This document shows positions 1-64,000 of a DNA stretch of 64,000 nt, piece after piece. A program made the translations under genes and the position numbers. Location: the NCBI GenBank assembly GCA_017470425.1, contig JAFUYT010000026.1, positions 54,291 through 118,290 of the forward strand. Direction: 5' to 3'. Within the stretch, counting starts at the first letter, position 1. Each line of letters begins with the position of its first letter. The DNA comes from Bacteroidaceae bacterium. GTDB lineage: Bacteria; Bacteroidota; Bacteroidia; Bacteroidales; Bacteroidaceae. The notes below the pieces were generated by a model. It had not been told where the DNA came from. It made no database searches and worked only from the letters and a program-made list of their open reading frames with translations.

Positions 1-745
1 TGGCGTCGGCGCCGGCCTCCACGAGGGCTTTGATGCGGTCGAGGGTGTCGGTGGTCACGCCCACGCCAGCAGCCACGCGCAGGCGTCCTTTCTCATCCTT
101 GCAGGCCATCGGCTTGTCTTTGGCCTTGGTGATGTCCTTGTAGGTGATGAGTCCGATGAGGTGGTTCCGGTCATCGACGACGGGGAGCTTCTCGATCTTG
201 TTCTCCTGCAGGATCTGCGCGGCAGCGAAGAGGTCGGTCTGCTGGTGGGTCGTCACCAGGTTCTCGCGCGTCATCACCTCGGCGATGGGACGCTCCACGC
301 GGCGCTCGAAGCGCAGGTCGCGGTTCGTCACGATGCCCACCAGCACGTTCTGCGCATCGACCACGGGAATGCCGCCGATGTGGTACTCAGCCATGAGGTT
401 GAGGGCGTCGGCCACGGTGGCGTCGCTCTGGATGGTGACGGGGTGGTAGATCATGCCGTTCTCGGCGCGCTTGACGATGGCCACCTGGCGGGCCTGTTCC
501 TCAATGCTCATGTTCTTGTGGATCACGCCGATGCCGCCTTCGCGGGCGATGGCGATGGCCATTGGCGCCTCTGTGACGGTGTCCATGGCTGCGGTGACGA
601 AGGGCACCTTCAGCTCGATGTGGCGCGAGAAGCGGGTGGTGAGATCTACGCTGCGGGGCAGCACTTCGGAGTAAGCGGGTACGAGGAGGACGTCGTCAAA
701 CGTGAGTCCGTCCATGACGATGCGGTCAGCAATAAAATTGGCCAT
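1..745 (-). CDS. guaB: IMP dehydrogenase, N-terminal part (gene continues past the window start)
   Basis: Absent from the ORF track because it has no stop in the window. Manual minus-strand translation from the ATG (complement of 743-745) gives [31 protein letters not shown]...[37 protein letters not shown], followed by CBS-like segments ([17 protein letters not shown]). The + ORFs at 144-835 are antisense shadows. Confidence 0.85.
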
Positions 746-774
746 AGGAAAAACGTTTTGTCTTTTATTGCGCG

Positions 775-782
775 CAAAAGTA
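775..782 (-). promoter_or_regulatory. -7 promoter box TACTTTTG (minus strand) upstream of guaB
   Basis: Plus-strand CAAAAGTA is the reverse complement of TACTTTTG and fits the Bacteroidota TAnnTTTG consensus. It lies about 30 nt upstream of the guaB ATG. Confidence 0.5.
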
Positions 783-859
783 CTGCTTTTCCGTCACATG
801 GCCAAAACGATAAGGCTTTTTTACGCTCTGATTAACGCGGATTAACGCACGCAGGCCGC

Positions 860-3031
<2,172 letters not shown>

Positions 3032-3050
3032 GCAAATTTCCTTTTCGTTA

Positions 3051-3058
3051 CAAAGATA
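3051..3058 (-). promoter_or_regulatory. -7 promoter box TATCTTTG (minus strand) upstream of recQ
   Basis: Plus-strand CAAAGATA is the reverse complement of TATCTTTG (TAnnTTTG), 20 nt upstream of the recQ ATG. Confidence 0.5.
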
Positions 3059-3122
3059 TAAACAAAATGGCCTATTTGCCAAGTTTTTTTCTGCTTTTCT
3101 CCACAAAACACTGCATTTTTCT

Positions 3123-3168
3123 CATAAAAAAGACTCCAAAAGCTGTTTCTTACAACTTTTGGAGTCTT
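3123..3168 (-). terminator. Rho-independent terminator after clpX
   Basis: 13-bp perfect stem (AAGACTCCAAAAG / CTTTTGGAGTCTT, 3130-3142 and 3156-3168). On the minus strand it is followed by a TTTTTTAT run, 8 nt downstream of the clpX stop. Confidence 0.8.
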
Positions 3169-3175
3169 CTTTTAT

Positions 3176-4432
3176 CTATCCTTGCATCGCATTGAGCGTG
3201 GATTTCTCCAGTTGCTGTCGTGCGTAGTCAAGCGTCACCCGGAATGTCTTCTCGCCCGATGATGGAAGCTCAAATTGCGGCGTCATCATGATGGCCTCGA
3301 CGATGCTCCGCAGGCCGCGTGCACCCAGCTTGTACTCCACGGCCTTATCCACCATGTACTCCAGTGCTGCCTCGTCGAACGTCAACCGGATGTCGTCCAT
3401 CAGGAACAGTTTCTCCTGCTGGCGGATGAGTGAGTTCTTGGGCTCCGTCAGGATGGCGCGCAGCGCCTTGCGGTCGAGCTGGTTCAGGTAGGTCAGCACC
3501 GGCAGACGGCCGATGATCTCCGGAATCAGTCCGAAGCTCTTCAGATCCTGTGGCACGATGTATTTCATCAGGTCGTTGCGGTCGATGCGCGCTACGTTCT
3601 GCACAGAGTTGTAGCCCACCACGTGGGTGTTCAACCGCTGTGCAATCTTGCGCTCGATGCCGTCGAAGGCGCCGCCGCAGATGAACAGGATGTTGCGCGT
3701 ATCGACGTGCACGTAGTCCTGATCCGGGTGCTTGCGGCCGCCCTTGGGCGGCACGTTCACGATGGAGCCTTCCAGCAGCTTCAGCAGACCCTGCTGCACA
3801 CCCTCGCCGCTCACGTCGCGCGTGATGCTCGGGTTGTCGGTCTTGCGTGCGATCTTGTCGATTTCATCAATGAATACGATGCCGCGCTGTGTGGCCTCCA
3901 CATCGAAGTCGGCCACCTGCAACAGGCGCGAGAGGATGCTCTCGACGTCCTCGCCCACGTAGCCTGCCTCCGTGAAGATCGTCGCATCGACGATCGTGAA
4001 CGGCACTTTCAGCAGCTTTGCGATGGTGCGTGCCATGAGCGTCTTGCCCGTGCCCGTGGGACCCACCATGATGACGTTGCTCTTCTCGATCTCCACGCCG
4101 TCGTCGCCAACGGACTGGCACAGCCGCTTGTAGTGGTTATAGACGGCCACGGAGAGATAGCGTTTCGCGTCGTCCTGACCGATCACGTACTGGTCCAGAT
4201 ACGCTTTGATGTCGGCCGGGCGCGGCAGCGTCTTCCAGTTCATCGACCGCGACCATTGCGATGAGCTCTGGCCGTTCGCCGCTCCCTCAGCCTTCCCTGC
4301 GGCCTCCGTCACAATCTGGTGGGCCTGCTCGATGCAGTCGTTGCAGATGAAACCGCTGATGCCGCTCACGAGCAGCGCCACCTCATCGTCGGAGCGCCCA
4401 CAGAAGGAACAGTAGTTCTTTTTCTTTGCCAT
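3176..4432 (-). CDS. clpX: ATP-dependent Clp protease ATP-binding subunit ClpX
   Basis: N-terminal C4 zinc finger (CSFCG..CNDC), Walker A GPTGTGKT, 418 aa, located directly downstream of clpP. Confidence 0.96.
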
Positions 4433-4465
4433 GTATAATATATAAGGTACGCGCGAGCGCGAGAC

Positions 4466-5137
4466 TTATTGTTTACGGGTGAGCACCTGGTCGATCATGC
4501 CGTACTCGCGGGCTTCCTCGGCCGTCATCCAGTAGTTGCGGTCGCTGTCGGCCCACACCTTGTCGTAGGGCGTGTGGCTGTGGTCGGCGATGATCTGGTA
4601 GAGCTCTTTCTTCAGCTTCTGGATCTCGCGTGCCTCGATCTCGATGTCGCTTGCCTGACCTTGCACGCCGCCCAGCGGCTGGTGGATCATCACGCGGCTG
4701 TGGGGCAGCGCACTGCGCTTGCCCTCAGTGCCCGACACCAGCAGCACCGCAGCCATCGAGGCAGCCATACCCGTGCAAATCGTGGCTACGTCGGACGAGA
4801 TGAACTGCATCGTGTCGTAGATGCCCAGACCCGCACTCACGCTCCCGCCGGGGGAGTTCAGATACACGTTGATGTCCTTGCCCGGATCTACGCTGTCCAG
4901 ATACAGAAGCTGTGCCTGCAGCGTGTTCGCCGTGTAGTCGTCGATGGCCGTGCCCAGGAAGATGATGCGGTCCATCATCAGGCGTGAGAACACGTCCATC
5001 TGCGTCACGTTCAGCTGACGCTCCTCCAGGATGTAGGGGTTCAGGTACTGGTTCTGTACGCTCACGTAGTCGTCCAGCGCCTGACCGTTCAGCCCGAGGT
5101 GCCCGGTGGCAAATTTCCTGAAATCCGTCTGTCTCAT
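4466..5137 (-). CDS. clpP: ATP-dependent Clp protease proteolytic subunit ClpP
   Basis: ClpP family sequence (LNSPGGSVSAGLGIYDTMQF, GMAASMAAVLL, MIHQPLGG), 223 aa. Confidence 0.96.
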   Translation of the reverse strand: MRQTDFRKFATGHLGLNGQALDDYVSVQNQYLNPYILEERQLNVTQMDVFSRLMMDRIIFLGTAIDDYTANTLQAQLLYLDSVDPGKDINVYLNSPGGSVSAGLGIYDTMQFISSDVATICTGMAASMAAVLLVSGTEGKRSALPHSRVMIHQPLGGVQGQASDIEIEAREIQKLKKELYQIIADHSHTPYDKVWADSDRNYWMTAEEAREYGMIDQVLTRKQ

Positions 5138-5149
5138 AGTCTCTGCCGG

Positions 5150-6505
5150 TTATTTCTCCTGGAACAGCTTGTTGAACTCTTCGAGCGTGACGCTCTTCTT
5201 CGTGAGCTTCACCACATCCTTCAGCGCCAGGCCGAGCTTCTCCTCGACGCAGCGTGCCACGAGTGCCTCCGTCTGTTCGCGCTTCTTCAGCTGCTCGTTG
5301 GCGTAGTTCGTGATGATGTCGTCGGGCACGTTGCCCATGCCGTACTGTGCGAACTGCATACGCGTCTGGCGCTTGGCGGTCTCCAGGACATCCTCCTGCT
5401 CCACCTTGATGCCCGTCTGGTCAGCCAGCTGCTCCTTGGCCAGGTGCCACAGCAGCTCCTTGATGCTGCCCTCGTAGTTCTGTTCCACGTACTCCTCGCC
5501 CTTGTCCGGGTTGTTGGCACGCATGATGCGCTTGAGCAGTGCGTCAGGCCATTCGAGTTGCCCGATGCGTCCTTCGAGGTACTTGCGGACGTCGATCATG
5601 AAGCGCAGCTGAGCATCCTCTGCGAACTGGTTCTCCAGCTGCTGCTTGATGGCAGCGCGGAACTCTGCCTCACTCGTCACTTTGCCCTCGCCCAGCACCT
5701 GGTCGAAGAGCTCCTGTGTAAGGTCGGAGGCCACGTAGCGTGTGATCTCCGTAATCTGGTAGCTGAAGTCGCCCGTGATGGTCTCCGCTTCCTCCTTCGA
5801 GATGCCCAGCAGGCTCGAGAGCTCGATGGTGCTGTGGTCGTAGGCCACGGCGGGGTTCCACGTGATAACGGTGTTCACCTGTACGCCGTCGAACTTCTTC
5901 TTCTCGTCCTCGTTCTTGAAGTAGCCGGGCAGGATCACGGCGTCCTCCTTCTGGAAACCATCCTCCTTCACGCTGCCCGTGGCATCGAGCTCCGCCAGAT
6001 GACCCTTGATCATGTCACCTTCCTGGTAGCTCTCCACCTGGTCGTAGTGGCCGGCGCGCTGTGCGTAGGCCTTCACCTGGCCGTCCACCATCTCGTCAGT
6101 GACCTTGATGCTGTAGTATGGAATCTTGTCGTCGGCGGACAGCTTCGCGTCGAACTGCGGTGCCAGCGCGATGTCGAAGATGAAGCGCAGCTCCTCTGCA
6201 TCGAAGTCCAGAGGCTCCTGCTTCTCGCTTGCGAGAGGGTCGCCCAGCATATCCACTTTATTCTCGCGCAGGTAGCCATAGAGCTTCTCGCTCAGCAGCT
6301 TCTGCACCTCCTCGGCAGTGACCTCGTTGCCGAAGCGCTTCTTCATCAGACTCAGGGGCACCTGCCCCGGACGGAAGCCCGGCAGCGAGGCCTTCTTGCG
6401 GTAGTCTTTGAGCGCTTTCTCCACGCGCTCCTGATAGTCAGCTTTCTCGAAGGTGATGGTCAGTTCTGCGGCCACACCCGATGTCTTCTCAAATTGAATG
6501 TTCAT
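5150..6505 (-). CDS. tig: Trigger factor
   Basis: 451 aa with the N-terminal ribosome-binding signature GFRPGQVP. The tig-clpP-clpX order is conserved. Confidence 0.93.
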   Translation of the reverse strand: MNIQFEKTSGVAAELTITFEKADYQERVEKALKDYRKKASLPGFRPGQVPLSLMKKRFGNEVTAEEVQKLLSEKLYGYLRENKVDMLGDPLASEKQEPLDFDAEELRFIFDIALAPQFDAKLSADDKIPYYSIKVTDEMVDGQVKAYAQRAGHYDQVESYQEGDMIKGHLAELDATGSVKEDGFQKEDAVILPGYFKNEDEKKKFDGVQVNTVITWNPAVAYDHSTIELSSLLGISKEEAETITGDFSYQITEITRYVASDLTQELFDQVLGEGKVTSEAEFRAAIKQQLENQFAEDAQLRFMIDVRKYLEGRIGQLEWPDALLKRIMRANNPDKGEEYVEQNYEGSIKELLWHLAKEQLADQTGIKVEQEDVLETAKRQTRMQFAQYGMGNVPDDIITNYANEQLKKREQTEALVARCVEEKLGLALKDVVKLTKKSVTLEEFNKLFQEK

Positions 6506-6544
6506 AATGTTATTTTACGATTTTATGATTTGCAATTTATTTCG

Positions 6545-7402
6545 TTATTTCGACATTTCGATATTTCCCGCCTGTTGTCGTTCCCGCTCCATACTCTCAA
6601 AGTCCTTCGGGCGCAGCACGAAGCTGTTCGTCAGGTACTTGGCACGTACCACCTCGTTGGCTGCCAGTTCCTCCGGCGTGCCCTTGAAGTGGATGCGGCC
6701 CTCGAAGAGCATATAGGCGCGGTCCGTGATGCACAGCGTCTCCTCCACGTTGTGGTCCGTGATCAGTACGCCGATGTTCATCCGCTTCAGCTTCCACACG
6801 ATGAGCTGGATGTCCTCCACTGCGATCGGATCGACACCTGCGAAAGGCTCGTCCAGCATCACGAACTTGGGGTCGATAGCCAGACAACGTGCAATCTCCG
6901 TGCGCCGACGCTCGCCGCCCGAGAGGCGGTCACCCAGGTTCTTGCGCACCTTCTCGAGGCGGAACTCGCTGATGAGCGCCTCCAGCTTCTCGCGCTTGTA
7001 GGCCTCGCTGCAGTCCGTGCGCAGCTCCAGCACGCTGGCGATGTTGTCCTCCACCGTCATCTTGCGGAACACCGAAGCCTCCTGCGCCAGATAGCCGATA
7101 CCCTTGTGCGCACGCTTATACACCGGCAGGCTCGTGATCTCCTCATGTCCGATGAACACCTGGCCCTCGTTCGGGATGACCAGACCCGTCGTCATGTAGA
7201 ACGATGTCGTCTTGCCCGCACCGTTCGGCCCCAGCAACCCCACGATCTCCCCTTGATCCACGTGGAAGTTCACGTCATCCACCACCGTGCGCTTGCCGTA
7301 GATCTTCTTCAGATGTTCGGCGCACAGGCGCAGGGGCTCCTCCTGATGAGGGGCCACATAAGCGGTGCTCTGGGGGCTGATCTGTGTCGTAGTGTCGGCC
7401 AT
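6545..7402 (-). CDS. lptB: LPS export ABC transporter ATP-binding protein LptB
   Basis: Walker [10 protein letters not shown], signature LSGGERRR, Walker [13 protein letters not shown]. The start is moved to MADTTTQ (ATG complement 7400-7402), downstream of a -7 box. Confidence 0.88.
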
Positions 7403-7420
7403 AGGTGCGTTTTGAGTGCG

Positions 7421-7428
7421 CAAAAGTA
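7421..7428 (-). promoter_or_regulatory. -7 promoter box TACTTTTG (minus strand) upstream of lptB
   Basis: Plus-strand CAAAAGTA, about 19 nt upstream of the lptB ATG. It is divergent from the mlaE promoter. Confidence 0.5.
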
Positions 7429-7503
7429 CACAATTCTTGCCACTTTCTACCATTTCGGGCAAAAAAACTGCCTCCCGATGCACCTCTTTTAGCCTTTTTT
7501 GAC

Positions 7504-7511
7504 TACTTTTG
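7504..7511 (+). promoter_or_regulatory. -7 promoter box TACTTTTG upstream of the mlaE-like gene
   Basis: Exact TAnnTTTG match, 22 nt upstream of the ATG at 7533. Confidence 0.5.
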
Positions 7512-7532
7512 CACCCAAATCAAGTGAATTTC

Positions 7533-8279
7533 ATGAATTTCATCTACAAGCCCCTCGCCACTTTCGGCCGCTACATCCTCCTTATGGGCAAGGTCTTCAG
7601 CCGGCCCGAACGCTTCCGGATGTACTGGAAACAGTACCTCAAGGAGATGCAACAGCTCGGCATCGACAGCATCGGAATCGTCCTGATGATCTCCTTCTTC
7701 ATCGGAGCCGTCATCTGTATCCAGATGAAGGTCAACGTCTCCAGCCCCTGGATGCCGCGCTTCTCCACCGGGTTCACTACCCGCGAGATTCTCCTTCTGG
7801 AGTTCTCCAGTTCCATCATGTGTCTCATCCTCGCAGGAAAGGTAGGCTCCAACATCGCTTCTGAGATTGGGACCATGCGCGTCACACAGCAGATCGACGC
7901 CCTTGAGATCATGGGCGTCAACTCAGCTTCCTTCCTCATCCTGCCCAAGATCCTCGGCCTCGTCACGATGATTCCTTTCCTCGTCGTATTCTCTATGGTT
8001 GCAGGATTCGGGGGGGCGTATGGCATCAGCCTGATGGGTATCATCACGCCTGAGGACCTCACCTATGGACTCCAACATTCCTTCAACCAGTGGTATCTCT
8101 GGATGGGCATCATCAAGAGTTTCTTCTTTGCCTTCATCATCGCCTCCGTCTCCGCCTTCTATGGCTACACCGTCGAGGGTGGCAGCGTCGAGGTCGGCAA
8201 GGCCAGCACCGACAGCGTCGTACACTGCTCCATGCTCATCCTCTTCGCCGACATCTTCCTTACGCAGCTCTTGAGTTGA
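7533..8279 (+). CDS. mlaE: MlaE-family ABC transporter permease
   Basis: Multi-pass membrane protein with an MlaE/Ttg2B-like sequence (LGIDSIGIVLMISFFIGAV, MRVTQQIDALEIMG). The start is moved from the TTG at 7509 to the ATG at 7533. Confidence 0.8.
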   Translation: MNFIYKPLATFGRYILLMGKVFSRPERFRMYWKQYLKEMQQLGIDSIGIVLMISFFIGAVICIQMKVNVSSPWMPRFSTGFTTREILLLEFSSSIMCLILAGKVGSNIASEIGTMRVTQQIDALEIMGVNSASFLILPKILGLVTMIPFLVVFSMVAGFGGAYGISLMGIITPEDLTYGLQHSFNQWYLWMGIIKSFFFAFIIASVSAFYGYTVEGGSVEVGKASTDSVVHCSMLILFADIFLTQLLS

Positions 8280-8325
8280 GAGTTGAAAGTTGACAGTTGA
8301 GAGTTGAAAGTTTGAATATTGCCAA

Positions 8326-9081
8326 ATGATAGAAATCAAGAACCTCTATAAATCCTTCGAGGACAAGGATGTCCTCAAGGGCATCACCACCACCTTTCCT
8401 GCTGGGCAGACCAACCTCATCATCGGGCAGTCCGGCTCTGGAAAGACCGTTCTCATGAAGTGTATCGTGGGACTGCTGACGCCTACGAGCGGCGAGATCC
8501 TCTACGACGGCCGCGACTTCGTCAGCATGAACAAACGCGAGAAAGCCATGCTTCGCCGTGAGATGGGTATGATTTTCCAGTCCGCCGCTCTCTTTGACAG
8601 CATGACTGTTCTCGAGAACGTCATGTTCCCCCTTGATATGTTCTCGTCCATGACGCTCCGCGACCGCACGCGCCGCGCACAGCAGTGCCTCGACCGTGTC
8701 AACCTCTCCGACGCCCAGCATAAGTTCCCCGACGAGATATCGGGAGGTATGCAGAAGCGCGTGGCCATCGCACGTGCCATCGCTCTCAACCCCAAGTACC
8801 TCTTCTGCGACGAACCCAACAGCGGTCTCGACCCCAAGACTTCCCTCGTCATCGATGCGCTCATCCACGACATCACCGTGGAGTTCAATATGACCACCAT
8901 CATGAACACCCACGACATGAACTCCGTCATGGGCATTGGCGACAGCATCATCTTCATCAAGGAAGGTCTCCAGGAGTGGACGGGTGACAAGTCGCAGGTC
9001 GCCGTCTCCGACAACCAGGCCCTCACCGACTTCATCTTCGCCTCCGACCTCCTCAAGAAAGCTCGCCAAGCCTTCGTCTGA
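8326..9081 (+). CDS. ABC transporter ATP-binding protein (MlaF-like)
   Basis: Walker A GQSGSGKT, signature ISGGMQKR, Walker B LFCDEPNSGLDP. It is adjacent to the MlaE-like permease. Confidence 0.85.
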   Translation: MIEIKNLYKSFEDKDVLKGITTTFPAGQTNLIIGQSGSGKTVLMKCIVGLLTPTSGEILYDGRDFVSMNKREKAMLRREMGMIFQSAALFDSMTVLENVMFPLDMFSSMTLRDRTRRAQQCLDRVNLSDAQHKFPDEISGGMQKRVAIARAIALNPKYLFCDEPNSGLDPKTSLVIDALIHDITVEFNMTTIMNTHDMNSVMGIGDSIIFIKEGLQEWTGDKSQVAVSDNQALTDFIFASDLLKKARQAFV

Positions 9082-9089
9082 ACCCGCGC

Positions 9090-9138
9090 ACAAGAAAGCC
9101 GGAAGCCTTGCGATCTGCAAGGCTTCCGGCTTTCTTGT
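9090..9138. terminator. Long perfect hairpin, a bidirectional terminator between the ABC ATPase gene and tRNA-Met
   Basis: 22-bp perfect arms ACAAGAAAGCCGGAAGCCTTGC / GCAAGGCTTCCGGCTTTCTTGT with a 5-nt loop, sitting between convergent genes. Confidence 0.7.
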
Positions 9139-9139
9139 G

Positions 9140-9212
9140 TTGCGGAGGTCCGACTCGAACGGGCGACCTCCAGGTTATGAGCCTGGCGAGCTACCAACTG
9201 CTCCACTCCGCG
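9140..9212 (-). tRNA. tRNA-Met (CAT), initiator-like
   Basis: The minus strand folds as a cloverleaf: acceptor CGCGGAG/CTCCGCA, D stem GAGC/GCTC, anticodon stem CCAGG/CCTGG with loop CTCATAA, T loop TTCGAGT. C1-A72 mismatch and A11:T24 are initiator hallmarks. One C-A mismatch in the T stem. CCA is not encoded. Confidence 0.85.
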
Positions 9213-9246
9213 ATGTTGTGACAGGCGTTTCTGTCATTTGCGGGTG

Positions 9247-9254
9247 CAAAGGTA
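9247..9254 (-). promoter_or_regulatory. -7 promoter box TACCTTTG (minus strand) upstream of tRNA-Met
   Basis: Plus-strand CAAAGGTA, about 35 nt upstream of the tRNA 5' end. Confidence 0.5.
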
Positions 9255-9370
9255 CGACATTCTTTTGAATTGACCAAACGAAACGGAAGAAAAATGATAG
9301 AGAAGTAGCTTTTTTGCACACATGCGCAAAAAGTGTGCGGCGTTTTCTTGGGGAAATCGCACAAATCGCC

Positions 9371-9378
9371 TACTTTTG
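9371..9378 (+). promoter_or_regulatory. -7 promoter box TACTTTTG upstream of the TetR gene
   Basis: Exact TAnnTTTG match, 25 nt upstream of the ATG at 9403. Confidence 0.5.
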
Positions 9379-9402
9379 CATCGCATTTCAGCACGAGAGA
9401 TT

Positions 9403-9987
9403 ATGCCACAACTCAAGACTCGCCAACTGCTGGTGGATGTCGCCCGACAACTCTTTGCCAAGCAAGGCTTCGAGGATACGACGATGAACGACATCGCCGA
9501 AGCTTCTGGAAAGGGGCGGCGCACCCTCTACACCTATTTTAAAAATAAGGAGGAGGTCTATTCCGCGGTCATCGACGCGGAACTGATGCGTATCTCTTCG
9601 ACCTTCCTTGCCGTGGCGCGGCGACAGCTGCCGCCGCTGGAGAAACTCGTGGAGCTGCTCTTCGCCCACCTCAGCCTGATGAAGGAGGCGGTGGAGCGCA
9701 ACGGGAACCTGCGTTCGGCCTTCTTCCGTAACATCTGGAAGGTGGAGAGCGTGCGCAAGAAGTACGACAAGAAGGAGCACGACATCTTCGCCAAGACGCT
9801 CGAAGAGGGCCGTCAGGCTGGAGCCTTCGACATCGACGATGTGGTGTTCTACACCGACATCATCCAGGCTACGGCCAAGGGTCTCGAGGTGCCCTACATC
9901 TACGGGCGACTCGGCGTAGGCATGAACATCGAAGTCACGCGCCCCATGGTCACCAAGATCCTCTTCCGGGCACTCGGGATGAGGTGA
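9403..9987 (+). CDS. TetR/AcrR family transcriptional regulator
   Basis: N-terminal TetR HTH region (ARQLFAKQGFEDTTMNDIAEASGKGRRTLYTYF). The start is moved to MPQLKTRQ. Confidence 0.85.
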   Translation: MPQLKTRQLLVDVARQLFAKQGFEDTTMNDIAEASGKGRRTLYTYFKNKEEVYSAVIDAELMRISSTFLAVARRQLPPLEKLVELLFAHLSLMKEAVERNGNLRSAFFRNIWKVESVRKKYDKKEHDIFAKTLEEGRQAGAFDIDDVVFYTDIIQATAKGLEVPYIYGRLGVGMNIEVTRPMVTKILFRALGMR

Positions 9988-10096
9988 AACTCGAAGAGCC
10001 AACAGTCGAAATGCCGAAATATCGATATATCGATACATCGACATGACAAAAGAATTAAATTGTAAATTGTAAATCGTCAAATCATCAAATAGAATA

Positions 10097-10834
10097 ATGG
10101 GACTCTTAACTGGAAAGACGGCGCTGATCACTGGCGCCGCACGGGGCATCGGCAAGGCCATCGCCCTGAAGTTCGCCGCTGAAGGCGCTAACATTGCATT
10201 TACAGACCTCGCTGTCAACGAGGAGACGGAGGCGGAGATCGCTGCCCTCGGCGTCAAGGCCAAGAGCTACGCCAGCAACGCTGCCGACTTCGCCGAGAGC
10301 GAGGCCGTGGTACAGCAGGTGAAAGCTGACTTCGGAACGATTGACATCCTCGTGAACAATGCGGGTATCACGAAGGACGGACTGATGTTGCGCATGAGCG
10401 AGCAGCAGTGGGACGCCGTGATTGCGGTCAACCTGAAATCGGCCTTCAACTTCATCCATGCCGTCGTGCCCGTGATGATGCGTCAGCGTGGAGGATCCAT
10501 CATCAACATGGCCAGCGTCGTGGGCGTTCACGGCAATGCCGGGCAGGCCAACTATGCCGCCTCCAAGGCTGGCCTCATCGCCCTCGCAAAATCCATAGGG
10601 CAGGAGATGGGTCCGAAGGGCATCCGTGCTAACGCCATTGCTCCAGGTTTCATTGACACAGCCATGACACAGGCGCTGTCCGAGGAAGTTCGGAAGGAAT
10701 GGTGCAACAAGATTCCCCTTCGCCGCGGCGGCACTGTTGAGGATATTGCCAACTGCGCTCTCTTCCTCGCCTCTGACTTGTCCAGCTACATCAGCGGCCA
10801 GGTCATTCAGGTTGACGGCGGCATGAATATGTGA
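10097..10834 (+). CDS. fabG: 3-oxoacyl-[ACP] reductase FabG (SDR family)
   Basis: TGAARGIGKA cofactor motif, NNAG, and catalytic YAASKAG. 245 aa. Confidence 0.9.
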   Translation: MGLLTGKTALITGAARGIGKAIALKFAAEGANIAFTDLAVNEETEAEIAALGVKAKSYASNAADFAESEAVVQQVKADFGTIDILVNNAGITKDGLMLRMSEQQWDAVIAVNLKSAFNFIHAVVPVMMRQRGGSIINMASVVGVHGNAGQANYAASKAGLIALAKSIGQEMGPKGIRANAIAPGFIDTAMTQALSEEVRKEWCNKIPLRRGGTVEDIANCALFLASDLSSYISGQVIQVDGGMNM

Positions 10835-10872
10835 TAGTTGACAGTTGACAATTGACAGTTGATAGTTGACAA

Positions 10873-11541
10873 TTGACAGTTCTCTACGAAGATAACCACG
10901 TCATCATCGTCGCGAAGCGTGCGGGTGAGATCGTCCAGGGCGACAAGACTGGCGACACCCCACTCTCCGAGACGGTGAAGGCGTACATCAAGGAGAAGTA
11001 CGCGAAGCCGGGAGACGTTTTCCTCGGCGTCGTGCACCGTCTGGACCGCCCCGTGAGCGGGGTGGTGCTGTTTGCGCGCACCAGCAAGGCGCTCACGCGT
11101 CTCAACGAGATGTTCCGCACCCAGGCGGTGCAGAAAACCTACTGGGCACTCGTGCAAAACGAGCCCCCGCAGCCGGAGAACACGCTGACGCACTATCTCG
11201 TGCGCAACGAGAAGCTGAACAAGAGCTACGCCTACGACCACGAGCGGCCTGCTGCCAAGCGCGCCGAACTCGATTACCGCGTCATCGGCCACACTGAGCG
11301 CTACACGCTCCTCGAGATTCACCTTCACACCGGCCGCCATCATCAGATCCGCTGCCAGCTCGCTGCCATCGGCTGCCCCATCCGTGGAGACCTGAAATAT
11401 GGAGCCCCGCGCAGCAACCCCGACGGCAGCATCAGCCTCCATGCCCGCAGCATCCGCTTCGAGCACCCCGTGTCGCACAAGATCATCGAGGTCGTGGCAC
11501 CGCTGCCCGAGGAAGGACCGTGGAGCGTATCAAGAAAATGA
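10873..11541 (+). CDS. RluA-family pseudouridine synthase
   Basis: Catalytic HRLDRPVSG motif. The only in-frame start is the TTG at 10873, because a stop lies at 10867-10869. This start sits inside the 7-bp tandem spacer. Confidence 0.8.
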   Translation: MTVLYEDNHVIIVAKRAGEIVQGDKTGDTPLSETVKAYIKEKYAKPGDVFLGVVHRLDRPVSGVVLFARTSKALTRLNEMFRTQAVQKTYWALVQNEPPQPENTLTHYLVRNEKLNKSYAYDHERPAAKRAELDYRVIGHTERYTLLEIHLHTGRHHQIRCQLAAIGCPIRGDLKYGAPRSNPDGSISLHARSIRFEHPVSHKIIEVVAPLPEEGPWSVSRK

Positions 11542-11594
11542 GGGGAAAACGAAAAAAACTTTCAACTTTCAACATTCAACTACAAACTTTTTAT

Positions 11595-11602
11595 TACCTT
11601 TG
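11595..11602 (+). promoter_or_regulatory. -7 promoter box TACCTTTG upstream of tRNA-Ser
   Basis: Exact TAnnTTTG match, about 40 nt upstream of the tRNA 5' end. Confidence 0.5.
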
Positions 11603-11641
11603 CCGCGCAAAACCACCTACGTGTGGTTAGAGCACCCTTCT

Positions 11642-11726
11642 GGAAGGATGGTAGAGTGGTCGATTACATCGGTCTTGAAAACCGACGTGCCGCAAGGCAC
11701 CGGGGGTTCGAATCCCTCTCCTTCCG
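11642..11726 (+). tRNA. tRNA-Ser (TGA anticodon), class II with a long variable arm
   Basis: Acceptor GGAAGGA/TCCTTCC, anticodon stem TCGGT/ACCGA with loop CTTGAAA, variable arm GTGCC-GCAA-GGCAC, T loop TTCGAAT, discriminator G. Confidence 0.92.
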
Positions 11727-11816
11727 CTTGGAGACACCTCTCCTTCCGCACAAGCCCCCTCGGGATTCTCTCCCCCGGGGGGCTCTTTCATCTTCGTAAA
11801 CTGCATCATGAAGCGT

Positions 11817-11878
11817 TGTCTCACGCGTGAGACACATTTGTCTCACCTGTGAGACACAACTGTCTCACGCGTGAGACA
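11817..11878. repeat. Three 18-bp palindromes (TGTCTCAC-NN-GTGAGACA) spaced exactly 22 bp apart
   Basis: Units at 11817-11834, 11839-11856 and 11861-11878. Units 1 and 3 are identical perfect palindromes. A related triplet lies at 47764-47825. Confidence 0.85.
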
Positions 11879-11930
11879 GCCACAGCCTTTTGGCATAATT
11901 GCTAGCAAAATCGATATAAAACCGTCACCA

Positions 11931-12007
11931 CCCTCACCTGCCGTCACCCGAACCCTCACCTGCCGTCACCCGAACCCTCACCTGCCGTCACCCGAACCCT
12001 CACCTCG
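11931..12007. repeat. 22-bp tandem repeat (CCCTCACCTGCCGTCACCCGAA), about 3.5 copies
   Basis: Identical units start at 11931, 11953 and 11975, with a partial fourth. The array is bracketed by inverted AAACCGTCACC (about 11919) and GGTGACGGTTT (about 12041-12058). Confidence 0.85.
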
Positions 12008-12076
12008 AAACGTACGCGTTATCAGCGTGTTATCTCTAAAGGTGACGGTTTGACGGTTTATAATAGAAAATTTCCT

Positions 12077-12114
12077 AAGACAAAAGTCCCGCCGATTGGC
12101 AGGACTTTTGTCTT
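12077..12114 (-). terminator. Terminator hairpin downstream of valS
   Basis: 13-bp arms AAGACAAAAGTCC / GGACTTTTGTCTT with an inner GCC/GGC extension, 20 nt after the valS stop. Confidence 0.65.
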
Positions 12115-12133
12115 GGGGTGTGTTGATGCGGGT

Positions 12134-15052
12134 TTATAGGCTCGCGAGTGTCTCGCGGATGGAGGCGATCTTCTGCTGGGCATCGGCCTGCTTCTTGCGC
12201 TCCATCTCAACGACGGCGGCGGGGGCGTTCTGCACGAAGCGTTCGTTGCTGAGCTTCTTCTCGATAGAAACGAGGAAGCTTTCGATGCGCTGGAGCTCGC
12301 CTTCGAGCTTCTTGCGCTCTGCCTCCACATCGATGAGGTCGCCGAGAGGTACGGCATACTCATTGGTACCGATGAGGAAGCTGACGCTGCCCTTGGACTT
12401 CTCCGCGACAACGTTGACAGCAGAGAGGTTGGCCATCTTCATGAGGGCATCCACGCCGCTCTGCGGCAGCGGGTGCTGGTCGGCGGCATCCACGACTTCG
12501 AGCGTGAGTTTCTCTTTGGGAGCGATGTTCTTCTGCGAGCGCACGGCACGGACGTTGGTGACGATCTCCTTCAGTTCATCCACGGCGGCGCAGAGCTGCT
12601 GGTCGTACTCTGTGGAGGCGGCCACATGCAGCTCGGAGCGCATGATGCTCTCGCCCGGCTGGCGGTCGTAGAGGGCCTGCCAGAGTTCCTCGGTGATGAA
12701 GGGCATGAAGGGGTGCAGCATCTTCAGCAGCACCTCGAAGAACTGGAGCGTCGCATCGTAGGTGGCGCGGTCTATGGGTTGCGGCTTGCCATCCACGTAG
12801 GCAGGCTTGATCATCTCAAGATACCAGCTGGAGAACTCGTCCCAGAAGAGCTTATAAACGGTCATGAGGGCTTCGGAGAGGCGGTACTTCGAGAAGTCGT
12901 CGGCCAGCTCCTCGGCGGCGAGGCGCAGCTTGGCGGCGAACCAGTTGGTGGCAAGGGAGGCCCCGCTCCCCGCTCCCCCCGTGGGGGGAAGAGCCGCCGA
13001 GCCTATGTTATCTTTTCCTCCAGAGGATAGGGAATCCTCCCCCCCACGGGGGGAGTTAGAGAGGGGCTGTACCTCCCACCCCTTGACCAATCGGAAGGCG
13101 TTCCAGATCTTGTTGTTGAAGTTGCGACCCTGCTCGCAGAGGCTCTCGTCGAAGAGGATATCGTTGCCGGCAGGGGCACTGAGCATCATACCCATGCGGA
13201 CACCGTCGGCACCGAAGCGGTCGATGAGGTCGAGCGGGTCGGGGCTGTTGCCCAGAGACTTGGACATCTTGCGGCCGAGCTTATCGCGCACGATACCTGT
13301 GAAATAAACGTGCTTGAACGGCATCTTGCCTTCGTACTCATAGCCTGCCATGATCATGCGGGCCACCCAGAAGAAGATGATGTCCGGGCCTGTCACCAGG
13401 TCGGCGGTGGGGTAGTAATACTTGATTTCCTCGTTGCCGGGGTTGCGGATGCCGTCGAAGAGGCTGATGGGCCAGAGCCATGAGCTGAACCAGGTGTCGA
13501 GGGCGTCCTCGTCCTGACGCAGGTCGGCAAGCTGCAGGTCGGCCTTGCCGCTCTTCTCGCGTGCCAAGGGCAGGGCTTCGTCGATATTCATGGCCACGAC
13601 GAAATCCTCCATGGGGAAGGTCCATTCGTCGCCCAGACGGGAGAGCTGCTCGGGCTTGAGGCTGCGGTTGCAGCTCACCTCACGTGCCTTGGCCAGGGCC
13701 TCACGCTCGTCTGCCGCCTGCACACGGCCTTCTGTGGCGTAGTAGTAGGCAGGGATGCGATGACCCCACCAGAGCTGGCGGCTGATGCACCAGTCCTGGA
13801 TATTGGAGAGCCAGTTCTTGTACGTGTTGACGTACTTCTCAGGATAGAAGCGCAACTCGCCGTTCAGCACCGGCGGGAGAGCGATGTCAGCAAAGTGCTG
13901 CATCCGCAGGAAGAACTGCAGACACAGACGCGGCTCCACAGCCGTATCTGGGTTGCGCTCGGAATAGCCGACCTTGTTGTCATAGTCTTCCACCTTCTCC
14001 ATCAGCCCGGCAGCTTCCAAGTCGATAGCAATCTGTTTGCGGCAGACCATGCGATCCATGCCCACGTAGAGCGGGCTCTCGTCGGAGATGGTGGCATCCG
14101 GGTTGAAGATGTCGATGGTCTCCAGGTGATGGGTCTTGCCGAGCATGTTGTCGTTCTTGTCGTGAGCAGGTGTCACCTTCAGACAGCCTGTACCGAACTC
14201 GATTTCCACGTAACGGTCCTCGATGACAGGTATCTCACGCCCCACGAGCGGCACAATCACCTTACGCCCCTTCAGCCACTGGTTCTTCGGATCCTTGGGG
14301 TTGATGCACATGGCCGTATCACCCATGATGGTCTCGGGGCGCGTGGTGGCCACGACGGCGTAATATCCTTTCTGGTCCTTATGAATCACGTTGCCGTCGG
14401 CTTTCAACGCCTCCTCGTTGTCCAGACGTTCAAGACCTACGACATAATACTTTAAGTAATACAGCTTCGACTTCTCTTCCTTATAGACCACCTCCTCGTC
14501 GCTGATGGCCGTCAGCGCCTTGGGGTCCCAGTTGACCATGCGGACATCGCGGTAGATGAGGCCCTTGCGGTAGAGATCGACGAAGACGCGGATGACGCTC
14601 TCGCTGCGGGGCTCGTCCATCGTGAAAGCGGTGCGGTCCCAGTCGCAGGAGCAACCCAGCTTGCGTAGCTGCTTGAGGATGATGCCGCCGTGCTCCTCGG
14701 TCCATGCCCAGGCGTGCTTGAGGAACTCTTCGCGGGTGAGGTCAGTCTTCTTGATGCCCTGCTCTGCGAGCCGTCTGACCACCTTCGCCTCGGTGGCGAT
14801 GCTGGCGTGGTCGGTGCCCGGCACCCAGCAGGCGTTCTTGCCCTCCATGCGGGCGTGGCGCACGAGGATATCCTGAATGGTCTCGTTCAGCACGTGTCCC
14901 ATGTGGAGAACACCCGTCACGTTGGGGGGCGGGATGACGACGGTGTAAGGCTCGCGGCCGTCGGGCTTCGAGCTGAACAGCTTGTTATCTAACCAGTACT
15001 GGTACCATTTCCCCTCCACTTCGGAGGGAGAATACTTACTACTTATTTCCAT
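12134..15052 (-). CDS. valS: Valine--tRNA ligase
   Basis: 972 aa with a HIGH-type motif (VLHMGHVLN), a KMSKS motif (RKMSKSLGN) and a C-terminal coiled coil. It contains an in-frame repeat-element insertion (see 12959-13067). Confidence 0.96.
12959..13067. mobile_element. MITE-like palindromic element (about 110 bp) inserted in frame within valS
   Basis: Near-identical to 15515-15623. Imperfect terminal inverted repeats of about 30 bp each contain CCCCCC-GT/AC-GGGGGG hairpins. It is translated as [29 protein letters not shown]. Confidence 0.8.
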
Positions 15053-15055
15053 ATA

Positions 15056-15943
15056 TTATTCTTGTTTCTTTGCTTCGTTCCAAATCTCATCCATCTCAGC
15101 CAGTGTCATCTCGGTGAGCGGCTTGCCGATGCGGATGCTGTGCTCTTCCAGGTAGGTGAAGCGGCGGATGAACTTGCGGTTCGTGAGTTCCAGGGCGTTG
15201 TCGGGGTTGAGCTTGTAGAGGCGTGCGGCGTTGATGACGGCGAAGAGGAAGTCACCCAGCTCCTGGGTGCTCTTCTCCTTGTCGTCGCGGTTCAGTTCCA
15301 CCTCCAGCTCGGCCAGCTCCTCGTGTACCTTATCCCACACCTGCTCGCGTGTCTCCCAGTCGAAGCCCACGCCGCGGGCCTTGTCCTGGATGCGGTAGGC
15401 CTTGATGAGTGAGGGCAGGGCATCAGGTACACCGCTGAGCACACGCTTGTTGCCGTCTTTCTCCTTCACCTTCAGCTGTTCCCAGTTCTTGAGAACCTGA
15501 TCCACGGAAGGGGCGGCCCCGCTCCCCGCTCCCCCCGTGGGGGGAAGAGCCGCCGAGCCTGTGTTATCTCTTTCTCTATAGGATAGGGAGTCCTCCCCCC
15601 CACGGGGGGAGTTAGAGAGGGGCTTTGGTGGATACACATGCGGATGCCTGTAGATCAACTTATCGCAGAGCTTGTTGCAGACGTCGGCGATGTCGAAATC
15701 GCCCGTCTCGGAGCCGATCTTGGCGTAGAAGACGATGTGGAGGAGCACATCGCCGAGCTCCTTGCAGATCTCCGCCTTGTCGTCGCGGATGAGGGCGTCG
15801 GCCAGCTCGTAGGTCTCCTCAATGGTGTTCGGACGCAGGCTTTCGTTGGTCTGCTTGCGGTCCCACGGACACTTCTCGCGGAGGTCATCCATGATGTCGA
15901 GTAGCCGCCCGAACGCCGCTATTTTTTCTTCTCGTGTATGCAT
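15056..15943 (-). CDS. mazG: Nucleoside triphosphate pyrophosphohydrolase MazG
   Basis: MazG motifs (CPWDRKQT, EETYELADAL) and a tandem MazG-domain layout. The start is moved to MHTREEK (ATG complement 15941-15943). The gene ends 3 nt before the valS start. It contains the same in-frame element. Confidence 0.88.
   Translation of the reverse strand: MHTREEKIAAFGRLLDIMDDLREKCPWDRKQTNESLRPNTIEETYELADALIRDDKAEICKELGDVLLHIVFYAKIGSETGDFDIADVCNKLCDKLIYRHPHVYPPKPLSNSPRGGEDSLSYRERDNTGSAALPPTGGAGSGAAPSVDQVLKNWEQLKVKEKDGNKRVLSGVPDALPSLIKAYRIQDKARGVGFDWETREQVWDKVHEELAELEVELNRDDKEKSTQELGDFLFAVINAARLYKLNPDNALELTNRKFIRRFTYLEEHSIRIGKPLTEMTLAEMDEIWNEAKKQE
15515..15623. mobile_element. Second copy of the MITE-like palindromic element, in frame within mazG
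   Basis: Same orientation and same reading frame as the valS copy. The arms are identical and the central roughly 30 bp diverge. Confidence 0.8.
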
Positions 15944-15962
15944 ACGTGTAAGAATTTGGGCG

Positions 15963-15970
15963 CAAAGGTA
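15963..15970 (-). promoter_or_regulatory. -7 promoter box TACCTTTG (minus strand) upstream of mazG-valS
   Basis: Plus-strand CAAAGGTA, 20 nt upstream of the mazG ATG. Confidence 0.5.
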
Positions 15971-16157
15971 GTAATTTCTATTCAAATACGCGTCAAAAAC
16001 GGCCATCATTTTTCGTGCAGAGTGTAATGGAGAATAATTTTCTGCGAAAGCACGGTAAATCCCATCCTCGCGTAAAACGGTTCTCCCTTTTTCCTGTTAT
16101 TGTAGTTTTGTTTTCTTTCTTTGTAATTGATGCTTGGAAGATATGCCTAAAAGTCCG

Positions 16158-16165
16158 TACCTTTG
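16158..16165 (+). promoter_or_regulatory. -7 promoter box TACCTTTG upstream of the O-acetylhomoserine sulfhydrylase gene
   Basis: Exact TAnnTTTG match. It is embedded in a 26-nt block (16145-16170) that is nearly identical to 23168-23193. Confidence 0.55.
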
Positions 16166-16221
16166 CAGCGGATTTCCAAAGAAAAGACTTAATTCATATT
16201 CAACTTAAAAATACTACAACT

Positions 16222-17514
16222 ATGGCAACAGACAAGAAATTCCGCTTTGAGACGCTCCAGCTGCATGTTGGACAAGAGCAACCCGATCCCGCTACCGACG
16301 CCCGCGCGGTACCTATTTATCAGACGACCTCCTACGTCTTCCGCAACTCACAGCACGCTGCCGACCGCTTCGGCCTGCGCGACCCGGGGAATATCTACGG
16401 CCGTCTGACCAACTCCACACAGGGCGTCTTCGAAGACCGTGTGGCTGCCCTCGAAGGCGGCGTGGCAGGACTGGCAGTGGCCAGCGGTGCCGCTGCTGTG
16501 ACCTACGCCCTGCAGAACATCGCGCAGGCCGGTGACCATATCGTAGCAGCCGACGACCTCTACGGCGGCAGCTTCAACCTCATCACCCACACCCTCGCCA
16601 CGCAGGGCATCTCGAACACCATCGTGCACGTCAACGACCTCGAAGCCCTGGAAGCTGCGATACAACCCAACACAAAAGCGATATACGCCGAGACCTTCGG
16701 CAATCCCAACTCTGGCGTCACCGACATCGAAGGCGTCGCTGCCGTGGCACACAAGCACGGCATCCCCTTCATCATCGACAACACGTTCGGCACACCCTAT
16801 CTGATCCGGCCCATCGAGCACGGCGCCGACATCGTCGTGCACTCCGCCACGAAGTTCCTGGGCGGCCACGGCAGCTCCCTCGGCGGCGTCATCGTGGATG
16901 GCGGTACCTTCGACTGGAAGGCCAATCCGGATAAGTTCCCGACACTGGCGAAGCCCGATCCCTCCTATCATGGCGCGGTCTTCGCTGACGTGGCAGGCGC
17001 TGCTGCCTTCGTCACCCGCATCCGTGCGGTGATTCTGCGCGACACGGGCGCTGCCATCTCACCCTTCAATGCGTTCATCCTGCTACAGGGCGTCGAGACG
17101 TTGTCACTGCGCGTGGAACGCCACGTGGAGAACGCTCTGAAAGTGGTTGATTTCCTGCAGCGGCACCCGAAGGTGGCAAAGGTGAATCACCCCTCCCTCG
17201 CCGACCACCCCGACCACGCTCTCTACCAGAAGTACTACCCGCAGGGCGGCGGCAGCATCTTCACCTTCGAGGTCAAGGGCGGACAGGAAGAGGCTTGGAA
17301 GTTCATCGATGCCCTCCAGATCTTCTCGCTGCTGGCCAATGTGGCCGACGTGAAGAGCCTCGTCATCCATCCCTATACCACCACCCACTCGCAGATGAGC
17401 CCCGAGGAGCTGGAAGAGCAGCACATCACACCTGCCACCGTGCGCCTGAGCATCGGCACCGAGCACATCGATGACATCCTCGAAGACATCGCACAAGCGC
17501 TCGATAAGATTTAA
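16222..17514 (+). CDS. metY: O-acetylhomoserine aminocarboxypropyltransferase / sulfhydrylase (PLP-dependent)
   Basis: Cys/Met-metabolism PLP family ([44 protein letters not shown]). The start is moved to MATDKK at 16222. Confidence 0.88.
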
Positions 17515-17543
17515 AATATTGCAAACATAAAATAAACCGCACT

Positions 17544-18491
17544 ATGCCACACATCGCAAAGCAACTGACAGACCTTATTGGTCGTACTCCCCTCGTGGAG
17601 CTGAATAAATATTCCCAGCTGAAGGGCCTCGCTACGCCCATCATTGCCAAGGTGGAGTTCTTCAACCCCGGCGGCAGTGTGAAGGACCGCATCGCCCTCG
17701 CCATGATCGAGGACGCTGAGCAGCGCGGACTTCTGAAGCCCGGCGCCACCATCATCGAGCCCACCAGCGGCAACACGGGCGTTGGCCTGGCGCTGGTCAG
17801 CGCCGTGAAGGGCTATAAGCTCATCCTGACGATGCCCGAGACGATGAGCGTGGAGCGCCGCAACCTCGTGAAAGCCTATGGCGCCGAGGTGCGCCTGACG
17901 TCCGGCAAGGACGGCATGAAAGGCGCCATCGCCGCCGCTGAGGCGCTGCGCGACAGCATCCCCGGTAGCATCATCCTGCAGCAGTTCGAGAACCCCGCGA
18001 ACCCCGCCAAGCACTACGCCACGACGGGCGTGGAGATCTGGGACGACACCGACGGACAGGTGGATATCTTCGTGGCGGGCGTCGGCACCGGTGGCACCGT
18101 CTCCGGCGTGGGCAAGCGCCTGAAGGAGAAGAACCCGCAGGTGAAGGTCATCGCCGTAGAGCCCAAGGCCAGCGCGGTCCTCAACGGACAGCCCAGTGGG
18201 CCGCATAAGATCCAGGGTATCGGTGCCGGTTTCATCCCCAAGACCTACAACGGCGACATCATCGACGAGGTCTTCGACGTGGAGAACGACGACGCCCTGC
18301 GCACGGGTCGCCAGCTGGCCGCCCAGGAGGGACTCCTCGTGGGTATCTCCGCCGGCGCCGCTGCCTTCGCCGCAGCAGAGGTGGCCAAGCGTCCCGAAAA
18401 CAAAGGCAAGAAGATCGTGGTCCTCTTGCCTGATACGGGTGAGCGCTATTTCTCGACGCAGCTCTATGCCTTCGAGGATTATCCGCTTTAG
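17544..18491 (+). CDS. cysK: Cysteine synthase A
   Basis: PLP-lysine region NPGGSVKDR and the GVGTGGT loop. 315 aa. Confidence 0.92.
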
Positions 18492-19264
18492 TTCTCGATG
18501 TTCCGGCGAATCCGGGTGAGGTAGGTCGTCATGGCCTCCTCATCGCGGTCGTCGATGATCTGAATGAGTTCCTTCAGCTCCGTGCGGATACGCTCCACCT
18601 TGGGCTTCGTGTGCGGGTTGAACAGTATTTCGCGCAGCAGCGTGTCGTCTTCAGAGAGCACGCCGCGCGCGATTTTCATGTGGCGCTTGAAGGTCGTACC
18701 CGGCGTGTCCTGATGCTTCATGACGGCGGAGAATACGAAGGTCGATACGAAGGGGATGGACAGCGAGTAGGACATCGTCTCGTCGTGCTCCGCGAAGGTC
18801 AGCTCCTTCACGTTCAGCCCCAGACGGGCGTAGAGGTCACGGAAGAAGATGCGACCCATGTAGTCTCCCTCGGAGATGATGATGGCGTTCTCATTGCTGA
18901 GCTGCCCCAGGTTGGCGAAGGTGGGGCCGAACATCGGGTGCGACGAGGCGTAGCGGCGTCCCGTCTGCTCGTAGTATTCCCGGAAGCCGGTCTTGACGCT
19001 GCTGATGTCGGAGAGGATGCAGTCCTTGCCGACATGCGGCAGCAGCTCATCAAACACCTGCAACGTGTATTTCAGCGATACGGCGTTGATGACGAGTTCG
19101 GGATTGAAGGCATCTACCTCGTCGAGCGAGGTGAAGCGCTGGGTGTTGTAGAGGAAGCGCATACGGCGCGGGTCGTTGTCATACACCGCCACTTCGTGGT
19201 CAAACGAAAGCAGGTCCGTGAAGAACGACCCCATCTTGCCGGCGCCGAGGATGAGGATTCGCAT
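18488..19264 (-). CDS. tyrA: Prephenate dehydrogenase
   Basis: N-terminal Rossmann motif ILGAGKMG. It is the last gene of the aromatic operon. Its stop overlaps the cysK stop. Confidence 0.8.
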
Positions 19265-19272
19265 ATCTGTAA

Positions 19273-20340
19273 TTACTTATTCATAATCTCAATCTGCTGC
19301 CGCACACTCTCTTCGTGGATGTGCTCGTAGATGTCGCGGACGAAGTCGGGGCTCATGCCGCAGAGAGCGCCTTGTGCGCCGCGCTTGTCCAGGATCTCGC
19401 TGTAGCGCGTGGTCTGCACGACCGTCATGTTGTGCAGCTTCTTGTACTCTGCAATCTCGCGGCTGACGCGCATACGCTTCGTGAGCAGGTCCATGAGGGC
19501 GTTGTCGAGCTCGTCGATCTGCTTGCGCAGCTGGCTGATGCTCTCGGTGACCTCCATCTCGTCGCGGATGACGAGGCGGTCTAGGATGAAGTCCAGCACC
19601 TCCGGCAGCACCTGTTGCTTGGCGTCGCTCCACGCGCAGTCGGGGTTGCAGTGGCTCTCGATCATCAGGCCGTCCATGCCCAGGTCCATCGCCTGCTGTG
19701 ACAGCGGTGCCACCAGGTCGCGGCGGCCGCCCATGTGGCTGGGGTCGGTGATGATGGGTAGGGTGGGGAAGCGGCGCTTCAGCTCGATGGGCAGGTGCCA
19801 CATCGGCGGGTTGCGGTAGAGCTTGCTGTCGGCGCTGGAGAAGCCGCGGTGGATGGCGCCGAGGCGCTGGATTCCGGCGTTGTTGATGCGCAGGAGGGCA
19901 CCCGTCCACAGTTCGATGTCGGGGTTCACGGGGTTCTTCACCAGCACGGGAACATCCACGCCGCGCAGCGCATCGGCGATGGCCTGCACCGAGAACGGGT
20001 TGGCCGTCGTGCGGGCACCCACCCACAGGATGTCAATGCCCGCCGCGAGGGCGGCCTCCACGTGTTCGGGCGTGGCCACCTCGGTGGCCAGCAGCATACC
20101 TGTCTCTTCCTTCACGCGCTGCATCCAGGGCAGCGCCTCCACGCCTTTACCCTCGAAGCCGCCTGGCTTCGTGCGGGGCTTCCATACGCCGGCGCGGAAG
20201 ATGCGGATGCCGTTGTTGGCCAGTTGGCGCGCGGTGTCCATCACTTGTTCCTCGGTCTCTGCCGAGCACGGCCCTGCAATCACCAGCGGCCGCTTCTGTT
20301 CGATGCCCGGGAGGGCAAGGGGGGAAAGTTCTAAGTCCAT
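19273..20340 (-). CDS. Bifunctional 3-deoxy-7-phosphoheptulonate (DAHP) synthase / chorismate mutase type II
   Basis: Class I-beta DAHPS/KDO8PS-like barrel (VIAGPCSAE, RAGVWKPRT, ITDPSH) plus a C-terminal chorismate-mutase helix region (LRKQIDELDNALMDLLTKRMRVSREIAEYK). Confidence 0.85.
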   Translation of the reverse strand: MDLELSPLALPGIEQKRPLVIAGPCSAETEEQVMDTARQLANNGIRIFRAGVWKPRTKPGGFEGKGVEALPWMQRVKEETGMLLATEVATPEHVEAALAAGIDILWVGARTTANPFSVQAIADALRGVDVPVLVKNPVNPDIELWTGALLRINNAGIQRLGAIHRGFSSADSKLYRNPPMWHLPIELKRRFPTLPIITDPSHMGGRRDLVAPLSQQAMDLGMDGLMIESHCNPDCAWSDAKQQVLPEVLDFILDRLVIRDEMEVTESISQLRKQIDELDNALMDLLTKRMRVSREIAEYKKLHNMTVVQTTRYSEILDKRGAQGALCGMSPDFVRDIYEHIHEESVRQQIEIMNK

Positions 20341-20360
20341 ATAATGAAGATTGTTTTTAG

Positions 20361-20467
20361 TAATTCTTGGTTCTTCTAGGTTCTCCTAGGAACTCCAAGG
20401 TTTTCCTAGGCATTCCTATGTTTTCCTAGGCATTCATAGGTTTTCCTAGGCTGCCTTAGATCCTAGG
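20361..20467. repeat. 10-bp periodic tandem repeat (TTYTCCTAGG-like, about 10 units, five exact CCTAGG sites)
   Basis: Consecutive 10-nt blocks end in AGG or a near variant. CCTAGG occurs at 20385, 20405, 20425, 20445 and 20462. The repeat spans the aminotransferase stop and the spacer before the DAHPS gene. Confidence 0.8.
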
Positions 20468-21759
20468 CTTTGTATCCTTTTGAGCGCCTCGCGCATCCGC
20501 TCCTCCTTGGCGCAGAGCGAGATACGGATGTAGCGGGCGCCGTTGCTGCCGAAGATGAAGCCGGGGGTGATGAAGACGCGTGCCCCGTGGAGCACGCGCT
20601 CCGTAAGCACCTCGACATCGGCGTAGGCATCGGGGATGCGGCCCCACAGGAACATTCCCGTCTGTGCCGGGTCGAAGGTACAGCCCAGCGCTGTCATGAT
20701 TTCCTCGGCGATGTGGCGCCGGCGTCCGTAGGTGACCTCGTTCATCTCGTGGTGCCACTCCTCGCTGTTCGCCGTCAGCGCCTCGGCGGCAGCCAGCTGA
20801 ATGGCGCGGAACGTGCCGTTCTCGACGTTCGTCTTCACCTTCAGGATCCATTGCACAAACTGCGCGTTGGTGCAGAGCATCGCCACGCGCCAGCCTGGCA
20901 TATTGTGCGACTTCGAGAGCGAGTTGAACTCGATACAGCAGTCCTTGGCGCCAGGCACCTGGAGAATGGAGAGCAGGCTCTGATCACTCTGATTATTCAG
21001 ATTACTCTGATTACTCTGATTACTCTGATTACTCTGATTACTCTGATTACTCAGATTATTCAGATTACTCAGATCACTCTGATGATTCTGAGGCCTGATA
21101 AAGCTATACGGATTATCATTCACCACCACGATGGCGTGGCGCTGCGCGAAGGCCACGAGCTGCTCGTAGGTCTCGCGGCGGGCGGGGGCGCCGGTCGGCA
21201 TGTGGGGATAGTTGGACCACAGCAGGCGGATGCGCTTACCCTCGGCGGCGCTCTGCTGCACGAGGGCCTCCAGCTGCTTGAAGTCGGGCTGCCAGCCGCC
21301 CTCGGCTGTGAGGTCGTAGTTGATGACCTCGGCTCCTAACAGGCGCGACAGCGAGGTGTAGGTGGGGTAGCCGGGGTTCGGCACCAGCACGCGGTCGCCG
21401 GGGTTCACGAAGGCCAGGGTGGCGTGCAGGATGCCCTCCTTGGAGCCGATGAGCGGCTGCACCTCTGTGGCTGGATCCAGTTCCACACCGTACCAGCGGC
21501 GGTAGAACGTGGCCATCGCCTGACGCAGCTCCGGCGTGCCCACCGTGGGTTGGTAGCCGTGGCCGTCGGCCTTGCGCGCCTCGCGGCACAGCACCTCGAT
21601 GGTATGCTCCGAGGGCGGCATATCGGGGCTGCCGATAGCCAGCGAGATGATGTCCTTGCCCTCGGCGTTCAGCTGTGCCACCTCCTTCAGCTTGCGGCTG
21701 AAGTAGTATTCCTGTACGAGCGAGAGGCGCTCGGCGGGTTCAAATGCTTTCTTTTCCAT
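20446..21759 (-). CDS. Class I/II PLP-dependent aminotransferase (aromatic/prephenate aminotransferase candidate)
   Basis: PLP-lysine motif SLSKSHNMPGWR and an aromatic-operon context. It carries a 36-aa in-frame microsatellite insertion. Confidence 0.85.
   Translation of the reverse strand: MEKKAFEPAERLSLVQEYYFSRKLKEVAQLNAEGKDIISLAIGSPDMPPSEHTIEVLCREARKADGHGYQPTVGTPELRQAMATFYRRWYGVELDPATEVQPLIGSKEGILHATLAFVNPGDRVLVPNPGYPTYTSLSRLLGAEVINYDLTAEGGWQPDFKQLEALVQQSAAEGKRIRLLWSNYPHMPTGAPARRETYEQLVAFAQRHAIVVVNDNPYSFIRPQNHQSDLSNLNNLSNQSNQSNQSNQSNQSNLNNQSDQSLLSILQVPGAKDCCIEFNSLSKSHNMPGWRVAMLCTNAQFVQWILKVKTNVENGTFRAIQLAAAEALTANSEEWHHEMNEVTYGRRRHIAEEIMTALGCTFDPAQTGMFLWGRIPDAYADVEVLTERVLHGARVFITPGFIFGSNGARYIRISLCAKEERMREALKRIQSLGSKAA
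20982..21089. repeat. 9-bp microsatellite, 12 units, in frame within the aminotransferase
   Basis: GATTACTCT-type units start every 9 bp from 20982 to 21081. They are translated on the minus strand as SNQ/SNL-type triplets (..SNLNNLSNQSNQSNQSNQSNQSNLNNQSDQS..). Confidence 0.9.
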
Positions 21760-22582
21760 GTTGGTATTCTCCTAAGATTTTAAGTCCGCTGGTCAGGGGA
21801 CGGATCGCGTCGATGCCCTGGCTGTAGCGGGTGTAGTCGCTGAATTGGATATCCACGTAGAACATATATTCCCACTCGCGGCCGATGATGGGCAGCGACT
21901 GGATCTTCGTCAGGTTCAGCTTGTAGAACGACAGGATGGAGAGCACCTGCGAGAGCGAGCCCTCTTCGTGGGGCAGTGAGAACACGATGCTCGCCTTGTC
22001 TGCCGCCAGGATGTTCCGGAGCAGGTTGGCGCGGGAGGGCGATGAGAACACGAGGAAGCGCGTGAAGTTGTGTTTGTTTGTCTCGATGCCCTGTTCCAGC
22101 ACCTTCAGGCCGTAGAGCTCTGCCACGTGGGCCGAGCCGATGGCGGCATGTCCGTGGAGCTGGCCGTCGGCGATGGTGCGCGCAGCACCGGCCGTGTCGC
22201 TGGCCTCCACCACCTTCAGCGTCTCGTGGCGCTCCAGGAACTCGCGGCACTGCATGAGTGCCACGGGGTGGGAGTGCACTTCCGTCAGATCCGCCCAGTC
22301 GTCGGAGGGCAGGCACATGAACGAATGTTTGATGCGTAGCTTATGCTCGCCCACGATGGCGGCGCCCGAGTCGCGCAGCAGCTCATAGTTGTGGAGCAGT
22401 GAGCCCGCAATTGTGTTCTCGATGGCCACCATGCCGATGACCGTCGGGTCCTGGCGCAGCGTCGCGAACACCTGCTCGAAAGTGCTGCAGCAGATCAGCT
22501 CGATCTCCTCGTCGCCGAAGAACTGGTGGGCTGCGATGTCGTGGAAGCTGCCCTCAATACCTTGTATGGCTATACGTTTCAT
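21740..22582 (-). CDS. pheA: Prephenate dehydratase
   Basis: PDT domain (IAIQGIEGSF, TRF motif in NFTRFLV) plus a C-terminal ACT-like region. The track start at 22591 is a TTG. The ATG (complement 22580-22582, MKRIAIQG) is preferred. Confidence 0.88.
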   Translation of the reverse strand: MKRIAIQGIEGSFHDIAAHQFFGDEEIELICCSTFEQVFATLRQDPTVIGMVAIENTIAGSLLHNYELLRDSGAAIVGEHKLRIKHSFMCLPSDDWADLTEVHSHPVALMQCREFLERHETLKVVEASDTAGAARTIADGQLHGHAAIGSAHVAELYGLKVLEQGIETNKHNFTRFLVFSSPSRANLLRNILAADKASIVFSLPHEEGSLSQVLSILSFYKLNLTKIQSLPIIGREWEYMFYVDIQFSDYTRYSQGIDAIRPLTSGLKILGEYQHGKESI

Positions 22583-22590
22583 ATTTGTCA

Positions 22591-22625
22591 ATTAAAAACA
22601 AATCCCGCCTCTTTGTGAAGCGGGA
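22591..22625 (-). terminator. Attenuator terminator immediately upstream of pheA
   Basis: Minus-strand RNA UCCCGCUU-CACAAAG-AGGCGGGA forms an 8-bp stem including one G-U pair. It is followed by UUUGUUUUU and sits 9 nt before the pheA ATG. Confidence 0.7.
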
Positions 22626-22680
22626 CCCTATCTTTCAATTACCAATTTTCAATGTCAGTTTTGAATTTGTGCGTGGCCGA

Positions 22681-22689
22681 CCGCTTCAC
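22681..22689 (-). promoter_or_regulatory. Antiterminator segment GUGAAGCGG, complementary to the terminator 5' arm
   Basis: Plus-strand CCGCTTCAC (22681-22689) is a perfect inverted repeat of GTGAAGCGG (22615-22623). It overlaps the leader-peptide stop codon. Confidence 0.6.
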
Positions 22690-22742
22690 CTTGTCTGGGT
22701 AAAGTAAAAATAAAACCAGTAATAGGAGTTGCGGTGTTGCAT
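22686..22742 (-). CDS. Aromatic-rich leader peptide MQHRNSYYWFYFYFTQTR (18 codons)
   Basis: Verified codon by codon on the minus strand. ATG is the complement of 22740-22742 and TGA the complement of 22686-22688. It forms the 3' end of the artefactual 122-aa ORF 22686..23054. Confidence 0.65.
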   Translation of the reverse strand: MQHRNSYYWFYFYFTQTR

Positions 22743-22770
22743 GTTTTCTGTTTTTGTTTGTTTTGCGCTG

Positions 22771-22778
22771 CAAAGTAA
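22771..22778 (-). promoter_or_regulatory. Imperfect -7-like box TTACTTTG (minus strand) upstream of the leader peptide
   Basis: Plus-strand CAAAGTAA, about 29 nt upstream of the leader ATG. One mismatch to TAnnTTTG. Confidence 0.35.
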
Positions 22779-22837
22779 CACATTTTTTACGAAACCGCCA
22801 ACTATTTCACGCTCTTTTTGCATTTCCCCTTGCATTT

Positions 22838-23047
22838 TTCTTCCGTTTCTTCCGTTCCCCCTCTCCCCTTTCCCTCCTTCCTTCCTCCCTCCCTTCTTCT
22901 CCCTTCTCCCTTCCCCTTTCCCTCCTTCCTTCCTTCCTCCCTTCTTCTCCTTCTCCTCCGTCCCCTTCTTTCTCCCGCCCCCTCCTGCCTTCCCCCTGCC
23001 CCCCGCCCCGTTTCCGGCGGTTCGTCCGTCGGCTCCTCCCTCCCTCG
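22838..23047 (+). repeat. Polypyrimidine (C/T) tract of about 200 bp on the + strand
   Basis: 22855-22959 is pure C/T (105 nt) and the flanks have only scattered G. It has an internal duplication of roughly 50 bp (CCCCTTTCCCTCCTTCCTTCC...CTTCTTCTCC). Confidence 0.9.
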
Positions 23048-23180
23048 CGTACATTATTTATATAAAGGCACCCCAGAATAAGTGTACAAAATGTCCTCCA
23101 AAGATTAACAAATGTTAAAATCGGGGGGGGGTAATGAAGCCGCCCTGTTAAAAAGTCTTGGCGGTTTGCCTGAAAGTCCG

Positions 23181-23188
23181 TACCTTTG
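23181..23188 (+). promoter_or_regulatory. -7 promoter box TACCTTTG upstream of the surface-structure locus
   Basis: Exact TAnnTTTG match inside the shared 26-nt block. It lies 172 nt upstream of the ATG at 23360. Confidence 0.55.
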
Positions 23189-23359
23189 CAGCGAACAACA
23201 AATAAGGACTAAGAAGACCCTTTCAACTTGACCGCGTGAGCCAGAGCAACGAGGAGGCCAAATGCCTTCCGGTAGTGAGCTACGGACTCCGCGGAAATCG
23301 CGAAACGGGCAACACGATACAAACTAACACCCGAGCCGCACGAAGGCAGAAAGTAGCAG

Positions 23360-24934
23360 ATGAAGAATAGTAGAGGCATACGACTTTTGTGGACGCTGAT
23401 TCTCATGGTGTGGGGATTGCCGGGCTGCTCCTTTGCTCTCGTCAAGGTGGCTCCGCCGCCGGTCGTTGGTGTGTTATTGAGCGGCGATTTGCCGCTGGAC
23501 ACGCTTGGCTTCTACGACCGTTATCCCTTCATCCGTTTTGTGGGCAGTCAGGAGGATGCCAGCCTCGTGCAGCTGAGCGACGACGAGATCCTCGACCAGG
23601 CCGGAAAGGTAGTGTTCCGCGTGAACCGCTACGATGTCTTTACCAACGATTCCCTTTTACATGAACTGGAGACACTCATCTTGCCCCGGATCAACCGGGA
23701 CAGCCTGAGGCTGTGCCGTATCGTGGTGCGTGGTGCCGCGTCGCCCGAGGGTCCTGTGCCCAACAACCGTATGCTCGGACGTCGTCGTGTGGCTACGCTC
23801 ACTAATTTTTTACGCGCGCGTATGAGCGTGCCCGTGGACGAGCGCAACTTTACTACCGAGGCCGTCACCGAGGATTACCGCCTGTTGCTGACCATGATGC
23901 GGCGCGCCGCAGATCCCGACCTCGATGCCGTGCAGCGGCTCTGCAACCGCCACCTGCCCCGCTATGAATACACCCTTCTGAAGCGAGAACTGCAGCGCCT
24001 GCAGGGTGGCCGCCTCTGGCGCCGCCTCCTCAAGGACTACTTCCCCGAGCTGCGTGCAGCGAGGGTGGTGCTGTTCTTCGAAGAAGCTAAGCCCCAGAAG
24101 GAAACACCAGAAGCTATAGAAACGCCAGAAGCTCCAATGATTATAGAAGCTGTGGAAGTTCCGGAAACGCCAGAGCTCCCCCTTGCCCCCCGCGTCCTCA
24201 GCATCCCGCGCCGCGAGCTGCTCTCGGTGAAGACCAACCTGCTGTTGGATTTCGCCTATGTGCCGGGCTACGACCGGTGGTGTCCCATCCCCAACGTGGC
24301 CATCGAGTACTACCCGCTGCGGGGGCACTTCACGTATGGCGCCTCGCTGGACTTCCCCTGGTGGCAGCACTACAGCGACCATAAGTTCTTCCAGATCCGC
24401 AACTACCAGCTGGAGGCCCGCTATTATCTGCGTTCCGGCAGCATCGAGCGTCGCACGCCCGGCGAGGGCGCCGCCTTCCGCGGACTCTACTTCTCTGCCT
24501 ACGCACATGCCGCCCTCTTCGGTATCTGCTTCGATGCAGACCGTGGCTGGGAGGGTGAGGCGCTGGGCGGCGGCCTCGGCGTAGGCTATGTGCTGCCCCT
24601 CGGCCGCAAGGGCCACTGGCGCATGGAGTTCTCCGCGCAGGTCGGCGTCTTCTTCAGCGGCTACGACCCCTATCAGTACGAGAACCCCGTGAACCCCTAC
24701 TACCGCGACGGCCTCTATTACTACAAGTGGACGGGCCGCAAGGCTGACTTCCGCGAGCGTCAGTACCGCTTCACGTGGTTCGGTCCCACCCGCGCGGGCA
24801 TCACCATCTCCTATGACATCCTCTACCGGCGCTGGCGCAAGAAAAGCGAACGGCAGCTCCCCGCCAGCTCCATCGGCACCGAGGGATGGCGCGGCGCCAG
24901 CTTCCGAGACCACGAGCTCGTGGTGGAGGAGTGA
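23360..24934 (+). CDS. Outer-membrane protein of fimbrial loci (OmpA-like ASPEG region plus a DUF3575-like C-terminal beta-barrel region)
   Basis: Signal/lipobox-like N-terminus (LMVWGLPGCS), motif RGAASPEGPVPNNRMLGRRR, a Pro/Glu-rich linker, and an aromatic-rich C-terminal half (LLLDFAYVPG.., YYLRSG, FSAQVGVFFSGY). Family recognition is from memory and is not a search result. Confidence 0.55.
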   Translation: MKNSRGIRLLWTLILMVWGLPGCSFALVKVAPPPVVGVLLSGDLPLDTLGFYDRYPFIRFVGSQEDASLVQLSDDEILDQAGKVVFRVNRYDVFTNDSLLHELETLILPRINRDSLRLCRIVVRGAASPEGPVPNNRMLGRRRVATLTNFLRARMSVPVDERNFTTEAVTEDYRLLLTMMRRAADPDLDAVQRLCNRHLPRYEYTLLKRELQRLQGGRLWRRLLKDYFPELRAARVVLFFEEAKPQKETPEAIETPEAPMIIEAVEVPETPELPLAPRVLSIPRRELLSVKTNLLLDFAYVPGYDRWCPIPNVAIEYYPLRGHFTYGASLDFPWWQHYSDHKFFQIRNYQLEARYYLRSGSIERRTPGEGAAFRGLYFSAYAHAALFGICFDADRGWEGEALGGGLGVGYVLPLGRKGHWRMEFSAQVGVFFSGYDPYQYENPVNPYYRDGLYYYKWTGRKADFRERQYRFTWFGPTRAGITISYDILYRRWRKKSERQLPASSIGTEGWRGASFRDHELVVEE

Positions 24935-25023
24935 GGAATGAAGAATCCTTCGAAATATCGAAATATCGAAATAACGAAATGCCGAAATAACGAAATATCG
25001 AGAATTAAGAATTGAAAACTGAA

Positions 25024-26247
25024 ATGAGATTGAATAGAATCATAGCAAACGTGACAGTACTACTTCAGAGCATCCGTTCTGAAGCACGCCGTTTACTATG
25101 CATTCTTTCCATCTTTCAATTTTTCAGTCTTTCAATTTTATCAACCTCCTGCGAACGCAAGCCGCTGCTCCACCTCTACGACGAGGGCGATGTGTCGCTC
25201 GATCTGCCCATCGTGGATCTCGACCTCCAGGTCTATTGGGACTACGAGATCGGCTACGACATCACCTACGACTGGCGCGCCGAGTGGTACTACGGCTGGG
25301 ACGAGACCGACCAGTCCATCTTCGGTCCCATCGGCTACACCGAGCCCAGCATCTTCGAGCTGCGCCGCTACTACACCGGCGACACACCCCTGGCACCCCA
25401 CAACAGCGTCCTCGCCACCACCATCGCCGGCCACAGCTTCCAAGGGCAGTACGAATGGGGCTTCTGGGACATCCTCGTATGGAACCAGGTCTATACCCTC
25501 GACGGCGTGCAGAGCCTCCACTTCGACGAGGAGAGCACCCTCGACCAGGTCACCGCCTACACCAACCCCTCCATGCACGCCTCCCGCTACCACGCACCCC
25601 GCTACACGCAGGCCTTCTACGAGCCCGAGCCCCTCTTTGCCGCCTACGACCGCGCCATCGAGATCAACCGCAACCTCGACGGCTTCATCTTCGACGAGGA
25701 GCGCAACGTGTGGGTCAAGACACTCGGCATGGAACTCCTCCCCATCACCTATATATACCTCCCGCAGATCATCCTGCACCACAACAACGGGCGCATCACC
25801 TCCGTGCAGGGCGACGGCAACATCTCCGGGATGGCACGCACCACCGTCGTCAACACCGGCCAGGCCGGCCCCGACGCCATCGCCGTCTATTTCCACACCC
25901 GCATGAAGCCGCACTGCGACAAGGCCGGTGAGGATGTCGATATCATCGGCGGGCGCCTCATGACCTTCGGCATCACCAACACCGCCGCCAACCGCATCTC
26001 GCGCGCCGACGACCTCGCGGATGCCAACCGTCACTACCTCGACGTGACGATGCAGTTCAACAACGGCATGGACTCCACCTTCGTCTTCGACGTCACCCGC
26101 CAGGTGCGTCAGCGCTACAAGGGCGGCGTCATCACCGTGGAGCTCGACATGGACACCGTCCCCATCCCCCGCCGCCGCGGCGGCTCCGGCTTCGACGCCG
26201 TCGTCAAGGACTTCGAGGATGGCGGCACACACGAATTTGAAATGTAA
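25024..26247 (+). CDS. Fimbrial-locus lipoprotein (DUF5119 / Mfa2-FimB anchor-like candidate)
   Basis: Lipobox LSILSTSC followed by ERKPLL, typical of these families. It follows a DUF3575-like gene. The track start at 25012 is a TTG, and the ATG at 25024 is preferred. Confidence 0.45.
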   Translation: MRLNRIIANVTVLLQSIRSEARRLLCILSIFQFFSLSILSTSCERKPLLHLYDEGDVSLDLPIVDLDLQVYWDYEIGYDITYDWRAEWYYGWDETDQSIFGPIGYTEPSIFELRRYYTGDTPLAPHNSVLATTIAGHSFQGQYEWGFWDILVWNQVYTLDGVQSLHFDEESTLDQVTAYTNPSMHASRYHAPRYTQAFYEPEPLFAAYDRAIEINRNLDGFIFDEERNVWVKTLGMELLPITYIYLPQIILHHNNGRITSVQGDGNISGMARTTVVNTGQAGPDAIAVYFHTRMKPHCDKAGEDVDIIGGRLMTFGITNTAANRISRADDLADANRHYLDVTMQFNNGMDSTFVFDVTRQVRQRYKGGVITVELDMDTVPIPRRRGGSGFDAVVKDFEDGGTHEFEM

Positions 26248-27583
26248 CTCTCACATAAATTACTCATAAATTAAGCCATAAATTATTCATAAATTAAAAG
26301 TTACATAAATTAGAAGATACACCAAGAGTAAATAATTCATGATCAATTCGTGATTAAATTCATGGATAATTCATGTAAAACATAAAACCTTCTCACACAA
26401 ATTACTCATAAATTAAGCCATAAATTATTCATAAATTAAAAGAAACACTTGAGATAATAATTCATGATCAATTCGTGATTAAATTCATGGATAATTCATG
26501 TAAAACATAAAACCTCTCTCTCACACAAATTACTCGTAAATTTAACCATAAATTACTCATAAATTAAAGATACAAATATATGAACCCTAAGGACTATTCA
26601 GATATTGTGTACAATGTAATTGGCGCAGCCATGAAAGTTCACAGCGAACTGAACTGGGGGCTATTGGAGCCGCTTTATACTGAAGCACTCCACATGGAAC
26701 TGGAAGAATGTGGCATCCCCAACGAAATGGAAGCCCATCTGCCATGCTATTACAAAGACAAGCAGATGAAGAAATCCTACCAACCAGACCTATCTGTCGA
26801 GGGGATCATTATTGAACTGAAATCCACGAGTGACCTGATTCCTGCACACCGGGCACAACTCTTCAACTATATGCGACTGACCAAGTCGCCCATCGGGCTT
26901 CTGATTAACTTCGGAAGAAAAAGCCTTCAAGGCGAACGATATGCCTATTTAGAAGAAACAAACGAATGTGTGCTTCTTGACCGAAACATGAATATGCTCT
27001 ATCCGGCCGACTCTGAACCGGACACCGATGACTATTGGAGATTCATGGAAGAGGAGCAGAGCTACATAAATAATCATTCATGATCCATTCAAGAAAAATA
27101 ATTCATGATCAATTCGTGATTAAATTCATGGATAATTCATGTAAAACATAAAAACTTCTCACACAAATTACTCATAAATTAAGCCATAAATTATTCATAA
27201 ATTAAAAGAAACACTTGAGAAAATAATTCATGATTAATTTGTGATTAAATTCATGGATAATTCATGTAAAACATAAAACCTCTCTCTCACATAAATTACT
27301 CATAAATTAAGCCATAAATTATTCATAAATTAAAAGAAATACTTGAGATAATAATTCATGATCAATTCGTGATAAAATTCATGGATAATTCATGTAAAAC
27401 ATAAAACCTTCTCACAAATTACTCATAAATTAAACCATAAATTATTCATAAATTAAAAGATACACTTGAGAAAATAATTCATGATCAATTCGTGATTAAA
27501 TTCATGGATAATTCATGTAAAACATAAACCTCTCTCTCACATAAATTACTCATAAATTAAGCCATAAATTATTCATAAATTTA
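26248..27583. repeat. AT-rich (about 24% GC) tandem array of 125-128 bp units (one 142 bp), interrupted by the GxxExxY gene
   Basis: Unit starts (TCACA[C/T]AAATTACTC) at 26251, 26393 and 26521, then the gene, then 27159, 27287, 27412 and 27537. Each unit holds 3x CATAAATT-type sub-repeats followed by 4x AATTCATG-type sub-repeats. Confidence 0.9.
26580..27083 (+). CDS. GxxExxY family protein (PD-(D/E)XK-like fold family)
   Basis: Signature GLLEPLYTEAL and a family-typical core (PDLSVEGIIIELKS, AHRAQLFNYMRLT, GLLINFG). 167 aa. Confidence 0.8.
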   Translation: MNPKDYSDIVYNVIGAAMKVHSELNWGLLEPLYTEALHMELEECGIPNEMEAHLPCYYKDKQMKKSYQPDLSVEGIIIELKSTSDLIPAHRAQLFNYMRLTKSPIGLLINFGRKSLQGERYAYLEETNECVLLDRNMNMLYPADSEPDTDDYWRFMEEEQSYINNHS

Positions 27584-27746
27584 ATTTTCCGCGGCCACCG
27601 CGACGACGAACCAGACAGACAACAACGCCCAGCGATTTCCGTGCCTTTGCGCACCCTGACCGCGACATTCCGCGGTCCCGATCAAACCAGATCAAAGTAC
27701 AAAACAATTTTTAATTCATTTATTTATTCACCAAATTCAAATCATT

Positions 27747-29645
27747 ATGAAAACAAAGTATTTTTTCCTCGCAGCCCTCGGCGCCCTCGCGCTGACCAGC
27801 TGCGTCAATGACGAGTTCGTCGGAGCTGACAGCTCGCCGGCCGCTGAGGCTGCTGACGGTGCCATCAACTTCGGATTCAATTTCCAAAATGTCACTCGTG
27901 CTGACCAAGTGGGTGTTGATGCTGCCACCACTCTGCAGAACCAGTTTATCGTCTATGGAACCAAGCATGCTTCCGCTGAAGCAGCTGATGCAAGTAACGA
28001 TGAAGTCGTATTCCAGAACTATGTAGTAGAATATGAGGAAAATTCAGCTGGTCACACGGCATCCAATACTCACAACTGGGAGTATGTTGGAAAGACTCAT
28101 TATGATGCAGCGAAAGTATCCCCAGCTATCACAGGTTCTCAGGCTATTAAGTATTGGGACTACAGTGCAGTTCAGGGTTACACTTTCTACGGAATTGCAT
28201 CAAAGGCTGACATCGCAACTAACAACAAGGTTACTGTTACTAAGACAACCACAGGTACTACCGTTTATGACAAGGGTTATAGTGTTGTGCTGTCTTCTGG
28301 TGCTAATTTGGATCAGTTGTTCGTCGCTGACCGTAAGCCTGTTGCAAAGACAGACTTCAACAAGCCTGTAACGCTGACCTTCCGCAACTTTGGTGCACGT
28401 GTCCGTGTTGGTTTCTATGAGACTATTCCCGGATACACGGTTACTATTAACAAGTTTTATGCAGATGATGATGCAGCTACAGCTATCACATCATTTGCAC
28501 CGATGGCTGACGCTAAGACGACTTTTACGGCTGCCCTGCAAAACATCAGTACAACTCCTACTTCTCCGGCAACAAACACAATGACCGTTTCATATTATGA
28601 TAATACTGATGCTTCTATTGAGAATCATGTTAAATTAACGGCCTCAACTGTTGATTACGATTACAATTTTGCACTTGGAAATGGTGTTGTAGGTTCAGTG
28701 CTGGGAACTTCAGCAGCTTCACCGACATGGGACAACAGCGGCAATTACACCACTGTTTATCCATTTGAGGCAAATACCAACCCCATGCTGATAAAGGTCG
28801 ATTATACTCTAACAGCAGAGGATGGTGCTAGCGAGACTATTGTGGTTCAAGGTGCTAATGTGGTGGTACCCACTCAGTACGTTAAATGGAAGAGCAACTT
28901 TGCCTATACCTATCTTTTCAAGATTAGCGACAACACGAATGGCACGACAGATGGTACGACACAGGGACTCTATCCCATTACCTTTGATGCCGTTACTGTT
29001 GCTGTTGCTGATGATAATACTCAGGAGACAGTTACTACCTTTGAGGATTATTCAGTCACGACCTATGCTAATGGTTCCAAGGTTACAACCAATGATGAAT
29101 ATAAGGCTGGAGAAGATATTTATGTTGTAAAGACCAACAATTCTACGGGTGCTGTTATAGCTCCAACTGCTATTGGAGCGTCAGCTAACAATGCACAAGT
29201 ATATGTTGCTACGACTACTGGTGATGTTATCTCGGAAGCTACAGTTAAGGCTCGTCTCACAGGTTCTCCCAATGGCATTACTTTAACAGCTACGACATCG
29301 GACGAAATCGCTACACTTGTGCAGAATGTTCCTGCTGCAGATGGTACTAATTATGACTTCGGCACTAATGGTGCTGTTAAGTTTACACCTTCACCTGCTG
29401 CAGCCGCTACCTATGTATATGTGTTTACTCGCACGGCTAATGTAGCCCCAGGTTATAATCCTGTTGGTTCTGGTACATATAGTGGTGGCACGACTTACTA
29501 TTTCAAGACTACAGGCGATGTTTATTATCCTGCTGAGGGTATCAATGCAGGAAACTTCGATACCTACAAGGCAAGTCTATATACTCAGACTTCTGCCGGT
29601 ACAGCTGGAGAATATGATATCAAGGTCATAAAGGTTAATCCCTAA
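27747..29645 (+). CDS. Large fimbrillin-like (type V pilin, Mfa1/FimA superfamily) lipoprotein, paralog A
   Basis: Lipobox LALTSC (Cys19), a conserved TRAD site at Arg51, the core motif WKSNFAYTYLFKISDNTNG..GLYPITFDAVTV, and a C-terminal strand EYDIKVIKVNP. It is a paralog of 30308-32242. Confidence 0.65.
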   Translation: MKTKYFFLAALGALALTSCVNDEFVGADSSPAAEAADGAINFGFNFQNVTRADQVGVDAATTLQNQFIVYGTKHASAEAADASNDEVVFQNYVVEYEENSAGHTASNTHNWEYVGKTHYDAAKVSPAITGSQAIKYWDYSAVQGYTFYGIASKADIATNNKVTVTKTTTGTTVYDKGYSVVLSSGANLDQLFVADRKPVAKTDFNKPVTLTFRNFGARVRVGFYETIPGYTVTINKFYADDDAATAITSFAPMADAKTTFTAALQNISTTPTSPATNTMTVSYYDNTDASIENHVKLTASTVDYDYNFALGNGVVGSVLGTSAASPTWDNSGNYTTVYPFEANTNPMLIKVDYTLTAEDGASETIVVQGANVVVPTQYVKWKSNFAYTYLFKISDNTNGTTDGTTQGLYPITFDAVTVAVADDNTQETVTTFEDYSVTTYANGSKVTTNDEYKAGEDIYVVKTNNSTGAVIAPTAIGASANNAQVYVATTTGDVISEATVKARLTGSPNGITLTATTSDEIATLVQNVPAADGTNYDFGTNGAVKFTPSPAAAATYVYVFTRTANVAPGYNPVGSGTYSGGTTYYFKTTGDVYYPAEGINAGNFDTYKASLYTQTSAGTAGEYDIKVIKVNP

Positions 29646-29719
29646 TCACTCCACATCCCCGAATCTATGTCAAAACAGAGCGTATCACTCATGATTTGAC
29701 ACTACGATGAGCAACAGAA

Positions 29720-29749
29720 GCCTACCGAGGTTCGACTCCTCGGTAGGCA
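29720..29749 (+). other. tRNA-like acceptor/T-arm minihelix
   Basis: GCCTACCGAGG-TTCGACT-CCTCGGTAGGC-A: an 11-bp stem capped by a canonical T-loop sequence (TTCGAnT) plus an unpaired A. Confidence 0.5.
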
Positions 29750-29808
29750 ACAAAGAAAAAGACAGCATGAGGCCGGTGCCTCGGAAGAAAGGAATAAAAA
29801 TACACTCG

Positions 29809-30258
29809 ATGAGCAGGAAAGAAGCATTAAAACTGTTTGAAGACAGGAAAGTCCGCGTCGCCTGGGACGACGAACTGGAGAAATGGTATTTCTCCATCGT
29901 GGATGTATGTGGTATTCTTACTGAAAGTAAAGATGCCCTAACCGCTCGTAAGTATTGGAATAAACTGAAGCAGAGACTGAAAGAGGAAGGAAATGAAACG
30001 GTGACAAATTGTCACCAGTTGAAACTTCATGCCGCCGATGGTAAGATGCGTCTCACGGATGTCGCAGACACCGAGCAACTCTTCCGCATCATGACCAATG
30101 TGGAACTCCTGTTAAACTCGCTCGCCGAGGCCTCTGCTACTGAAATCTCCAAGCAAGAGAATCCCAAAGGATTCACTCGTAATGCCGACGTGGCTAAGCG
30201 TGGTGGCCAGGTGGCAAAAGCTGCCCGCAATCAGTTGGAGACTCAACTTGGCCATTAA
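29809..30258 (+). CDS. Bro-N / DinD-like DNA-binding protein, apparently internally shortened
   Basis: N-terminal KVRVAWDDELEKWYFSIVDVCGILTES...KYWNKLKQRLKEEGNETVTNCHQLKLHAADGKMRLTDVADTEQL is typical of Bro-N/DinD-like proteins. The C-terminal tail (LNSLAEASATEISK...AKRGGQVAKAARNQLE) follows directly without the usual middle region. The start at 29809 is preferred over 29707. Confidence 0.5.
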   Translation: MSRKEALKLFEDRKVRVAWDDELEKWYFSIVDVCGILTESKDALTARKYWNKLKQRLKEEGNETVTNCHQLKLHAADGKMRLTDVADTEQLFRIMTNVELLLNSLAEASATEISKQENPKGFTRNADVAKRGGQVAKAARNQLETQLGH

Positions 30259-30307
30259 GCACAGACGATTAATTAATATGAATAACAAATATCAATTTTA
30301 CACAGTT

Positions 30308-32242
30308 ATGAAAAAGAAACATTTTATTCTTGCAGCTACCGCCATCGCCCTGATGGCCAGCTGCGCCGACGAGAGCTACGTCGGCGACCAGAATGCACTC
30401 GACGCCGCTAATGGCGAAAAAGCCATCAGCTTCGGCTTCGATGTGCCGGCTGCTACGCGTGCTGATAACGTAGGTGCCGACGCCGCCAGTGCGCTGGGCA
30501 ATTATTTCATTGTTTATGGTGAGAAAAAAGAGACTGCACAGACAAAGTACGAAGATGGTAATCTCGTTTTCCCAAACTACACGGTACATTATGGAACCAA
30601 CACTGCATACACCACTACCAGCAACACCAAGGACTGGGAGTATGTGGGTGAGACACCCATCTCAACTACCAATGTGAAGATGAATGACGGCAGCTCAGAT
30701 GAAACGGCTCCTTCAGAACAGACCATCAAGTATTGGGACTATGCAGCTGCCACCTATACCTTCACTGCTGTGTCAGCTCTAAAGGAGGATATAGAGAATG
30801 GACGCGTTGTGATACAGAAGAATACCGTTGGTGCTGATAACGTTTATCAGAAGGGTTATACCATCACTTTGGCTAAGACAGGTAGTGACCCTTATACTTA
30901 TCCGGTCCTTAATAAGCTGTATTTTGCAGACCGTAAGGTGATTTCCCAAAGTGCAGGCACCGACCGCAATGCTTCCGATGCCTATGGTGGCAACGTGACC
31001 CTTCGTTTCCGCAATCTCGTATCACAGATTCGTGCTGGATTATATGAGACTATTCCCGGTTATGACATCACTGAGATCAAGTTCTATGTAACAGGAGATA
31101 GTGAAGCTCAAGTAAGCAGTACATCTGCTTTCGGCGCTATCTGTCCCAACACCAAGACATCCAACTATGAAGGTACTATCACAGTTAATTACTACACAAA
31201 CTCCGATGGTTCTCTTGAGAATCAACCGAAGGTGACTCATTCTGTATCTCCAGCCGCAGACCTGATTCTGGGCACCAACTTAAGCACAATATCCACATCG
31301 TCTGTATTGGGCAAATCCGCTTCATCCCCGACCTGGGAAACCAGTGGCGGCACTTTCACAGAAGTTCTGCCTCAGATAGAGAACAACACAAATCTTAAGC
31401 TAAAAGCTAATTATAAGTTGTATAACAGTGTAACTCACGAAACCATCAACGTCACCGGCGCCACCGCCGAGATTCCTGCTGAGTACCTCAAGTGGAAGCC
31501 CAACTACAAGTACACGTACCTCTTTAAGATCAGTGACAATACTAACGGCTCTACTGGGCAGGACGTTACGGGTCTCTATCCCATCACCTTCGACGCTGTC
31601 GAAGTGGTCGCTGAGGACGGCGTGGCAGAGTACATCACCACGGTTAGCGAGCCCAGCATCACAACGTTTGGTGTAAAGGATAGCAAGTATGTGACAGGCA
31701 GTAGTGACTATCCTGCAAGCACAGATGTCTATGCGACAGTAGAGGATGCAAGCAGTATGCCTACGCTTTCAGCTTCTAACATGCAACTCTATACAGTCAC
31801 CACCTCCGACGCTACCAACTTCCCCATCACGGAGGCATCTGTGGCCGAAGCGCTCATAGAAGGCCCGACATGGACTAAGGCTCAGACGGACAACAAGAAA
31901 ATCACATGCACTGTAAGTTCGTTTACTTACCAGAACTCAGTTCCTGCAGAGGATGGTACAACCAAGACGCTCCATGCAACAGAGGATAAAGCTGCCAAGT
32001 TCACGACAGCAGCCTCCACGACCTACGCCATCGTCTATCAGAAGACAGCGGCAACATATACAACGGATGGTGGTAAGAACGACTACACTAGCGAGAGTTT
32101 CACCGCTGCAGGAATGCTTTATACTGATGCCGAATGCACTTCCGTTGCTGCCTCTTGGACAGATGGCATAACATACTACAAGCGCACTGCTGTCAGCAAT
32201 AAGGGCGTGTATGCTATCAAGATAGTGACAGTCGCCCCCTAA
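30308..32242 (+). CDS. Large fimbrillin-like (type V pilin) lipoprotein, paralog B
   Basis: MKKKHFILAATAIALMASC lipobox (Cys19), TRAD at Arg51, WKPNYKYTYLFKISDNTNG..GLYPITFDAVEV, and a C-terminal GVYAIKIVTVAP. The start is moved from 30182 to 30308. Confidence 0.65.
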   Translation: MKKKHFILAATAIALMASCADESYVGDQNALDAANGEKAISFGFDVPAATRADNVGADAASALGNYFIVYGEKKETAQTKYEDGNLVFPNYTVHYGTNTAYTTTSNTKDWEYVGETPISTTNVKMNDGSSDETAPSEQTIKYWDYAAATYTFTAVSALKEDIENGRVVIQKNTVGADNVYQKGYTITLAKTGSDPYTYPVLNKLYFADRKVISQSAGTDRNASDAYGGNVTLRFRNLVSQIRAGLYETIPGYDITEIKFYVTGDSEAQVSSTSAFGAICPNTKTSNYEGTITVNYYTNSDGSLENQPKVTHSVSPAADLILGTNLSTISTSSVLGKSASSPTWETSGGTFTEVLPQIENNTNLKLKANYKLYNSVTHETINVTGATAEIPAEYLKWKPNYKYTYLFKISDNTNGSTGQDVTGLYPITFDAVEVVAEDGVAEYITTVSEPSITTFGVKDSKYVTGSSDYPASTDVYATVEDASSMPTLSASNMQLYTVTTSDATNFPITEASVAEALIEGPTWTKAQTDNKKITCTVSSFTYQNSVPAEDGTTKTLHATEDKAAKFTTAASTTYAIVYQKTAATYTTDGGKNDYTSESFTAAGMLYTDAECTSVAASWTDGITYYKRTAVSNKGVYAIKIVTVAP

Positions 32243-32253
32243 CACCCAGCTCT

Positions 32254-32287
32254 CACCCCGCCAGAGAGCGCGCTCTTTGGCGGGGTG
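32254..32287 (+). terminator. GC-rich hairpin after pilin paralog B (possible partial terminator)
   Basis: CACCCCGCCAGAGAGCG / CGCTCTTTGGCGGGGTG arms with one mismatch and no clear U-tract. Confidence 0.4.
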
Positions 32288-32345
32288 GGGTCAATGGGGC
32301 CAGAAGCCCTAAGAAAGAAATAAGAAACATTAAACTGAGCAGACA

Positions 32346-33575
32346 ATGACAACACTGCAAGGATTCCTTCAGAAGAAAGGTAACTATCAGAATCTCGCCG
32401 TCTATAGGAAGGTGGAGGTGATCTATGGTATTGCCTGTCTGATGGTCTCCTTGCTGATGGTCTCCTTGCTGCTCGCTGCCTGCTCTTCCACGGAGGAGCC
32501 TGTGCCTGCCCCGACGCCTGAGCCGGTGCCGGAGGTGGTGGCGGAGACGCCCATCACCTTCAGCGGACAGGAGAGCGAGGAACAGGTGGTGACGAGGGCT
32601 CGGGGAGCACGGGGCGATGGCGCCATGACCCGTGCCGCCACGCCGCTGAGCGAGTCGGCAACATCTTTCCAAGTGTGGGGCTATAAGGACATGACGTTCG
32701 AGGACGGTGTCTATGGCGGCAACCAGACGGTATTCCCGGGCTACGACGTCAAATGGCAGACGGGCAGCGCCGCCACCACGACTACGAACAGCAGCGGCTG
32801 GGAGTATATCCTGCTCTCGAACCCCGAGCAGACCATCAAGTACTGGGACTGGAGCGCTGCGGCGTACCGCTTCTTCGCGGTGACGGGCTACACCTCCCAT
32901 GAGGCCCATGAGCCCAATGGACCCCATGAGTTCAGCATCGTGGCCGATGTCACCGACATGGCTGCCACGCCGTTCTTCACGAACCTGTGGTTCTCGACGG
33001 GTGATCCGGTGCTCTACGCTGACCGACAGTTCGGCAAGCCGGTGACGCTGGTGTTCCTGAAGCCTTACGCGCGCGTGCGGTTCCTATTTAAATATGTGTT
33101 CCCGCGCGAGGGCATCCTCTTGGAGAACAAATGCTTCAAGCCGACAGCCGACTACATGGCGGCTGAGGTGGATAAGGTGAAGATCGCCACTGCCGGCACA
33201 TTCACCGTCTCCTACCCCCTGACGGGGGCGGCAACGCGCGAGTCGTTCACGGTCACGGACATCACTGCCCGGCTGGAACAGTTCCGTGAGGACGCCGACC
33301 CCGACGACGACAGTAAGATCTACACCGAGACCACCGACGGGTGGTACATGGTGCTACCGAACAACACCCAGGGCAGCTTCACGCTGTCCGTGGATGTCAA
33401 CAAGACGACCAGGACCTGCGTGGTGCCTGCCGAATACATGCAGTGGCTGCCCGGCTACGGCTACACCTACATCTTCAAGATCACCGAGGAAGGTGGCGTG
33501 GAGATTGAACTGGTGGAGTCGGCGGTAACGCCCTGGCAGGAGATGGAAGGTAACCGCACAGTATATAATTGGTAA
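32346..33575 (+). CDS. Fimbrillin-like lipoprotein C
   Basis: Lipobox LLLAACSS, VVTRA/MTRA Arg sites, and the pilin-core motif WLPGYGYTYIFKITEEG. The N-terminal start is uncertain. A 15-bp tandem duplication lies in the signal region. Confidence 0.55.
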   Translation: MTTLQGFLQKKGNYQNLAVYRKVEVIYGIACLMVSLLMVSLLLAACSSTEEPVPAPTPEPVPEVVAETPITFSGQESEEQVVTRARGARGDGAMTRAATPLSESATSFQVWGYKDMTFEDGVYGGNQTVFPGYDVKWQTGSAATTTTNSSGWEYILLSNPEQTIKYWDWSAAAYRFFAVTGYTSHEAHEPNGPHEFSIVADVTDMAATPFFTNLWFSTGDPVLYADRQFGKPVTLVFLKPYARVRFLFKYVFPREGILLENKCFKPTADYMAAEVDKVKIATAGTFTVSYPLTGAATRESFTVTDITARLEQFREDADPDDDSKIYTETTDGWYMVLPNNTQGSFTLSVDVNKTTRTCVVPAEYMQWLPGYGYTYIFKITEEGGVEIELVESAVTPWQEMEGNRTVYNW

Positions 33576-33580
33576 ATGGT

Positions 33581-33646
33581 AAATTGAAAGAGATAAGGAC
33601 CATAGAGAGAGGAAGGAGACCCGGCCTGACGGCCGGGGCACTGCGG
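33581..33646 (+). repeat. 66-bp intergenic element, copy A (AAATTGAAAGAGATAAGGA...GACCCGGCCTGACGGCCGGGGCACTGCGG)
   Basis: Near-identical to 35062-35127. It contains the hairpin CCCGGCC-TGAC-GGCCGGG and is followed by 18-bp-type GC-rich tandem repeats (GGCCGGGGCGCTGSGGTT). Confidence 0.85.
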
Positions 33647-33700
33647 TTGGCCGGGGCGCTGCGGCTGGGCGGGGTGCTGCGGTTGGCCGGGGCGCTGGGG

Positions 33701-35002
33701 TTGGCCGGGGCGCTGGGGCGCAAGGCGACCAGGGTCCTGGGGCTCTTGGGGCTGATAGGGCTCGTGGGGCTCGTGGGGTGCTCTGCTGAGGTGGAGGAGC
33801 CGGTGACGGCGGAGGACACACAGGGGATGCCTGTGGAGGTCCGGAGCTCCGTGACCGCCTTCGAGGAGGTGGTCAGGGGGGCGGCGGCTGCGAAGGCGGA
33901 TGGGACCTGGCCTGACGGCCAGGGCACTGCGGCGGGACAGGGCACTGCGGCGGGACAGGGCACTGGGGCGGCTGGGGCTGCGGTGACACGGGCTTGGTTG
34001 CCGCCCAGCGGGTACTCGCTCTATGATGGCGCGGACAGCAAGACGATAGGCGTGCGCTTCACGCAGAACGGGGAAGAGCCGTTGCAGGGCTACTTCTTCA
34101 AGAGCAGCGGGCAGTGGCGCGTGAGTCTGCTGGAGGGCGCTGAACTGGCGGCTGAGACGTACTACCTCTATGGCTATATCCCCCACACTACGGGTATGTC
34201 GAGCGAGATCTCCTCGACGGTGACGCCCGGCGACAACAGCGCCTACAGCAGCAAGGCCGTGATGAAGCTCAAGAACGTGCCGACCGTCATGCCCTCGGAC
34301 CTCTGCGTGGTCATCGGGGCCAAGAACGGCAGAACGGACTACCGTGAAGCCTCCGACTACAGCGTCACGGGGCTGACGCGCGGAAACTTCGAGTATGTGG
34401 CCACTGCCACCTCGGGCGAGGGCACTGGCAACTATGTCTATATGCTCTTCGACCACCTCTACTCAGCGCTGCGCATCCAGATGAAGGTGCACTCCGAATA
34501 CACGGCGCTGCGCACCATCAAGCTGAAAGAGCTTCGTCTGCAGACCGCCACCGACGACGGCGCTGCAAAGGCGAAAACAGATATCACCGTCGCGCTGGCC
34601 GCCAACGGCACCGGCAGCGACCCCATCACCAGCGTCACCTTCACACCCGACGCGACAAGCGGCGACAGCGACGGCGTGGTCTTCACGTCGGGTGCAGGCC
34701 AGACGCTGACGACCGACTACAGCACGTTCCAGAGCCACTTCATGCCTCACGGCGTGACGAAGCTGCTGCTGACGAGCACCTACGACGTCTATGACAATAA
34801 CCGGACGCCAGAACACCCCGACGGCAATCTCGTCCGTCAGGACTGCCAAGCAACTAACGCCCTCGAGATCAGCAAGCTGTTTGACCGACAGACAGAAGCG
34901 AGACGGGGCTTCAGATATACCATTAACATCACCATCCGCCCGACATACCTCTATATGTTGTCGGAGCCGGATCTGAACAATCCGACGATGGAGGTGGAGT
35001 GA
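33701..35002 (+). CDS. Fimbrillin-like accessory lipoprotein D (start uncertain)
   Basis: No in-frame ATG lies before the lipobox. The TTG at 33701 gives (M)AGALGRKATRVLGLLGLIGLVGLVGCS. The track ORF starts at the TTG at 33569 inside the repeat element. The C-terminal motif RGFRYTINITIRP is reminiscent of a pilin core. Confidence 0.45.
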   Translation: MAGALGRKATRVLGLLGLIGLVGLVGCSAEVEEPVTAEDTQGMPVEVRSSVTAFEEVVRGAAAAKADGTWPDGQGTAAGQGTAAGQGTGAAGAAVTRAWLPPSGYSLYDGADSKTIGVRFTQNGEEPLQGYFFKSSGQWRVSLLEGAELAAETYYLYGYIPHTTGMSSEISSTVTPGDNSAYSSKAVMKLKNVPTVMPSDLCVVIGAKNGRTDYREASDYSVTGLTRGNFEYVATATSGEGTGNYVYMLFDHLYSALRIQMKVHSEYTALRTIKLKELRLQTATDDGAAKAKTDITVALAANGTGSDPITSVTFTPDATSGDSDGVVFTSGAGQTLTTDYSTFQSHFMPHGVTKLLLTSTYDVYDNNRTPEHPDGNLVRQDCQATNALEISKLFDRQTEARRGFRYTINITIRPTYLYMLSEPDLNNPTMEVE

Positions 35003-35061
35003 GACTGCACCCCCTCCCGGCCTCCCCAAGGGGAGGAGAGAGGAAGGTAAAAAGGAAAAGG

Positions 35062-35127
35062 AAATTGAAAGAGATAAGGAACATAGGTAAAGGAAGGAGA
35101 CCCGGCCTGACGGCCGGGGCACTGCGG
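35062..35127 (+). repeat. 66-bp intergenic element, copy B
   Basis: Matches 33581-33646 except for about 4 positions. It lies between the stop of gene D and the start of giant gene 1. Confidence 0.85.
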
Positions 35128-35230
35128 CGCGGGGCTGCAAAGATGACCAAGGCGGCCGGGGCTGCTAAGGCGGCCGGGGCACTGCGGCGCGGGGCTGCAA
35201 AGATGACCAAGGCGGCTGGGCTGTGGGGGC
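35111..35230 (+). repeat. 60-bp direct duplication that includes the giant-gene start codon
   Basis: CGGCCGGGGCACTGCGGCGCGGGGCTGCAAAGATGACCAAGGCGG occurs at 35111-35155 and 35171-35215. This gives two in-frame ATGs (35143 and 35203). Confidence 0.9.
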
Positions 35231-38200
35231 TGTTGTGGCTGTTGCTGCTGTGGCCGCTGGGATTGGCTGCGCAGATCAAGGTGGGTGGCAGCATTTACGG
35301 CGGTGGTAACATGGGCCAGGTGCACGGCAGCACGACCGTGACCGTGAAGGAAGGTGACCTGAACAAGGTGTTCGGCGGTGCGCGCATGGCCAACGTGGGC
35401 GGCAATGCCTACGTGAACATCGACGGCGCCCACGCCACCGGCTACACCGTCATCAACTATGTCTTCGGCGGTAACGACATCGCCGGCAACATCGGCACAG
35501 CCGAGGCTGTGGGCGAGGCTCTGCCCGCAGAACTCGAGGGCAACGCCGACGGCGTGGATAACACCTGGAACACCTATGTCCACCTCTCTTCTAAGATGAC
35601 GGATGCCGTCCCCGCCACCCTCGCCTCCGACAACCAGAAGACCTACATCGGTCAGCTCTATGCCGGCGGCAATGGTGATTACTTCTACGACTCCTCGACC
35701 GCGGACGGGAAGACCACACACTACATCTACACGAAAGATCCCCTCGAAGGCGGCACGCTTCTGGAGACCATCGTCACCGACGAGGGTGATGTGGGCTTCC
35801 AGACACCTCACTTATCCAAAGCCTACCTCGACATGCAGGGCGGCTCCATCGTGTATGCCTACGGCGGCGGCAACAAAGCCACTGTGACGGAGAAGACCGT
35901 CATCCACGTGGATAACCCCAGCGAGGTCGTGAACCACCTCTTTGTCGATGAGAACGGTGTGGAGGCTGCGTCGTCGGTCTATGACGATTATGAGACTTCA
36001 GAGCCCAAGACCCTCGCCGCCGGCTACACAGAACTGCTGACCAACACCCGCTTCAAGGAGGGCATGGGCATCAACCTCGGTTTCTCGCGACCGAGCAGCG
36101 GTGACTTCCAGGTGGGCCGTCTCTTCGGTGGTAACAACCTTGAGGAAATGGCTATCCGTCCGACGTGGAACCTGCAGAGCGGCAAGATCCGTAACCTATA
36201 CAGCGGTGGCAACAAGGGTGCGATGACATCTCCCGAGGGCCTGCTGCTGGAGATCCCAGCCACTTCTTCCATCGTCGTGGATAACCTTTTTGGCGGCTGC
36301 CGTATGGCCGACGTGCGACCGTCGGTGAACGGCGTCTATACGCCGACCGTGAACCTGCCCGGCTACTACTTCCCGAATGAGCTGTCTGCGCGCGTGCTCG
36401 TGCGCGGGGGCGATATTAATAATGTATATGGCGGTAACGACGTGACGGGCCAGGTCTATGGCGGCAACGCCGTCGGCGTCTATGCCACCATCCGTGGCGA
36501 CATCTACGGCGGTGGCAACGGCGACTACCCCTACACCGACAATGAAGACCTCCGGGAGAGTAGCATCTATGGTGACCTCTACTATTCCACGAGCGGCTAC
36601 ACCACGTCCTACGACGCGCTGAACGCCTTCCGTCCCAACGCCGAGCAGGTGTCCATCCGTGTGGCGGGCGAGACCCGTCCGACCATCATCAAGGGTAGTA
36701 TCTACCTGGGTGGTAACTGCGCGTCGCTGGCCACGCACAAGGAGAATCCGATGGTGGAACTGAAGATCGGTTCCAACGTGCTTGCCGACAATGTCTATCT
36801 GGGCAACAACGGCGCAGGCATGGTCGATAAGGACTTCCTGAAGCTCTATGCCGGCTACGTGGATGAGAATGATGAGTACAACGCCAGCGAGGGCACGAAG
36901 TTCAGCAGCCTGAACCTGCGCGGCAGCTCCGAGTTTGCCGAGTACATGGAGGGCGTGGCGATGAACCTGATGCCCGCCGTGGTCTTCGACAACACCGCCA
37001 ACGGCGACCCCGCCACCTATACGCCGAACTCGAGCTACATCGGCTCCTTCTTCTGCGGCGGTAACGTGGGCAGCATGGCCGTCGAGGGCAAGGAGACCTT
37101 CACCTTCGACGAGCAGTTGAATATCTTCAATAAACTTGTCGGCGGATGCAACAATGCCAACGTGGCGGCGAGCGAGTGGAACGCGGCCTACGAGGGCGGC
37201 GTCCTCGGCAGCAAGGCCGAGCGCGCCAGCTACACCGAGGGCGGCAAGATCAAGGATCGTCTGGAAATCAATCTGGAGAAGCTGACTATCACGCCGCTGC
37301 GCTGGAACGAGGAAATGACCTATCCCGTCTGGAATACCAACAAATTCGTCACCTACCAAGCCGTGGAGAACGGCACGACCCTGACAGCAGGCGAGACCTA
37401 TTATACCTCTGACAGTGGCGCAGGCGAGTTCACGGCCGTGGGCAGTGAAGTCGCCGACGGCACAAACTATTATGAGTTCATCAATGACTTCGTGCAGGTT
37501 TCCAGCAGTGCTGTCGATAAGGATGCGCGCCTGCTCGACGGCAACGTGTATGGCGGCTGCTACAACAGCGGCCACGTGAACGGTAATGTCATCATCAACA
37601 TCAACGAAGATTTGTTGAAGAAGGACGAAATCTTCGGCACGGGCATCAGTGATTTCTACGGCAGGGCAAAGTCGGGCGTAGATTTCGAGGGGCAGCGCGA
37701 CGACCTGATGGCCGTGGCCCTCGCCGTCTTCGGCGGCGGCTATGGTGCGGACACCGAGATCTGGGGCAGCACGACCGTGAACCACAACAAGGGCTACGCC
37801 TTCCAAATCTATGGCGGCGGCGAGGAAGGAGTCGTGGGCCGGAAGGTCGCCCACACCGATGACCACGGTGAGGTCACGCAGGAGTATGAGTTCAACCCTG
37901 CCTACAGCAGCACCGTGAACCTCAACGGCACCACGCCTGTCTATTCCTCCGACGGCACCGTCGAAGGTCTTGCCGAGACCGAGTATATCTACGGCGGCGG
38001 CAACGAGGGCGATGTCTGCGGCAACACCCTCGTCAACCTGGGTAACGGCCGCATCTTCGATGCCTTCGGCGGCGCCAGCGATGCCGACGTCCTCGGTCAC
38101 ACCGAGGTCTATATCGGTCGCCAGCCCAAGGGCGACGGCACCTACAAGGCCGGCTTCCCGTGGGTGCGTGACATCGTCTATGGCGGTAATGACTTCGGCG

Positions 38201-41200
38201 GCAAGATATGGGGCGAGTACGAGACGGGCTACGACTTCACGAAGCGCCTCCGCAACTTCAGCACCGACCGCGTCTCGCTGCATGGCACGCCGACCGCCGG
38301 TGCCCCGGGCCTGCTGAAGTCCTCGTCCTACGTCGAGTACCTCGAAGGTCGTGTCGATACCATCTTCGGCGGCGGCTACGGCTTCTATGACTATTCCAAC
38401 GAGACGCTTTATGGTGCCGGCAATTCCATGCCCGTTCAGGAGAGCGCCTTTGTCAACATTCGTCCTGTGACGCACGACCACAACCTCGTCAACTACGTCT
38501 TCGGCGGCGGCACGGGCTATCCCCGCAACCGCGTGGGCGACAACGCCCAGGATCGCAGTTACGTGCTCATCGACATCCCCGACGGCGTGGAGCGCTTCGG
38601 TGCGATGGAGGTCTTCGGTGCCGGAGCCTTCAACGGCCTGGGTATGGGCTTCACCAAGGAGGAGACCTTCGCCGCCGGCTTCAATCTGGACAACGCCTCC
38701 GCCGTCGTCGATCTGCTCCACGGACAGATAGGCAACGTCTATGGCGGCAGCTACAACGAGGGCAACACGCGCCGCACGGTCGTCAACGTGCCTGCGGCAT
38801 CTACCATCCAGGTCGGCCGCATCTTCGGCGGTGCCTATGGCACGCAGATCCTGCCGCCCTGTGACGTCTATGAGACCCACGTGAACTACTTGAACACGAG
38901 TGAGAACGCCCGCGTGAGCGCCATCTACGGTGGCAACAACAACGAGCGCCGCTCGCTCTACACCCATGTCAACATCTCCTCGCCCGTATGGTCCAACAAG
39001 GAGAAAGGCTATATGGCCAAGGTCTATGGTGCCGGGCGCGGTATCGACACTTGGTCGGAATACACCGAAGTGAACCTGCTCAGCGGCGCCAAGGTCTATG
39101 AGGCCTACGGCGGCGGCGAGATGGGTCACGTGCTCAATGCCGAGAGCGTACAGCGGTATATGCAGCTGTACCATGATACGCCCTCGTCACAAATCTCCCA
39201 TCAGGATCCCTTCTGGAGCCAGACCGGGAACTGGGTCGGCGGAACGGTCGGCGGTACGCTGATAGACGATGCCGATCTCCGTGACCGCTGGGATCGCGAG
39301 TGGAAGGATGCCTGGACGTTCGGCGATTACTATACGCCGACGGCGACGGACGCCGAAGATGCTGATGGCGACGGTGATACCGAAGAAATCTCTTTCACCG
39401 ACTATGCCACCAACGCTGCCACGAACCTCACCAACAGCCTGCAGGTGCGCACGGCCGAGCTGGACGAACGCGACTACAGCGGCTACGCTGACGACGACAA
39501 AGCACGTAACTATCAGAAATACAACACCAACGTCATTATCCACGAGGGAGCCTCTGTCGGGAACTACGCCTATGGCGGCGGCTATGGTGAGGTCGCGACC
39601 CACCTGAGCGGCGACACCTACGGCAACACCTATATCGCCCTGCTCGGCGGCTCCGTCACCAAGGACCTCTACGCCTCTGGTTCGGCTGGTAATGTCAACG
39701 ACCTCTTCGGCGTGGGTGCCTACAATGCCAGCACGAACCCCACCGGCTTCACAGCCACCGCCACGGCCTACGTGAAGGGCGGCACGTGCCGCAACGTCTA
39801 TGGCGGCGGATGGAAGGGCGATGTCGGAACCCACTCGGGCACCATCGCAGACGATCCCTCCGGTGACATCCCCGGCGAGACGCACGTCGTCATCGGCGAC
39901 CTCGCAGGCACCAGCTTCACCAACGGTATCCCCGCCATCCAGCGCAACGCCTATGGCGGCGGCGAGGGTGAGGATGAAGACGGCGGCGCCGTCTATGGCA
40001 CCACCCATCTGACCCTTAACAACGGCTACATAGGCTATGCCTACAATGCTGAGGGCAGCGATAACCCCAAGACCACAGACTTCGACGAGCGCTACGAGGA
40101 GAAGATCGAGGACGAGACCCGCACCATGCCCAACACGTGGCTCACGGAGGCTGGCTGTCTGTTCGGCGGCGGCTATACCGACAACAGCTTCGTCGATAAG
40201 ACGCAGGTGAACATTTATGGCGGTCACGTCCGCAACAGCGCCTTCGGCGGCGGCGAGGTGGCTCCCATCGGGCGCGGTGACATGAAGGAGAAGGCGGGCG
40301 GCAGCGACTATGAACTGAAGGGCATCTACCGTCCCGGCAAGACGCTGGTCAAGATGTTCGGCGGTCATGTTCATCAGAACGTCTTCGGCGGCGGCCGCGG
40401 CTTCGACAACCTGGCCCGCGTCGGCTCGCTCCACTGTCCCGGCTACATCTTCGGACAGACGGAGGTGCGCATCCACGGCGGCGAGATCGGCACGGCTGAG
40501 GGCGTGGAGGACGGCGACGGCAACGTCTTCGGCGGCGGCGACGTAGGCTTTGTGTATAGTGCCTACGAGAATCCCGACGGCAGTTTTGCTCAGGGTAAGA
40601 AAGACGGTGTCAGATACGACGGCATCTACCAGGGCTACTATTACAAACACAATGGAGAGGATTTCGTAACCCTCACTGTAGATAGGGATGAAGACGGTGT
40701 AGCAGATACAGACGGTGAAGGGAACCAGATCAAAGAGCGCCAGTTCACCGAGGACTGCAAGGTGCTCGTCGAGCCCAACATGAAGGTCATCACTCCCGTC
40801 ACCATCAACGGGCACAGCTATGAGCCGGGCGCCTTCGTACCCATTGCCGACCTGAATACGCTGAAGAACAAGACACTGGATGCTTCCACCTGGGAGTGCC
40901 TGGATCCCACCGGCATCATCATCCATAACGCCGTCTTCGCGGGCGGTAATATGCCTTCGGGCTCAAAGGCCACCAGCGCCAACACCGCCTCAGTCTATGG
41001 CAACGCCACCGCTTCGGTAGAAGACATCTTCCACCGCGACATGATCACGCTCGGTACCCGCCACACCGGCGGTCTCTACGGCGATGGCAACCTGACCCTC
41101 GTGGATGGTTACCGCGAACTGAACATCACCAACTACGGCACCGACTACTACAGTATCGCTCAGGAAATCAGCATCGGCGACTATCATAACCTGCCCGACC

Positions 41201-44200
41201 GCGAGGCCGACTACTACGAACTGCGCTACACCTGTCTGCGACCCTGTCAGGACAAGGATGGCACGCGCTACCGTCCAGAAAGCGTGGAGGACGGTGTCAC
41301 CATCAAGGCCTCGACGATCACGGCCGACGAGATGCAGAACCTCTTCCTCGAGCAAGTGAATGGCAAATGGGAATCGGTCAAGGATAACGGAATAGCCATC
41401 CTCAAGTATGACGAGGATGAGCACGAGTGGGTGCCAAACCCCAACGATGACAATCCCTACTGGAAGGAGAGCGGTGTGCTGCCCATCTATGCGGGCCGCC
41501 TGATGAACAGCATCCAGCGTGCCGACTTCTGCGGTGTCTTCGGCAGTCGCATGGTGATGCAGGGTGCCAAGGACCGCGTGCCTGAGGAGGCCGACTTCAC
41601 CAATTATACGATTAACCGCGTGCGTGAGGTGTCGCTGAACAAGAAGGAGTCGGTGATTACGAGCGATCAGACTATTCCCGCCACCAGTGGCGAATACTAC
41701 AAGTTCCGCGTCCACGGCAACTACTTCGGCATCTATAACATCGTGAACTACTTAGGTGCCCTGACCAGCGACGTGGATTTCGGTGATGTGCGCAAGACCG
41801 ACAACACCACGGATAATACCCGGTACAAGTCTGCAATCACCATTGACGCGAACACCTACGACTACGAAAGCGCAAATGCCACCTACTACAACTGGAAGCG
41901 CGCTCACATCAAGGATAAGACACGCAACAACGGCAGCAGCTACAACAAGGTGGCCCTGGCCTCCGGCGTCTATCTGGAGCTGACCACCGAGGAGAGCACG
42001 GGCGACGGCCTCTACGAGAAGGTGTGGGGACCCATCACGGGTGTCGTAGAGCTCGACCTCATCAACGTCTCCACTGGTATCGGCGGCGGCTTCGTCTATG
42101 CCAAGAACCAGCACGGCACACGAGCTGCCACCAAGCAACCGCCGCTTCACCAGAACACCACGCTGACAGCCCTGAACAGGACGGCCGTCACCCAGTGGGA
42201 CTACGAATATCCAACGGCCGACGGCAGCAAGGTGGAGTGGGAGACCTCCGGCAACTTCGTACACAGCACCCAGACCATCATCGACGACTGCTATAACATC
42301 AGCAACAAGTACCTGGGCTCCGTCAACCCCGACGGCTCGGGGGCTATGCCCGCCCACTTCTGGTACATCAAGGGCTCCACCTACGTCTATGACCAGTACA
42401 TCTCGGCCTACACGGGTACCACCAATGCCTACAGCGAGACCGTCGATATCCCGCTGACCATCGCCGCTGCCTCCCACGGACGCATGAAGCTCCTGGATGT
42501 GCAGCCCAACCTCTACGCCTACTACGCCTCCGAGGGTGTGCCCTTGGAGAGCGGCAAGCGCATCATCATCAACGACAAGACTTACTACCTGAACGACCCC
42601 ATCAGCTACTGGGATTGGTATCTGCTGAGCAAGTCGGAGCAGAAGCTGTTCGTGCCGCAGACCTATACCAACTGCGTGACCTACCAGCTGGGTGGTGAGC
42701 TCCATGAGGCCGGCACCGTCGTGATGACTCCCGGAGAGTTCGAAGACTTCATGGATGATGACCATGTATATCTGGATGCCGACGGCGATCCCATCAAGAA
42801 AGCCGACACGAGCGCTGCCGACGACGAATACATCTTCCGTTCGTCCAACAACGTCAGCCACGACACCGGCTATCTGCTGACCTACGAGCTGAACAACCCC
42901 AGCCAGTGGGATAACTGGTTTACCCTCAAGAGCGGCTCCTACAGGGATAAGAAGACACTCGCCGAGTACGGGGCAATGAGTGCCAGCGACAAGGAGAAAT
43001 ACTACGACGGTCCCACCTATCGCATCGACCCGACGAAGGTGACCGGCGACGGCATCCTGCTCGGACAGCGCTCCTACAAGGAGGGTCAGCTCATCACGGA
43101 GAGTGTGGAGACGACCTATCAGGCCGCAAAGACGGCACATTCCACAGCCATCCCCGGCGATCAGGCCACCTTCGTCCCGGCATTCATCGTCACCGAGAAG
43201 ATCACCGTCACCGATCCGGAGACAGGCAGAGAGACCCATTACAACGAGGGCGTGGCCGTCTCCTCGACCTTTGCTGCAGCCCATTCCACCAGCACCGAAG
43301 CTGCCTACCTCTGCACCAGCTCCATCCAGCTCACGAAGGAGAACGTCATCTACAAGGACTCCAAGGTGACAGCCTCCGAGCGTACTGCCTATATCAATGA
43401 TGTGAAGAGTAAGATGGGTGCCACCTATCAGGATATGACGCTCGACGCCATCAAGGACTTACCCACTACAGGAGCAGGCGCTATCACTGCCGAGAAGAAG
43501 AACCAGCTGATCCAGCAGGCCACCCTGCGCGATGAACTGACAAACAACATCGTTCCTGCCTACTACTGTACTGCCGAGGGCTACTACGGCGGTAACTACT
43601 ACGAGAAAGACCACAACTACCGTGGCCTCGAGGCCTGGAGCTCGCTCTCGGAGGATGATCACAAGAAGTTCGTCTTCAACTACGACGCCCTTGACCTGCT
43701 CATCGACTCGGACTATGATAACCCGGAAGGCGAGAAGTACCAGTACGACGGCAACTATCTGACCGAAGAGGCCGTCCGCAACGCCGATACGGGCAACAAG
43801 GCCGGTTACTCCGTCACAACGAGTGTGGATTACACCGCATCGTACAACGACAGTGAACACCCATTGCCCGTCACCAGTATGACTGTCAACCGCGATGGCA
43901 CACCGACGACCACCACCTCACTGGAGGAAGGCGATGAGCTCACCCGCGAACAGTACGAGAGTCTGCCCAACGAGCAACGCCACTTCTCGCCCATCGCCGT
44001 GAAGAGCGGAACTGACACCTACTACATCGTCCACACCGCCTTCCAGGTGGGCAGCACGCCTTACGCTGTCGGTGAGACGATCAGCTCCGAAACGTACAGC
44101 AGCCTGCCAACGACGGAACAGGGCTATGTCACGCAGCTTAAGTTCACCAGCGCCCCTGAGGACCAGACCATCTACTATTGCCGCGAGAGTTATGAAGGCA

Positions 44201-47200
44201 AGACAGAGGTAACAGCCATCCCCGGCACTACGGTGACAGGTGGAACGGCCCACACCGATGGCGGCAAGAGCGTGGCTCAGGGAACCATCATCACCAGCGG
44301 ACAGTACGAAGTTCTTCCCAACGACCAGAAGAACTTCACCATCCACGGCGTCTCGCCCACCGAGACATCGACGCTTTATGTCAGCCGCGAGAGCGACATC
44401 TACGACCTCTCCAAGGACAAAATCATCACCGTCATCTACCAGTATGACTACGACGAGACCGACGGCTCAGGCAACGTCACGCCCATCAGCGAGCGCCACG
44501 TGGTGAACATCCACCTGACGTTCAAGAGCGGCGTGCCCACCGTGGAGGACATCACCGCGCCCGAGATCATCCTGCCCGGTAACTTCATCACCCTGCGCGA
44601 ACCCGCCGTGACACCCGGTGCCTATGAGATCACGGGCGGCGGATGGGAGCTCTTCGAGTCGCAGCGCGATGCTGAGAGCCACACCAACGGCATCGATTAC
44701 GACCCGAACTTCGATGCGCTCTACTGGTACCAAGACGGCCACTATGTCGCCTACTACGCCAAGAGCTATCTCGGCCGCACCTACTCCAACGCCGTGCCCG
44801 TATCCGTGGCCAACTACCACGACCTGAAGCGCGTGATGGACGACACGGATCACCACTACTACATCGACAACGCCAACGTCAAGCGCGATCCGAAAATCTA
44901 CATCAACGACTACAGTGGCAGCACACCCGAGCAGAACGGCCTTGACCTCTTCAAGAAGCTCTACGACTTGAGTGTGCTCGACGGTTCCGTCGTCGAGGGC
45001 GATCCCCTCTATGGTCACGCCCTCCTCAACTCCCGCGTCCGTGCAGGTGATAACCTCGAGTTCTTCCTGCGCACCGATATCGACCACAGCACCAAGCCGA
45101 ATCCTGCCTATGATGCCGAAGACCCGGAGAGCCCCGCACGCATCGCGGCACCCTGGACATCCATCGCCCCCGCCGACGGCGCCACCTGCTTCGAGGGTGT
45201 CCTCCACGGCGACGGCCACACCCTCAGCGGCCTCGACCACTCGCTCTTCGGCAAGCTCTGCGGCTCGGTCTATAACCTCGGCATCACCGGCTCCTTCAAC
45301 ACGGCCGGCGTGGCCGACACGGGCGATGGCTACGTGGAGAGCTGCTGGGTGAAGACGACTGCCACCACGCCGCTTGAGACCAAGCCCTACGCCGTCTTCG
45401 GCAATCCCACCGCCGAGAGCGGCTATCAGGTGGTCAATAGCTACTTCTGCGACAGCAATAATAATCTCTATAACACCACGACTGCTGACGGTATCACGAC
45501 CTCCGGCGGCGCCCGCGGCACCGCCACGGCCATGTCCGCCCGCGCATTCTACAACGGCACCGTGGCCTACGACCTGAACAACTTCTACCTCTACAAGCGC
45601 TACAGCGACCACACTACGCCCGCCGGTTCCACCGTCGAGTACCAGTACCTCCTGCCCGACAATCCCGACGTGCAGACCGGCCGCTACGGCAGCAACCCGT
45701 CGCTCTGCTCCTCGGGCTATGAGCGCAAGCTGAAGTACGTCGAAGACCGCTATGCCGACGGTGACTTCCGCTATGCCGGCGGCACCATCCCCTCCACCGA
45801 CGACGAGCGCTACTGGATAGCCGTCAGCGAAGATCCCGAGACGCACAAGGACATCGAGACCGTGCGCTTCTCACCCCTCTGGCCCGACGACTACATCTTC
45901 TTCGGACAGAAGCTGACCTACGGTTACTCGGCCACCTATGCTCATCAGGATGTGCCTACGGCTGTCGTGCGCGACGGCGGACGCCTCTCCCTGAACCCCG
46001 ACGCCAATCGCGTCTATCGCGCTCCCGCCTACTATCGCAACAGCACGATGGGTGTCGCCCACTTCAACCCCGCCGTCTTCCTGGCGCAGAAGGAGAAGCT
46101 GACTCCCGAGCAGATCGCAGCCAGCGCTGTTGCCCGCACGGCATACCCCGGCATGACCGCCATCGACTTCGCCGGCCACAATGACATCGTCGATGCCGGC
46201 GGCACCCGCAAGGCTTATCAATTGGGCAGTGTGTCCGTCGGCTTCCCCGCCGGAAGCCCGGCCTTCTACCCGCCGCTCCTCGACGACGGCGGCCTCACCG
46301 CCATCAGCAACTGCGACGAGACACAGAACCTCCTCGCCTATGTACCCGCCGCTGCCCCGGCCGCCGAGGGCGCCTATGCCAACGCCGCCACCCACGGCGT
46401 GCTGACCTCCTACTTCGGCGATGCCGCCTTCGACAGCTCCTATGACAACAGCGATGGCTACCGCCTCGTAGCGGAGAACGACGTCATCATCAATGGCCAT
46501 CTCGTGCAGAGCGACCTGACCGCCACCAACGACCATCTCCTCGTGGATATGCAGGACTTCAACGCACCGCTCGCCTACACCTTCGACGGCGACCACCGCA
46601 TGTGGTACCAGCGCAAGCCCCTTGACTCGGAATATGTCGATACGGGCAGCGGCTGGCAGGGCATCAGCATCCCGTTCACCGCAGAGCTCGTGACCACCGA
46701 CGTGAAGGGTGAGATCACCCACTTCTACGGCGGCAGCGAGACCAGCAAGAACGGCACCAGCACCAAGATCGGCCACGAGTACTGGCTGCGTCAGTTCGAT
46801 GCCATCGCCAAAGAGGACGGCGAGGGCAAGAAGGCGATGGCCACCTTCAACTATCCCGCCGCAGGCGACGGCACTTCGGTCATCGCTGACAAGAACGTCA
46901 CCAACACCTTCCTCTGGGATTACTACTACCAGAACGAGGACATCCACGACCAGAAGGACCTCAACAAGGACATCTACCTCCAGTACAGGCAATATTATAA
47001 GAACGCGCGCACGTACGCGAACTACGCCTTCCTGACGGCTGCCACGCCGTATCTCCTCGGACTCCCGGGCAAGACCTACTACGAGTTCGACCTCAGCGGT
47101 AAGTTCACGGCTGCGAACACCGCCGCCGCCATCCCGTCGCTCGCCAAGCAGACCGTCACCTTCGCCTCCGCCACGGGTGCCACCATCGGCGTGAGCGACA

Positions 47201-47700
47201 GCGAGATGGCGGGCGTCACGAGGAACCTGAGCAAGGGCAAGGACTACGTCTTCACCTTCAAGCCCAACTACCTCACCGAGGACCTGACGACGGAGCACTA
47301 CACCCTGGCGGCCGACGGTAGCCAGTACGACCACGTCACCGCCGCAGGCGGCTCTGCGGTCAGCGGCGGCGCCACCGTCCTGCCCTTCCGTCCTTACTTC
47401 GAGGCCAGCGCCAGCGCCGGCGTCAAGGAGATGATGCCCGGCACCATCCTCTTCACCCGTGCAGGCAGCGAGCTCGAGGAAGGACCCGAAAGCGCCCTTG
47501 ACGGTACCATCGAGATCTACGCACGCGGACGCACCATCATCACCCGCTCCCACATGAAGGAGCCCACCACCGTCCGCATCGTCAACATCGGCGGCATCAC
47601 CGTCACCAACTACGTCCTGCAGCCTGGACAGACCATCGAGACCCCCGTCCAGGCCCACGGCGCCTACATCGTCAACAAGAAAAAGATCTTTATCCACTAA
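35203..47700 (+). CDS. Giant secreted surface protein 1 (4165 aa): signal peptide, YGGGN-repeat beta-helix-like region, large non-repetitive middle, GLUG-like segment, T9SS C-terminal domain
   Basis: Single uninterrupted ORF (track 34999..47700). The ATG at 35203 gives MTKAAGLWGLLWLLLLWPLGLAAQ. There are dozens of (V/I)(Y/F)GGG(N) repeat motifs in the N-terminal 1700 aa or so. FEGVLHGDGHTLSGLDHSLFGKLCGSVYNLGITG resembles GLUG-motif domains. See the CTD feature. Confidence 0.85.
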   Translation: MTKAAGLWGLLWLLLLWPLGLAAQIKVGGSIYGGGNMGQVHGSTTVTVKEGDLNKVFGGARMANVGGNAYVNIDGAHATGYTVINYVFGGNDIAGNIGTAEAVGEALPAELEGNADGVDNTWNTYVHLSSKMTDAVPATLASDNQKTYIGQLYAGGNGDYFYDSSTADGKTTHYIYTKDPLEGGTLLETIVTDEGDVGFQTPHLSKAYLDMQGGSIVYAYGGGNKATVTEKTVIHVDNPSEVVNHLFVDENGVEAASSVYDDYETSEPKTLAAGYTELLTNTRFKEGMGINLGFSRPSSGDFQVGRLFGGNNLEEMAIRPTWNLQSGKIRNLYSGGNKGAMTSPEGLLLEIPATSSIVVDNLFGGCRMADVRPSVNGVYTPTVNLPGYYFPNELSARVLVRGGDINNVYGGNDVTGQVYGGNAVGVYATIRGDIYGGGNGDYPYTDNEDLRESSIYGDLYYSTSGYTTSYDALNAFRPNAEQVSIRVAGETRPTIIKGSIYLGGNCASLATHKENPMVELKIGSNVLADNVYLGNNGAGMVDKDFLKLYAGYVDENDEYNASEGTKFSSLNLRGSSEFAEYMEGVAMNLMPAVVFDNTANGDPATYTPNSSYIGSFFCGGNVGSMAVEGKETFTFDEQLNIFNKLVGGCNNANVAASEWNAAYEGGVLGSKAERASYTEGGKIKDRLEINLEKLTITPLRWNEEMTYPVWNTNKFVTYQAVENGTTLTAGETYYTSDSGAGEFTAVGSEVADGTNYYEFINDFVQVSSSAVDKDARLLDGNVYGGCYNSGHVNGNVIININEDLLKKDEIFGTGISDFYGRAKSGVDFEGQRDDLMAVALAVFGGGYGADTEIWGSTTVNHNKGYAFQIYGGGEEGVVGRKVAHTDDHGEVTQEYEFNPAYSSTVNLNGTTPVYSSDGTVEGLAETEYIYGGGNEGDVCGNTLVNLGNGRIFDAFGGASDADVLGHTEVYIGRQPKGDGTYKAGFPWVRDIVYGGNDFGGKIWGEYETGYDFTKRLRNFSTDRVSLHGTPTAGAPGLLKSSSYVEYLEGRVDTIFGGGYGFYDYSNETLYGAGNSMPVQESAFVNIRPVTHDHNLVNYVFGGGTGYPRNRVGDNAQDRSYVLIDIPDGVERFGAMEVFGAGAFNGLGMGFTKEETFAAGFNLDNASAVVDLLHGQIGNVYGGSYNEGNTRRTVVNVPAASTIQVGRIFGGAYGTQILPPCDVYETHVNYLNTSENARVSAIYGGNNNERRSLYTHVNISSPVWSNKEKGYMAKVYGAGRGIDTWSEYTEVNLLSGAKVYEAYGGGEMGHVLNAESVQRYMQLYHDTPSSQISHQDPFWSQTGNWVGGTVGGTLIDDADLRDRWDREWKDAWTFGDYYTPTATDAEDADGDGDTEEISFTDYATNAATNLTNSLQVRTAELDERDYSGYADDDKARNYQKYNTNVIIHEGASVGNYAYGGGYGEVATHLSGDTYGNTYIALLGGSVTKDLYASGSAGNVNDLFGVGAYNASTNPTGFTATATAYVKGGTCRNVYGGGWKGDVGTHSGTIADDPSGDIPGETHVVIGDLAGTSFTNGIPAIQRNAYGGGEGEDEDGGAVYGTTHLTLNNGYIGYAYNAEGSDNPKTTDFDERYEEKIEDETRTMPNTWLTEAGCLFGGGYTDNSFVDKTQVNIYGGHVRNSAFGGGEVAPIGRGDMKEKAGGSDYELKGIYRPGKTLVKMFGGHVHQNVFGGGRGFDNLARVGSLHCPGYIFGQTEVRIHGGEIGTAEGVEDGDGNVFGGGDVGFVYSAYENPDGSFAQGKKDGVRYDGIYQGYYYKHNGEDFVTLTVDRDEDGVADTDGEGNQIKERQFTEDCKVLVEPNMKVITPVTINGHSYEPGAFVPIADLNTLKNKTLDASTWECLDPTGIIIHNAVFAGGNMPSGSKATSANTASVYGNATASVEDIFHRDMITLGTRHTGGLYGDGNLTLVDGYRELNITNYGTDYYSIAQEISIGDYHNLPDREADYYELRYTCLRPCQDKDGTRYRPESVEDGVTIKASTITADEMQNLFLEQVNGKWESVKDNGIAILKYDEDEHEWVPNPNDDNPYWKESGVLPIYAGRLMNSIQRADFCGVFGSRMVMQGAKDRVPEEADFTNYTINRVREVSLNKKESVITSDQTIPATSGEYYKFRVHGNYFGIYNIVNYLGALTSDVDFGDVRKTDNTTDNTRYKSAITIDANTYDYESANATYYNWKRAHIKDKTRNNGSSYNKVALASGVYLELTTEESTGDGLYEKVWGPITGVVELDLINVSTGIGGGFVYAKNQHGTRAATKQPPLHQNTTLTALNRTAVTQWDYEYPTADGSKVEWETSGNFVHSTQTIIDDCYNISNKYLGSVNPDGSGAMPAHFWYIKGSTYVYDQYISAYTGTTNAYSETVDIPLTIAAASHGRMKLLDVQPNLYAYYASEGVPLESGKRIIINDKTYYLNDPISYWDWYLLSKSEQKLFVPQTYTNCVTYQLGGELHEAGTVVMTPGEFEDFMDDDHVYLDADGDPIKKADTSAADDEYIFRSSNNVSHDTGYLLTYELNNPSQWDNWFTLKSGSYRDKKTLAEYGAMSASDKEKYYDGPTYRIDPTKVTGDGILLGQRSYKEGQLITESVETTYQAAKTAHSTAIPGDQATFVPAFIVTEKITVTDPETGRETHYNEGVAVSSTFAAAHSTSTEAAYLCTSSIQLTKENVIYKDSKVTASERTAYINDVKSKMGATYQDMTLDAIKDLPTTGAGAITAEKKNQLIQQATLRDELTNNIVPAYYCTAEGYYGGNYYEKDHNYRGLEAWSSLSEDDHKKFVFNYDALDLLIDSDYDNPEGEKYQYDGNYLTEEAVRNADTGNKAGYSVTTSVDYTASYNDSEHPLPVTSMTVNRDGTPTTTTSLEEGDELTREQYESLPNEQRHFSPIAVKSGTDTYYIVHTAFQVGSTPYAVGETISSETYSSLPTTEQGYVTQLKFTSAPEDQTIYYCRESYEGKTEVTAIPGTTVTGGTAHTDGGKSVAQGTIITSGQYEVLPNDQKNFTIHGVSPTETSTLYVSRESDIYDLSKDKIITVIYQYDYDETDGSGNVTPISERHVVNIHLTFKSGVPTVEDITAPEIILPGNFITLREPAVTPGAYEITGGGWELFESQRDAESHTNGIDYDPNFDALYWYQDGHYVAYYAKSYLGRTYSNAVPVSVANYHDLKRVMDDTDHHYYIDNANVKRDPKIYINDYSGSTPEQNGLDLFKKLYDLSVLDGSVVEGDPLYGHALLNSRVRAGDNLEFFLRTDIDHSTKPNPAYDAEDPESPARIAAPWTSIAPADGATCFEGVLHGDGHTLSGLDHSLFGKLCGSVYNLGITGSFNTAGVADTGDGYVESCWVKTTATTPLETKPYAVFGNPTAESGYQVVNSYFCDSNNNLYNTTTADGITTSGGARGTATAMSARAFYNGTVAYDLNNFYLYKRYSDHTTPAGSTVEYQYLLPDNPDVQTGRYGSNPSLCSSGYERKLKYVEDRYADGDFRYAGGTIPSTDDERYWIAVSEDPETHKDIETVRFSPLWPDDYIFFGQKLTYGYSATYAHQDVPTAVVRDGGRLSLNPDANRVYRAPAYYRNSTMGVAHFNPAVFLAQKEKLTPEQIAASAVARTAYPGMTAIDFAGHNDIVDAGGTRKAYQLGSVSVGFPAGSPAFYPPLLDDGGLTAISNCDETQNLLAYVPAAAPAAEGAYANAATHGVLTSYFGDAAFDSSYDNSDGYRLVAENDVIINGHLVQSDLTATNDHLLVDMQDFNAPLAYTFDGDHRMWYQRKPLDSEYVDTGSGWQGISIPFTAELVTTDVKGEITHFYGGSETSKNGTSTKIGHEYWLRQFDAIAKEDGEGKKAMATFNYPAAGDGTSVIADKNVTNTFLWDYYYQNEDIHDQKDLNKDIYLQYRQYYKNARTYANYAFLTAATPYLLGLPGKTYYEFDLSGKFTAANTAAAIPSLAKQTVTFASATGATIGVSDSEMAGVTRNLSKGKDYVFTFKPNYLTEDLTTEHYTLAADGSQYDHVTAAGGSAVSGGATVLPFRPYFEASASAGVKEMMPGTILFTRAGSELEEGPESALDGTIEIYARGRTIITRSHMKEPTTVRIVNIGGITVTNYVLQPGQTIETPVQAHGAYIVNKKKIFIH
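47497..47697 (+). other. T9SS C-terminal sorting domain-like segment of giant protein 1
   Basis: LDGTIEIYARGRTIITRSHMKEPTTVRIVNIGGITVTNYVLQPGQTIETPVQAHGAYIVNKKKIFIH follows the type A Por-secretion-tail pattern (I.IY.., V.I.N..G..V, L..G.YIV...K). This is pattern recognition only. Confidence 0.6.
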
Positions 47701-47763
47701 AGAACGTAACATGATACAAGATATGTATTGCAAGATAAGAGAACACATTGCGAAGCGTAATTT

Positions 47764-47825
47764 TTTCTCATGCATGATAAAAGCGTTTCTCACGCGTGAG
47801 AAAACGTTTTCTCATACATGGGAAA
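47764..47825. repeat. Three 18-bp (near-)palindromes TTTCTCA-YRYR-TGAGAAA spaced 22 bp apart
   Basis: Units at 47764, 47786 (perfect: TTTCTCACGCGTGAGAAA) and 47808. The core TCTCACGCGTGAGA is identical to the units at 11817 and 11861. The flanking GCAT(C)ATGA..AGCGTT is also shared. Confidence 0.85.
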
Positions 47826-47866
47826 CGGCGGAAGAACGGCAGGCGTTGCGTCGCACGTCGCGTCGC

Positions 47867-50800
47867 ATGTCATGGGCTGTGGTATCGCTTCACACGTTAT
47901 GTGCGGTGATGATGATGTTGTGCTTTGGCACCACGAGGGCGTGGGGGCAGGTGGCAGACGGTGTGTATTACATCCAATATTCAGGTAATAGTTACTATCT
48001 GTGGCCTACTGCTCCGACGAGCAGCGGCTGGCCATGCCTGACCTCATTCTCGGGAACAGATGTCCCTGAGACAGGGTTGGACTATAACTTCGGTGCTTTC
48101 GACTCATCGTATTGTACATGGATTGTCGTCACTGACGGGGATTATCAGAACATCATCAATGCCCGCTACGGGAAGTATGTCATTTGGTTGAGTAATGGAA
48201 ATGCAGGCCGTAATGTCGTGCTGGAGGATAATGGGCAAGACCCTTCTACCGGGCAGACCAGGGCTGATGCGACCCGTGCCCAGTTCAATATCACAGGAAC
48301 AGGCAACAAGGTATTGGTTAAGCCCTATACAGGTTCTAATTCATTCAATATTAAAGGGAGCCATTATGATTATATCACGGCATTCCAGAATGTCGTAGGA
48401 TCAAATCAGTCCCTCCTTCAGTTCTCTACTTCAAACAATGAATGGACATTTACAGAGCATAAGTTAGCCGCCCCCACCATCAGCTGCCCCGAGGGTACTG
48501 CCACGGTGACAGACAATGTGGGGCTGCCAGCGGGCTACAATGTGCGCTATACGGTTGACGGTACGACCCCGACGGCATCCAGTCCGATCCTTCCCGTTGG
48601 TGGGTATGAGGTCAGTGATGTATGTACGATGAAGGCTGTGATTGAGCGCTATGGTGTGGTGCTGACAGCTGTCGCTTCACAAGAGGTGGAGCCCAGTGTG
48701 CGGAAACCGGGATTCACGCTAAGCGCCGACGGCTCCGTCACCATCACGGCTGAAACGGGCCAGACCATCTATTATACGTTAGACGGTACTGATCCAACGA
48801 CCTCGACCCCGACTTCTGCTACAATGTCAAAGACCATTCCAGAGGCAGACGTGCAGTCGGCAACAGCCATCAAGGCCATTGCCTACGACTCAGGTGAAGA
48901 CCTCTCTTCCGGTGTCGCCACTCAATCCTTGGCCAGCTACAACTATCAGATTGTCAACCGCTCGAGCGCAGTGGGCGTGAGCCTCTCGGTGAAGCGGGCC
49001 GTGGGCGCTCCGCTGAGCAGCTATACCAGCATCCCTGCTGCCATCCGCAGCGAGTATATCAGCGACGAGACGGTGCGCTTCTACACGTTCGGCGGCGACT
49101 TCGCTGCTGCGAACCTCATCGAGGAGAACAGGATTACGCAGACGCCGGAGAGCGCCGCGAACATCTATGTCACCTACACGACCGAACACCTCAGCGAGAA
49201 GTTCCTGCCGCTGACCATTGCCAACTCGTACAACATCAAGGCAGGCGGTGAATACCTGTATTACACGGGCAGCGCCCTGGGAACCATCTCTGATGCCGCC
49301 ACATCGAAGACCGACAATGAATACATCTGGAATATTACAGGCGAGGATCCCTACAATATGGTGCTCCGCAATATCGGTGCAAGCCAGTACTTCCGCTATG
49401 ACGGGTCAACCCGCTCACTCAATGCCTCCTCGCAGCCATTTATCCTGAAGGGCACTGCCAACCACGCGACGATTACCACAGGCGTCGTTGCCGAGGATGT
49501 CACGCTGAGAACCATCGATGGTGCGGAGCTCACGTTGAAGGTGAACACTGTGGTGCTCCCGTTATCCTTCACGCTGATTGACAAGGCAGGAAAGGTCATC
49601 AAAGCTGGAATCACATATGAGGGAAGCTTTGCGCTGCCGACAGCCTGGCGCAGCCCTCTTGTCTCGCAATACAAGTATTATAAGAAGTATAGCACACTGA
49701 CAGCGGGTGTCTATGCCTTTGACGAGGAAGACCGGATTACAGAAGTAGGGCAGAGAGAATCTAACGTCATCTATGTCACCTACGACGTCAACGACCTGCT
49801 GGACCTCGACGGTCGCAACCTGCTTGGTGCCGTGGGCAAGGAGGGCGGCAAGACGTATATGCTGAAGTTCGCCAGTGGCACCGCTTTTAACCAAGAGAAC
49901 GGCAGCGACGGCGTGATGGACGCCGCACGCACGCCCGTCTATCCCTACAGCAACGGCGATGCCCACCTCTATGTCTATGGCGAGGAGCGGTGGCAGGAGC
50001 AGCTGGCCAGCGGCGCCAGCACCCGCGCGCGCTGGCTCTGGTATCTGGAGCCGGCCGGCGGACAGCTCGACCCGTACCACGTGAGGATCTCGTCGTACTC
50101 GACACAGACGAGCTATAAGGATACCGAAGCGGGAACCACCACCAACTTCCACTCCTATCTGCGCACCTACAAGCCCGAGGGCTACGCTTCCGTAGTGACG
50201 GGCGTCACCAACGACAACCCGTTGGCACATGGCGGGGTGGAAGGCGGTCCGGCCGACAAGAGCGATGCCACCGAGTATATGCTCATCGGCACATCGCTCG
50301 GCAGCCTGAAGCTGATCACCACCAGCGAGATCGACGGCGCGCCCGCGAACAGCGTGGCGGCGTATGGCATGCGACAGACCGTGAACAGCTTCGAGCAGTA
50401 CTGGAAGAACAACCCCACGGCCTACAATATCATCAAGGACGCCACCGGCGCTGGCGTGCTGGAAGGCACCAGCGTCAATGCCGATCTTCCCTCAGATCAG
50501 CAAGCGGCGCTGACAGCCAAGGGCTGGCACGTCTATAGCGCATGGGCCAATGCAGCCGACTGGTCTTCCAACTCCAAGCTGAGCAAGCACGTCGGCGATG
50601 GCAAGCACTGGTTCCAGACAGTGGCGATGGGCGACGGCTCGATGACCTTCGTGGATACCGAACTGGCCACGATGCTCATTCTGCTCGACCAGCACGGCTG
50701 GGAGATTGCCCGTGTTCACCTGCCCAGCGGCCCCACCGACCCGAACCGTGCCGCCCGCTATCGCGAGATCCACAAGTACAGCAGCCCGATGGTGGCGCGC

Positions 50801-53800
50801 TACCACTTCTGGAAGACCGGCTCCAAGGTGCCCGGCTATCATAAATACAAGGTGTCGGACTATGCCACCGTGAGCGACGTTGATCTGACGGAATACACAG
50901 CCGATGAGCTGGGTCGTGAGGACATTACGGTGAAGGCGCCGAACCTCCCGAACTACGAGACGCAGGCCAAGGTGGGCAACGCGGAGCGCGACTGGTATGT
51001 CACCTACGACGTGAAGCCCGAGTACGCCAACGCCTACGGCGCCTTGCCTACCTCGGCGGGCTCCGCTTCGCCCTTCCTGCTGAAGCAGGGCGGCAAGTAT
51101 GCCAAGATCAACGGCACATCGATTGACAAAGAATCATCGGCCGACCTGGAGAACACCGCCTACCACTGGTTCCTGAAGCCCAACTTCGAGATCGACGAGG
51201 AGATGGGCTACCTCTACGATGTCGAAGACGAGGGAGGTACCCCCATCAGCAAGGACGACACGAACCAGGGCTATTACGACGACGGCAAGGCCGGCTTCGA
51301 CCCCTACAACCTCCAGATCCAGAGCGTAGCGAACACTGCCCGCTACTTCACGGCCAACACCAGCGGCTCGACACCATCGAGCGGCGTATGGGCCGGCACC
51401 TCGTCGGCCATCACCCTTGAGAACCTGGGCACCCAGCAGGCTCACGTCATGGGTCATGACCAGGCTGACATGAACATCACCAACGCCACGTTCATGGTTG
51501 TCGATGACGGCAATGGCAATATGCGCTTGATGCCGCGCTTCGACCACGGCGTGGTCATGGACTTGTTCACTGGCCTCGCCGGTCAGGATGCCAAGGCTCC
51601 GGAGGGCGATGATGGCGCTGCCGACCAGTCGCTGGCGATCGAGTTGGTGCCCAAGGTCGTCCACAACTCCTCGGAGATGGGCGCGATGGGCGGCACCTAC
51701 GTGCTGGCCTCCGACTTCACCTCCACGGCTCCCATCGGCACTGCTACGAATCCCTTCGTGGGAAGCATCGACGGCCAGTTGAACCCCATCGCCCTGTCCA
51801 ATCCTCTGGTGGCCTACGCTGACGGCGCCGTTATCAAGAACGTCATCGTGGAGAGCGCCACCATCAGCGGCGGCAACGACGAGGACGACGTCGGTGCTAT
51901 CTGCTGTGCCGCCACGGGCGACACCCGCATCTACAATTGCGGCATCCTGAGCGGCAGCGTCAGCGGAACGCGCTATACCGGCGGCATCGTGGGTCGGCTC
52001 GCCGACTATTCGCGTGTCATCAACTGCTACAGCTACGCCAACATCACGGGCGGCTCGGAAGTAGGTGGAATAGTGGGCTATAATGTATTTGCAAGCACGG
52101 CTGCTAACCTTCACACAATGGTGATGAACTGTATGTTCTATGGCAACATCTCCGGCGCTACCACCGTAGCTCCGGTCTATGGCGGACAGAACATCAACAA
52201 CCTGAAAAGCGGTGGTTTGAACACCTTCAACTACTATGCTTACGATATCCTGAAGGGCTCTACAATCAACAAATACAACTGCGCCCTGGGCGTGGAGGAG
52301 AAGTTCCTGACGCGCTTCGAGTTCTATCGTCAGCTGCTGAACAGCAACCACCCCTTGGCCGCCTATTATGCCACCGGCAGCAAGGACAACGCCGATGAGA
52401 TGGCCAAATGGGTATTGGAGACGGCAGACAGAAGCATCAGCAATCCCAAACCTTATCCCGTGCTCCGCGCCAAGGAGACGGGTCGGAAGGATCCCTCCAT
52501 CATCAACTATGACATCACGAATGCCCCAGACAGCGTGACCGTGGGACGCAACCACGGCGGCAAACTGGGCAAGACACTCTCTGTCACCATCAGCGGCGTG
52601 GGCACCGGTGCCCCGGACGGAGCCAGCATCACGGCAGTAAGCCCTCTCTCCCTGCAGCGCACCGACAAGGACTTCGACCGCTTCAACTTCAACTACGACA
52701 AGGTGCAGTTGCCCTACTACAACGACGTGGGTACAGGCAACTATACAAAGAACAAGGTGGTGACCGGCTGGAAGATTACCGGCTTCACGGGCGGCACGGC
52801 AGGCACTTACACAGTTGGCGATGTCTGGGGCGGCTACAACTTTGCCGACCGCAAGAGCACCAACAAGGATCTCTATGGCACGGGCGGCAGCAACCGTGTG
52901 TTCTCGCAGGGAGCCTACTTCGATGTGCCCTACGGCGTGACCGGCATCACGATTGAACCCTACTGGGGTACGGCTGCCTATGTGAGCGATGAGTATATGG
53001 ACGTCGTGCACGACACGGGTTATGGCGTAGAGAATGTCACTCAGTTGGGTCACCATTACGGTGTCAATAAGACGAAGGTCTCCATCAACGGCGATCTTCA
53101 GGAGGTACATACCTCCATCAGTAGTGCCGTGGGAACCTTGAGCGGCGCCACCGTCTATGACAATGCTGTTGTGCTGGTTGGCAATGTGCATCAGGGTGCT
53201 TCGCCGTCCACCGGTGCTACGCCCTTTACCCTGATGTCAGCCGACCTGGACTTCGATAACGAGCCTGACAATAGTCTCATACTGAGCCATAATGGCCGTG
53301 ACAACGGTACCGTGTCGCCCATCCGCTTCGACTTCCTGAATGTACCCGGTATCGCGATGGCTCAGAAACCCAATGGTGCCACGTCGTTCCGAAACGTAAG
53401 TATCTACAAGCCGAAGGGATGGTTCGAGGTTACGAACACCTGCAACATCTACTTCGTGCAGTTTGAGTGTGACAACGGCGGCAAGTCTGCCGCGCCCGTC
53501 ATTCTCCTGGGCGGACTGTATGACCAGTTCGTGTCCACGCAGAAGAGCAACCCTGGTACCAACACATCCTACATCCACATCGGCGGTAATGCCTGGTTCA
53601 AGGACTTCGGAAACGGCACCCACAGTGATGGTGCCAACTTCACTCCTCACATTCCTGTTTCCGTGACGGGCGGCGACTTCGAGGGCTTCTATCTATCAGG
53701 TACATACAAACCCGACGCTGCCGTCAAGGCCGACAATGCGGAGTGCTACATCAGCGGCGGCCGCTTCATCGAGGTGGCCGGTGCAGCTCAGCAGCAGGTC

Positions 53801-56800
53801 AACGGCAATGTGCAGTGGCAGATCTATAATGCCGACATCACCGACTTCTACGGTGGTGGTGTCAACGCCGACAAGCCCGTGACAGGCAATATCACCATCG
53901 ACATCACGGGCAGCCACGTGGGCACCTTCTGCGGTGGCCCGAAGTTCGGCAACATGGCCACGGGCAAGGAAGTCACCACCCGCGCCGTGGGATGCACCTT
54001 CGACTACTTCTTTGGTGCTGGCTACGGCGGTATCTCCTACAACCGTGTGAGAACGCAGGATGCTACCAGTCCTAATTTCAGCTCATGGCAAGGTAACTAC
54101 ACGGGCAATCGGGGTAAATACCTGTCGGGGAACAAGGGTGTGGCCACTGATTTCGACTATGAGTTCTTCGTGTGGTCAACGGGTGCTACGGGCGGCCGCT
54201 TCTACGTGAAGTACTCTTCGCTCTCTACAGCCCAGACCAAGAATGTCTCTTCCACGCTCACCGGTTGCCTGATCAATCGTCATTTCTATGGCGGCGGTAA
54301 GCTGGGTAATGTGGATGGTACAGCCACCTCAGTGCTCAACGGCTGCACCGTAGAGGGCAATGTCTTCGGCGGCGGCTATTCTGCCGAGCATCCTACGGTT
54401 CCCATCCGCTCGGGCGGCTTTGCGACGGTTCCTAAGATTGATACGAATGCCGGTGTGTTTGATATGGGTGAGATGACAGCCACGGAAGACTACACCCTCG
54501 TTGCGGGCACCCTGGTCAATAACCAGTCTGCCATCAACGCCACCGCCAAGACCATCATCACGGATGTCGATCTGAACTCGCTGGGCCAGGTGACCCATGC
54601 CGACCTCACCATCAGCGGCAATACCATTGTCCGCGGTAAGATCTTCGACGAGAATGGTGATATCATCGAAACGACTGGCGGAGTCTTCGGCGGAGGTGAT
54701 ATGTCGGCCGTCAATGGAAATACGAGGGTCGATGTCCAGAACACTGAAGACACGGAGGGCATTCTGAATGTCTTCGGCGGCGGTAATACGGCCGATGTTG
54801 TGGGTAACACCGAAGTGTTCCTGACGGCTGGTACTGTCCTTCAGGATGTCTATGGCGGCGGTAAGGGTCAGACGACCATCGTCGGCGGTGACGTCGTGGT
54901 GAACATCGGCACGAAGACTGGCGAATCAGCACCTTATACCTATACTGGCACGGCTACCGTAAACGGCAGCGTCTATGGTGGTAGTGCCTTTGGCGCGGTC
55001 AACACCACCGGCGGACAGACCGTAGTCAATCTCTATGGCTGCACGAGTGTCAGCAACGTCTATGGCGGCGGCTTGGGCCAGCTCGCAACGGGCACCCCAG
55101 GTGATCCCGGCTATGTAGCAGCCATCGCGGCGCAGAACTTCGGTAACACGTCGGTCAACATGGAGAGTGCTGCTGCGGAAAGTGCCACCGTGAAGTTCAG
55201 CAACGTGACAGGAGCCATCTATGGCGGCGCGAACGTCAACGGCGTACTGAAGCAGGATGCCACGGTGACGCTCCTCGGCGGCACCGTGGGCACGGTGCCG
55301 GGCGAGGGCGAACGTACGAAGGATGTCGTCTTCGGCGGCGGTAAGGGTGAACCTACGCTCGTCGAGGGCAACGTGACGGTGAATATCGGCACGAAGACAG
55401 GCGAAGTGTACGCTGGCAATGCCACTATCAACGGTAGCGTTTATGGCGGCTCGGCGCTGGGCAACACCAATGCTGAGAGCTCGTCGAGCTACCATACCGA
55501 CAAGACTACGACCGTCAACCTCTTCGGCGGCACCATCTACGGCGATGCCTACGGCGGCGGTCTCGGTCAGAAGAACAGCGTGAACGGCGCCATGAGCGAC
55601 ATCGTGTCCTACGTGGGCGGCGATGTCCTGGTGCTGCTCGACGGCGCCAAGATTACGGGCAACGTCTTCGGCTGCAACAACCTCAACGGTACGCCGAAGG
55701 GCCATGTGAAGGTCTGGGTGATGCGGACGAACAACATCACCAGCAACGAATACAAAGGCAACAGCGCGACAGCGCTGTCCGGCCGCACCACCTACGATGT
55801 CGCTGCCGTCTATGGCGGCGGCAACCAGGCGGACTATGACCCGACGGATGCTCACATTGTCTTAGACAAGGAAGATCCGAAATATGAGGAGAAGCTCGCC
55901 AATTTCAATGGAGCCTTCGCCGAGGTGCTCATCGAAGGCTGCGCCGAGACCAGCATTCAGTATGTTTATGGCGGCGGTAATGCCGCTGCCGTGCCGGCCA
56001 CGGAGATTACTATCAACAGCTGCTATATCATTGACCAGGTGTTTGGTGGCGGTAACGGTGCGGGCACGGGTAACCCGGGTGCCAATGTGGGCATCTATGA
56101 CAATAATGGTACGCCTACGGACTATGGCACAGGTATTGCTAAGACCAAACTCATTGGTGGCCAGATTCACTACGTCTATGGAGGTAGTAACACGCTGGGT
56201 AATGTGCGCGGCGGCACATCATTGGAGCGCAAGGAGTCCAACACGTGCGAACTGAAGATAGGAGAGATCTATGGTGCGGGACAGGTGGCGCCGATGGACG
56301 GCGATGTGAACATCGAGTTGGATTGTATGCCCGAGGAATTTGTCGAAGCTGTATATGGCGGTGCCAAGAACGCCACCATCAACGGCAACGTCAGTCTGAC
56401 GGTGAGAAGCGGTAAGTTCGGCCGCGTGTTCGGCGGCAACAACCTGGGCGGCAGCATCAACGGTTCCATTACGGTGAACGCCTACGAAGGAGGCTGCGAC
56501 CCCCTCATCATCGGTGAGCTCTATGGCGGCGGCTATAATGCTCCGTACTCTATTTATGGTTGTAATGACGATGACGAGGATGGCATCTGGACACCCAATG
56601 CCGAGGCCGGAGAGCCCCATGTCGTTCAGGATGCCGAGCATCCCGCAGTAGGAGTCTATGTATGGTCATGTACCTCTATCGGCAAGGTGTTCGGTGGCGG
56701 CTACGGTGCCACGGCTGATGTGGTCGGCAACACCCGTGTCTGGATTAACCTGCAGAAGGGTCGTGTGAACGAGGTTGAACAAGACCATATCGGCAAGATT

Positions 56801-59800
56801 GGACAGGTGTTCGGTGGCGGCAATATGGGTAAGGTGAAGGGCAATGTCTCCATCGAGATTGGCACGGAGACGTCATCAGAGGATATCGGTGTTAACATCA
56901 TCGACGGGGATGACTACCTCAAGCCGGATGGCTCTTCCATCTCGATTGAAGCTGGCATCTATGGCGGCGGCAATGAAGCCGACGTGGATGGCGATGTGGC
57001 GCTCCATATCGGAACAGAGAACCAAAAGATTGATGGCGACCCCTCTGTCACCATCGAAGGCGACATCTTCGGCGGCGGCTATGGTGAGGCGACCACCGTC
57101 ACGGGCAATGTCGAGGTGAATATCGGTAAGGACAATGCAGGAACGCCCGTGGGATACGCCAACATCACCGGCGATGTCTATGGTGGCAGCGCCAAGGGTA
57201 AGGTGAATGCCACGAAGGGCGTGAGCCCAGCCTTCTCCGCAACAGCAGGGAAGGAAACACATGTCAACTTCTATGGCGGCTCCATCACGGGTAACATCTA
57301 TGGTGGCGGTCTGGGCGACAATGTTGGCTCTCATGCCGCCGATGTCTATGGCCCCGTCACGGTGACCGTCGAGGGCGGCAGCGTCACGAATGTCTTTGGC
57401 TGTAACAATGTGCTGGGCTCTCCGAAGAGCACGGCCGCGGTGACCTTCAACGGGGGAACCGTTGCAGAGAATATCTATGGCGGCGGCAAGGATGCTGCCT
57501 ATGATACCGGCGACAGCAGCACCGGCAGCGTCAGCGTGACCCTCAACGGGGGAACCGTTGCGCACGCTGTGTTTGGCGGCGGCCTGGGTGAGACGGCTGT
57601 TGTGAATGGCGCTACGACGGTGACGCTCAACGGGGGCACCGTTGAGAACACTGTCTATGGCGGCGGCAGCCTGGGTGATGTGACCGGGGCTGTCACGGTG
57701 GCTCTCAACGGGGGCACCGTTTCGCACGATGTCTATGGCGGCGGTGCGCTGGCCAGTACCAATACAGAATATACAGCAGGCAGCGCGCCCGCAAATACCT
57801 ATGTAACGAATGTGACGCTGGCAGGCGCCACCGTCACGGGTGACGTCTATGGTGGCGGCTTAGGGCAGTTAGCGGCAGCAGCCGTTCTTTATACCGCAGA
57901 AGACGCGGAAGTCATTGCAGGCACGAAGTCCGTCGGGGACGTGAAGACACCGGCCACGACAGCGGTAGCCGCCAACGTCGGCGGTCCCGTCACGGTGACC
58001 GTCACTAACGGTTCGGCCACGAATGTCTATGGCTGTAACAATGTCAACGGTGCGCCGCAGCAGACGGTGGCTGTCGTCATCGGTACGAAGACGGGCGCAT
58101 CGGCTCCCTACACCTACGGCGGCACGGGCATCATCTCCGGCAGTGTCTATGGCGGCGGCAATGTGGCCGCCTACACGGGCAATCCTACGGTGACGCTCTA
58201 CGGCGGCACCGTCAACACCAATGTCTTTGGTGGTGGTCTCGGTGCTACGGCCATCGTGACGGGCAACACCGCTGTCACCATGGAGGGCGGCACCGTCCGC
58301 AACGACGTCTATGGCGGCGGCAGTCAGGCCGATGTCACGGGCAGCGTGGCTGTCACCATTGCTGGCGGAACTGTCACCAATGATGTCTATGGCGGCGGTG
58401 CGCTGGCCAATACGAACACGGCGAACTGGGATGAGGCAAATCTTTCCACGACGTATGAAAAGATTACGGCCACGCTGACAACTGGTGTCAGTGATGTTGC
58501 TGGACTCTATAAAAAGGATGGCGTTAATTACATCATACAAGGAGCCAATGCAACAGCAGAAGGAGGTGCCGAGTATTACAGACGTTTCGATACGGCTTGG
58601 GCAGAAGGCAAGACTTCAGCCAGCAACACAACTACAGTTATACTCATCGGAGGAACCATCGGCAATGTCTTTGGTGGTGGTCTGGGTAACGATGAGACGC
58701 CTGTATATGTCTATGGCGATGTCACTGTCCATCTTAATAATGCTACCGAGAGAACCACTTATGGTGGCACAGGTGCATCTTTTACGCGAGAGATTGCACA
58801 GAATATTGTTGTTGCAGGTACGAATTACCCAACTATACCTACGACAGGCAAGATCTTTGGAGCTAATAACTTCAATGGTTCGCCTAAGGGCAATGTCACA
58901 GTAGAAATCTGGGCTACAAAACGAGTTGACGGAAAAGCTCATGTCCTCGGCGAATATGAAGTTCATGGCGTCTATGGTGGCGGTAATCTGGCAGACTATT
59001 TACCCGCTACAGCTAAAGAGACGAAGGTGATTATTCATGGTTGTGATGAGACTTCTATTGAGTACGTCTATGGCGGCGGTAATTCTGCTTCTGTACCCTC
59101 TACCGATGTTACAATCTATGGCTCCTTTGATATCGGTTATGCCTTTGGTGGTGGTAATGGTAGTAAGCCCGTTAAGAACAGCGCCGGCACTTGGGTTGCC
59201 AATGGCGGTGCTATGGTGACGGGTGACGCCAATATTTCTGCTCGTGGCGGCAGAATCGGTCAGGTCTTTGGTGGCAGTGATGCAAAGGGCGATATCCTTG
59301 GCAACTCGAATGCCGATATAACGACAACTACAGACCAGGAATGTTCATTGACGCTGACCCGATTCTTCGGAGCTGGTAATGAGGCAAACGTAGCAGGAGA
59401 TGTGAATCTGATTCTCTCCGGATGTGCCTCAGATAATATCCAGTTCGTACACGGAGGCTCTTATAATGCTCATATTACAGGTAATGTGAATCTGACTATT
59501 ACCAGCGGCTACTATACCAATGTCTTTGGTGGCAATGATGCGCGCGGCAGTATTGGCGGGAACATTACGGTCAATATAGAAGAGACGGATGCCTGTAAGC
59601 CTATTGTCATCCAGAATCTTATTGGTGGTGGTAATGAAGCCCCTTATCCTGGCAAGAAGAAAGACGGCACCGAATATTCCGAGCCTGGAAAAGTCACGGT
59701 AAACATCAAGTCGGCTACGCGTATAGACAAAGTCTATGGTGGTGGCTACAAAGCCGATGTTAAAGGTGATACCGAAGTCAATATCAATATGATGAAGGGT

Positions 59801-62800
59801 TCAATGGCAAATACCGAACTGACGCGTCCAGCCAGTTATACGGGAGAAACCATACCCAACGTACATATCACAGAAGGTAAAACATATATTAATGATGCCA
59901 TTGGAACCATTGGCGATGTCTTTGGCGGTGGCAACGAAGGTAATGTCATCGGCAGTACTACCGTAAACATAGGAACAGCTTCTACAATAAAGATTCTGAA
60001 GCGAGTAGGCGGTAACGCTGGCGGAGCCCTTATAGATGCAAGCGACAGACCTGTCTATGATGGAGAAGGCAAGATTATCAAGGATGGTGACGTACCCCGT
60101 ACTGTTGCAGAAGTCGATGCGGATGTTCTTGGCGCGCACATCACAGGCGATGTGTTTGGCGGTGGCAATCTGGCCTATGTTACGGGAAATACTACGGTGA
60201 ATATCAGTACGGTGGATTTGTCCGACAAAGAAGATGTCAAGATAGACTCTGGCAGCGTCTATGGCGGTGGCAGCCAGGCCGACGTACATGGCAATACCAC
60301 GGTGACAATGTCGGGCGGCTACGTCTTCAATGGTATCTTTGGCGGTGGTCTGGCTGGTTCGGTGGGAACGTTCACCAGAGATTATGGGCAAACGATCGAT
60401 GGGTTTGACCACTCTACACATACGTGTATCGGTAAGCCCACCGATTGTGCTGATGGTACGGGTAAATGTACGGTGGTGGTTAACGGCGGCCAGATAGGTC
60501 CCGTGACGGTGGCAACACAGGGTATGACCCGGGCGGCAGCCAGCGGCGGCCCTGTAGCTGAAGGCTGGGTATGGGGCGGCGGCTGTGGTATGATGGAAGA
60601 CCCGGCGGTTGATCCTGACACCCACTTCAAGACCTACGTCGGAAGTACCGATGTCACCATCGGTGGCTCGGCCTTCATCCTGGAGTCCATCATCGGCGGT
60701 GGCGAGTTCGGACGTGTGCTGGGCAATACCTTGGTGAAGATTGAAGGTGGTCAGATAGGCGTAGGAGAAAACTCTCTTGATGGAAGCGGTAATCCTAAGC
60801 CATATTCTGAAGATTTGTGGGAAGCGGCAGCTGCGGCTATCACATCGGGCAATGCTGATGACATTGCAACGGTGGCAGCACAGATGCCCGAATGTTCGCA
60901 TTTCGATTACGGAAGGGACACTAATAGCGACGGCGTAAAAGACGAATTCGTGGTTTACGACCCATACTATGAAGATCCCCAATATGCATCGACACATATC
61001 GGTCCGGCCAGCACTTCCAATCCTTCCGACGGACACACGTGGATAGGCTGCGTGTTCGGCGGCGGCTCCGGCTATATGCCCTACAAGAAGGCAGACGGTA
61101 CCGGCTATGACTGGCACCCCTCTGCAGGTCTGGTAGAAGGAAATACCGAGGTCCGCATCACCGGCGGCCATATCCTGACGAATGTGTATGGCGGCAACGA
61201 ATATACTGACGTGGTGGGTTCCTGTACGGTCACGATGTCTGGTGGCACCATTGGCGTGCCGCGCACACTGCCCCAGATTGCTAACCACCCGGTCACGTGC
61301 TACCTCTTCGGTGGTGGCAAGGGCGACCAGCGTACACATTTCAATAAGATGACGAACGTCGGCAGCACGAATGTCACGGTCAGCGGCGGTATCATCTATG
61401 GCTCAGTCTTCGGCGGTGCCGAGGATGGTCACGTCCTGGGCAACGCTGCTGTCACCATCAGCGGCGGCACCATCGGCACCTGGGGTACCTCCTATGTCGA
61501 TGGCAACGTCTTCGGCGGCGGCCGCGGCTTCTCAGGCGAATCCTTGACAGCCGGTAGCATCGGTGGCAACGTGGATGTCACGATCAGCGGTGGCACGATG
61601 CTCGGCAGCATCTATGGCGGCGGCCGTATGGCGGCCGTGGGCATTGACTTCACCCCAGTTTCTGATCCCTCCTACGGTCAGCTCGTAGATGAAGAAGATG
61701 GTGGCCCGACTCATGGCCATGTCACCGTCAACATCACGGGCGGCACCATCGGCCGGGACTTTGGCACGACTCCGCCAGAGGGTGCCGAACACAGCGGCAA
61801 CGTCTTCGGCGGCAGCATGGGACGTAACACGCTCCTCAACGGTTCAATCAATGAGCTGTGGCCGAAGATTGGTGTGGTGAAGGTGACCGACGTCAGCATC
61901 AGTGGCACTGCCGACATCAAGCGGAGTGTCTATGGCGGCAGTGAGTTTTCCGTCGTGCGCAACCGGGCCACTGTGAATATCTTGGGTGGCACCGTAGGTG
62001 GCAGCGTCTATGGCGGTGGCTACGGCAGCGACGACCACGCAACGAGGACGGTCATCACGGCGGGCGGCTACGCCAGCATCCCCACGATCTATTACACCTT
62101 CACGCCGATGGTGTGGAATGGCTGCGTGTCTGGCAACACCCATGTCAATATCTCCGGCGGCACGGTGAAGAAGAACGTCTATGGCGGCGGCTATCTGGCC
62201 TCCGTGGGCCTCATTAACTTTAACAGCGATGCCGCAGGCAACTTCAACTATGTGAAGAAGCATGAGGACTTGTCGAACAGCTTTGCCCTGAGCTGGCCTT
62301 ACGAACACCAGTACATCGCGGCAGCACCCAACGATGCTGCTTCGGTAGATGGCGGTGCCGGAGTAGAGGGCGCGGGAATCGGCGGCAAGGCCACCGTTAC
62401 TATCACCGGCGGCCACATTGGCGACACGACTGATAACACAACCGGCTATGTCTTCGGCGGCAGCAAGGGTAAGACCATGGAGCGCTATGCCGAGGCTGCC
62501 TGCGCCAACGTGCGTGAGACGGAGGTCAATATCCGCTATTCTTCCACTGCCTCCGATTTGTCTTCTGCTGACTGCATCCAGGGTGCCGTCTATGGTGGTG
62601 GCGAGGACGGTCACGTCTATGAGAATGCCGTTGTCAACATCACTGGCGGTCTCATCGGCATGAGCGTCTATGGCGGCGGAAAGGGTATCACCCCCTATGC
62701 AGGCAAGAAACGGAACACCACCGCTCCCTATGCTGAAGTCGATGCCGAGATCAACAGTTGGACAGCCGGCAAGGTCTATGGCAACGCCACGGTGACGATG

Positions 62801-64000
62801 AGCGGTGGCCACGTCATGCGCAACATCTTCGGTGGCGGCTACTACGCCTCCGTGGGTAAGGGCAACTATGCCGGCGGTGCCGATGACTACTTCACAAGCG
62901 GCTTCGGCGAGACGCTCACCGGCAACCTGTGGACCAGTGAAACGGTGGCTGCCGGTTTGCCCGACAGCGAACGCGACAACGCCTGGCACTTCCTCAACAG
63001 CGGTCTGACCACCGTCACCGTGACGGACGGCACCGTGGGTACGCCCGACGGCACCTACGACGGCAACGCTACCGGGCAGATCTATGGCGGCAGCCGCGGT
63101 GCGGCAGCCATGGACTTAGGCACCACGGAGTTGGGTTCCCATCCCCGTTACGAATTTACCCCTGACTTCTATCTGGGCTATACTAATCAGACCAGTGTCA
63201 CCATCGGTGATGCCGAACACGCTCCCACCATCTATGGCTCTGTCTATGGCGGTGGCCGTGACGGACTGGTGCGCCGCCACGCCCATGTCACCATCAACAA
63301 CGGTACCATCGGACTGGCATACAGCAGTAGTGATGCTTACCGTCGTGACCGCGGCAACGTCTATGGCTCGGGCTCGGGCCTCAGCACATGGGACGGTACG
63401 CACCATGGCACGTCGTCCGGCACCATTGCCTACAACACGACCGTCACCATCAACGGCGGTACCATCCACCAGAATGTCTATGGTGGCGGTGCCATGGCCA
63501 GCGTCGGTCCCCCGCTGTTCGGCGACGACTATGCCAGCAAAGCGCAGTCGCTCTGCACAGTCAACATCAATGGTGGCACCATCGGTTCGACAACAGACCA
63601 CGACACCAATAAATATGGCGGCAATGTCTTCGGCTCCAGCCGAGGTGGCGATTTCGCCGCAGGTGAGTCGCCCGAAGTGCTGGCCACCACGCTCTGGACA
63701 CAGGTCAACGTCAATGGTGGCACCATCGCCGGCAATGTCTATGGCGGTGGTGAGGCTGGTATCGTGCGCAAGAGCGCTGAGGTCAACCTGAAGGGTGGCG
63801 AAATCAAGCACACTGCCTACGGCGGTGGCCAGGGTACGACGGCCATTGCAGCCAATGTGGGCGGCAACACTACCGTGCTGCTGAATCAAGGCGTAGCTGC
63901 CACTGCCAAGGGTTGTATCGTGGATAAAATCTTCGGTTGCAACGACCAGAACGGCACGCCGAAGGGTCATGCCCTCGTACATGTCTATGCCACGCAGAAT
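47867..64000 (+). CDS. Giant secreted surface protein 2 (at least 5378 aa, open at the window end): signal peptide, CHB_HEX_C-like YTxDG(T/S)xPT motifs, GLUG-like repeats, very long YGGG-repeat beta-helix-like region
   Basis: Not in the ORF track because there is no stop. I translated frame 2 by hand from 47822 to 64000 and saw no stop. None of the listed + ORFs in this span is in that frame. MSWAVVSLHTLCAVMMMLCFGTTRAWGQ is a signal-like N-terminus. Other motifs are VRYTVDGTTPTASSP and IYYTLDGTDPTTSTP, then YTGGIVGRL..EVGGIVGYN (GLUG-like, about 51.9-52.1 kb). The exact start is uncertain (in-frame ATGs also at 47711, 47723 and 47774). Confidence 0.8.
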   Translation, partial: MSWAVVSLHTLCAVMMMLCFGTTRAWGQVADGVYYIQYSGNSYYLWPTAPTSSGWPCLTSFSGTDVPETGLDYNFGAFDSSYCTWIVVTDGDYQNIINARYGKYVIWLSNGNAGRNVVLEDNGQDPSTGQTRADATRAQFNITGTGNKVLVKPYTGSNSFNIKGSHYDYITAFQNVVGSNQSLLQFSTSNNEWTFTEHKLAAPTISCPEGTATVTDNVGLPAGYNVRYTVDGTTPTASSPILPVGGYEVSDVCTMKAVIERYGVVLTAVASQEVEPSVRKPGFTLSADGSVTITAETGQTIYYTLDGTDPTTSTPTSATMSKTIPEADVQSATAIKAIAYDSGEDLSSGVATQSLASYNYQIVNRSSAVGVSLSVKRAVGAPLSSYTSIPAAIRSEYISDETVRFYTFGGDFAAANLIEENRITQTPESAANIYVTYTTEHLSEKFLPLTIANSYNIKAGGEYLYYTGSALGTISDAATSKTDNEYIWNITGEDPYNMVLRNIGASQYFRYDGSTRSLNASSQPFILKGTANHATITTGVVAEDVTLRTIDGAELTLKVNTVVLPLSFTLIDKAGKVIKAGITYEGSFALPTAWRSPLVSQYKYYKKYSTLTAGVYAFDEEDRITEVGQRESNVIYVTYDVNDLLDLDGRNLLGAVGKEGGKTYMLKFASGTAFNQENGSDGVMDAARTPVYPYSNGDAHLYVYGEERWQEQLASGASTRARWLWYLEPAGGQLDPYHVRISSYSTQTSYKDTEAGTTTNFHSYLRTYKPEGYASVVTGVTNDNPLAHGGVEGGPADKSDATEYMLIGTSLGSLKLITTSEIDGAPANSVAAYGMRQTVNSFEQYWKNNPTAYNIIKDATGAGVLEGTSVNADLPSDQQAALTAKGWHVYSAWANAADWSSNSKLSKHVGDGKHWFQTVAMGDGSMTFVDTELATMLILLDQHGWEIARVHLPSGPTDPNRAARYREIHKYSSPMVARYHFWKTGSKVPGYHKYKVSDYATVSDVDLTEYTADELGREDITVKAPNLPNYETQAKVGNAERDWYVTYDVKPEYANAYGALPTSAGSASPFLLKQGGKYAKINGTSIDKESSADLENTAYHWFLKPNFEIDEEMGYLYDVEDEGGTPISKDDTNQGYYDDGKAGFDPYNLQIQSVANTARYFTANTSGSTPSSGVWAGTSSAITLENLGTQQAHVMGHDQADMNITNATFMVVDDGNGNMRLMPRFDHGVVMDLFTGLAGQDAKAPEGDDGAADQSLAIELVPKVVHNSSEMGAMGGTYVLASDFTSTAPIGTATNPFVGSIDGQLNPIALSNPLVAYADGAVIKNVIVESATISGGNDEDDVGAICCAATGDTRIYNCGILSGSVSGTRYTGGIVGRLADYSRVINCYSYANITGGSEVGGIVGYNVFASTAANLHTMVMNCMFYGNISGATTVAPVYGGQNINNLKSGGLNTFNYYAYDILKGSTINKYNCALGVEEKFLTRFEFYRQLLNSNHPLAAYYATGSKDNADEMAKWVLETADRSISNPKPYPVLRAKETGRKDPSIINYDITNAPDSVTVGRNHGGKLGKTLSVTISGVGTGAPDGASITAVSPLSLQRTDKDFDRFNFNYDKVQLPYYNDVGTGNYTKNKVVTGWKITGFTGGTAGTYTVGDVWGGYNFADRKSTNKDLYGTGGSNRVFSQGAYFDVPYGVTGITIEPYWGTAAYVSDEYMDVVHDTGYGVENVTQLGHHYGVNKTKVSINGDLQEVHTSISSAVGTLSGATVYDNAVVLVGNVHQGASPSTGATPFTLMSADLDFDNEPDNSLILSHNGRDNGTVSPIRFDFLNVPGIAMAQKPNGATSFRNVSIYKPKGWFEVTNTCNIYFVQFECDNGGKSAAPVILLGGLYDQFVSTQKSNPGTNTSYIHIGGNAWFKDFGNGTHSDGANFTPHIPVSVTGGDFEGFYLSGTYKPDAAVKADNAECYISGGRFIEVAGAAQQQVNGNVQWQIYNADITDFYGGGVNADKPVTGNITIDITGSHVGTFCGGPKFGNMATGKEVTTRAVGCTFDYFFGAGYGGISYNRVRTQDATSPNFSSWQGNYTGNRGKYLSGNKGVATDFDYEFFVWSTGATGGRFYVKYSSLSTAQTKNVSSTLTGCLINRHFYGGGKLGNVDGTATSVLNGCTVEGNVFGGGYSAEHPTVPIRSGGFATVPKIDTNAGVFDMGEMTATEDYTLVAGTLVNNQSAINATAKTIITDVDLNSLGQVTHADLTISGNTIVRGKIFDENGDIIETTGGVFGGGDMSAVNGNTRVDVQNTEDTEGILNVFGGGNTADVVGNTEVFLTAGTVLQDVYGGGKGQTTIVGGDVVVNIGTKTGESAPYTYTGTATVNGSVYGGSAFGAVNTTGGQTVVNLYGCTSVSNVYGGGLGQLATGTPGDPGYVAAIAAQNFGNTSVNMESAAAESATVKFSNVTGAIYGGANVNGVLKQDATVTLLGGTVGTVPGEGERTKDVVFGGGKGEPTLVEGNVTVNIGTKTGEVYAGNATINGSVYGGSALGNTNAESSSSYHTDKTTTVNLFGGTIYGDAYGGGLGQKNSVNGAMSDIVSYVGGDVLVLLDGAKITGNVFGCNNLNGTPKGHVKVWVMRTNNITSNEYKGNSATALSGRTTYDVAAVYGGGNQADYDPTDAHIVLDKEDPKYEEKLANFNGAFAEVLIEGCAETSIQYVYGGGNAAAVPATEITINSCYIIDQVFGGGNGAGTGNPGANVGIYDNNGTPTDYGTGIAKTKLIGGQIHYVYGGSNTLGNVRGGTSLERKESNTCELKIGEIYGAGQVAPMDGDVNIELDCMPEEFVEAVYGGAKNATINGNVSLTVRSGKFGRVFGGNNLGGSINGSITVNAYEGGCDPLIIGELYGGGYNAPYSIYGCNDDDEDGIWTPNAEAGEPHVVQDAEHPAVGVYVWSCTSIGKVFGGGYGATADVVGNTRVWINLQKGRVNEVEQDHIGKIGQVFGGGNMGKVKGNVSIEIGTETSSEDIGVNIIDGDDYLKPDGSSISIEAGIYGGGNEADVDGDVALHIGTENQKIDGDPSVTIEGDIFGGGYGEATTVTGNVEVNIGKDNAGTPVGYANITGDVYGGSAKGKVNATKGVSPAFSATAGKETHVNFYGGSITGNIYGGGLGDNVGSHAADVYGPVTVTVEGGSVTNVFGCNNVLGSPKSTAAVTFNGGTVAENIYGGGKDAAYDTGDSSTGSVSVTLNGGTVAHAVFGGGLGETAVVNGATTVTLNGGTVENTVYGGGSLGDVTGAVTVALNGGTVSHDVYGGGALASTNTEYTAGSAPANTYVTNVTLAGATVTGDVYGGGLGQLAAAAVLYTAEDAEVIAGTKSVGDVKTPATTAVAANVGGPVTVTVTNGSATNVYGCNNVNGAPQQTVAVVIGTKTGASAPYTYGGTGIISGSVYGGGNVAAYTGNPTVTLYGGTVNTNVFGGGLGATAIVTGNTAVTMEGGTVRNDVYGGGSQADVTGSVAVTIAGGTVTNDVYGGGALANTNTANWDEANLSTTYEKITATLTTGVSDVAGLYKKDGVNYIIQGANATAEGGAEYYRRFDTAWAEGKTSASNTTTVILIGGTIGNVFGGGLGNDETPVYVYGDVTVHLNNATERTTYGGTGASFTREIAQNIVVAGTNYPTIPTTGKIFGANNFNGSPKGNVTVEIWATKRVDGKAHVLGEYEVHGVYGGGNLADYLPATAKETKVIIHGCDETSIEYVYGGGNSASVPSTDVTIYGSFDIGYAFGGGNGSKPVKNSAGTWVANGGAMVTGDANISARGGRIGQVFGGSDAKGDILGNSNADITTTTDQECSLTLTRFFGAGNEANVAGDVNLILSGCASDNIQFVHGGSYNAHITGNVNLTITSGYYTNVFGGNDARGSIGGNITVNIEETDACKPIVIQNLIGGGNEAPYPGKKKDGTEYSEPGKVTVNIKSATRIDKVYGGGYKADVKGDTEVNINMMKGSMANTELTRPASYTGETIPNVHITEGKTYINDAIGTIGDVFGGGNEGNVIGSTTVNIGTASTIKILKRVGGNAGGALIDASDRPVYDGEGKIIKDGDVPRTVAEVDADVLGAHITGDVFGGGNLAYVTGNTTVNISTVDLSDKEDVKIDSGSVYGGGSQADVHGNTTVTMSGGYVFNGIFGGGLAGSVGTFTRDYGQTIDGFDHSTHTCIGKPTDCADGTGKCTVVVNGGQIGPVTVATQGMTRAAASGGPVAEGWVWGGGCGMMEDPAVDPDTHFKTYVGSTDVTIGGSAFILESIIGGGEFGRVLGNTLVKIEGGQIGVGENSLDGSGNPKPYSEDLWEAAAAAITSGNADDIATVAAQMPECSHFDYGRDTNSDGVKDEFVVYDPYYEDPQYASTHIGPASTSNPSDGHTWIGCVFGGGSGYMPYKKADGTGYDWHPSAGLVEGNTEVRITGGHILTNVYGGNEYTDVVGSCTVTMSGGTIGVPRTLPQIANHPVTCYLFGGGKGDQRTHFNKMTNVGSTNVTVSGGIIYGSVFGGAEDGHVLGNAAVTISGGTIGTWGTSYVDGNVFGGGRGFSGESLTAGSIGGNVDVTISGGTMLGSIYGGGRMAAVGIDFTPVSDPSYGQLVDEEDGGPTHGHVTVNITGGTIGRDFGTTPPEGAEHSGNVFGGSMGRNTLLNGSINELWPKIGVVKVTDVSISGTADIKRSVYGGSEFSVVRNRATVNILGGTVGGSVYGGGYGSDDHATRTVITAGGYASIPTIYYTFTPMVWNGCVSGNTHVNISGGTVKKNVYGGGYLASVGLINFNSDAAGNFNYVKKHEDLSNSFALSWPYEHQYIAAAPNDAASVDGGAGVEGAGIGGKATVTITGGHIGDTTDNTTGYVFGGSKGKTMERYAEAACANVRETEVNIRYSSTASDLSSADCIQGAVYGGGEDGHVYENAVVNITGGLIGMSVYGGGKGITPYAGKKRNTTAPYAEVDAEINSWTAGKVYGNATVTMSGGHVMRNIFGGGYYASVGKGNYAGGADDYFTSGFGETLTGNLWTSETVAAGLPDSERDNAWHFLNSGLTTVTVTDGTVGTPDGTYDGNATGQIYGGSRGAAAMDLGTTELGSHPRYEFTPDFYLGYTNQTSVTIGDAEHAPTIYGSVYGGGRDGLVRRHAHVTINNGTIGLAYSSSDAYRRDRGNVYGSGSGLSTWDGTHHGTSSGTIAYNTTVTINGGTIHQNVYGGGAMASVGPPLFGDDYASKAQSLCTVNINGGTIGSTTDHDTNKYGGNVFGSSRGGDFAAGESPEVLATTLWTQVNVNGGTIAGNVYGGGEAGIVRKSAEVNLKGGEIKHTAYGGGQGTTAIAANVGGNTTVLLNQGVAATAKGCIVDKIFGCNDQNGTPKGHALVHVYATQN

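Follow-up and report, generated by a model that had tools for sequence, protein, structure and literature searches.

Giant protein 1, encoded at positions 35203..47700 (+) of the window (the entire 64,000-nucleotide stretch of DNA analyzed), is, with a probability of roughly 75%, a T9SS surface cargo that originates from a fimbrillin-like gene cluster and presents its conserved C-terminal half on a solenoid. Its coding sequence specifies 4,165 aa from an ATG at 35203 and terminates in a TAA stop at 47698-47700. The original prediction called the ORF uninterrupted, and this is borne out both by a reading frame free of stops from 34999 to 47700 and by intact, colinear ORFs of 3,787-4,465 aa in 65 of the 80 related loci that we fetched for comparison from rumen and gut Prevotella-type genomes (intact copies occur in Prevotella, Prevotellaceae, and Bacteroidaceae genomes, including that of a cultured isolate, Prevotella sp. 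tc2-28).

By inspection, the N terminus, MTKAAGLWGLLWLLLLWPLGLAA followed by QIKVGG, has the features of a Sec/SPI signal peptide (aa 1-24; 35203..35274, +) with a cut between LAA and Q, in agreement with the signal peptide originally claimed. Orthologs share this layout, with ...AQ(A/G)Q before the cut and I.IGG after it, and have the consensus QAQIxIGGNVYGGGN in the region. The predicted cut would expose an N-terminal Gln, and a Gln in this position after SPI cleavage is the Bacteroidetes Q-rule (PMC5837995). A second in-frame ATG at 35143 (+) provides an alternative start; the two ATGs were both created by a 60-nt duplication, which follows a 29-nt GC-rich palindromic element in the 5' region of the gene (35099..35238, +). 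The palindromic element recurs at 33618 and 33904, ahead of the partner gene described below.

Judged by sequence profiles, the family is conserved across hundreds of species: a profile of the N-terminal region matched 938 cluster representatives at E ≤ 1e-3. Relatives in five loci (L002, L004, L022, L069, and L077) are interrupted, and therefore the gene is sometimes not kept intact. One could read the giant ORF as a decaying pseudogene or as an artifact of assembly that fuses two genes of ~2,000 aa each, given that none of the 240 database matches listed exceeds 2,084 aa, that annotation splits the homologs in L002 and L004 into two genes each, and that the copy on a 99.5% identical scaffold (L003) is frameshifted by a 31-nt deletion. 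Upon inspection, however, the split copies are single frames broken at different positions (by one TAG in L004 and by a deletion with a frameshift in L002), and their second halves have arbitrary start points and no signal peptide. Together with the intact copies, that of the isolate among them, and with conservation over the full length of the protein, these features largely refute such a reading, which we regard as hardly credible.

The YGGGN-repeat region (aa 25-1917; 35275..40953, +) consists of 31-33 repeat units that recur every 25-31 aa, apart from insertions, and its predicted fold is all-beta and resembles a solenoid. Motifs of the [VI][YF]GGG[N] type, counted as [VILFYAM][FYAS]GG[GNACSHY] in aa 1-1950, occur 33 times between aa 31 and 1917, whereas 2,000 shuffles gave 1.55 on average and never more than 6, and a repeat HMM recovers 31 units against 0.3 per shuffled copy. 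The periodic motif originally described is thus real by both measures, but it was said to fill the N-terminal third of the protein, whereas its actual span corresponds to 46%. The AlphaFold2 model of aa 1-1200 is a single rigid all-beta body (pLDDT of 91.2 and pTM of 0.88) of 65 strands with a median length of 5, in which 18 of 20 repeat motifs lie where a strand ends. A beta-solenoid in the N-terminal half, as predicted, fits this model. As for the beta-helical fibre claimed earlier, the many short strands and the high pTM are compatible with it, but the N-terminal model has no Foldseek match in PDB or BFVD at E ≤ 0.001.

Structural neighbors were sought with Foldseek for parts of the protein, and none was found apart from that of the C-terminal tail. 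Long alignments were obtained with beta-helix proteins only and are insignificant (E ≥ 0.1, TM ≤ 0.19), those of the N-terminal model being limited to VacA (6nyf) and Hap (3syj) (E ≥ 3, TM ≤ 0.19). The loosely periodic, glycine-containing repeats recall those of chlamydial Pmp proteins (GGA/FxxN), and the repeats of Pmp, autotransporter, and TPS passengers (Hap, VacA p55) are believed to form a parallel beta-helix that serves as an adhesion stalk. Scans of Pfam and NCBIfam with the whole protein (E ≤ 1) or its ten pieces (E ≤ 10) returned no match at all, and therefore none to Pmp or autotransporter families. The resemblance once proposed is an analogy only. Moreover, the C terminus is an Ig-like T9SS tail rather than a beta-barrel translocator, and the export route is therefore unlike that of autotransporters.

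These beta-helix alignments also bear on whether the protein might be a surface-anchored or secreted enzyme with a pectate-lyase-like parallel beta-helix, whose catalytic groove would degrade plant cell wall polysaccharides. Its carriers are rumen Prevotella, the T9SS cargoes of fibre degraders are often enzymes (PMC5831590), and the adjoining giant ORF 2 has CHB_HEX_C_1 and Fn3_assoc modules. We consider this unlikely: the same scans contain no glycoside hydrolase, lyase, esterase, or CBM family, a PDB sequence search with giant protein 1 found no match, the beta-helix alignments fall short of significance, and the 609 positions that are at least 97% invariant among 66 sequences of the family include no recognizable catalytic motif. 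In addition, the genomic neighborhood is pilin-like and not that of a polysaccharide utilization locus.

A conservation profile of 66 full-length orthologs shows that conservation spans the entire length of the protein, with a C-terminal half that is conserved rather than polymorphic. Consensus identity is highest (0.82-0.86) in a nonrepeat core (aa 2090-2300; 41470..42102, +) that contains RADFCGVFGSRMVMQGA.DRVPE, HGNYFGIY, and GVVELDLINV..GGGFVY. The most variable island (aa 1301-1450; 39103..39552, +) includes the least conserved stretch of the protein, aa 1351-1400, with 23% consensus identity and 49% gaps, and tblastn alignments are interrupted around aa ~1320-1440 in many loci. The acidic patch DADGDGDTEE (aa 1386-1395; nt 39358-39387) is present as originally reported, but it is placed in the repeat zone and not in a nonrepetitive middle. 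Hypervariable islands could result from an arms race if the protein were a weapon that acts on contact or a fibre that delivers toxins, in the manner of giant polymorphic toxins and of CDI or Rhs systems, and its giant size, filamentous repeat architecture, and tandem arrangement with a second giant would suit that role. What argues against it, and makes it very improbable, is that the C terminus is a secretion tail rather than a toxin module, that the C-terminal half is not the polymorphic part, that Pfam and NCBIfam give no match to a toxin, immunity, Rhs, or TPS family, and that no small immunity-like gene lies downstream, where giant ORF 2 is next after 22 nt.

Farther along the protein, a segment at aa 3329-3450 (45187..45552, +) with the pattern CFxGxLHGDGHTxSGL...LCGxVYNLGVTGSF had been described as GLUG-like. 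Pfam Glug does not match this segment at E ≤ 10 or any of 21 orthologous segments at E ≤ 1, and its alignment to the Glug-matching zone of giant ORF 2 is insignificant. With every HMM test negative, a GLUG identity is not supported for the segment, which forms a small series of short strands in the AF2 model (model residues 368-451).

The C-terminal domain (aa 4099-4165; 47497..47697, +) is, by way of its orthologs, a type A T9SS sorting domain that is divergent and has a short loop. It retains the conserved motifs defined in PMC11969387, as VRIVNIGG (B), GAYIV (D), and KKKIFIH (E). By HMM, the type A assignment of the original prediction is not borne out on the tail itself, which matches neither PF18962 nor TIGR04183 even at E ≤ 10, but stands for the orthologous tails, of which 30 of 36 match TIGR04183 and 13 of 36 match PF18962 at E ≤ 1. 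When orthologous tails were scanned singly, five of nine exceeded the curated TIGR04183 cutoff of 23 bits (best, 34.3 bits). Relative to the orthologs that pass, the tail is six residues shorter in its last hairpin, between motifs D and E. Seven strands are predicted in the last ~62 aa (AF2 model), which agrees with the 3+4 sandwich of the CTD fold (PMC11285876), and the tail has a weak Foldseek match (probability of 1.0, TM of 0.57) to 8gl8_D, probably the CTD of RemZ, of which that entry resolves nothing else (PMC10994853). In RefSeq, the ortholog from Prevotella sp. tc2-28 (WP_143025550.1) carries the name T9SS type A sorting domain-containing protein, and 64 of the 79 family members with a length of 3,000 aa or more that were taken as representatives terminate in a type A tail. 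T9SS export, as first proposed, is thus well supported through the orthologs, and giant protein 1 is, on these sequence features, most likely a T9SS cargo. No T9SS machinery genes were identified in the reading frames screened, all of them downstream of the first ~23 kb of the window.

Cargoes of Prevotella intermedia, from the same genus-level group, follow the same motif B/D/E logic, and both their short and long CTDs are cleaved and glycosylated (PMC11969387). The split within the giant protein 1 family, in which longer tails pass the HMM and shortened tails fail, echoes these two kinds, although short CTDs in P. intermedia are shortened between B and D, and the P. intermedia cargoes were shown by mass spectrometry whereas giant protein 1 is predicted. 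The very large, repetitive, T9SS-exported surface proteins SprB, RemA, and RemZ of Flavobacterium johnsoniae are also comparable, and RemA and RemZ have the type A CTD. SprB, in contrast, has a type B CTD and requires a PorP/SprF-like partner (PMC9143113), in place of the type A tail and pilin-like lipoprotein partner found here. All three belong to other repeat classes, and no sequence homology to giant protein 1 was found beyond the tail. Gliding is not known from Prevotella.

In its genomic setting, which was absent from the original prediction (the fimbrillin-like cluster, a near-invariant partner gene, and the downstream giant ORF 2), the gene is, as far as the sequences tell, the last but one of a cluster of fimbrillin-like (type V pilin-like) lipoprotein genes. 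At the head of the cluster are genes for a DUF3575 protein (23360-24934, +) and a 411-aa lipoprotein with a weak DUF5119 match (25012-26247, +); this gene order is preserved in L001, in L002, and in those subsets of the GTDB loci that have matches. Two fimbrillin-like lipoprotein paralogs (27747-29645 and 30182-32242, both +) were assigned by lipobox and by blastp similarity to the Mfa-like gene and to L001 genes; between them lies a Bro-N-like ORF (29707-30258) in a low-GC island. The Mfa-like gene itself (32346..33575, +; 409 aa, lipobox LLAAC) matches Mfa_like_1 (PF13149) with an E value of 3.4e-6 and 27.7 bits (cutoff of 27), and its counterparts in L002 and L004 have weak P_gingi_FimA matches. 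It is followed by the partner lipoprotein gene (33569..35002, +; start uncertain), whose conserved part (~33932-35002) encodes 356 aa and is assigned to no family. In 77 of 80 loci, a partner homolog is the gene immediately upstream of the giant gene, in the same orientation, and a profile search with the partner retrieved 430 unannotated relatives. Its local profile similarity to the Mfa-like neighbor (hhalign probability of 94% over 52 columns) reveals a common pilin-type segment, and one of 34 partner homologs matches Mfa_like_1. All the upstream cluster genes encode lipoproteins by lipobox inspection. Neither PDB sequence searches with four cluster neighbors (two as profiles) nor a search of NCBIfam with six cluster proteins yielded a match, and the fimbrillin-like assignment of the neighbors draws on one threshold-level Pfam match plus weak matches. 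Giant ORF 2 (47723..64000, +), which starts 22 nt past the giant protein 1 stop and runs off the end of the window without a stop codon (>5,426 aa), contains the same repeat class at aa ~2210-5340.

The position of the gene at the 3' end of this cluster, behind a partner that shares a pilin-type segment, raises the possibility that giant protein 1 forms the tip of a type V pilus or extends its shaft, captured by the partner and the fimbrillin-like subunits after T9SS export. Mfa5 on the Mfa1 pili of Porphyromonas gingivalis is a precedent (PMC8512630, PMC13655056), and the two have much in common: location at the distal end of a fimbrillin or fimbrillin-like gene cluster, an SPI signal peptide amid lipoprotein-coding neighbors, and a C-terminal T9SS CTD (via orthologs in giant protein 1). 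They differ in that the YGGGN repeat half is absent from Mfa5 and in that no sequence similarity between them was detected. With a length of ~1,200 aa, Mfa5 is also far smaller. Tandem mfa5 pairs occur in some strains, much as the two giants are arranged in tandem here, and Mfa5 requires its own CTD and PorU to reach the pilus (PMC8512630). Its von Willebrand factor A domain, the part suggested to join it to the other accessory pilins, has no counterpart in giant protein 1, which lacks a vWA match (PMC8512630). Moreover, no stalk or anchor pilin was confidently identified in the cluster, and the usual attachment point of type A cargoes is a surface glycolipid rather than a pilus (PMC9143113). 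Incorporation into a pilus is thus a tentative reading that we do not favor.

For a surface cargo that presents its C-terminal half on a solenoid, we propose the following steps. The protein would undergo Sec export and cleavage by signal peptidase I after LAA, with Gln exposed; by homology, its C-terminal Ig-like domain of ~65 residues would be recognized by PorV and the SprA/Sov translocon, which would carry it over the outer membrane. On the model of P. gingivalis and P. intermedia, a PorU-type sortase may then trim the tail and join the new C terminus to a surface glycolipid; the labels "adhesin" and "covalently attached" are likewise carried over from the biology of these two species. At the surface, aa 25-1917 are predicted to form a rigid beta-solenoid in which each [VI][YF]GGG[N] unit would close a strand and lead into a glycine turn, and this solenoid would present the conserved, nonrepetitive, beta-rich C-terminal half (~2,200 aa) as the binding part. 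By analogy with Mfa5 on the Mfa pilus, and from gene order, the partner and the other fimbrillin-like lipoproteins probably dock or present the giant. Its likely role is to let rumen Prevotella adhere to plant material, host surfaces, or other cells.

On the plus strand the window is open from 34999 to 47700, and the frame that starts with the ATG at 35203 encodes a protein of 4,165 residues (giant 1) that ends at a TAA with no internal stop, in agreement with the original prediction of one uninterrupted reading frame. By inspection, its N terminus, MTKAAGLWGLLWLLLLWPLGLAA|QIKVGG, combines a basic n-region with a hydrophobic core of 15 residues, and Gln comes directly after an AxA-type site (LAA|Q); the signal peptide noticed at first reading thus holds on inspection, and the Sec/SPI layout is also kept in orthologs. 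An exposed N-terminal Gln is typical of signal peptidase I substrates in Bacteroidetes (PMC5837995). A short tandem array just 5′ of the gene duplicates 60 nt and thereby doubles the start codon (in-frame ATGs at 35143 and 35203), and the short signal peptides of the orthologs agree with the start at 35203. Such arrays, with a period of 18 or 28 nt, lie behind each of the three copies of a 29-nt GC-rich palindromic element, GACCCGGCCTGACGGCCGGGGCACTGCGG (33618 to 33646, 33904 to 33932, and 35099 to 35127; 0 expected by chance), and these copies are located just upstream of, or inside, the 5′ ends of giant 1 and of the lipoprotein gene directly upstream of it (the partner gene). A putative regulatory or phase-variation role for the element and its arrays is possible. 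Exact-sequence look-ups of the giant 1 protein with either start codon returned no match, and Rfam and tRNA scans of the window found nothing bearing on the gene; the window contains a tRNA-Met (CAT) at 9139 to 9212 on the minus strand, a tRNA-Ser (TGA) at 11642 to 11727 on the plus strand, and no other Rfam family.

Homolog searches with two 1,200-aa pieces of giant 1 each returned more than 200 matches, and those listed are all unannotated, carry no Pfam domains, and are at most 2,084 aa long. In two related loci, L002 and L004, the annotation shows a pair of neighboring genes, each coding for about 1,800 to 2,050 aa, and a third, L003 (ENA ERZ28654209 scaffold_5755), has a damaged copy; these features speak for the giant 1 ORF being a pseudogene or a chimera. 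By tblastn, the “two genes” of L004 are a single reading frame broken by one TAG (L004 9899 to 9901), which stands where the window codes Arg in EADYYELRYTC, and the halves in L002 are parted by a deletion and a frameshift (L002 16100 to 16200). L003 is 99.5% identical to window 41945 to 57740, and a 31-nt deletion at window 44789 to 44819 frameshifts its giant 1; on the same scaffold, giant 2, the ORF next downstream, is cut short after codon 749 by a stop in place of Tyr. With lesions in both giants, either the genes are not intact in every population or the L003 assembly is faulty; the lesions could stem from inactivation in this strain, from phase variation, or from an error of assembly. 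Frame changes are also seen in the giant gene of three further loci (L022, L069, and L077). The break sites differ among L002, L003, and L004, and the “second halves” have arbitrary starts and no signal peptide. Single lesions in several relatives thus leave the protein databases with many pieces of at most ~2,000 aa in place of the full protein.

Across species-representative genomes, at least 503 places encode a relative, nearly all of them from rumen or gut MAGs. Apart from a single short contig placed in an Acutalibacteraceae bin, every one belongs to Prevotella, Prevotellaceae, or Bacteroidaceae. Of 80 fetched loci, 65 have an intact, colinear ORF in one piece (3,787 to 4,465 aa); Prevotella sp. 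tc2-28, which is in culture, is among the carriers (3,873 aa). Over 66 sequences, 609 positions reach at least 97% invariance, and conservation runs along most of the length of giant 1. The long single ORF is the normal, selected state of the family. We rejected an organization into two normal genes of ~2,000 aa, since the splits are one-off stops and frameshifts at different sites, set against 65 intact orthologs. The same intact loci, the differing breaks elsewhere, and the extent of conservation make a pseudogene or chimera extremely improbable.

The original prediction had assigned the end of this long protein to the type A C-terminal T9SS sorting domains (CTDs) and proposed a Por_Secre_tail scan as a check. 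That scan gave no match: with a threshold as loose as E ≤ 10, neither PF18962 nor TIGR04183 matched the whole protein or its last 100, 115, or 200 aa. This outcome, part of what the original prediction had listed as refuting, led to a test of orthologs, in which 36 orthologous tails were aligned column by column with that of giant 1; 30 of the 36 match TIGR04183 at E ≤ 1 (best, 2.1e-7), and 13 match PF18962. Scanned singly, five tails score 34.3, 30.8, 28.5, 27.1, and 24.9 bits against a curated TIGR04183 cut-off of 23; a subgroup with a shorter last hairpin, to which the giant 1 tail (YIVN------KKKIFIH) belongs, scores 13.6 to 18.9 bits or gives no match. In RefSeq, the Prevotella sp. tc2-28 ortholog (WP_143025550.1) is entered under the name “T9SS type A sorting domain-containing protein.” The giant 1 counterparts of motifs B (VRIVNIGG), D (GAYIV), and E (KKKIFIH) match the near-invariant G, G.Y, and K columns of the family. 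In P. intermedia CTDs, motif B has a Gly in a strand-turn, motif D is GxY followed by I/V, and motif E is a basic residue near the C terminus, and tails of either length, short or long, undergo cleavage and glycosylation (PMC11969387). Contact with PorV is made by the conserved Lys of the CTD (PMC10994853).

AlphaFold2 places seven strands in the last 62 residues of giant 1 (model residues 1138 to 1199; pLDDT, about 75 to 88), resembling the 3+4 sandwich of solved CTDs (PMC11285876), and the model of the C-terminal 1,200 residues has a small Foldseek match to 8gl8_D (probability, 1.0; TM, 0.57; E, 0.028). Of the type A cargo RemZ, 8GL8 resolves no part but the CTD (PMC10994853), so this 75-residue chain D is most likely the RemZ CTD. 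We conclude that the giant 1 tail is a divergent type A CTD. The original assignment is borne out indirectly, through motifs B, D, and E and through the orthologous tails that pass TIGR04183; the giant 1 tail itself matches neither HMM. We put the probability that giant 1 is T9SS cargo at roughly 85%. Among the genes of the 64-kb window that were screened, all beyond its first ~23 kb, none was recognized as a T9SS core gene; Prevotella intermedia has a working T9SS (PMC11969387). Shortened CTDs can escape the standard T9SS cargo HMMs, and cargo counts based on these HMMs are therefore too low.

The passenger ahead of this tail opens with the YGGGN repeat (units of the form [VI][YF]GGG[N]), which proved to be a genuine periodic motif, as originally claimed. 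The pattern [VILFYAM][FYAS]GG[GNACSHY] occurs 33 times in aa 1 to 1950, whereas 2,000 shuffles average 1.55 and never exceed 6, and an HMM built from the repeat units recovers 31 copies at aa 24 to 1912, compared with 0.3 per shuffled copy. The base spacing of the units is 25 to 31 residues, with many longer gaps at loop insertions. Two details of the first reading need correction: the repeat covers 46% of giant 1, not its N-terminal third, and the acidic patch DADGDGDTEE (aa 1386 to 1395) falls within the repeat zone and not in a nonrepetitive middle. Nowhere is the protein less conserved than in the island around this patch (23% consensus identity and 49% gaps over 66 orthologs), and for that reason the patch was rejected as a conserved functional site for calcium or another ligand.

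A model of aa 1 to 1200, built by AlphaFold2 with a 70-homolog alignment, has a mean pLDDT of 91.2 and a pTM of 0.88 and contains few helices and 65 strands, whose median length is 5. For 18 of 20 motif copies, the hydrophobic-aromatic pair closes a strand at its C-terminal end, so that GGG(N) makes the turn after it. With a pTM of 0.88 across 1,200 residues, the parts are confidently placed relative to one another, as expected of a continuous stack and not of beads on a string, and the model fits a β-solenoid. Foldseek searches of this model against PDB and BFVD returned nothing at E ≤ 0.001; its long alignments involve β-helix proteins only (VacA, Hap, and a phage “parallel beta-helix” protein), are insignificant, and have meaningless scores. 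The proposed β-helical fibre agrees with the all-β, short-strand model and lacks a significant Foldseek match to a solved β-helix. The N-terminal half likely belongs, by prediction, to the β-solenoid fold class, with a roughly estimated length of ~15 to 20 nm if there are three strands per coil. Neither Pfam nor NCBIfam matched a Pmp repeat HMM, an autotransporter β-barrel, or a TPS domain in giant 1, whose C terminus, unlike that of chlamydial Pmp proteins and autotransporters, is a predicted small β-sandwich and not a barrel.

Searching 1.84 billion representatives with a profile of the solenoid recovered 938 proteins at E ≤ 1e-3, of which 306 still match at E ≤ 1e-30; many matches have a length of 3.7 to 5.3 thousand residues. 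Among representatives of at least 3,000 aa, 64 of 79 end in the giant 1 family tail, and a canonical CTD of the YPNP type closes some giant-2-like members. The predicted YGGGN solenoid is therefore a passenger that T9SS cargo of this group carries repeatedly. A family member of ~1,900 aa, encoded at 10001 to 15742 of L001/L053 (Bacteroidaceae MAG RUI473), shares only aa 1 to 1542 with giant 1 and ends differently after the solenoid; the upstream genes are the same, and the long C-terminal half is absent from the cluster. In this member the solenoid is used as a module.

Beyond the solenoid, the last 1,200 residues are modeled as β-rich domains (pLDDT, 81; pTM, 0.73), and Foldseek found no PDB match to them at E ≤ 0.001. 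Pfam and NCBIfam scans of the whole of giant 1 and of ten pieces gave no usable match, and PDB sequence searches with the whole protein, the tail profile, and a profile of the segment described as GLUG-like returned nothing. That segment (aa 3329 to 3450) is a conserved run of short strands, CFxGxLHGDGHTxSGL...LCGxVYNLGVTG. Pfam Glug (PF07581) matches neither the giant 1 segment (E ≤ 10) nor any of 21 orthologous segments (E ≤ 1), and the only link to Glug, a comparison of the segment HMM with the Glug-match zone of giant 2, scores an insignificant −2 bits; the GLUG assignment was dropped. Conservation is highest at aa 2090 to 2300 (window 41470 to 42102; 0.82 to 0.86 consensus identity), where R2106, D2108, C2110, S2115, R2116, D2124, R2125, and H2171 are invariant. 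This region could be a functional site. No catalytic motif was recognized among the invariant residues and no family matched the region, which counts against giant 1 being an enzyme, an alternative that we consider unlikely; that it is a toxin fibre strikes us as very improbable.

Upstream of giant 1, six genes on the plus strand form a cluster. It begins with a DUF3575 protein gene (23360 to 24934), followed by genes for a 411-aa lipoprotein with a weak DUF5119 match, two paralogous lipoproteins of 632 and 686 aa, and a 409-aa lipoprotein that passes Pfam Mfa_like_1 (E, 3.4e-6), and it ends with the partner gene (about 356 aa). All six products have a lipobox, a feature that type V pilins carry. 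The L002 and L004 counterparts show weak P_gingi_FimA matches, and the single threshold-level Mfa_like_1 match together with the weak ones suggests that the neighbors are fimbrillin-like. The cluster is syntenic among related loci. Inside the cluster lies a low-GC island (window ~26000 to 31000; 0.39 to 0.48, compared with about 0.6 elsewhere) containing a PD-(D/E)XK_3 nuclease-family (PDDEXK_3) ORF (26580 to 27083), a fimbrillin-like paralog (27747 to 29645), and a Bro-N-like ORF (29707 to 30258), the two ORFs being interspersed among the cluster genes; the appearance of the island suggests an inserted segment or a cassette that was acquired recently.

A homolog of the partner occupies the same position and strand in 77 of 80 loci. 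The partner has no Pfam, NCBIfam, or PDB relative; its profile finds 430 unannotated homologs and aligns with the Mfa-like 409-aa neighbor over 52 columns at 94% probability. PDB searches with profiles of the partner and the Mfa-like protein and with the sequences of two other neighbors found nothing, as did an NCBIfam scan of the six cluster proteins and giant 2. Giant 2 starts at 47723 on the plus strand, 22 nt past the giant 1 stop, and is still open at 64000 (>5,426 aa). It carries CHB_HEX_C_1/Fn3_assoc at aa ~330 to 400, one Pfam Glug motif at aa ~1415 to 1442, and 49 units of the YGGGN-type repeat of giant 1 at aa 2210 to 5340. Long minus-strand ORFs over giant 2 (e.g., 51134 to 53191) look like antisense shadows.

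The closest parallel is Mfa5 of P. gingivalis, the product of the distal gene of the mfa cluster and the only Mfa protein with both an SPI signal and a CTD, which depends on PorU and on its own CTD and is in some cases encoded by two tandem genes (PMC8512630). The order of genes is the same for giant 1, a protein with a T9SS CTD at the distal end of a fimbrillin-like cluster. Unlike Mfa5, giant 1 has no von Willebrand factor A domain, no vWA family of Pfam matching anywhere in it, and it is therefore not a member of the Mfa5 family. By analogy, giant 1 may work like Mfa5, docked by the partner lipoprotein, although a physical link to a pilus is doubtful.

On the reading that the evidence favors most, giant 1 would be exported by Sec and cleaved by SPI, as read from its sequence, and its tail would then, by homology, be recognized by the T9SS, which would carry the protein across the outer membrane. 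Removal of the tail and glycolipid anchoring would follow, as in P. gingivalis and P. intermedia (PMC9143113, PMC11969387), after which the predicted rigid solenoid would hold out the conserved C-terminal half as a putative binding part. In a more speculative extension, which we think improbable on balance, the cluster builds a hybrid appendage, with pilin-like lipoproteins, including the partner, serving as base or adaptor that captures one or two T9SS-exported YGGGN-solenoid mega-proteins (~4,000 and >5,400 aa) and so yields a large fibre, specific to rumen Prevotellaceae, for attachment to plant particles. If true, the Mfa5 principle, in which T9SS cargo joins a type V pilus, would reach a new class of passengers and a much larger scale, and the appendage would be a kind of surface structure not described so far.

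Prevotella-type bacteria dominate the rumen, and to our knowledge little is known of how they hold feed particles. The predicted solenoid passenger of giant 1 is uncharacterized, and the cargo sits in a pilus-like cluster. Pfam does not cover the family, and outside the secretion tail no relative has a solved structure, yet it is widespread and conserved. Its occurrence in at least 503 places and 938 cluster representatives, its conservation over most of the ~4,000 residues in the 65 intact copies, and the presence of the partner in 77 of 80 loci make it a candidate for a major surface structure of these bacteria, one that the cultured carrier Prevotella sp. tc2-28 makes testable.

Follow-up and report, generated by a model that had tools for sequence, protein, structure and literature searches.

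A giant gene closing a fimbria-like operon in a Prevotella-type bacterium and its probable role as a surface adhesin

Introduction

Prevotella-type bacteria dominate the rumen, and little is known of their attachment to plant particles, host surfaces or other microbes. SprB of Flavobacterium johnsoniae is a giant T9SS surface protein of Bacteroidota. Mfa5 of P. gingivalis, encoded by the last gene of the mfa operon, is a large accessory protein that is not itself a fimbrillin, depends on a T9SS C-terminal domain (CTD), varies greatly in length and frequently occurs as two tandem genes (PMC8512630). Prevotella exhibit many T9SS cargo proteins (PMC11969387).

Here, we analysed a window, i.e. one whole stretch of DNA of 64,000 nucleotides, in which the last gene of a fimbria-like operon, named g2, runs past the end. 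As a whole, we consider it probable that g2 is a single intact gene encoding a surface adhesin fibre, with an export linked to the adjoining giant gene g1 and/or to fimbriae.

Results

g2 is one intact gene

The two giant genes and their spacer are located as follows.

34999..47700, + strand: giant gene 1 (g1), 4,233 aa as called, directly upstream of g2
47701..47866, no strand: g1-g2 spacer, with a palindrome at 47764-47827 and alternative in-frame starts at 47711, 47723, 47774 and 47846
47867..64000, + strand: g2, of which 5,378 codons lie in the window; complete product of 7,555 aa (from ATG 47723) or 7,507 aa (from ATG 47867)

With about 7,500 codons, g2 constitutes a single intact gene. 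Translation of the window from 47867 to 64000 (+) yields 5,378 sense codons and no stop, in agreement with the first-pass annotation, which had described a giant frame open to the window end. From base composition, about 202 stops are expected by chance in this frame, so the probability of observing none is approximately e^-202; the five remaining frames of the same region exhibit 42-321 stops each. The GC content at codon positions 1, 2 and 3 is 0.55, 0.48 and 0.68. The gene was missing from the list of open reading frames because its frame runs off the window, and the sole forward-strand ORF within it that reaches 150 aa (63195-63791) lies in another frame, as had been stated for the listed forward ORFs. 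The nearest upstream in-frame stop before ATG 47867 is at position 47555, and a public gene call places the start at ATG 47723 instead. The spacer after g1, first given as 167 nt, is actually 166 nt long.

The earlier proposal of a single giant gene continuing beyond the window is borne out by two sequences. In a 94-kb ENA contig that is 99.985% identical, scaffold_357 of ERZ28656003, g2 lies wholly inside the contig and is called as one 7,555-aa product, with a stop about 6.4 kb past the window end, expected near window coordinate 70390; the part equivalent to window coordinates 64001-70390 corresponds to about 54.8-61.3 kb of this scaffold. In the metagenome-assembled genome (MAG) of Prevotella sp. 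RGIG8841, a single ORF of at least 6,600 codons is a colinear ortholog with 50-74% identity. It aligns with aa 1202-5378 of g2 (4,177 aa) and continues for 2,131 aa beyond the aligned part, versus 2,129 aa predicted for g2. These last 2,129 aa lie outside the window, and their features were deduced from the ortholog. Exact 63-mer scans of genome and metagenome contigs retrieved no sequence extending the window.

Alternatively, the frame could be a pseudogene, a product of faulty assembly, or a set of separate genes joined through sequencing errors in repeats, given that the source is a MAG, that the protein consists largely of repeats and that contig ends truncate many database relatives. We regard this as extremely improbable in view of the complete lack of stops, of the colinearity and equal predicted length of the ortholog from another species, and of the DNA repeats of g2, which are at most 107 nt long, only 60-79% identical, and exhibit no tandem arrays. 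In addition, 21 independent family representatives exceed 5,000 aa, and the exact g1 protein, matching a public record as a GTG-start version, is present on 6 contigs.

g2 belongs to a widespread family with a conserved gene order

At least 2,188 relatives of g2 were found in 90%-identity clusters, with at least 427 representatives at 50% identity (E <= 1e-30), and 21 of the best 150 representatives are 5,000-7,954 aa long. We define the family by three features, all found for g2: a core (g2 aa 1480-2240), VYGGG units after it, and a g1-like gene directly upstream. This unnamed 'GLUG-core-VYGGG solenoid' family of Prevotella/Bacteroidaceae MAGs is widespread and undescribed, as no description of it was found in the literature on giant genes, rumen, Prevotella, T9SS and fimbrillin. 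For annotation, this shows that most database relatives are truncated by contig ends and that the real proteins are concealed by filters on gene length.

Upstream of g1, the following genes are observed.

23360..24934, + strand: DUF3575 gene, cluster head
25012..26247, + strand: DUF5119-like lipoprotein gene, cluster head
27747..29645, + strand: fimbrillin-like lipoprotein gene, 632 aa
30308..32242, + strand: fimbrillin-like lipoprotein gene, 644 aa
32346..33575, + strand: fimbrillin-like lipoprotein gene Mfa409, 409 aa, Mfa_like_1
33584..35002, + strand: lipoprotein gene lip472, whose end overlaps the g1 start; its family is distantly fimbrillin-like

The fimbrillin assignment corresponds to threshold-level Pfam matches (27.7 bits for a cut-off of 27, and 25.4 versus 27), and searches of these genes against NCBIfam and PDB sequences gave no match. 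A lip472 homolog is found directly upstream of the g1-like gene at 77 of 80 metagenome loci, homologs of Mfa409 and of the fimbrillins occur at 27, and a g1-like gene directly precedes the g2-like gene at all four loci that were looked up. Judging from these sequence comparisons, the order fimbrillin-like lipoproteins, lip472, g1 and g2 is conserved in rumen Prevotella-type bacteria.

The N-terminal part of g2 exhibits Ig-like domains and predicted lectin-like and GLUG-type regions

Inside g2, the order first read from the sequence (signal, CHB_HEX, unique region, GLUG, solenoid) holds, and its N-terminal part comprises four features.

47867..47947, + strand: predicted signal peptide, with cleavage before Gln28 (after ..TRAWG), read from the sequence
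48542..48925, + strand: two CHB_HEX_C_1 / Fn3_assoc Ig-like domains, both above Pfam cut-offs
48926..51616, + strand: non-repetitive head with recurring 'DPY' modules, shared by only about 11 relatives
51629..52306, + strand: putative GLUG / Peptidase_M26_N-like beta-helix region, with the Pfam Glug match at 51965-52048

From ATG 47867, the N-terminus reads MSWAVVSLHTLCAVMMMLCFGTTRAWG, followed by Q after the predicted cleavage site, which upholds the signal-like character noted previously. The same junction, '..AWG' or '..AWS' followed by 'Q..GxYYI', is carried by the N-termini of homologs. Signal peptide cleavage in Bacteroidetes is described by a 'Q-rule'. The two CHB_HEX motifs are real: CHB_HEX_C_1 is matched in two stretches (E 9.4e-13) and Fn3_assoc with an E-value of 6.6e-11. 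At aa 282-353, PF13290 and PF13287 matches reach 48.4 bits (cut-off 22) and 42.6 bits (cut-off 23), and the second stretch lies upstream.

The non-repeat region had been estimated at roughly 1000 aa; the non-repetitive part extends instead to about aa 2100. The structural model of the head has a pLDDT of only 66, too weak for placing domains. Its matches comprise beta-trefoils, FN3 domains and the GhpA grappling hook (GhpA fragments being the top matches, E 8.8e-5), and the model suggests that the head contains beta-trefoil and FN3-like modules.

The GLUG-like block has a Pfam Glug match at aa 1367-1394 of only 17.8 bits, under the cut-off of 20.5. The reading is nevertheless backed by homologs carrying PF05342 and by fold matches to the GLUG regions of IgA1 proteases. 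A role of g2 as an M26 protease was rejected because the HExxH motif is absent from g2, g1 and the ortholog; Pfam and NCBIfam gave no match to the catalytic M26 domain in g2.

The core and the stalk are predicted to form a long beta-helix

The remainder of g2 within the window comprises the following features.

52304..54586, + strand: family-defining conserved core, aa 1480-2240, about 750 aa with many invariant residues
53810..64000, + strand: beta-helix stalk of degenerate 25-40 aa units 'xTxVxxxGGTVxGxVYGGGxGAxV', 68 in the window
55655..60382, + strand: duplicated super-modules, aa 2597-3160 versus 3660-4172 (39% identity) and aa 3131-3300 versus 3314-3518 (48%)
60122..60205, + strand: internal copy of the family C-terminal unit (HMM match, 37.8 bits)
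60251..64000, + strand: extension module, aa 4129 onward

Most of the g2 protein has no match in Pfam, NCBIfam or PDB; searches of g2 against NCBIfam and against PDB sequences gave none, and the core matches no entry of the three databases. The core is the best-conserved part of g2, with 49-66% identity to 47 relatives and numerous invariant D, E, H and C residues, which could serve catalysis rather than structure. The AF2 model of aa 1240-2439 has a pLDDT of 90.2 and a pTM of 0.88 and is nearly all beta. Its top fold neighbours are EtpA, Ag43, Fap2, pertactin, tailspikes and the GLUG regions of IgA1 proteases, and fold searches with this core/stalk model gave no statistically significant global match.

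The solenoid repeats, first placed from about 53.7 kb onward, do start there: an HMM finds 68 VYGGG units from aa 1982 (nt 53810) to the window end. The whole stalk is predicted to comprise more than 5,000 aa of degenerate VYGGG right-handed beta-helix coils. As read from their sequence, these coils arose through old duplications of modules of 0.5-1.5 kaa. At the internal copy of the C-terminal unit, a 'complete' family protein passes into a C-terminal extension, and the ortholog carries a second copy of the extension module (41-45% identity) past the point equivalent to the window end.

The high conservation of the core and its many invariant D, E, H and C residues would also suit an enzyme, in which the core and beta-helix act as, for example, a polysaccharide depolymerase, lyase or protease of the tailspike or pectate-lyase type, the stalk is only a spacer, and the main function is substrate degradation instead of adhesion. 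CHB_HEX and lectin-like modules often accompany glycosidases, and weak fold neighbours include iota-carrageenase GH82, GH55 laminarinase, CBA120 tailspikes and pectate-lyase-like phage proteins. However, none of these fold neighbours reaches significance (E 0.6-8, probability <= 0.07), Pfam and NCBIfam yield no match to a catalytic family, the missing HExxH motif speaks against an M26 peptidase, and a stalk of more than 5,000 aa would be left unexplained. We therefore consider an enzymatic function quite unlikely, and adhesion remains the preferred reading.

A probable CTD-like tail lies on g1

The first-pass annotation had proposed a check for a T9SS CTD at the true C-terminus of g2. Such a domain is not expected there, since a solenoid unit closes both the ortholog and most relatives. 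The ortholog ends with '..GNVYGGGDNGKVKKDTDVVIGAQ' and a stop, i.e. in a solenoid unit; Pfam and NCBIfam yielded no match for its last 1,000 aa, even at E <= 10. Among the relatives, 86 of 234 end at most 12 aa from 'VYGGGNxAxVTGxTNVxIG', and in one of them a genuine stop codon sets this end, with a gene on the opposite strand next to it. About 15 of the 21 giant representatives end in the conserved solenoid unit, one exception being the 6,166-aa P0464, with the CTD-like end '..GVYMLRLVKSNEILKVQKIVIEK'. None of the family members listed in the homolog searches carries PF18962. We infer that g2 has no T9SS CTD of its own. The T9SS genes of the source genome lie outside the 64,000 nt.

These ends bear on a simpler view of g2, that of an ordinary T9SS cargo adhesin self-anchored at the surface through its own CTD beyond the window. 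The lineage (Bacteroidota, Prevotella) is rich in T9SS cargo proteins (PMC11969387), P0464 provides a giant relative with a CTD-like end, and the adjoining g1 bears a putative CTD-like tail. Nevertheless, the solenoid-unit ends of the ortholog, of most giant representatives and of many relatives, together with the lack of PF18962 in the listed members, make this view very unlikely. A putative CTD-like tail is located in g1 rather than in g2:

47398..47697, + strand: last 100 aa of g1, a putative divergent tail resembling T9SS type A sorting domains (homolog tails versus TIGR04183)

TIGR04183 is matched by 14 of 31 aligned tails of g1 homologs, with a best E-value of 1.7e-5 and one match above the cut-off (25.3 versus 23 bits), while the g1 tail itself scores below detection.

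A comparison of g1 and g2 for paralogy had been suggested. Their paralogy is limited to a repeat type that they have in common (BLAST E of about 5e-7), with 23 VYGGG units at aa 95-1841 of g1. In 75 of 80 g1-like ORFs, an HMM of the family C-terminal unit scores best on the unit that directly follows the signal peptide; from sequence, the g1 family thus appears to start with the conserved solenoid unit that ends g2-like proteins. No g1-g2 fusion protein was found among 142 representatives.

Discussion

Proposed function and significance

Based on its sequence and structural models, g2 is most likely a very long cell-surface adhesin fibre. The Sec signal peptide would direct secretion, and the stalk would present the lectin-like head far from the cell. 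As g2 appears to have no CTD of its own, it probably reaches or stays on the surface via g1 as a partner, with its putative divergent T9SS type A tail, and/or via the fimbria-like proteins. The conserved last coil of g2 might stack end to end on the first coil of mature g1, which is almost identical to it. A bolder version, which we hold to be possible although unlikely, is that a fibre of more than 11,000 residues is split into two halves, g1 and g2, and is linked as a whole to a type V pilus-like apparatus. In such a fibre, g1 would be secreted and anchored by its T9SS tail, and g2, devoid of a secretion tail, would be exported and held on the cell by docking its last coil onto g1. If true, bacteria would here assemble a surface appendage in a novel manner, with g2 exported piggy-back through the T9SS.

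The g1-like gene is present at no fewer than 214 metagenome loci (at least), and the g2 core in hundreds of 50%-identity clusters. The cassette is thus common, and it encodes 6,000 to 12,000 residues that have no description in domain libraries and are associated with fimbria-like genes and with a putative T9SS signal. If its products form a surface fibre, they would constitute a major unstudied adhesion organelle of Prevotella-type bacteria. A g2 devoid of a CTD would also raise the testable question of how such proteins are handled by T9SS or pilus systems.

Comparison with known systems

A GLUG-type beta-helix segment is present in the streptococcal IgA1 protease and in BACOVA_03286 (PDB 3n6z), and one is predicted in g2. 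For this segment of g2, Foldseek assigns a probability of 0.44-0.66 for 6xjb/6xja, and of 1.0 for models of phage proteins named 'putative IgA1 protease'. In contrast to g2, the IgA1 protease has an M26 catalytic domain, and the GLUG part represents less than 5% of g2.

Antigen 43, pertactin, Fap2 and EtpA are long right-handed beta-helix rods with short Gly-rich coils, as in the g2 model. They are the best fold neighbours of the core/stalk model, yet not significant ones (E >= 0.06). The g2 family belongs to Bacteroidales, and its secretion context differs from that of autotransporter and two-partner adhesins; neither a beta-barrel translocator nor a TPS domain was matched by Pfam or NCBIfam in g2, g1 or the ortholog end.

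SprB and GhpA, the latter from the Aureispira grappling hook, are, like g2, built from repeats over several thousand residues; their filaments are surface-borne, whereas that of g2 is proposed. No sequence similarity to g2 was found and the repeat types are different. Unlike g2, both exhibit their own T9SS signals and are not linked to fimbrillin operons.

Compared with Mfa5 of the Mfa1 (type V) fimbria, g1 and g2 differ in size and composition: Mfa5 has about 1,200 aa with vWA and Ig-like domains, whereas g1 and g2 comprise some 4,200 and 7,500 aa of predicted beta-helix, and Pfam gave no vWA match in either. The T9SS CTD of Mfa5 may have its counterpart in the CTD-like tail of the g1 family, g2 probably having none. 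Like Mfa5, g1 and g2 are located at the 3' end of a fimbrillin-like operon.

Reading frame and extent of g2

A second giant gene, g2, follows giant gene 1 (g1) on the same strand. The genes concerned are:

27747-29645, fimbrillin-like lipoprotein gene (632 aa)
30308-32242, fimbrillin-like lipoprotein gene (644 aa)
32346-33575, fimbrillin-like lipoprotein gene (409 aa, Mfa_like_1)
33584-35002, + strand, lipoprotein gene lip472, its end overlapping the g1 start
34999-47700, + strand, g1 (4,233 aa as called)
47867-64000, + strand, g2, open through the window end

Translation of 47867-64000 yielded 5,378 sense codons and zero stops, against ~202 stops expected from base composition, which bears out the giant ORF proposed in the first-pass annotation. 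The remaining five frames contain 42-321 stops each, and the GC content at codon positions 1, 2 and 3 (0.55, 0.48 and 0.68) is a coding signature. The ORF track does lack g2, as had been claimed: the ORF lister skips its frame because this frame extends past the window end, and the sole long + strand ORF within lies in another frame.

The nearest in-frame stop upstream of ATG 47867 is at 47555. From this ATG, the N-terminus reads MSWAVVSLHTLCAVMMMLCFGTTRAWG|Q, and its signal-like character is supported by the junction 'AWG/AWS|Q..G(V/I)YYI', which is common to g2 and its relatives and lies near the true starts of the latter. Bacteroidetes signal peptides habitually have a Gln directly after the cleavage site, and the '|Q' junction of g2 fits this habit. 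The adjacency to g1 also holds, with a spacer of 166 nt instead of the 167 nt first given. The stretch 'MI(Q/H)DMY(C/R)K(I/L)' (47711-47740), directly past the g1 stop, is also present in the called N-termini of the two nearest g2 relatives (P0001 and P0002), which points to a conserved DNA element located before the real g2 start and not to coding sequence. The spacer also exhibits a palindrome (47764-47827; 34-nt arms, 82% complementarity), after which no terminator-like T tract was found.

Housekeeping proteins encoded in the window share 90%-identity clusters with proteins titled 'MAG: Bacteroidaceae bacterium'. Looking up the g1 protein with the GTG start 34999 located a public counterpart, ENA contig ERZ28656003 XIEF21-1 scaffold_357 (94,389 bp), which is 99.985% identical to window 24998-57700. 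Its gene after g1 lies wholly within the scaffold, has its start codon at the position matching ATG 47723 and encodes 7,555 aa. This gene call places the stop, which the first-pass annotation proposed to find by extending the contig, near window coordinate 70390; counted from ATG 47867, g2 would encode 7,507 aa. As independent evidence, a single ORF of 'Prevotella sp. RGIG8841' (GTDB representative, water deer omasum) aligns colinearly with g2 aa 1202-5378 (50-74% identity) and runs 2,131 aa beyond the window-end point, versus 2,129 aa predicted for g2. Since no DNA repeat inside g2 exceeds 107 nt, the copies share 60-79% identity and TRF found no tandem arrays in g2, the repeat collapse or expansion in assembly that called for a check is unlikely. 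g2 is one intact gene of ~7,500 codons, and it is exceedingly improbable that its long frame is an artefact.

Domain architecture and structural models

The only Pfam matches in g2 are two CHB_HEX_C_1/Fn3_assoc domains (aa ~226-353), which substantiate the two chitobiase/hexosaminidase-type motifs noted earlier, and a Glug motif (aa 1367-1394) in support of the GLUG-like block, albeit below threshold. NCBIfam and PDB sequences gave no match. In a self-comparison, aa 1-2100 were unique; a non-repeat N-terminal part is thus present, but it is not the ~1000 aa previously estimated. The internal duplications past aa 2100 are old (aa 2597-3160 with aa 3660-4172, 39%; aa 3131-3300 with aa 3314-3518, 48%). 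The VYGGG solenoid-type repeats reported toward the window end were recovered by a unit HMM as 68 'xTxVxxxGGTVxGxVYGGGxGAxV' units at aa 1982-5323; the same HMM found 97 units in the RGIG8841 ortholog and 23 in g1 aa 95-1841.

Modelled with AlphaFold from 48 sequences, aa 1240-2439, which comprise the conserved core (aa 1480-2240) and part of the VYGGG-unit stalk, are almost wholly beta (pLDDT 90.2, pTM 0.88). The model has no significant match among PDB folds, the non-significant top neighbours being beta-helix adhesins (EtpA, Ag43, Fap2, pertactin), tailspikes and carrageenase. The neighbours of the GLUG part are IgA1 protease, BACOVA_03286 and phage 'IgA1 protease-like' models. The HExxH protease motif is absent from g2. 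We consider it rather unlikely that the conserved core is an enzyme. The model of the lectin-like head (aa 28-1227) is weak (pLDDT 66) and matches beta-trefoils, FN3 domains and fragments of GhpA, the grappling-hook protein of Aureispira.

The g2 product is probably a surface adhesin fibre, which would carry a glycan-binding-type head at the far end of its stalk. Beta-helices rise ~0.48 nm per coil; at ~25-40 residues per coil, the stalk alone would measure several tens of nm to ~100 nm.

The g2 family and its C-terminal unit

g2 belongs to a large uncharacterised family. A total of 114 relatives match its N-terminal 2,000 aa, with the head common to only ~11. For the stalk region there are at least 2,188 relatives, typically of 1.4-2.3 kaa and all from rumen/gut metagenomes and MAGs named Bacteroidaceae, Bacteroidales or Prevotella. 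The core query (aa 1480-2300) retrieved 538 representatives at 50% identity, and E was <= 1e-30 for 427. Giant versions recur and g2 is no outlier, since 21 of the 150 best core representatives are 5,000-7,954 aa long; the longest relative listed by the representative search (50% identity) has 7,954 aa. The longest proteins among the matches listed in three homolog searches had 3,490, 2,274 and 2,320 aa, many being contig-end fragments. g2 itself was not found in a search of 5.8 billion proteins; given this and the contig-cut fragments, searches of this kind underestimate family sizes and lengths.

Among 234 g2 relatives, 86 end at most 12 residues from 'VYGGGNxAxVTGxTNVxIG', and at locus L001 the reading frame truly stops at this end, the next gene lying on the opposite strand. 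The RGIG8841 ortholog and ~15 of the 21 giant representatives exhibit the variant end '..GNV(Y/F)GGGDxGxVKKDxEVxIG(E/D)'. As g2 contains an internal copy of the family terminal unit (aa 4086-4113), it resembles a complete family member extended by two paralogous modules (~1.5-1.9 kaa each). The giant representative P0464 (6,166 aa) exhibits a T9SS type A-like tail '..GVYMLRLVKSNEILKVQKIVIEK' in place of the solenoid unit, so a version of the family bearing a T9SS C-terminal sorting domain (CTD) exists. Weighing this tail against the solenoid ends of the ortholog and other relatives, we regard a CTD of g2's own as quite improbable.

The g1 partner and the operon

In each of the four g2-like loci that were looked up, a g1-like gene of 3,393-4,233 aa lies directly upstream, the two genes overlapping by 4 nt at one extreme and standing 85 nt apart at the other. 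These upstream genes are colinear homologs of g1. TIGR04183 was matched by 14 of 31 aligned g1-family tails, which matched no other family; g1's own tail was below detection with it. From these matches, the g1-family tail is a predicted divergent T9SS type A sorting domain. Mature g1-like proteins start directly past the signal peptide with 'Q-I-K-I-G-G-N-V-Y-G-G-G-N-x-A-x-V-x-G-S-T-x-V-T-V', and this first unit (window 35272-35350, g1 aa 92-118; loci L008-L087) is nearly the same as the g2-family last unit. The g2-family C-terminus HMM had its best match at the first mature unit in 75 of 80 g1-like ORFs (median available length ~3,900 aa), and at aa 94-116 in g1. A search of 142 representatives for g2+g1 fusions found none. 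End-to-end docking of the two proteins is a tentative hypothesis, to which we give a low probability.

The ORFs of lip472 and g1 each carry at the 5' end one copy of a 66-nt element (33581-33646 and 35062-35127, 94% identical), which has a GC hairpin (CCGGCC..GGCCGG) and is followed by short tandem repeats. It is therefore likely that the long basic N-terminal 'extensions' of the two called proteins represent leader sequence and that translation truly starts later than called, e.g. at Met69 in g1.

We examined 80 metagenome loci with g1-like genes, of at least 214 found. A lip472 homolog is immediately upstream in 77; 27 of these loci also have Mfa_like_1 gene homologs, most of them together with the 632/644-aa lipoprotein genes, and a few have DUF5119 or DUF3575 homologs, the order being as in the window. 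One lip472 homolog matches Mfa_like_1 (25.4 bits), and NCBIfam and PDB searches of the fimbrillin-like and lipoprotein genes gave no match. The putative type V pilus label for the upstream genes rests on threshold-level Pfam matches, lipoprotein signals and gene order. In this conserved operon, g2 and a giant partner with a predicted CTD form a pair alongside fimbrillin-like genes.

AT-rich tandem units of ~125-128 nt (26249-26575 and 27096-27591; 57-nt core present seven times, rich in 'CATAAATTA') lie shortly before the first fimbrillin-like gene, on both sides of a GxxExxY/PDDEXK_3 gene (26580-27083), and are the sole place where the window and the public contig differ. GC falls to 0.39-0.48 across 26-32 kb, a stretch that includes a 183-aa ORF (29707-30258) between the paralogous 632- and 644-aa genes; this ORF has no family match and is also called as a gene on the public contig.

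Comparison with known systems

The domain libraries and literature searched contain no description of the g2 family, the two-gene cassette, the giant partner predicted to lack a CTD or the matching terminal units. Export and anchoring of g2 may rely on g1, the T9SS and/or pilus-like proteins, for which Mfa5 is the best precedent: it is encoded by the final gene in the mfa operon of P. gingivalis, is T9SS-dependent and is often duplicated (PMC8512630). T9SS cargo is abundant in Prevotella (PMC11969387). Both wider kinds, giant surface proteins of beta-helical fold and accessory proteins linked to the T9SS or to pili, are already known.
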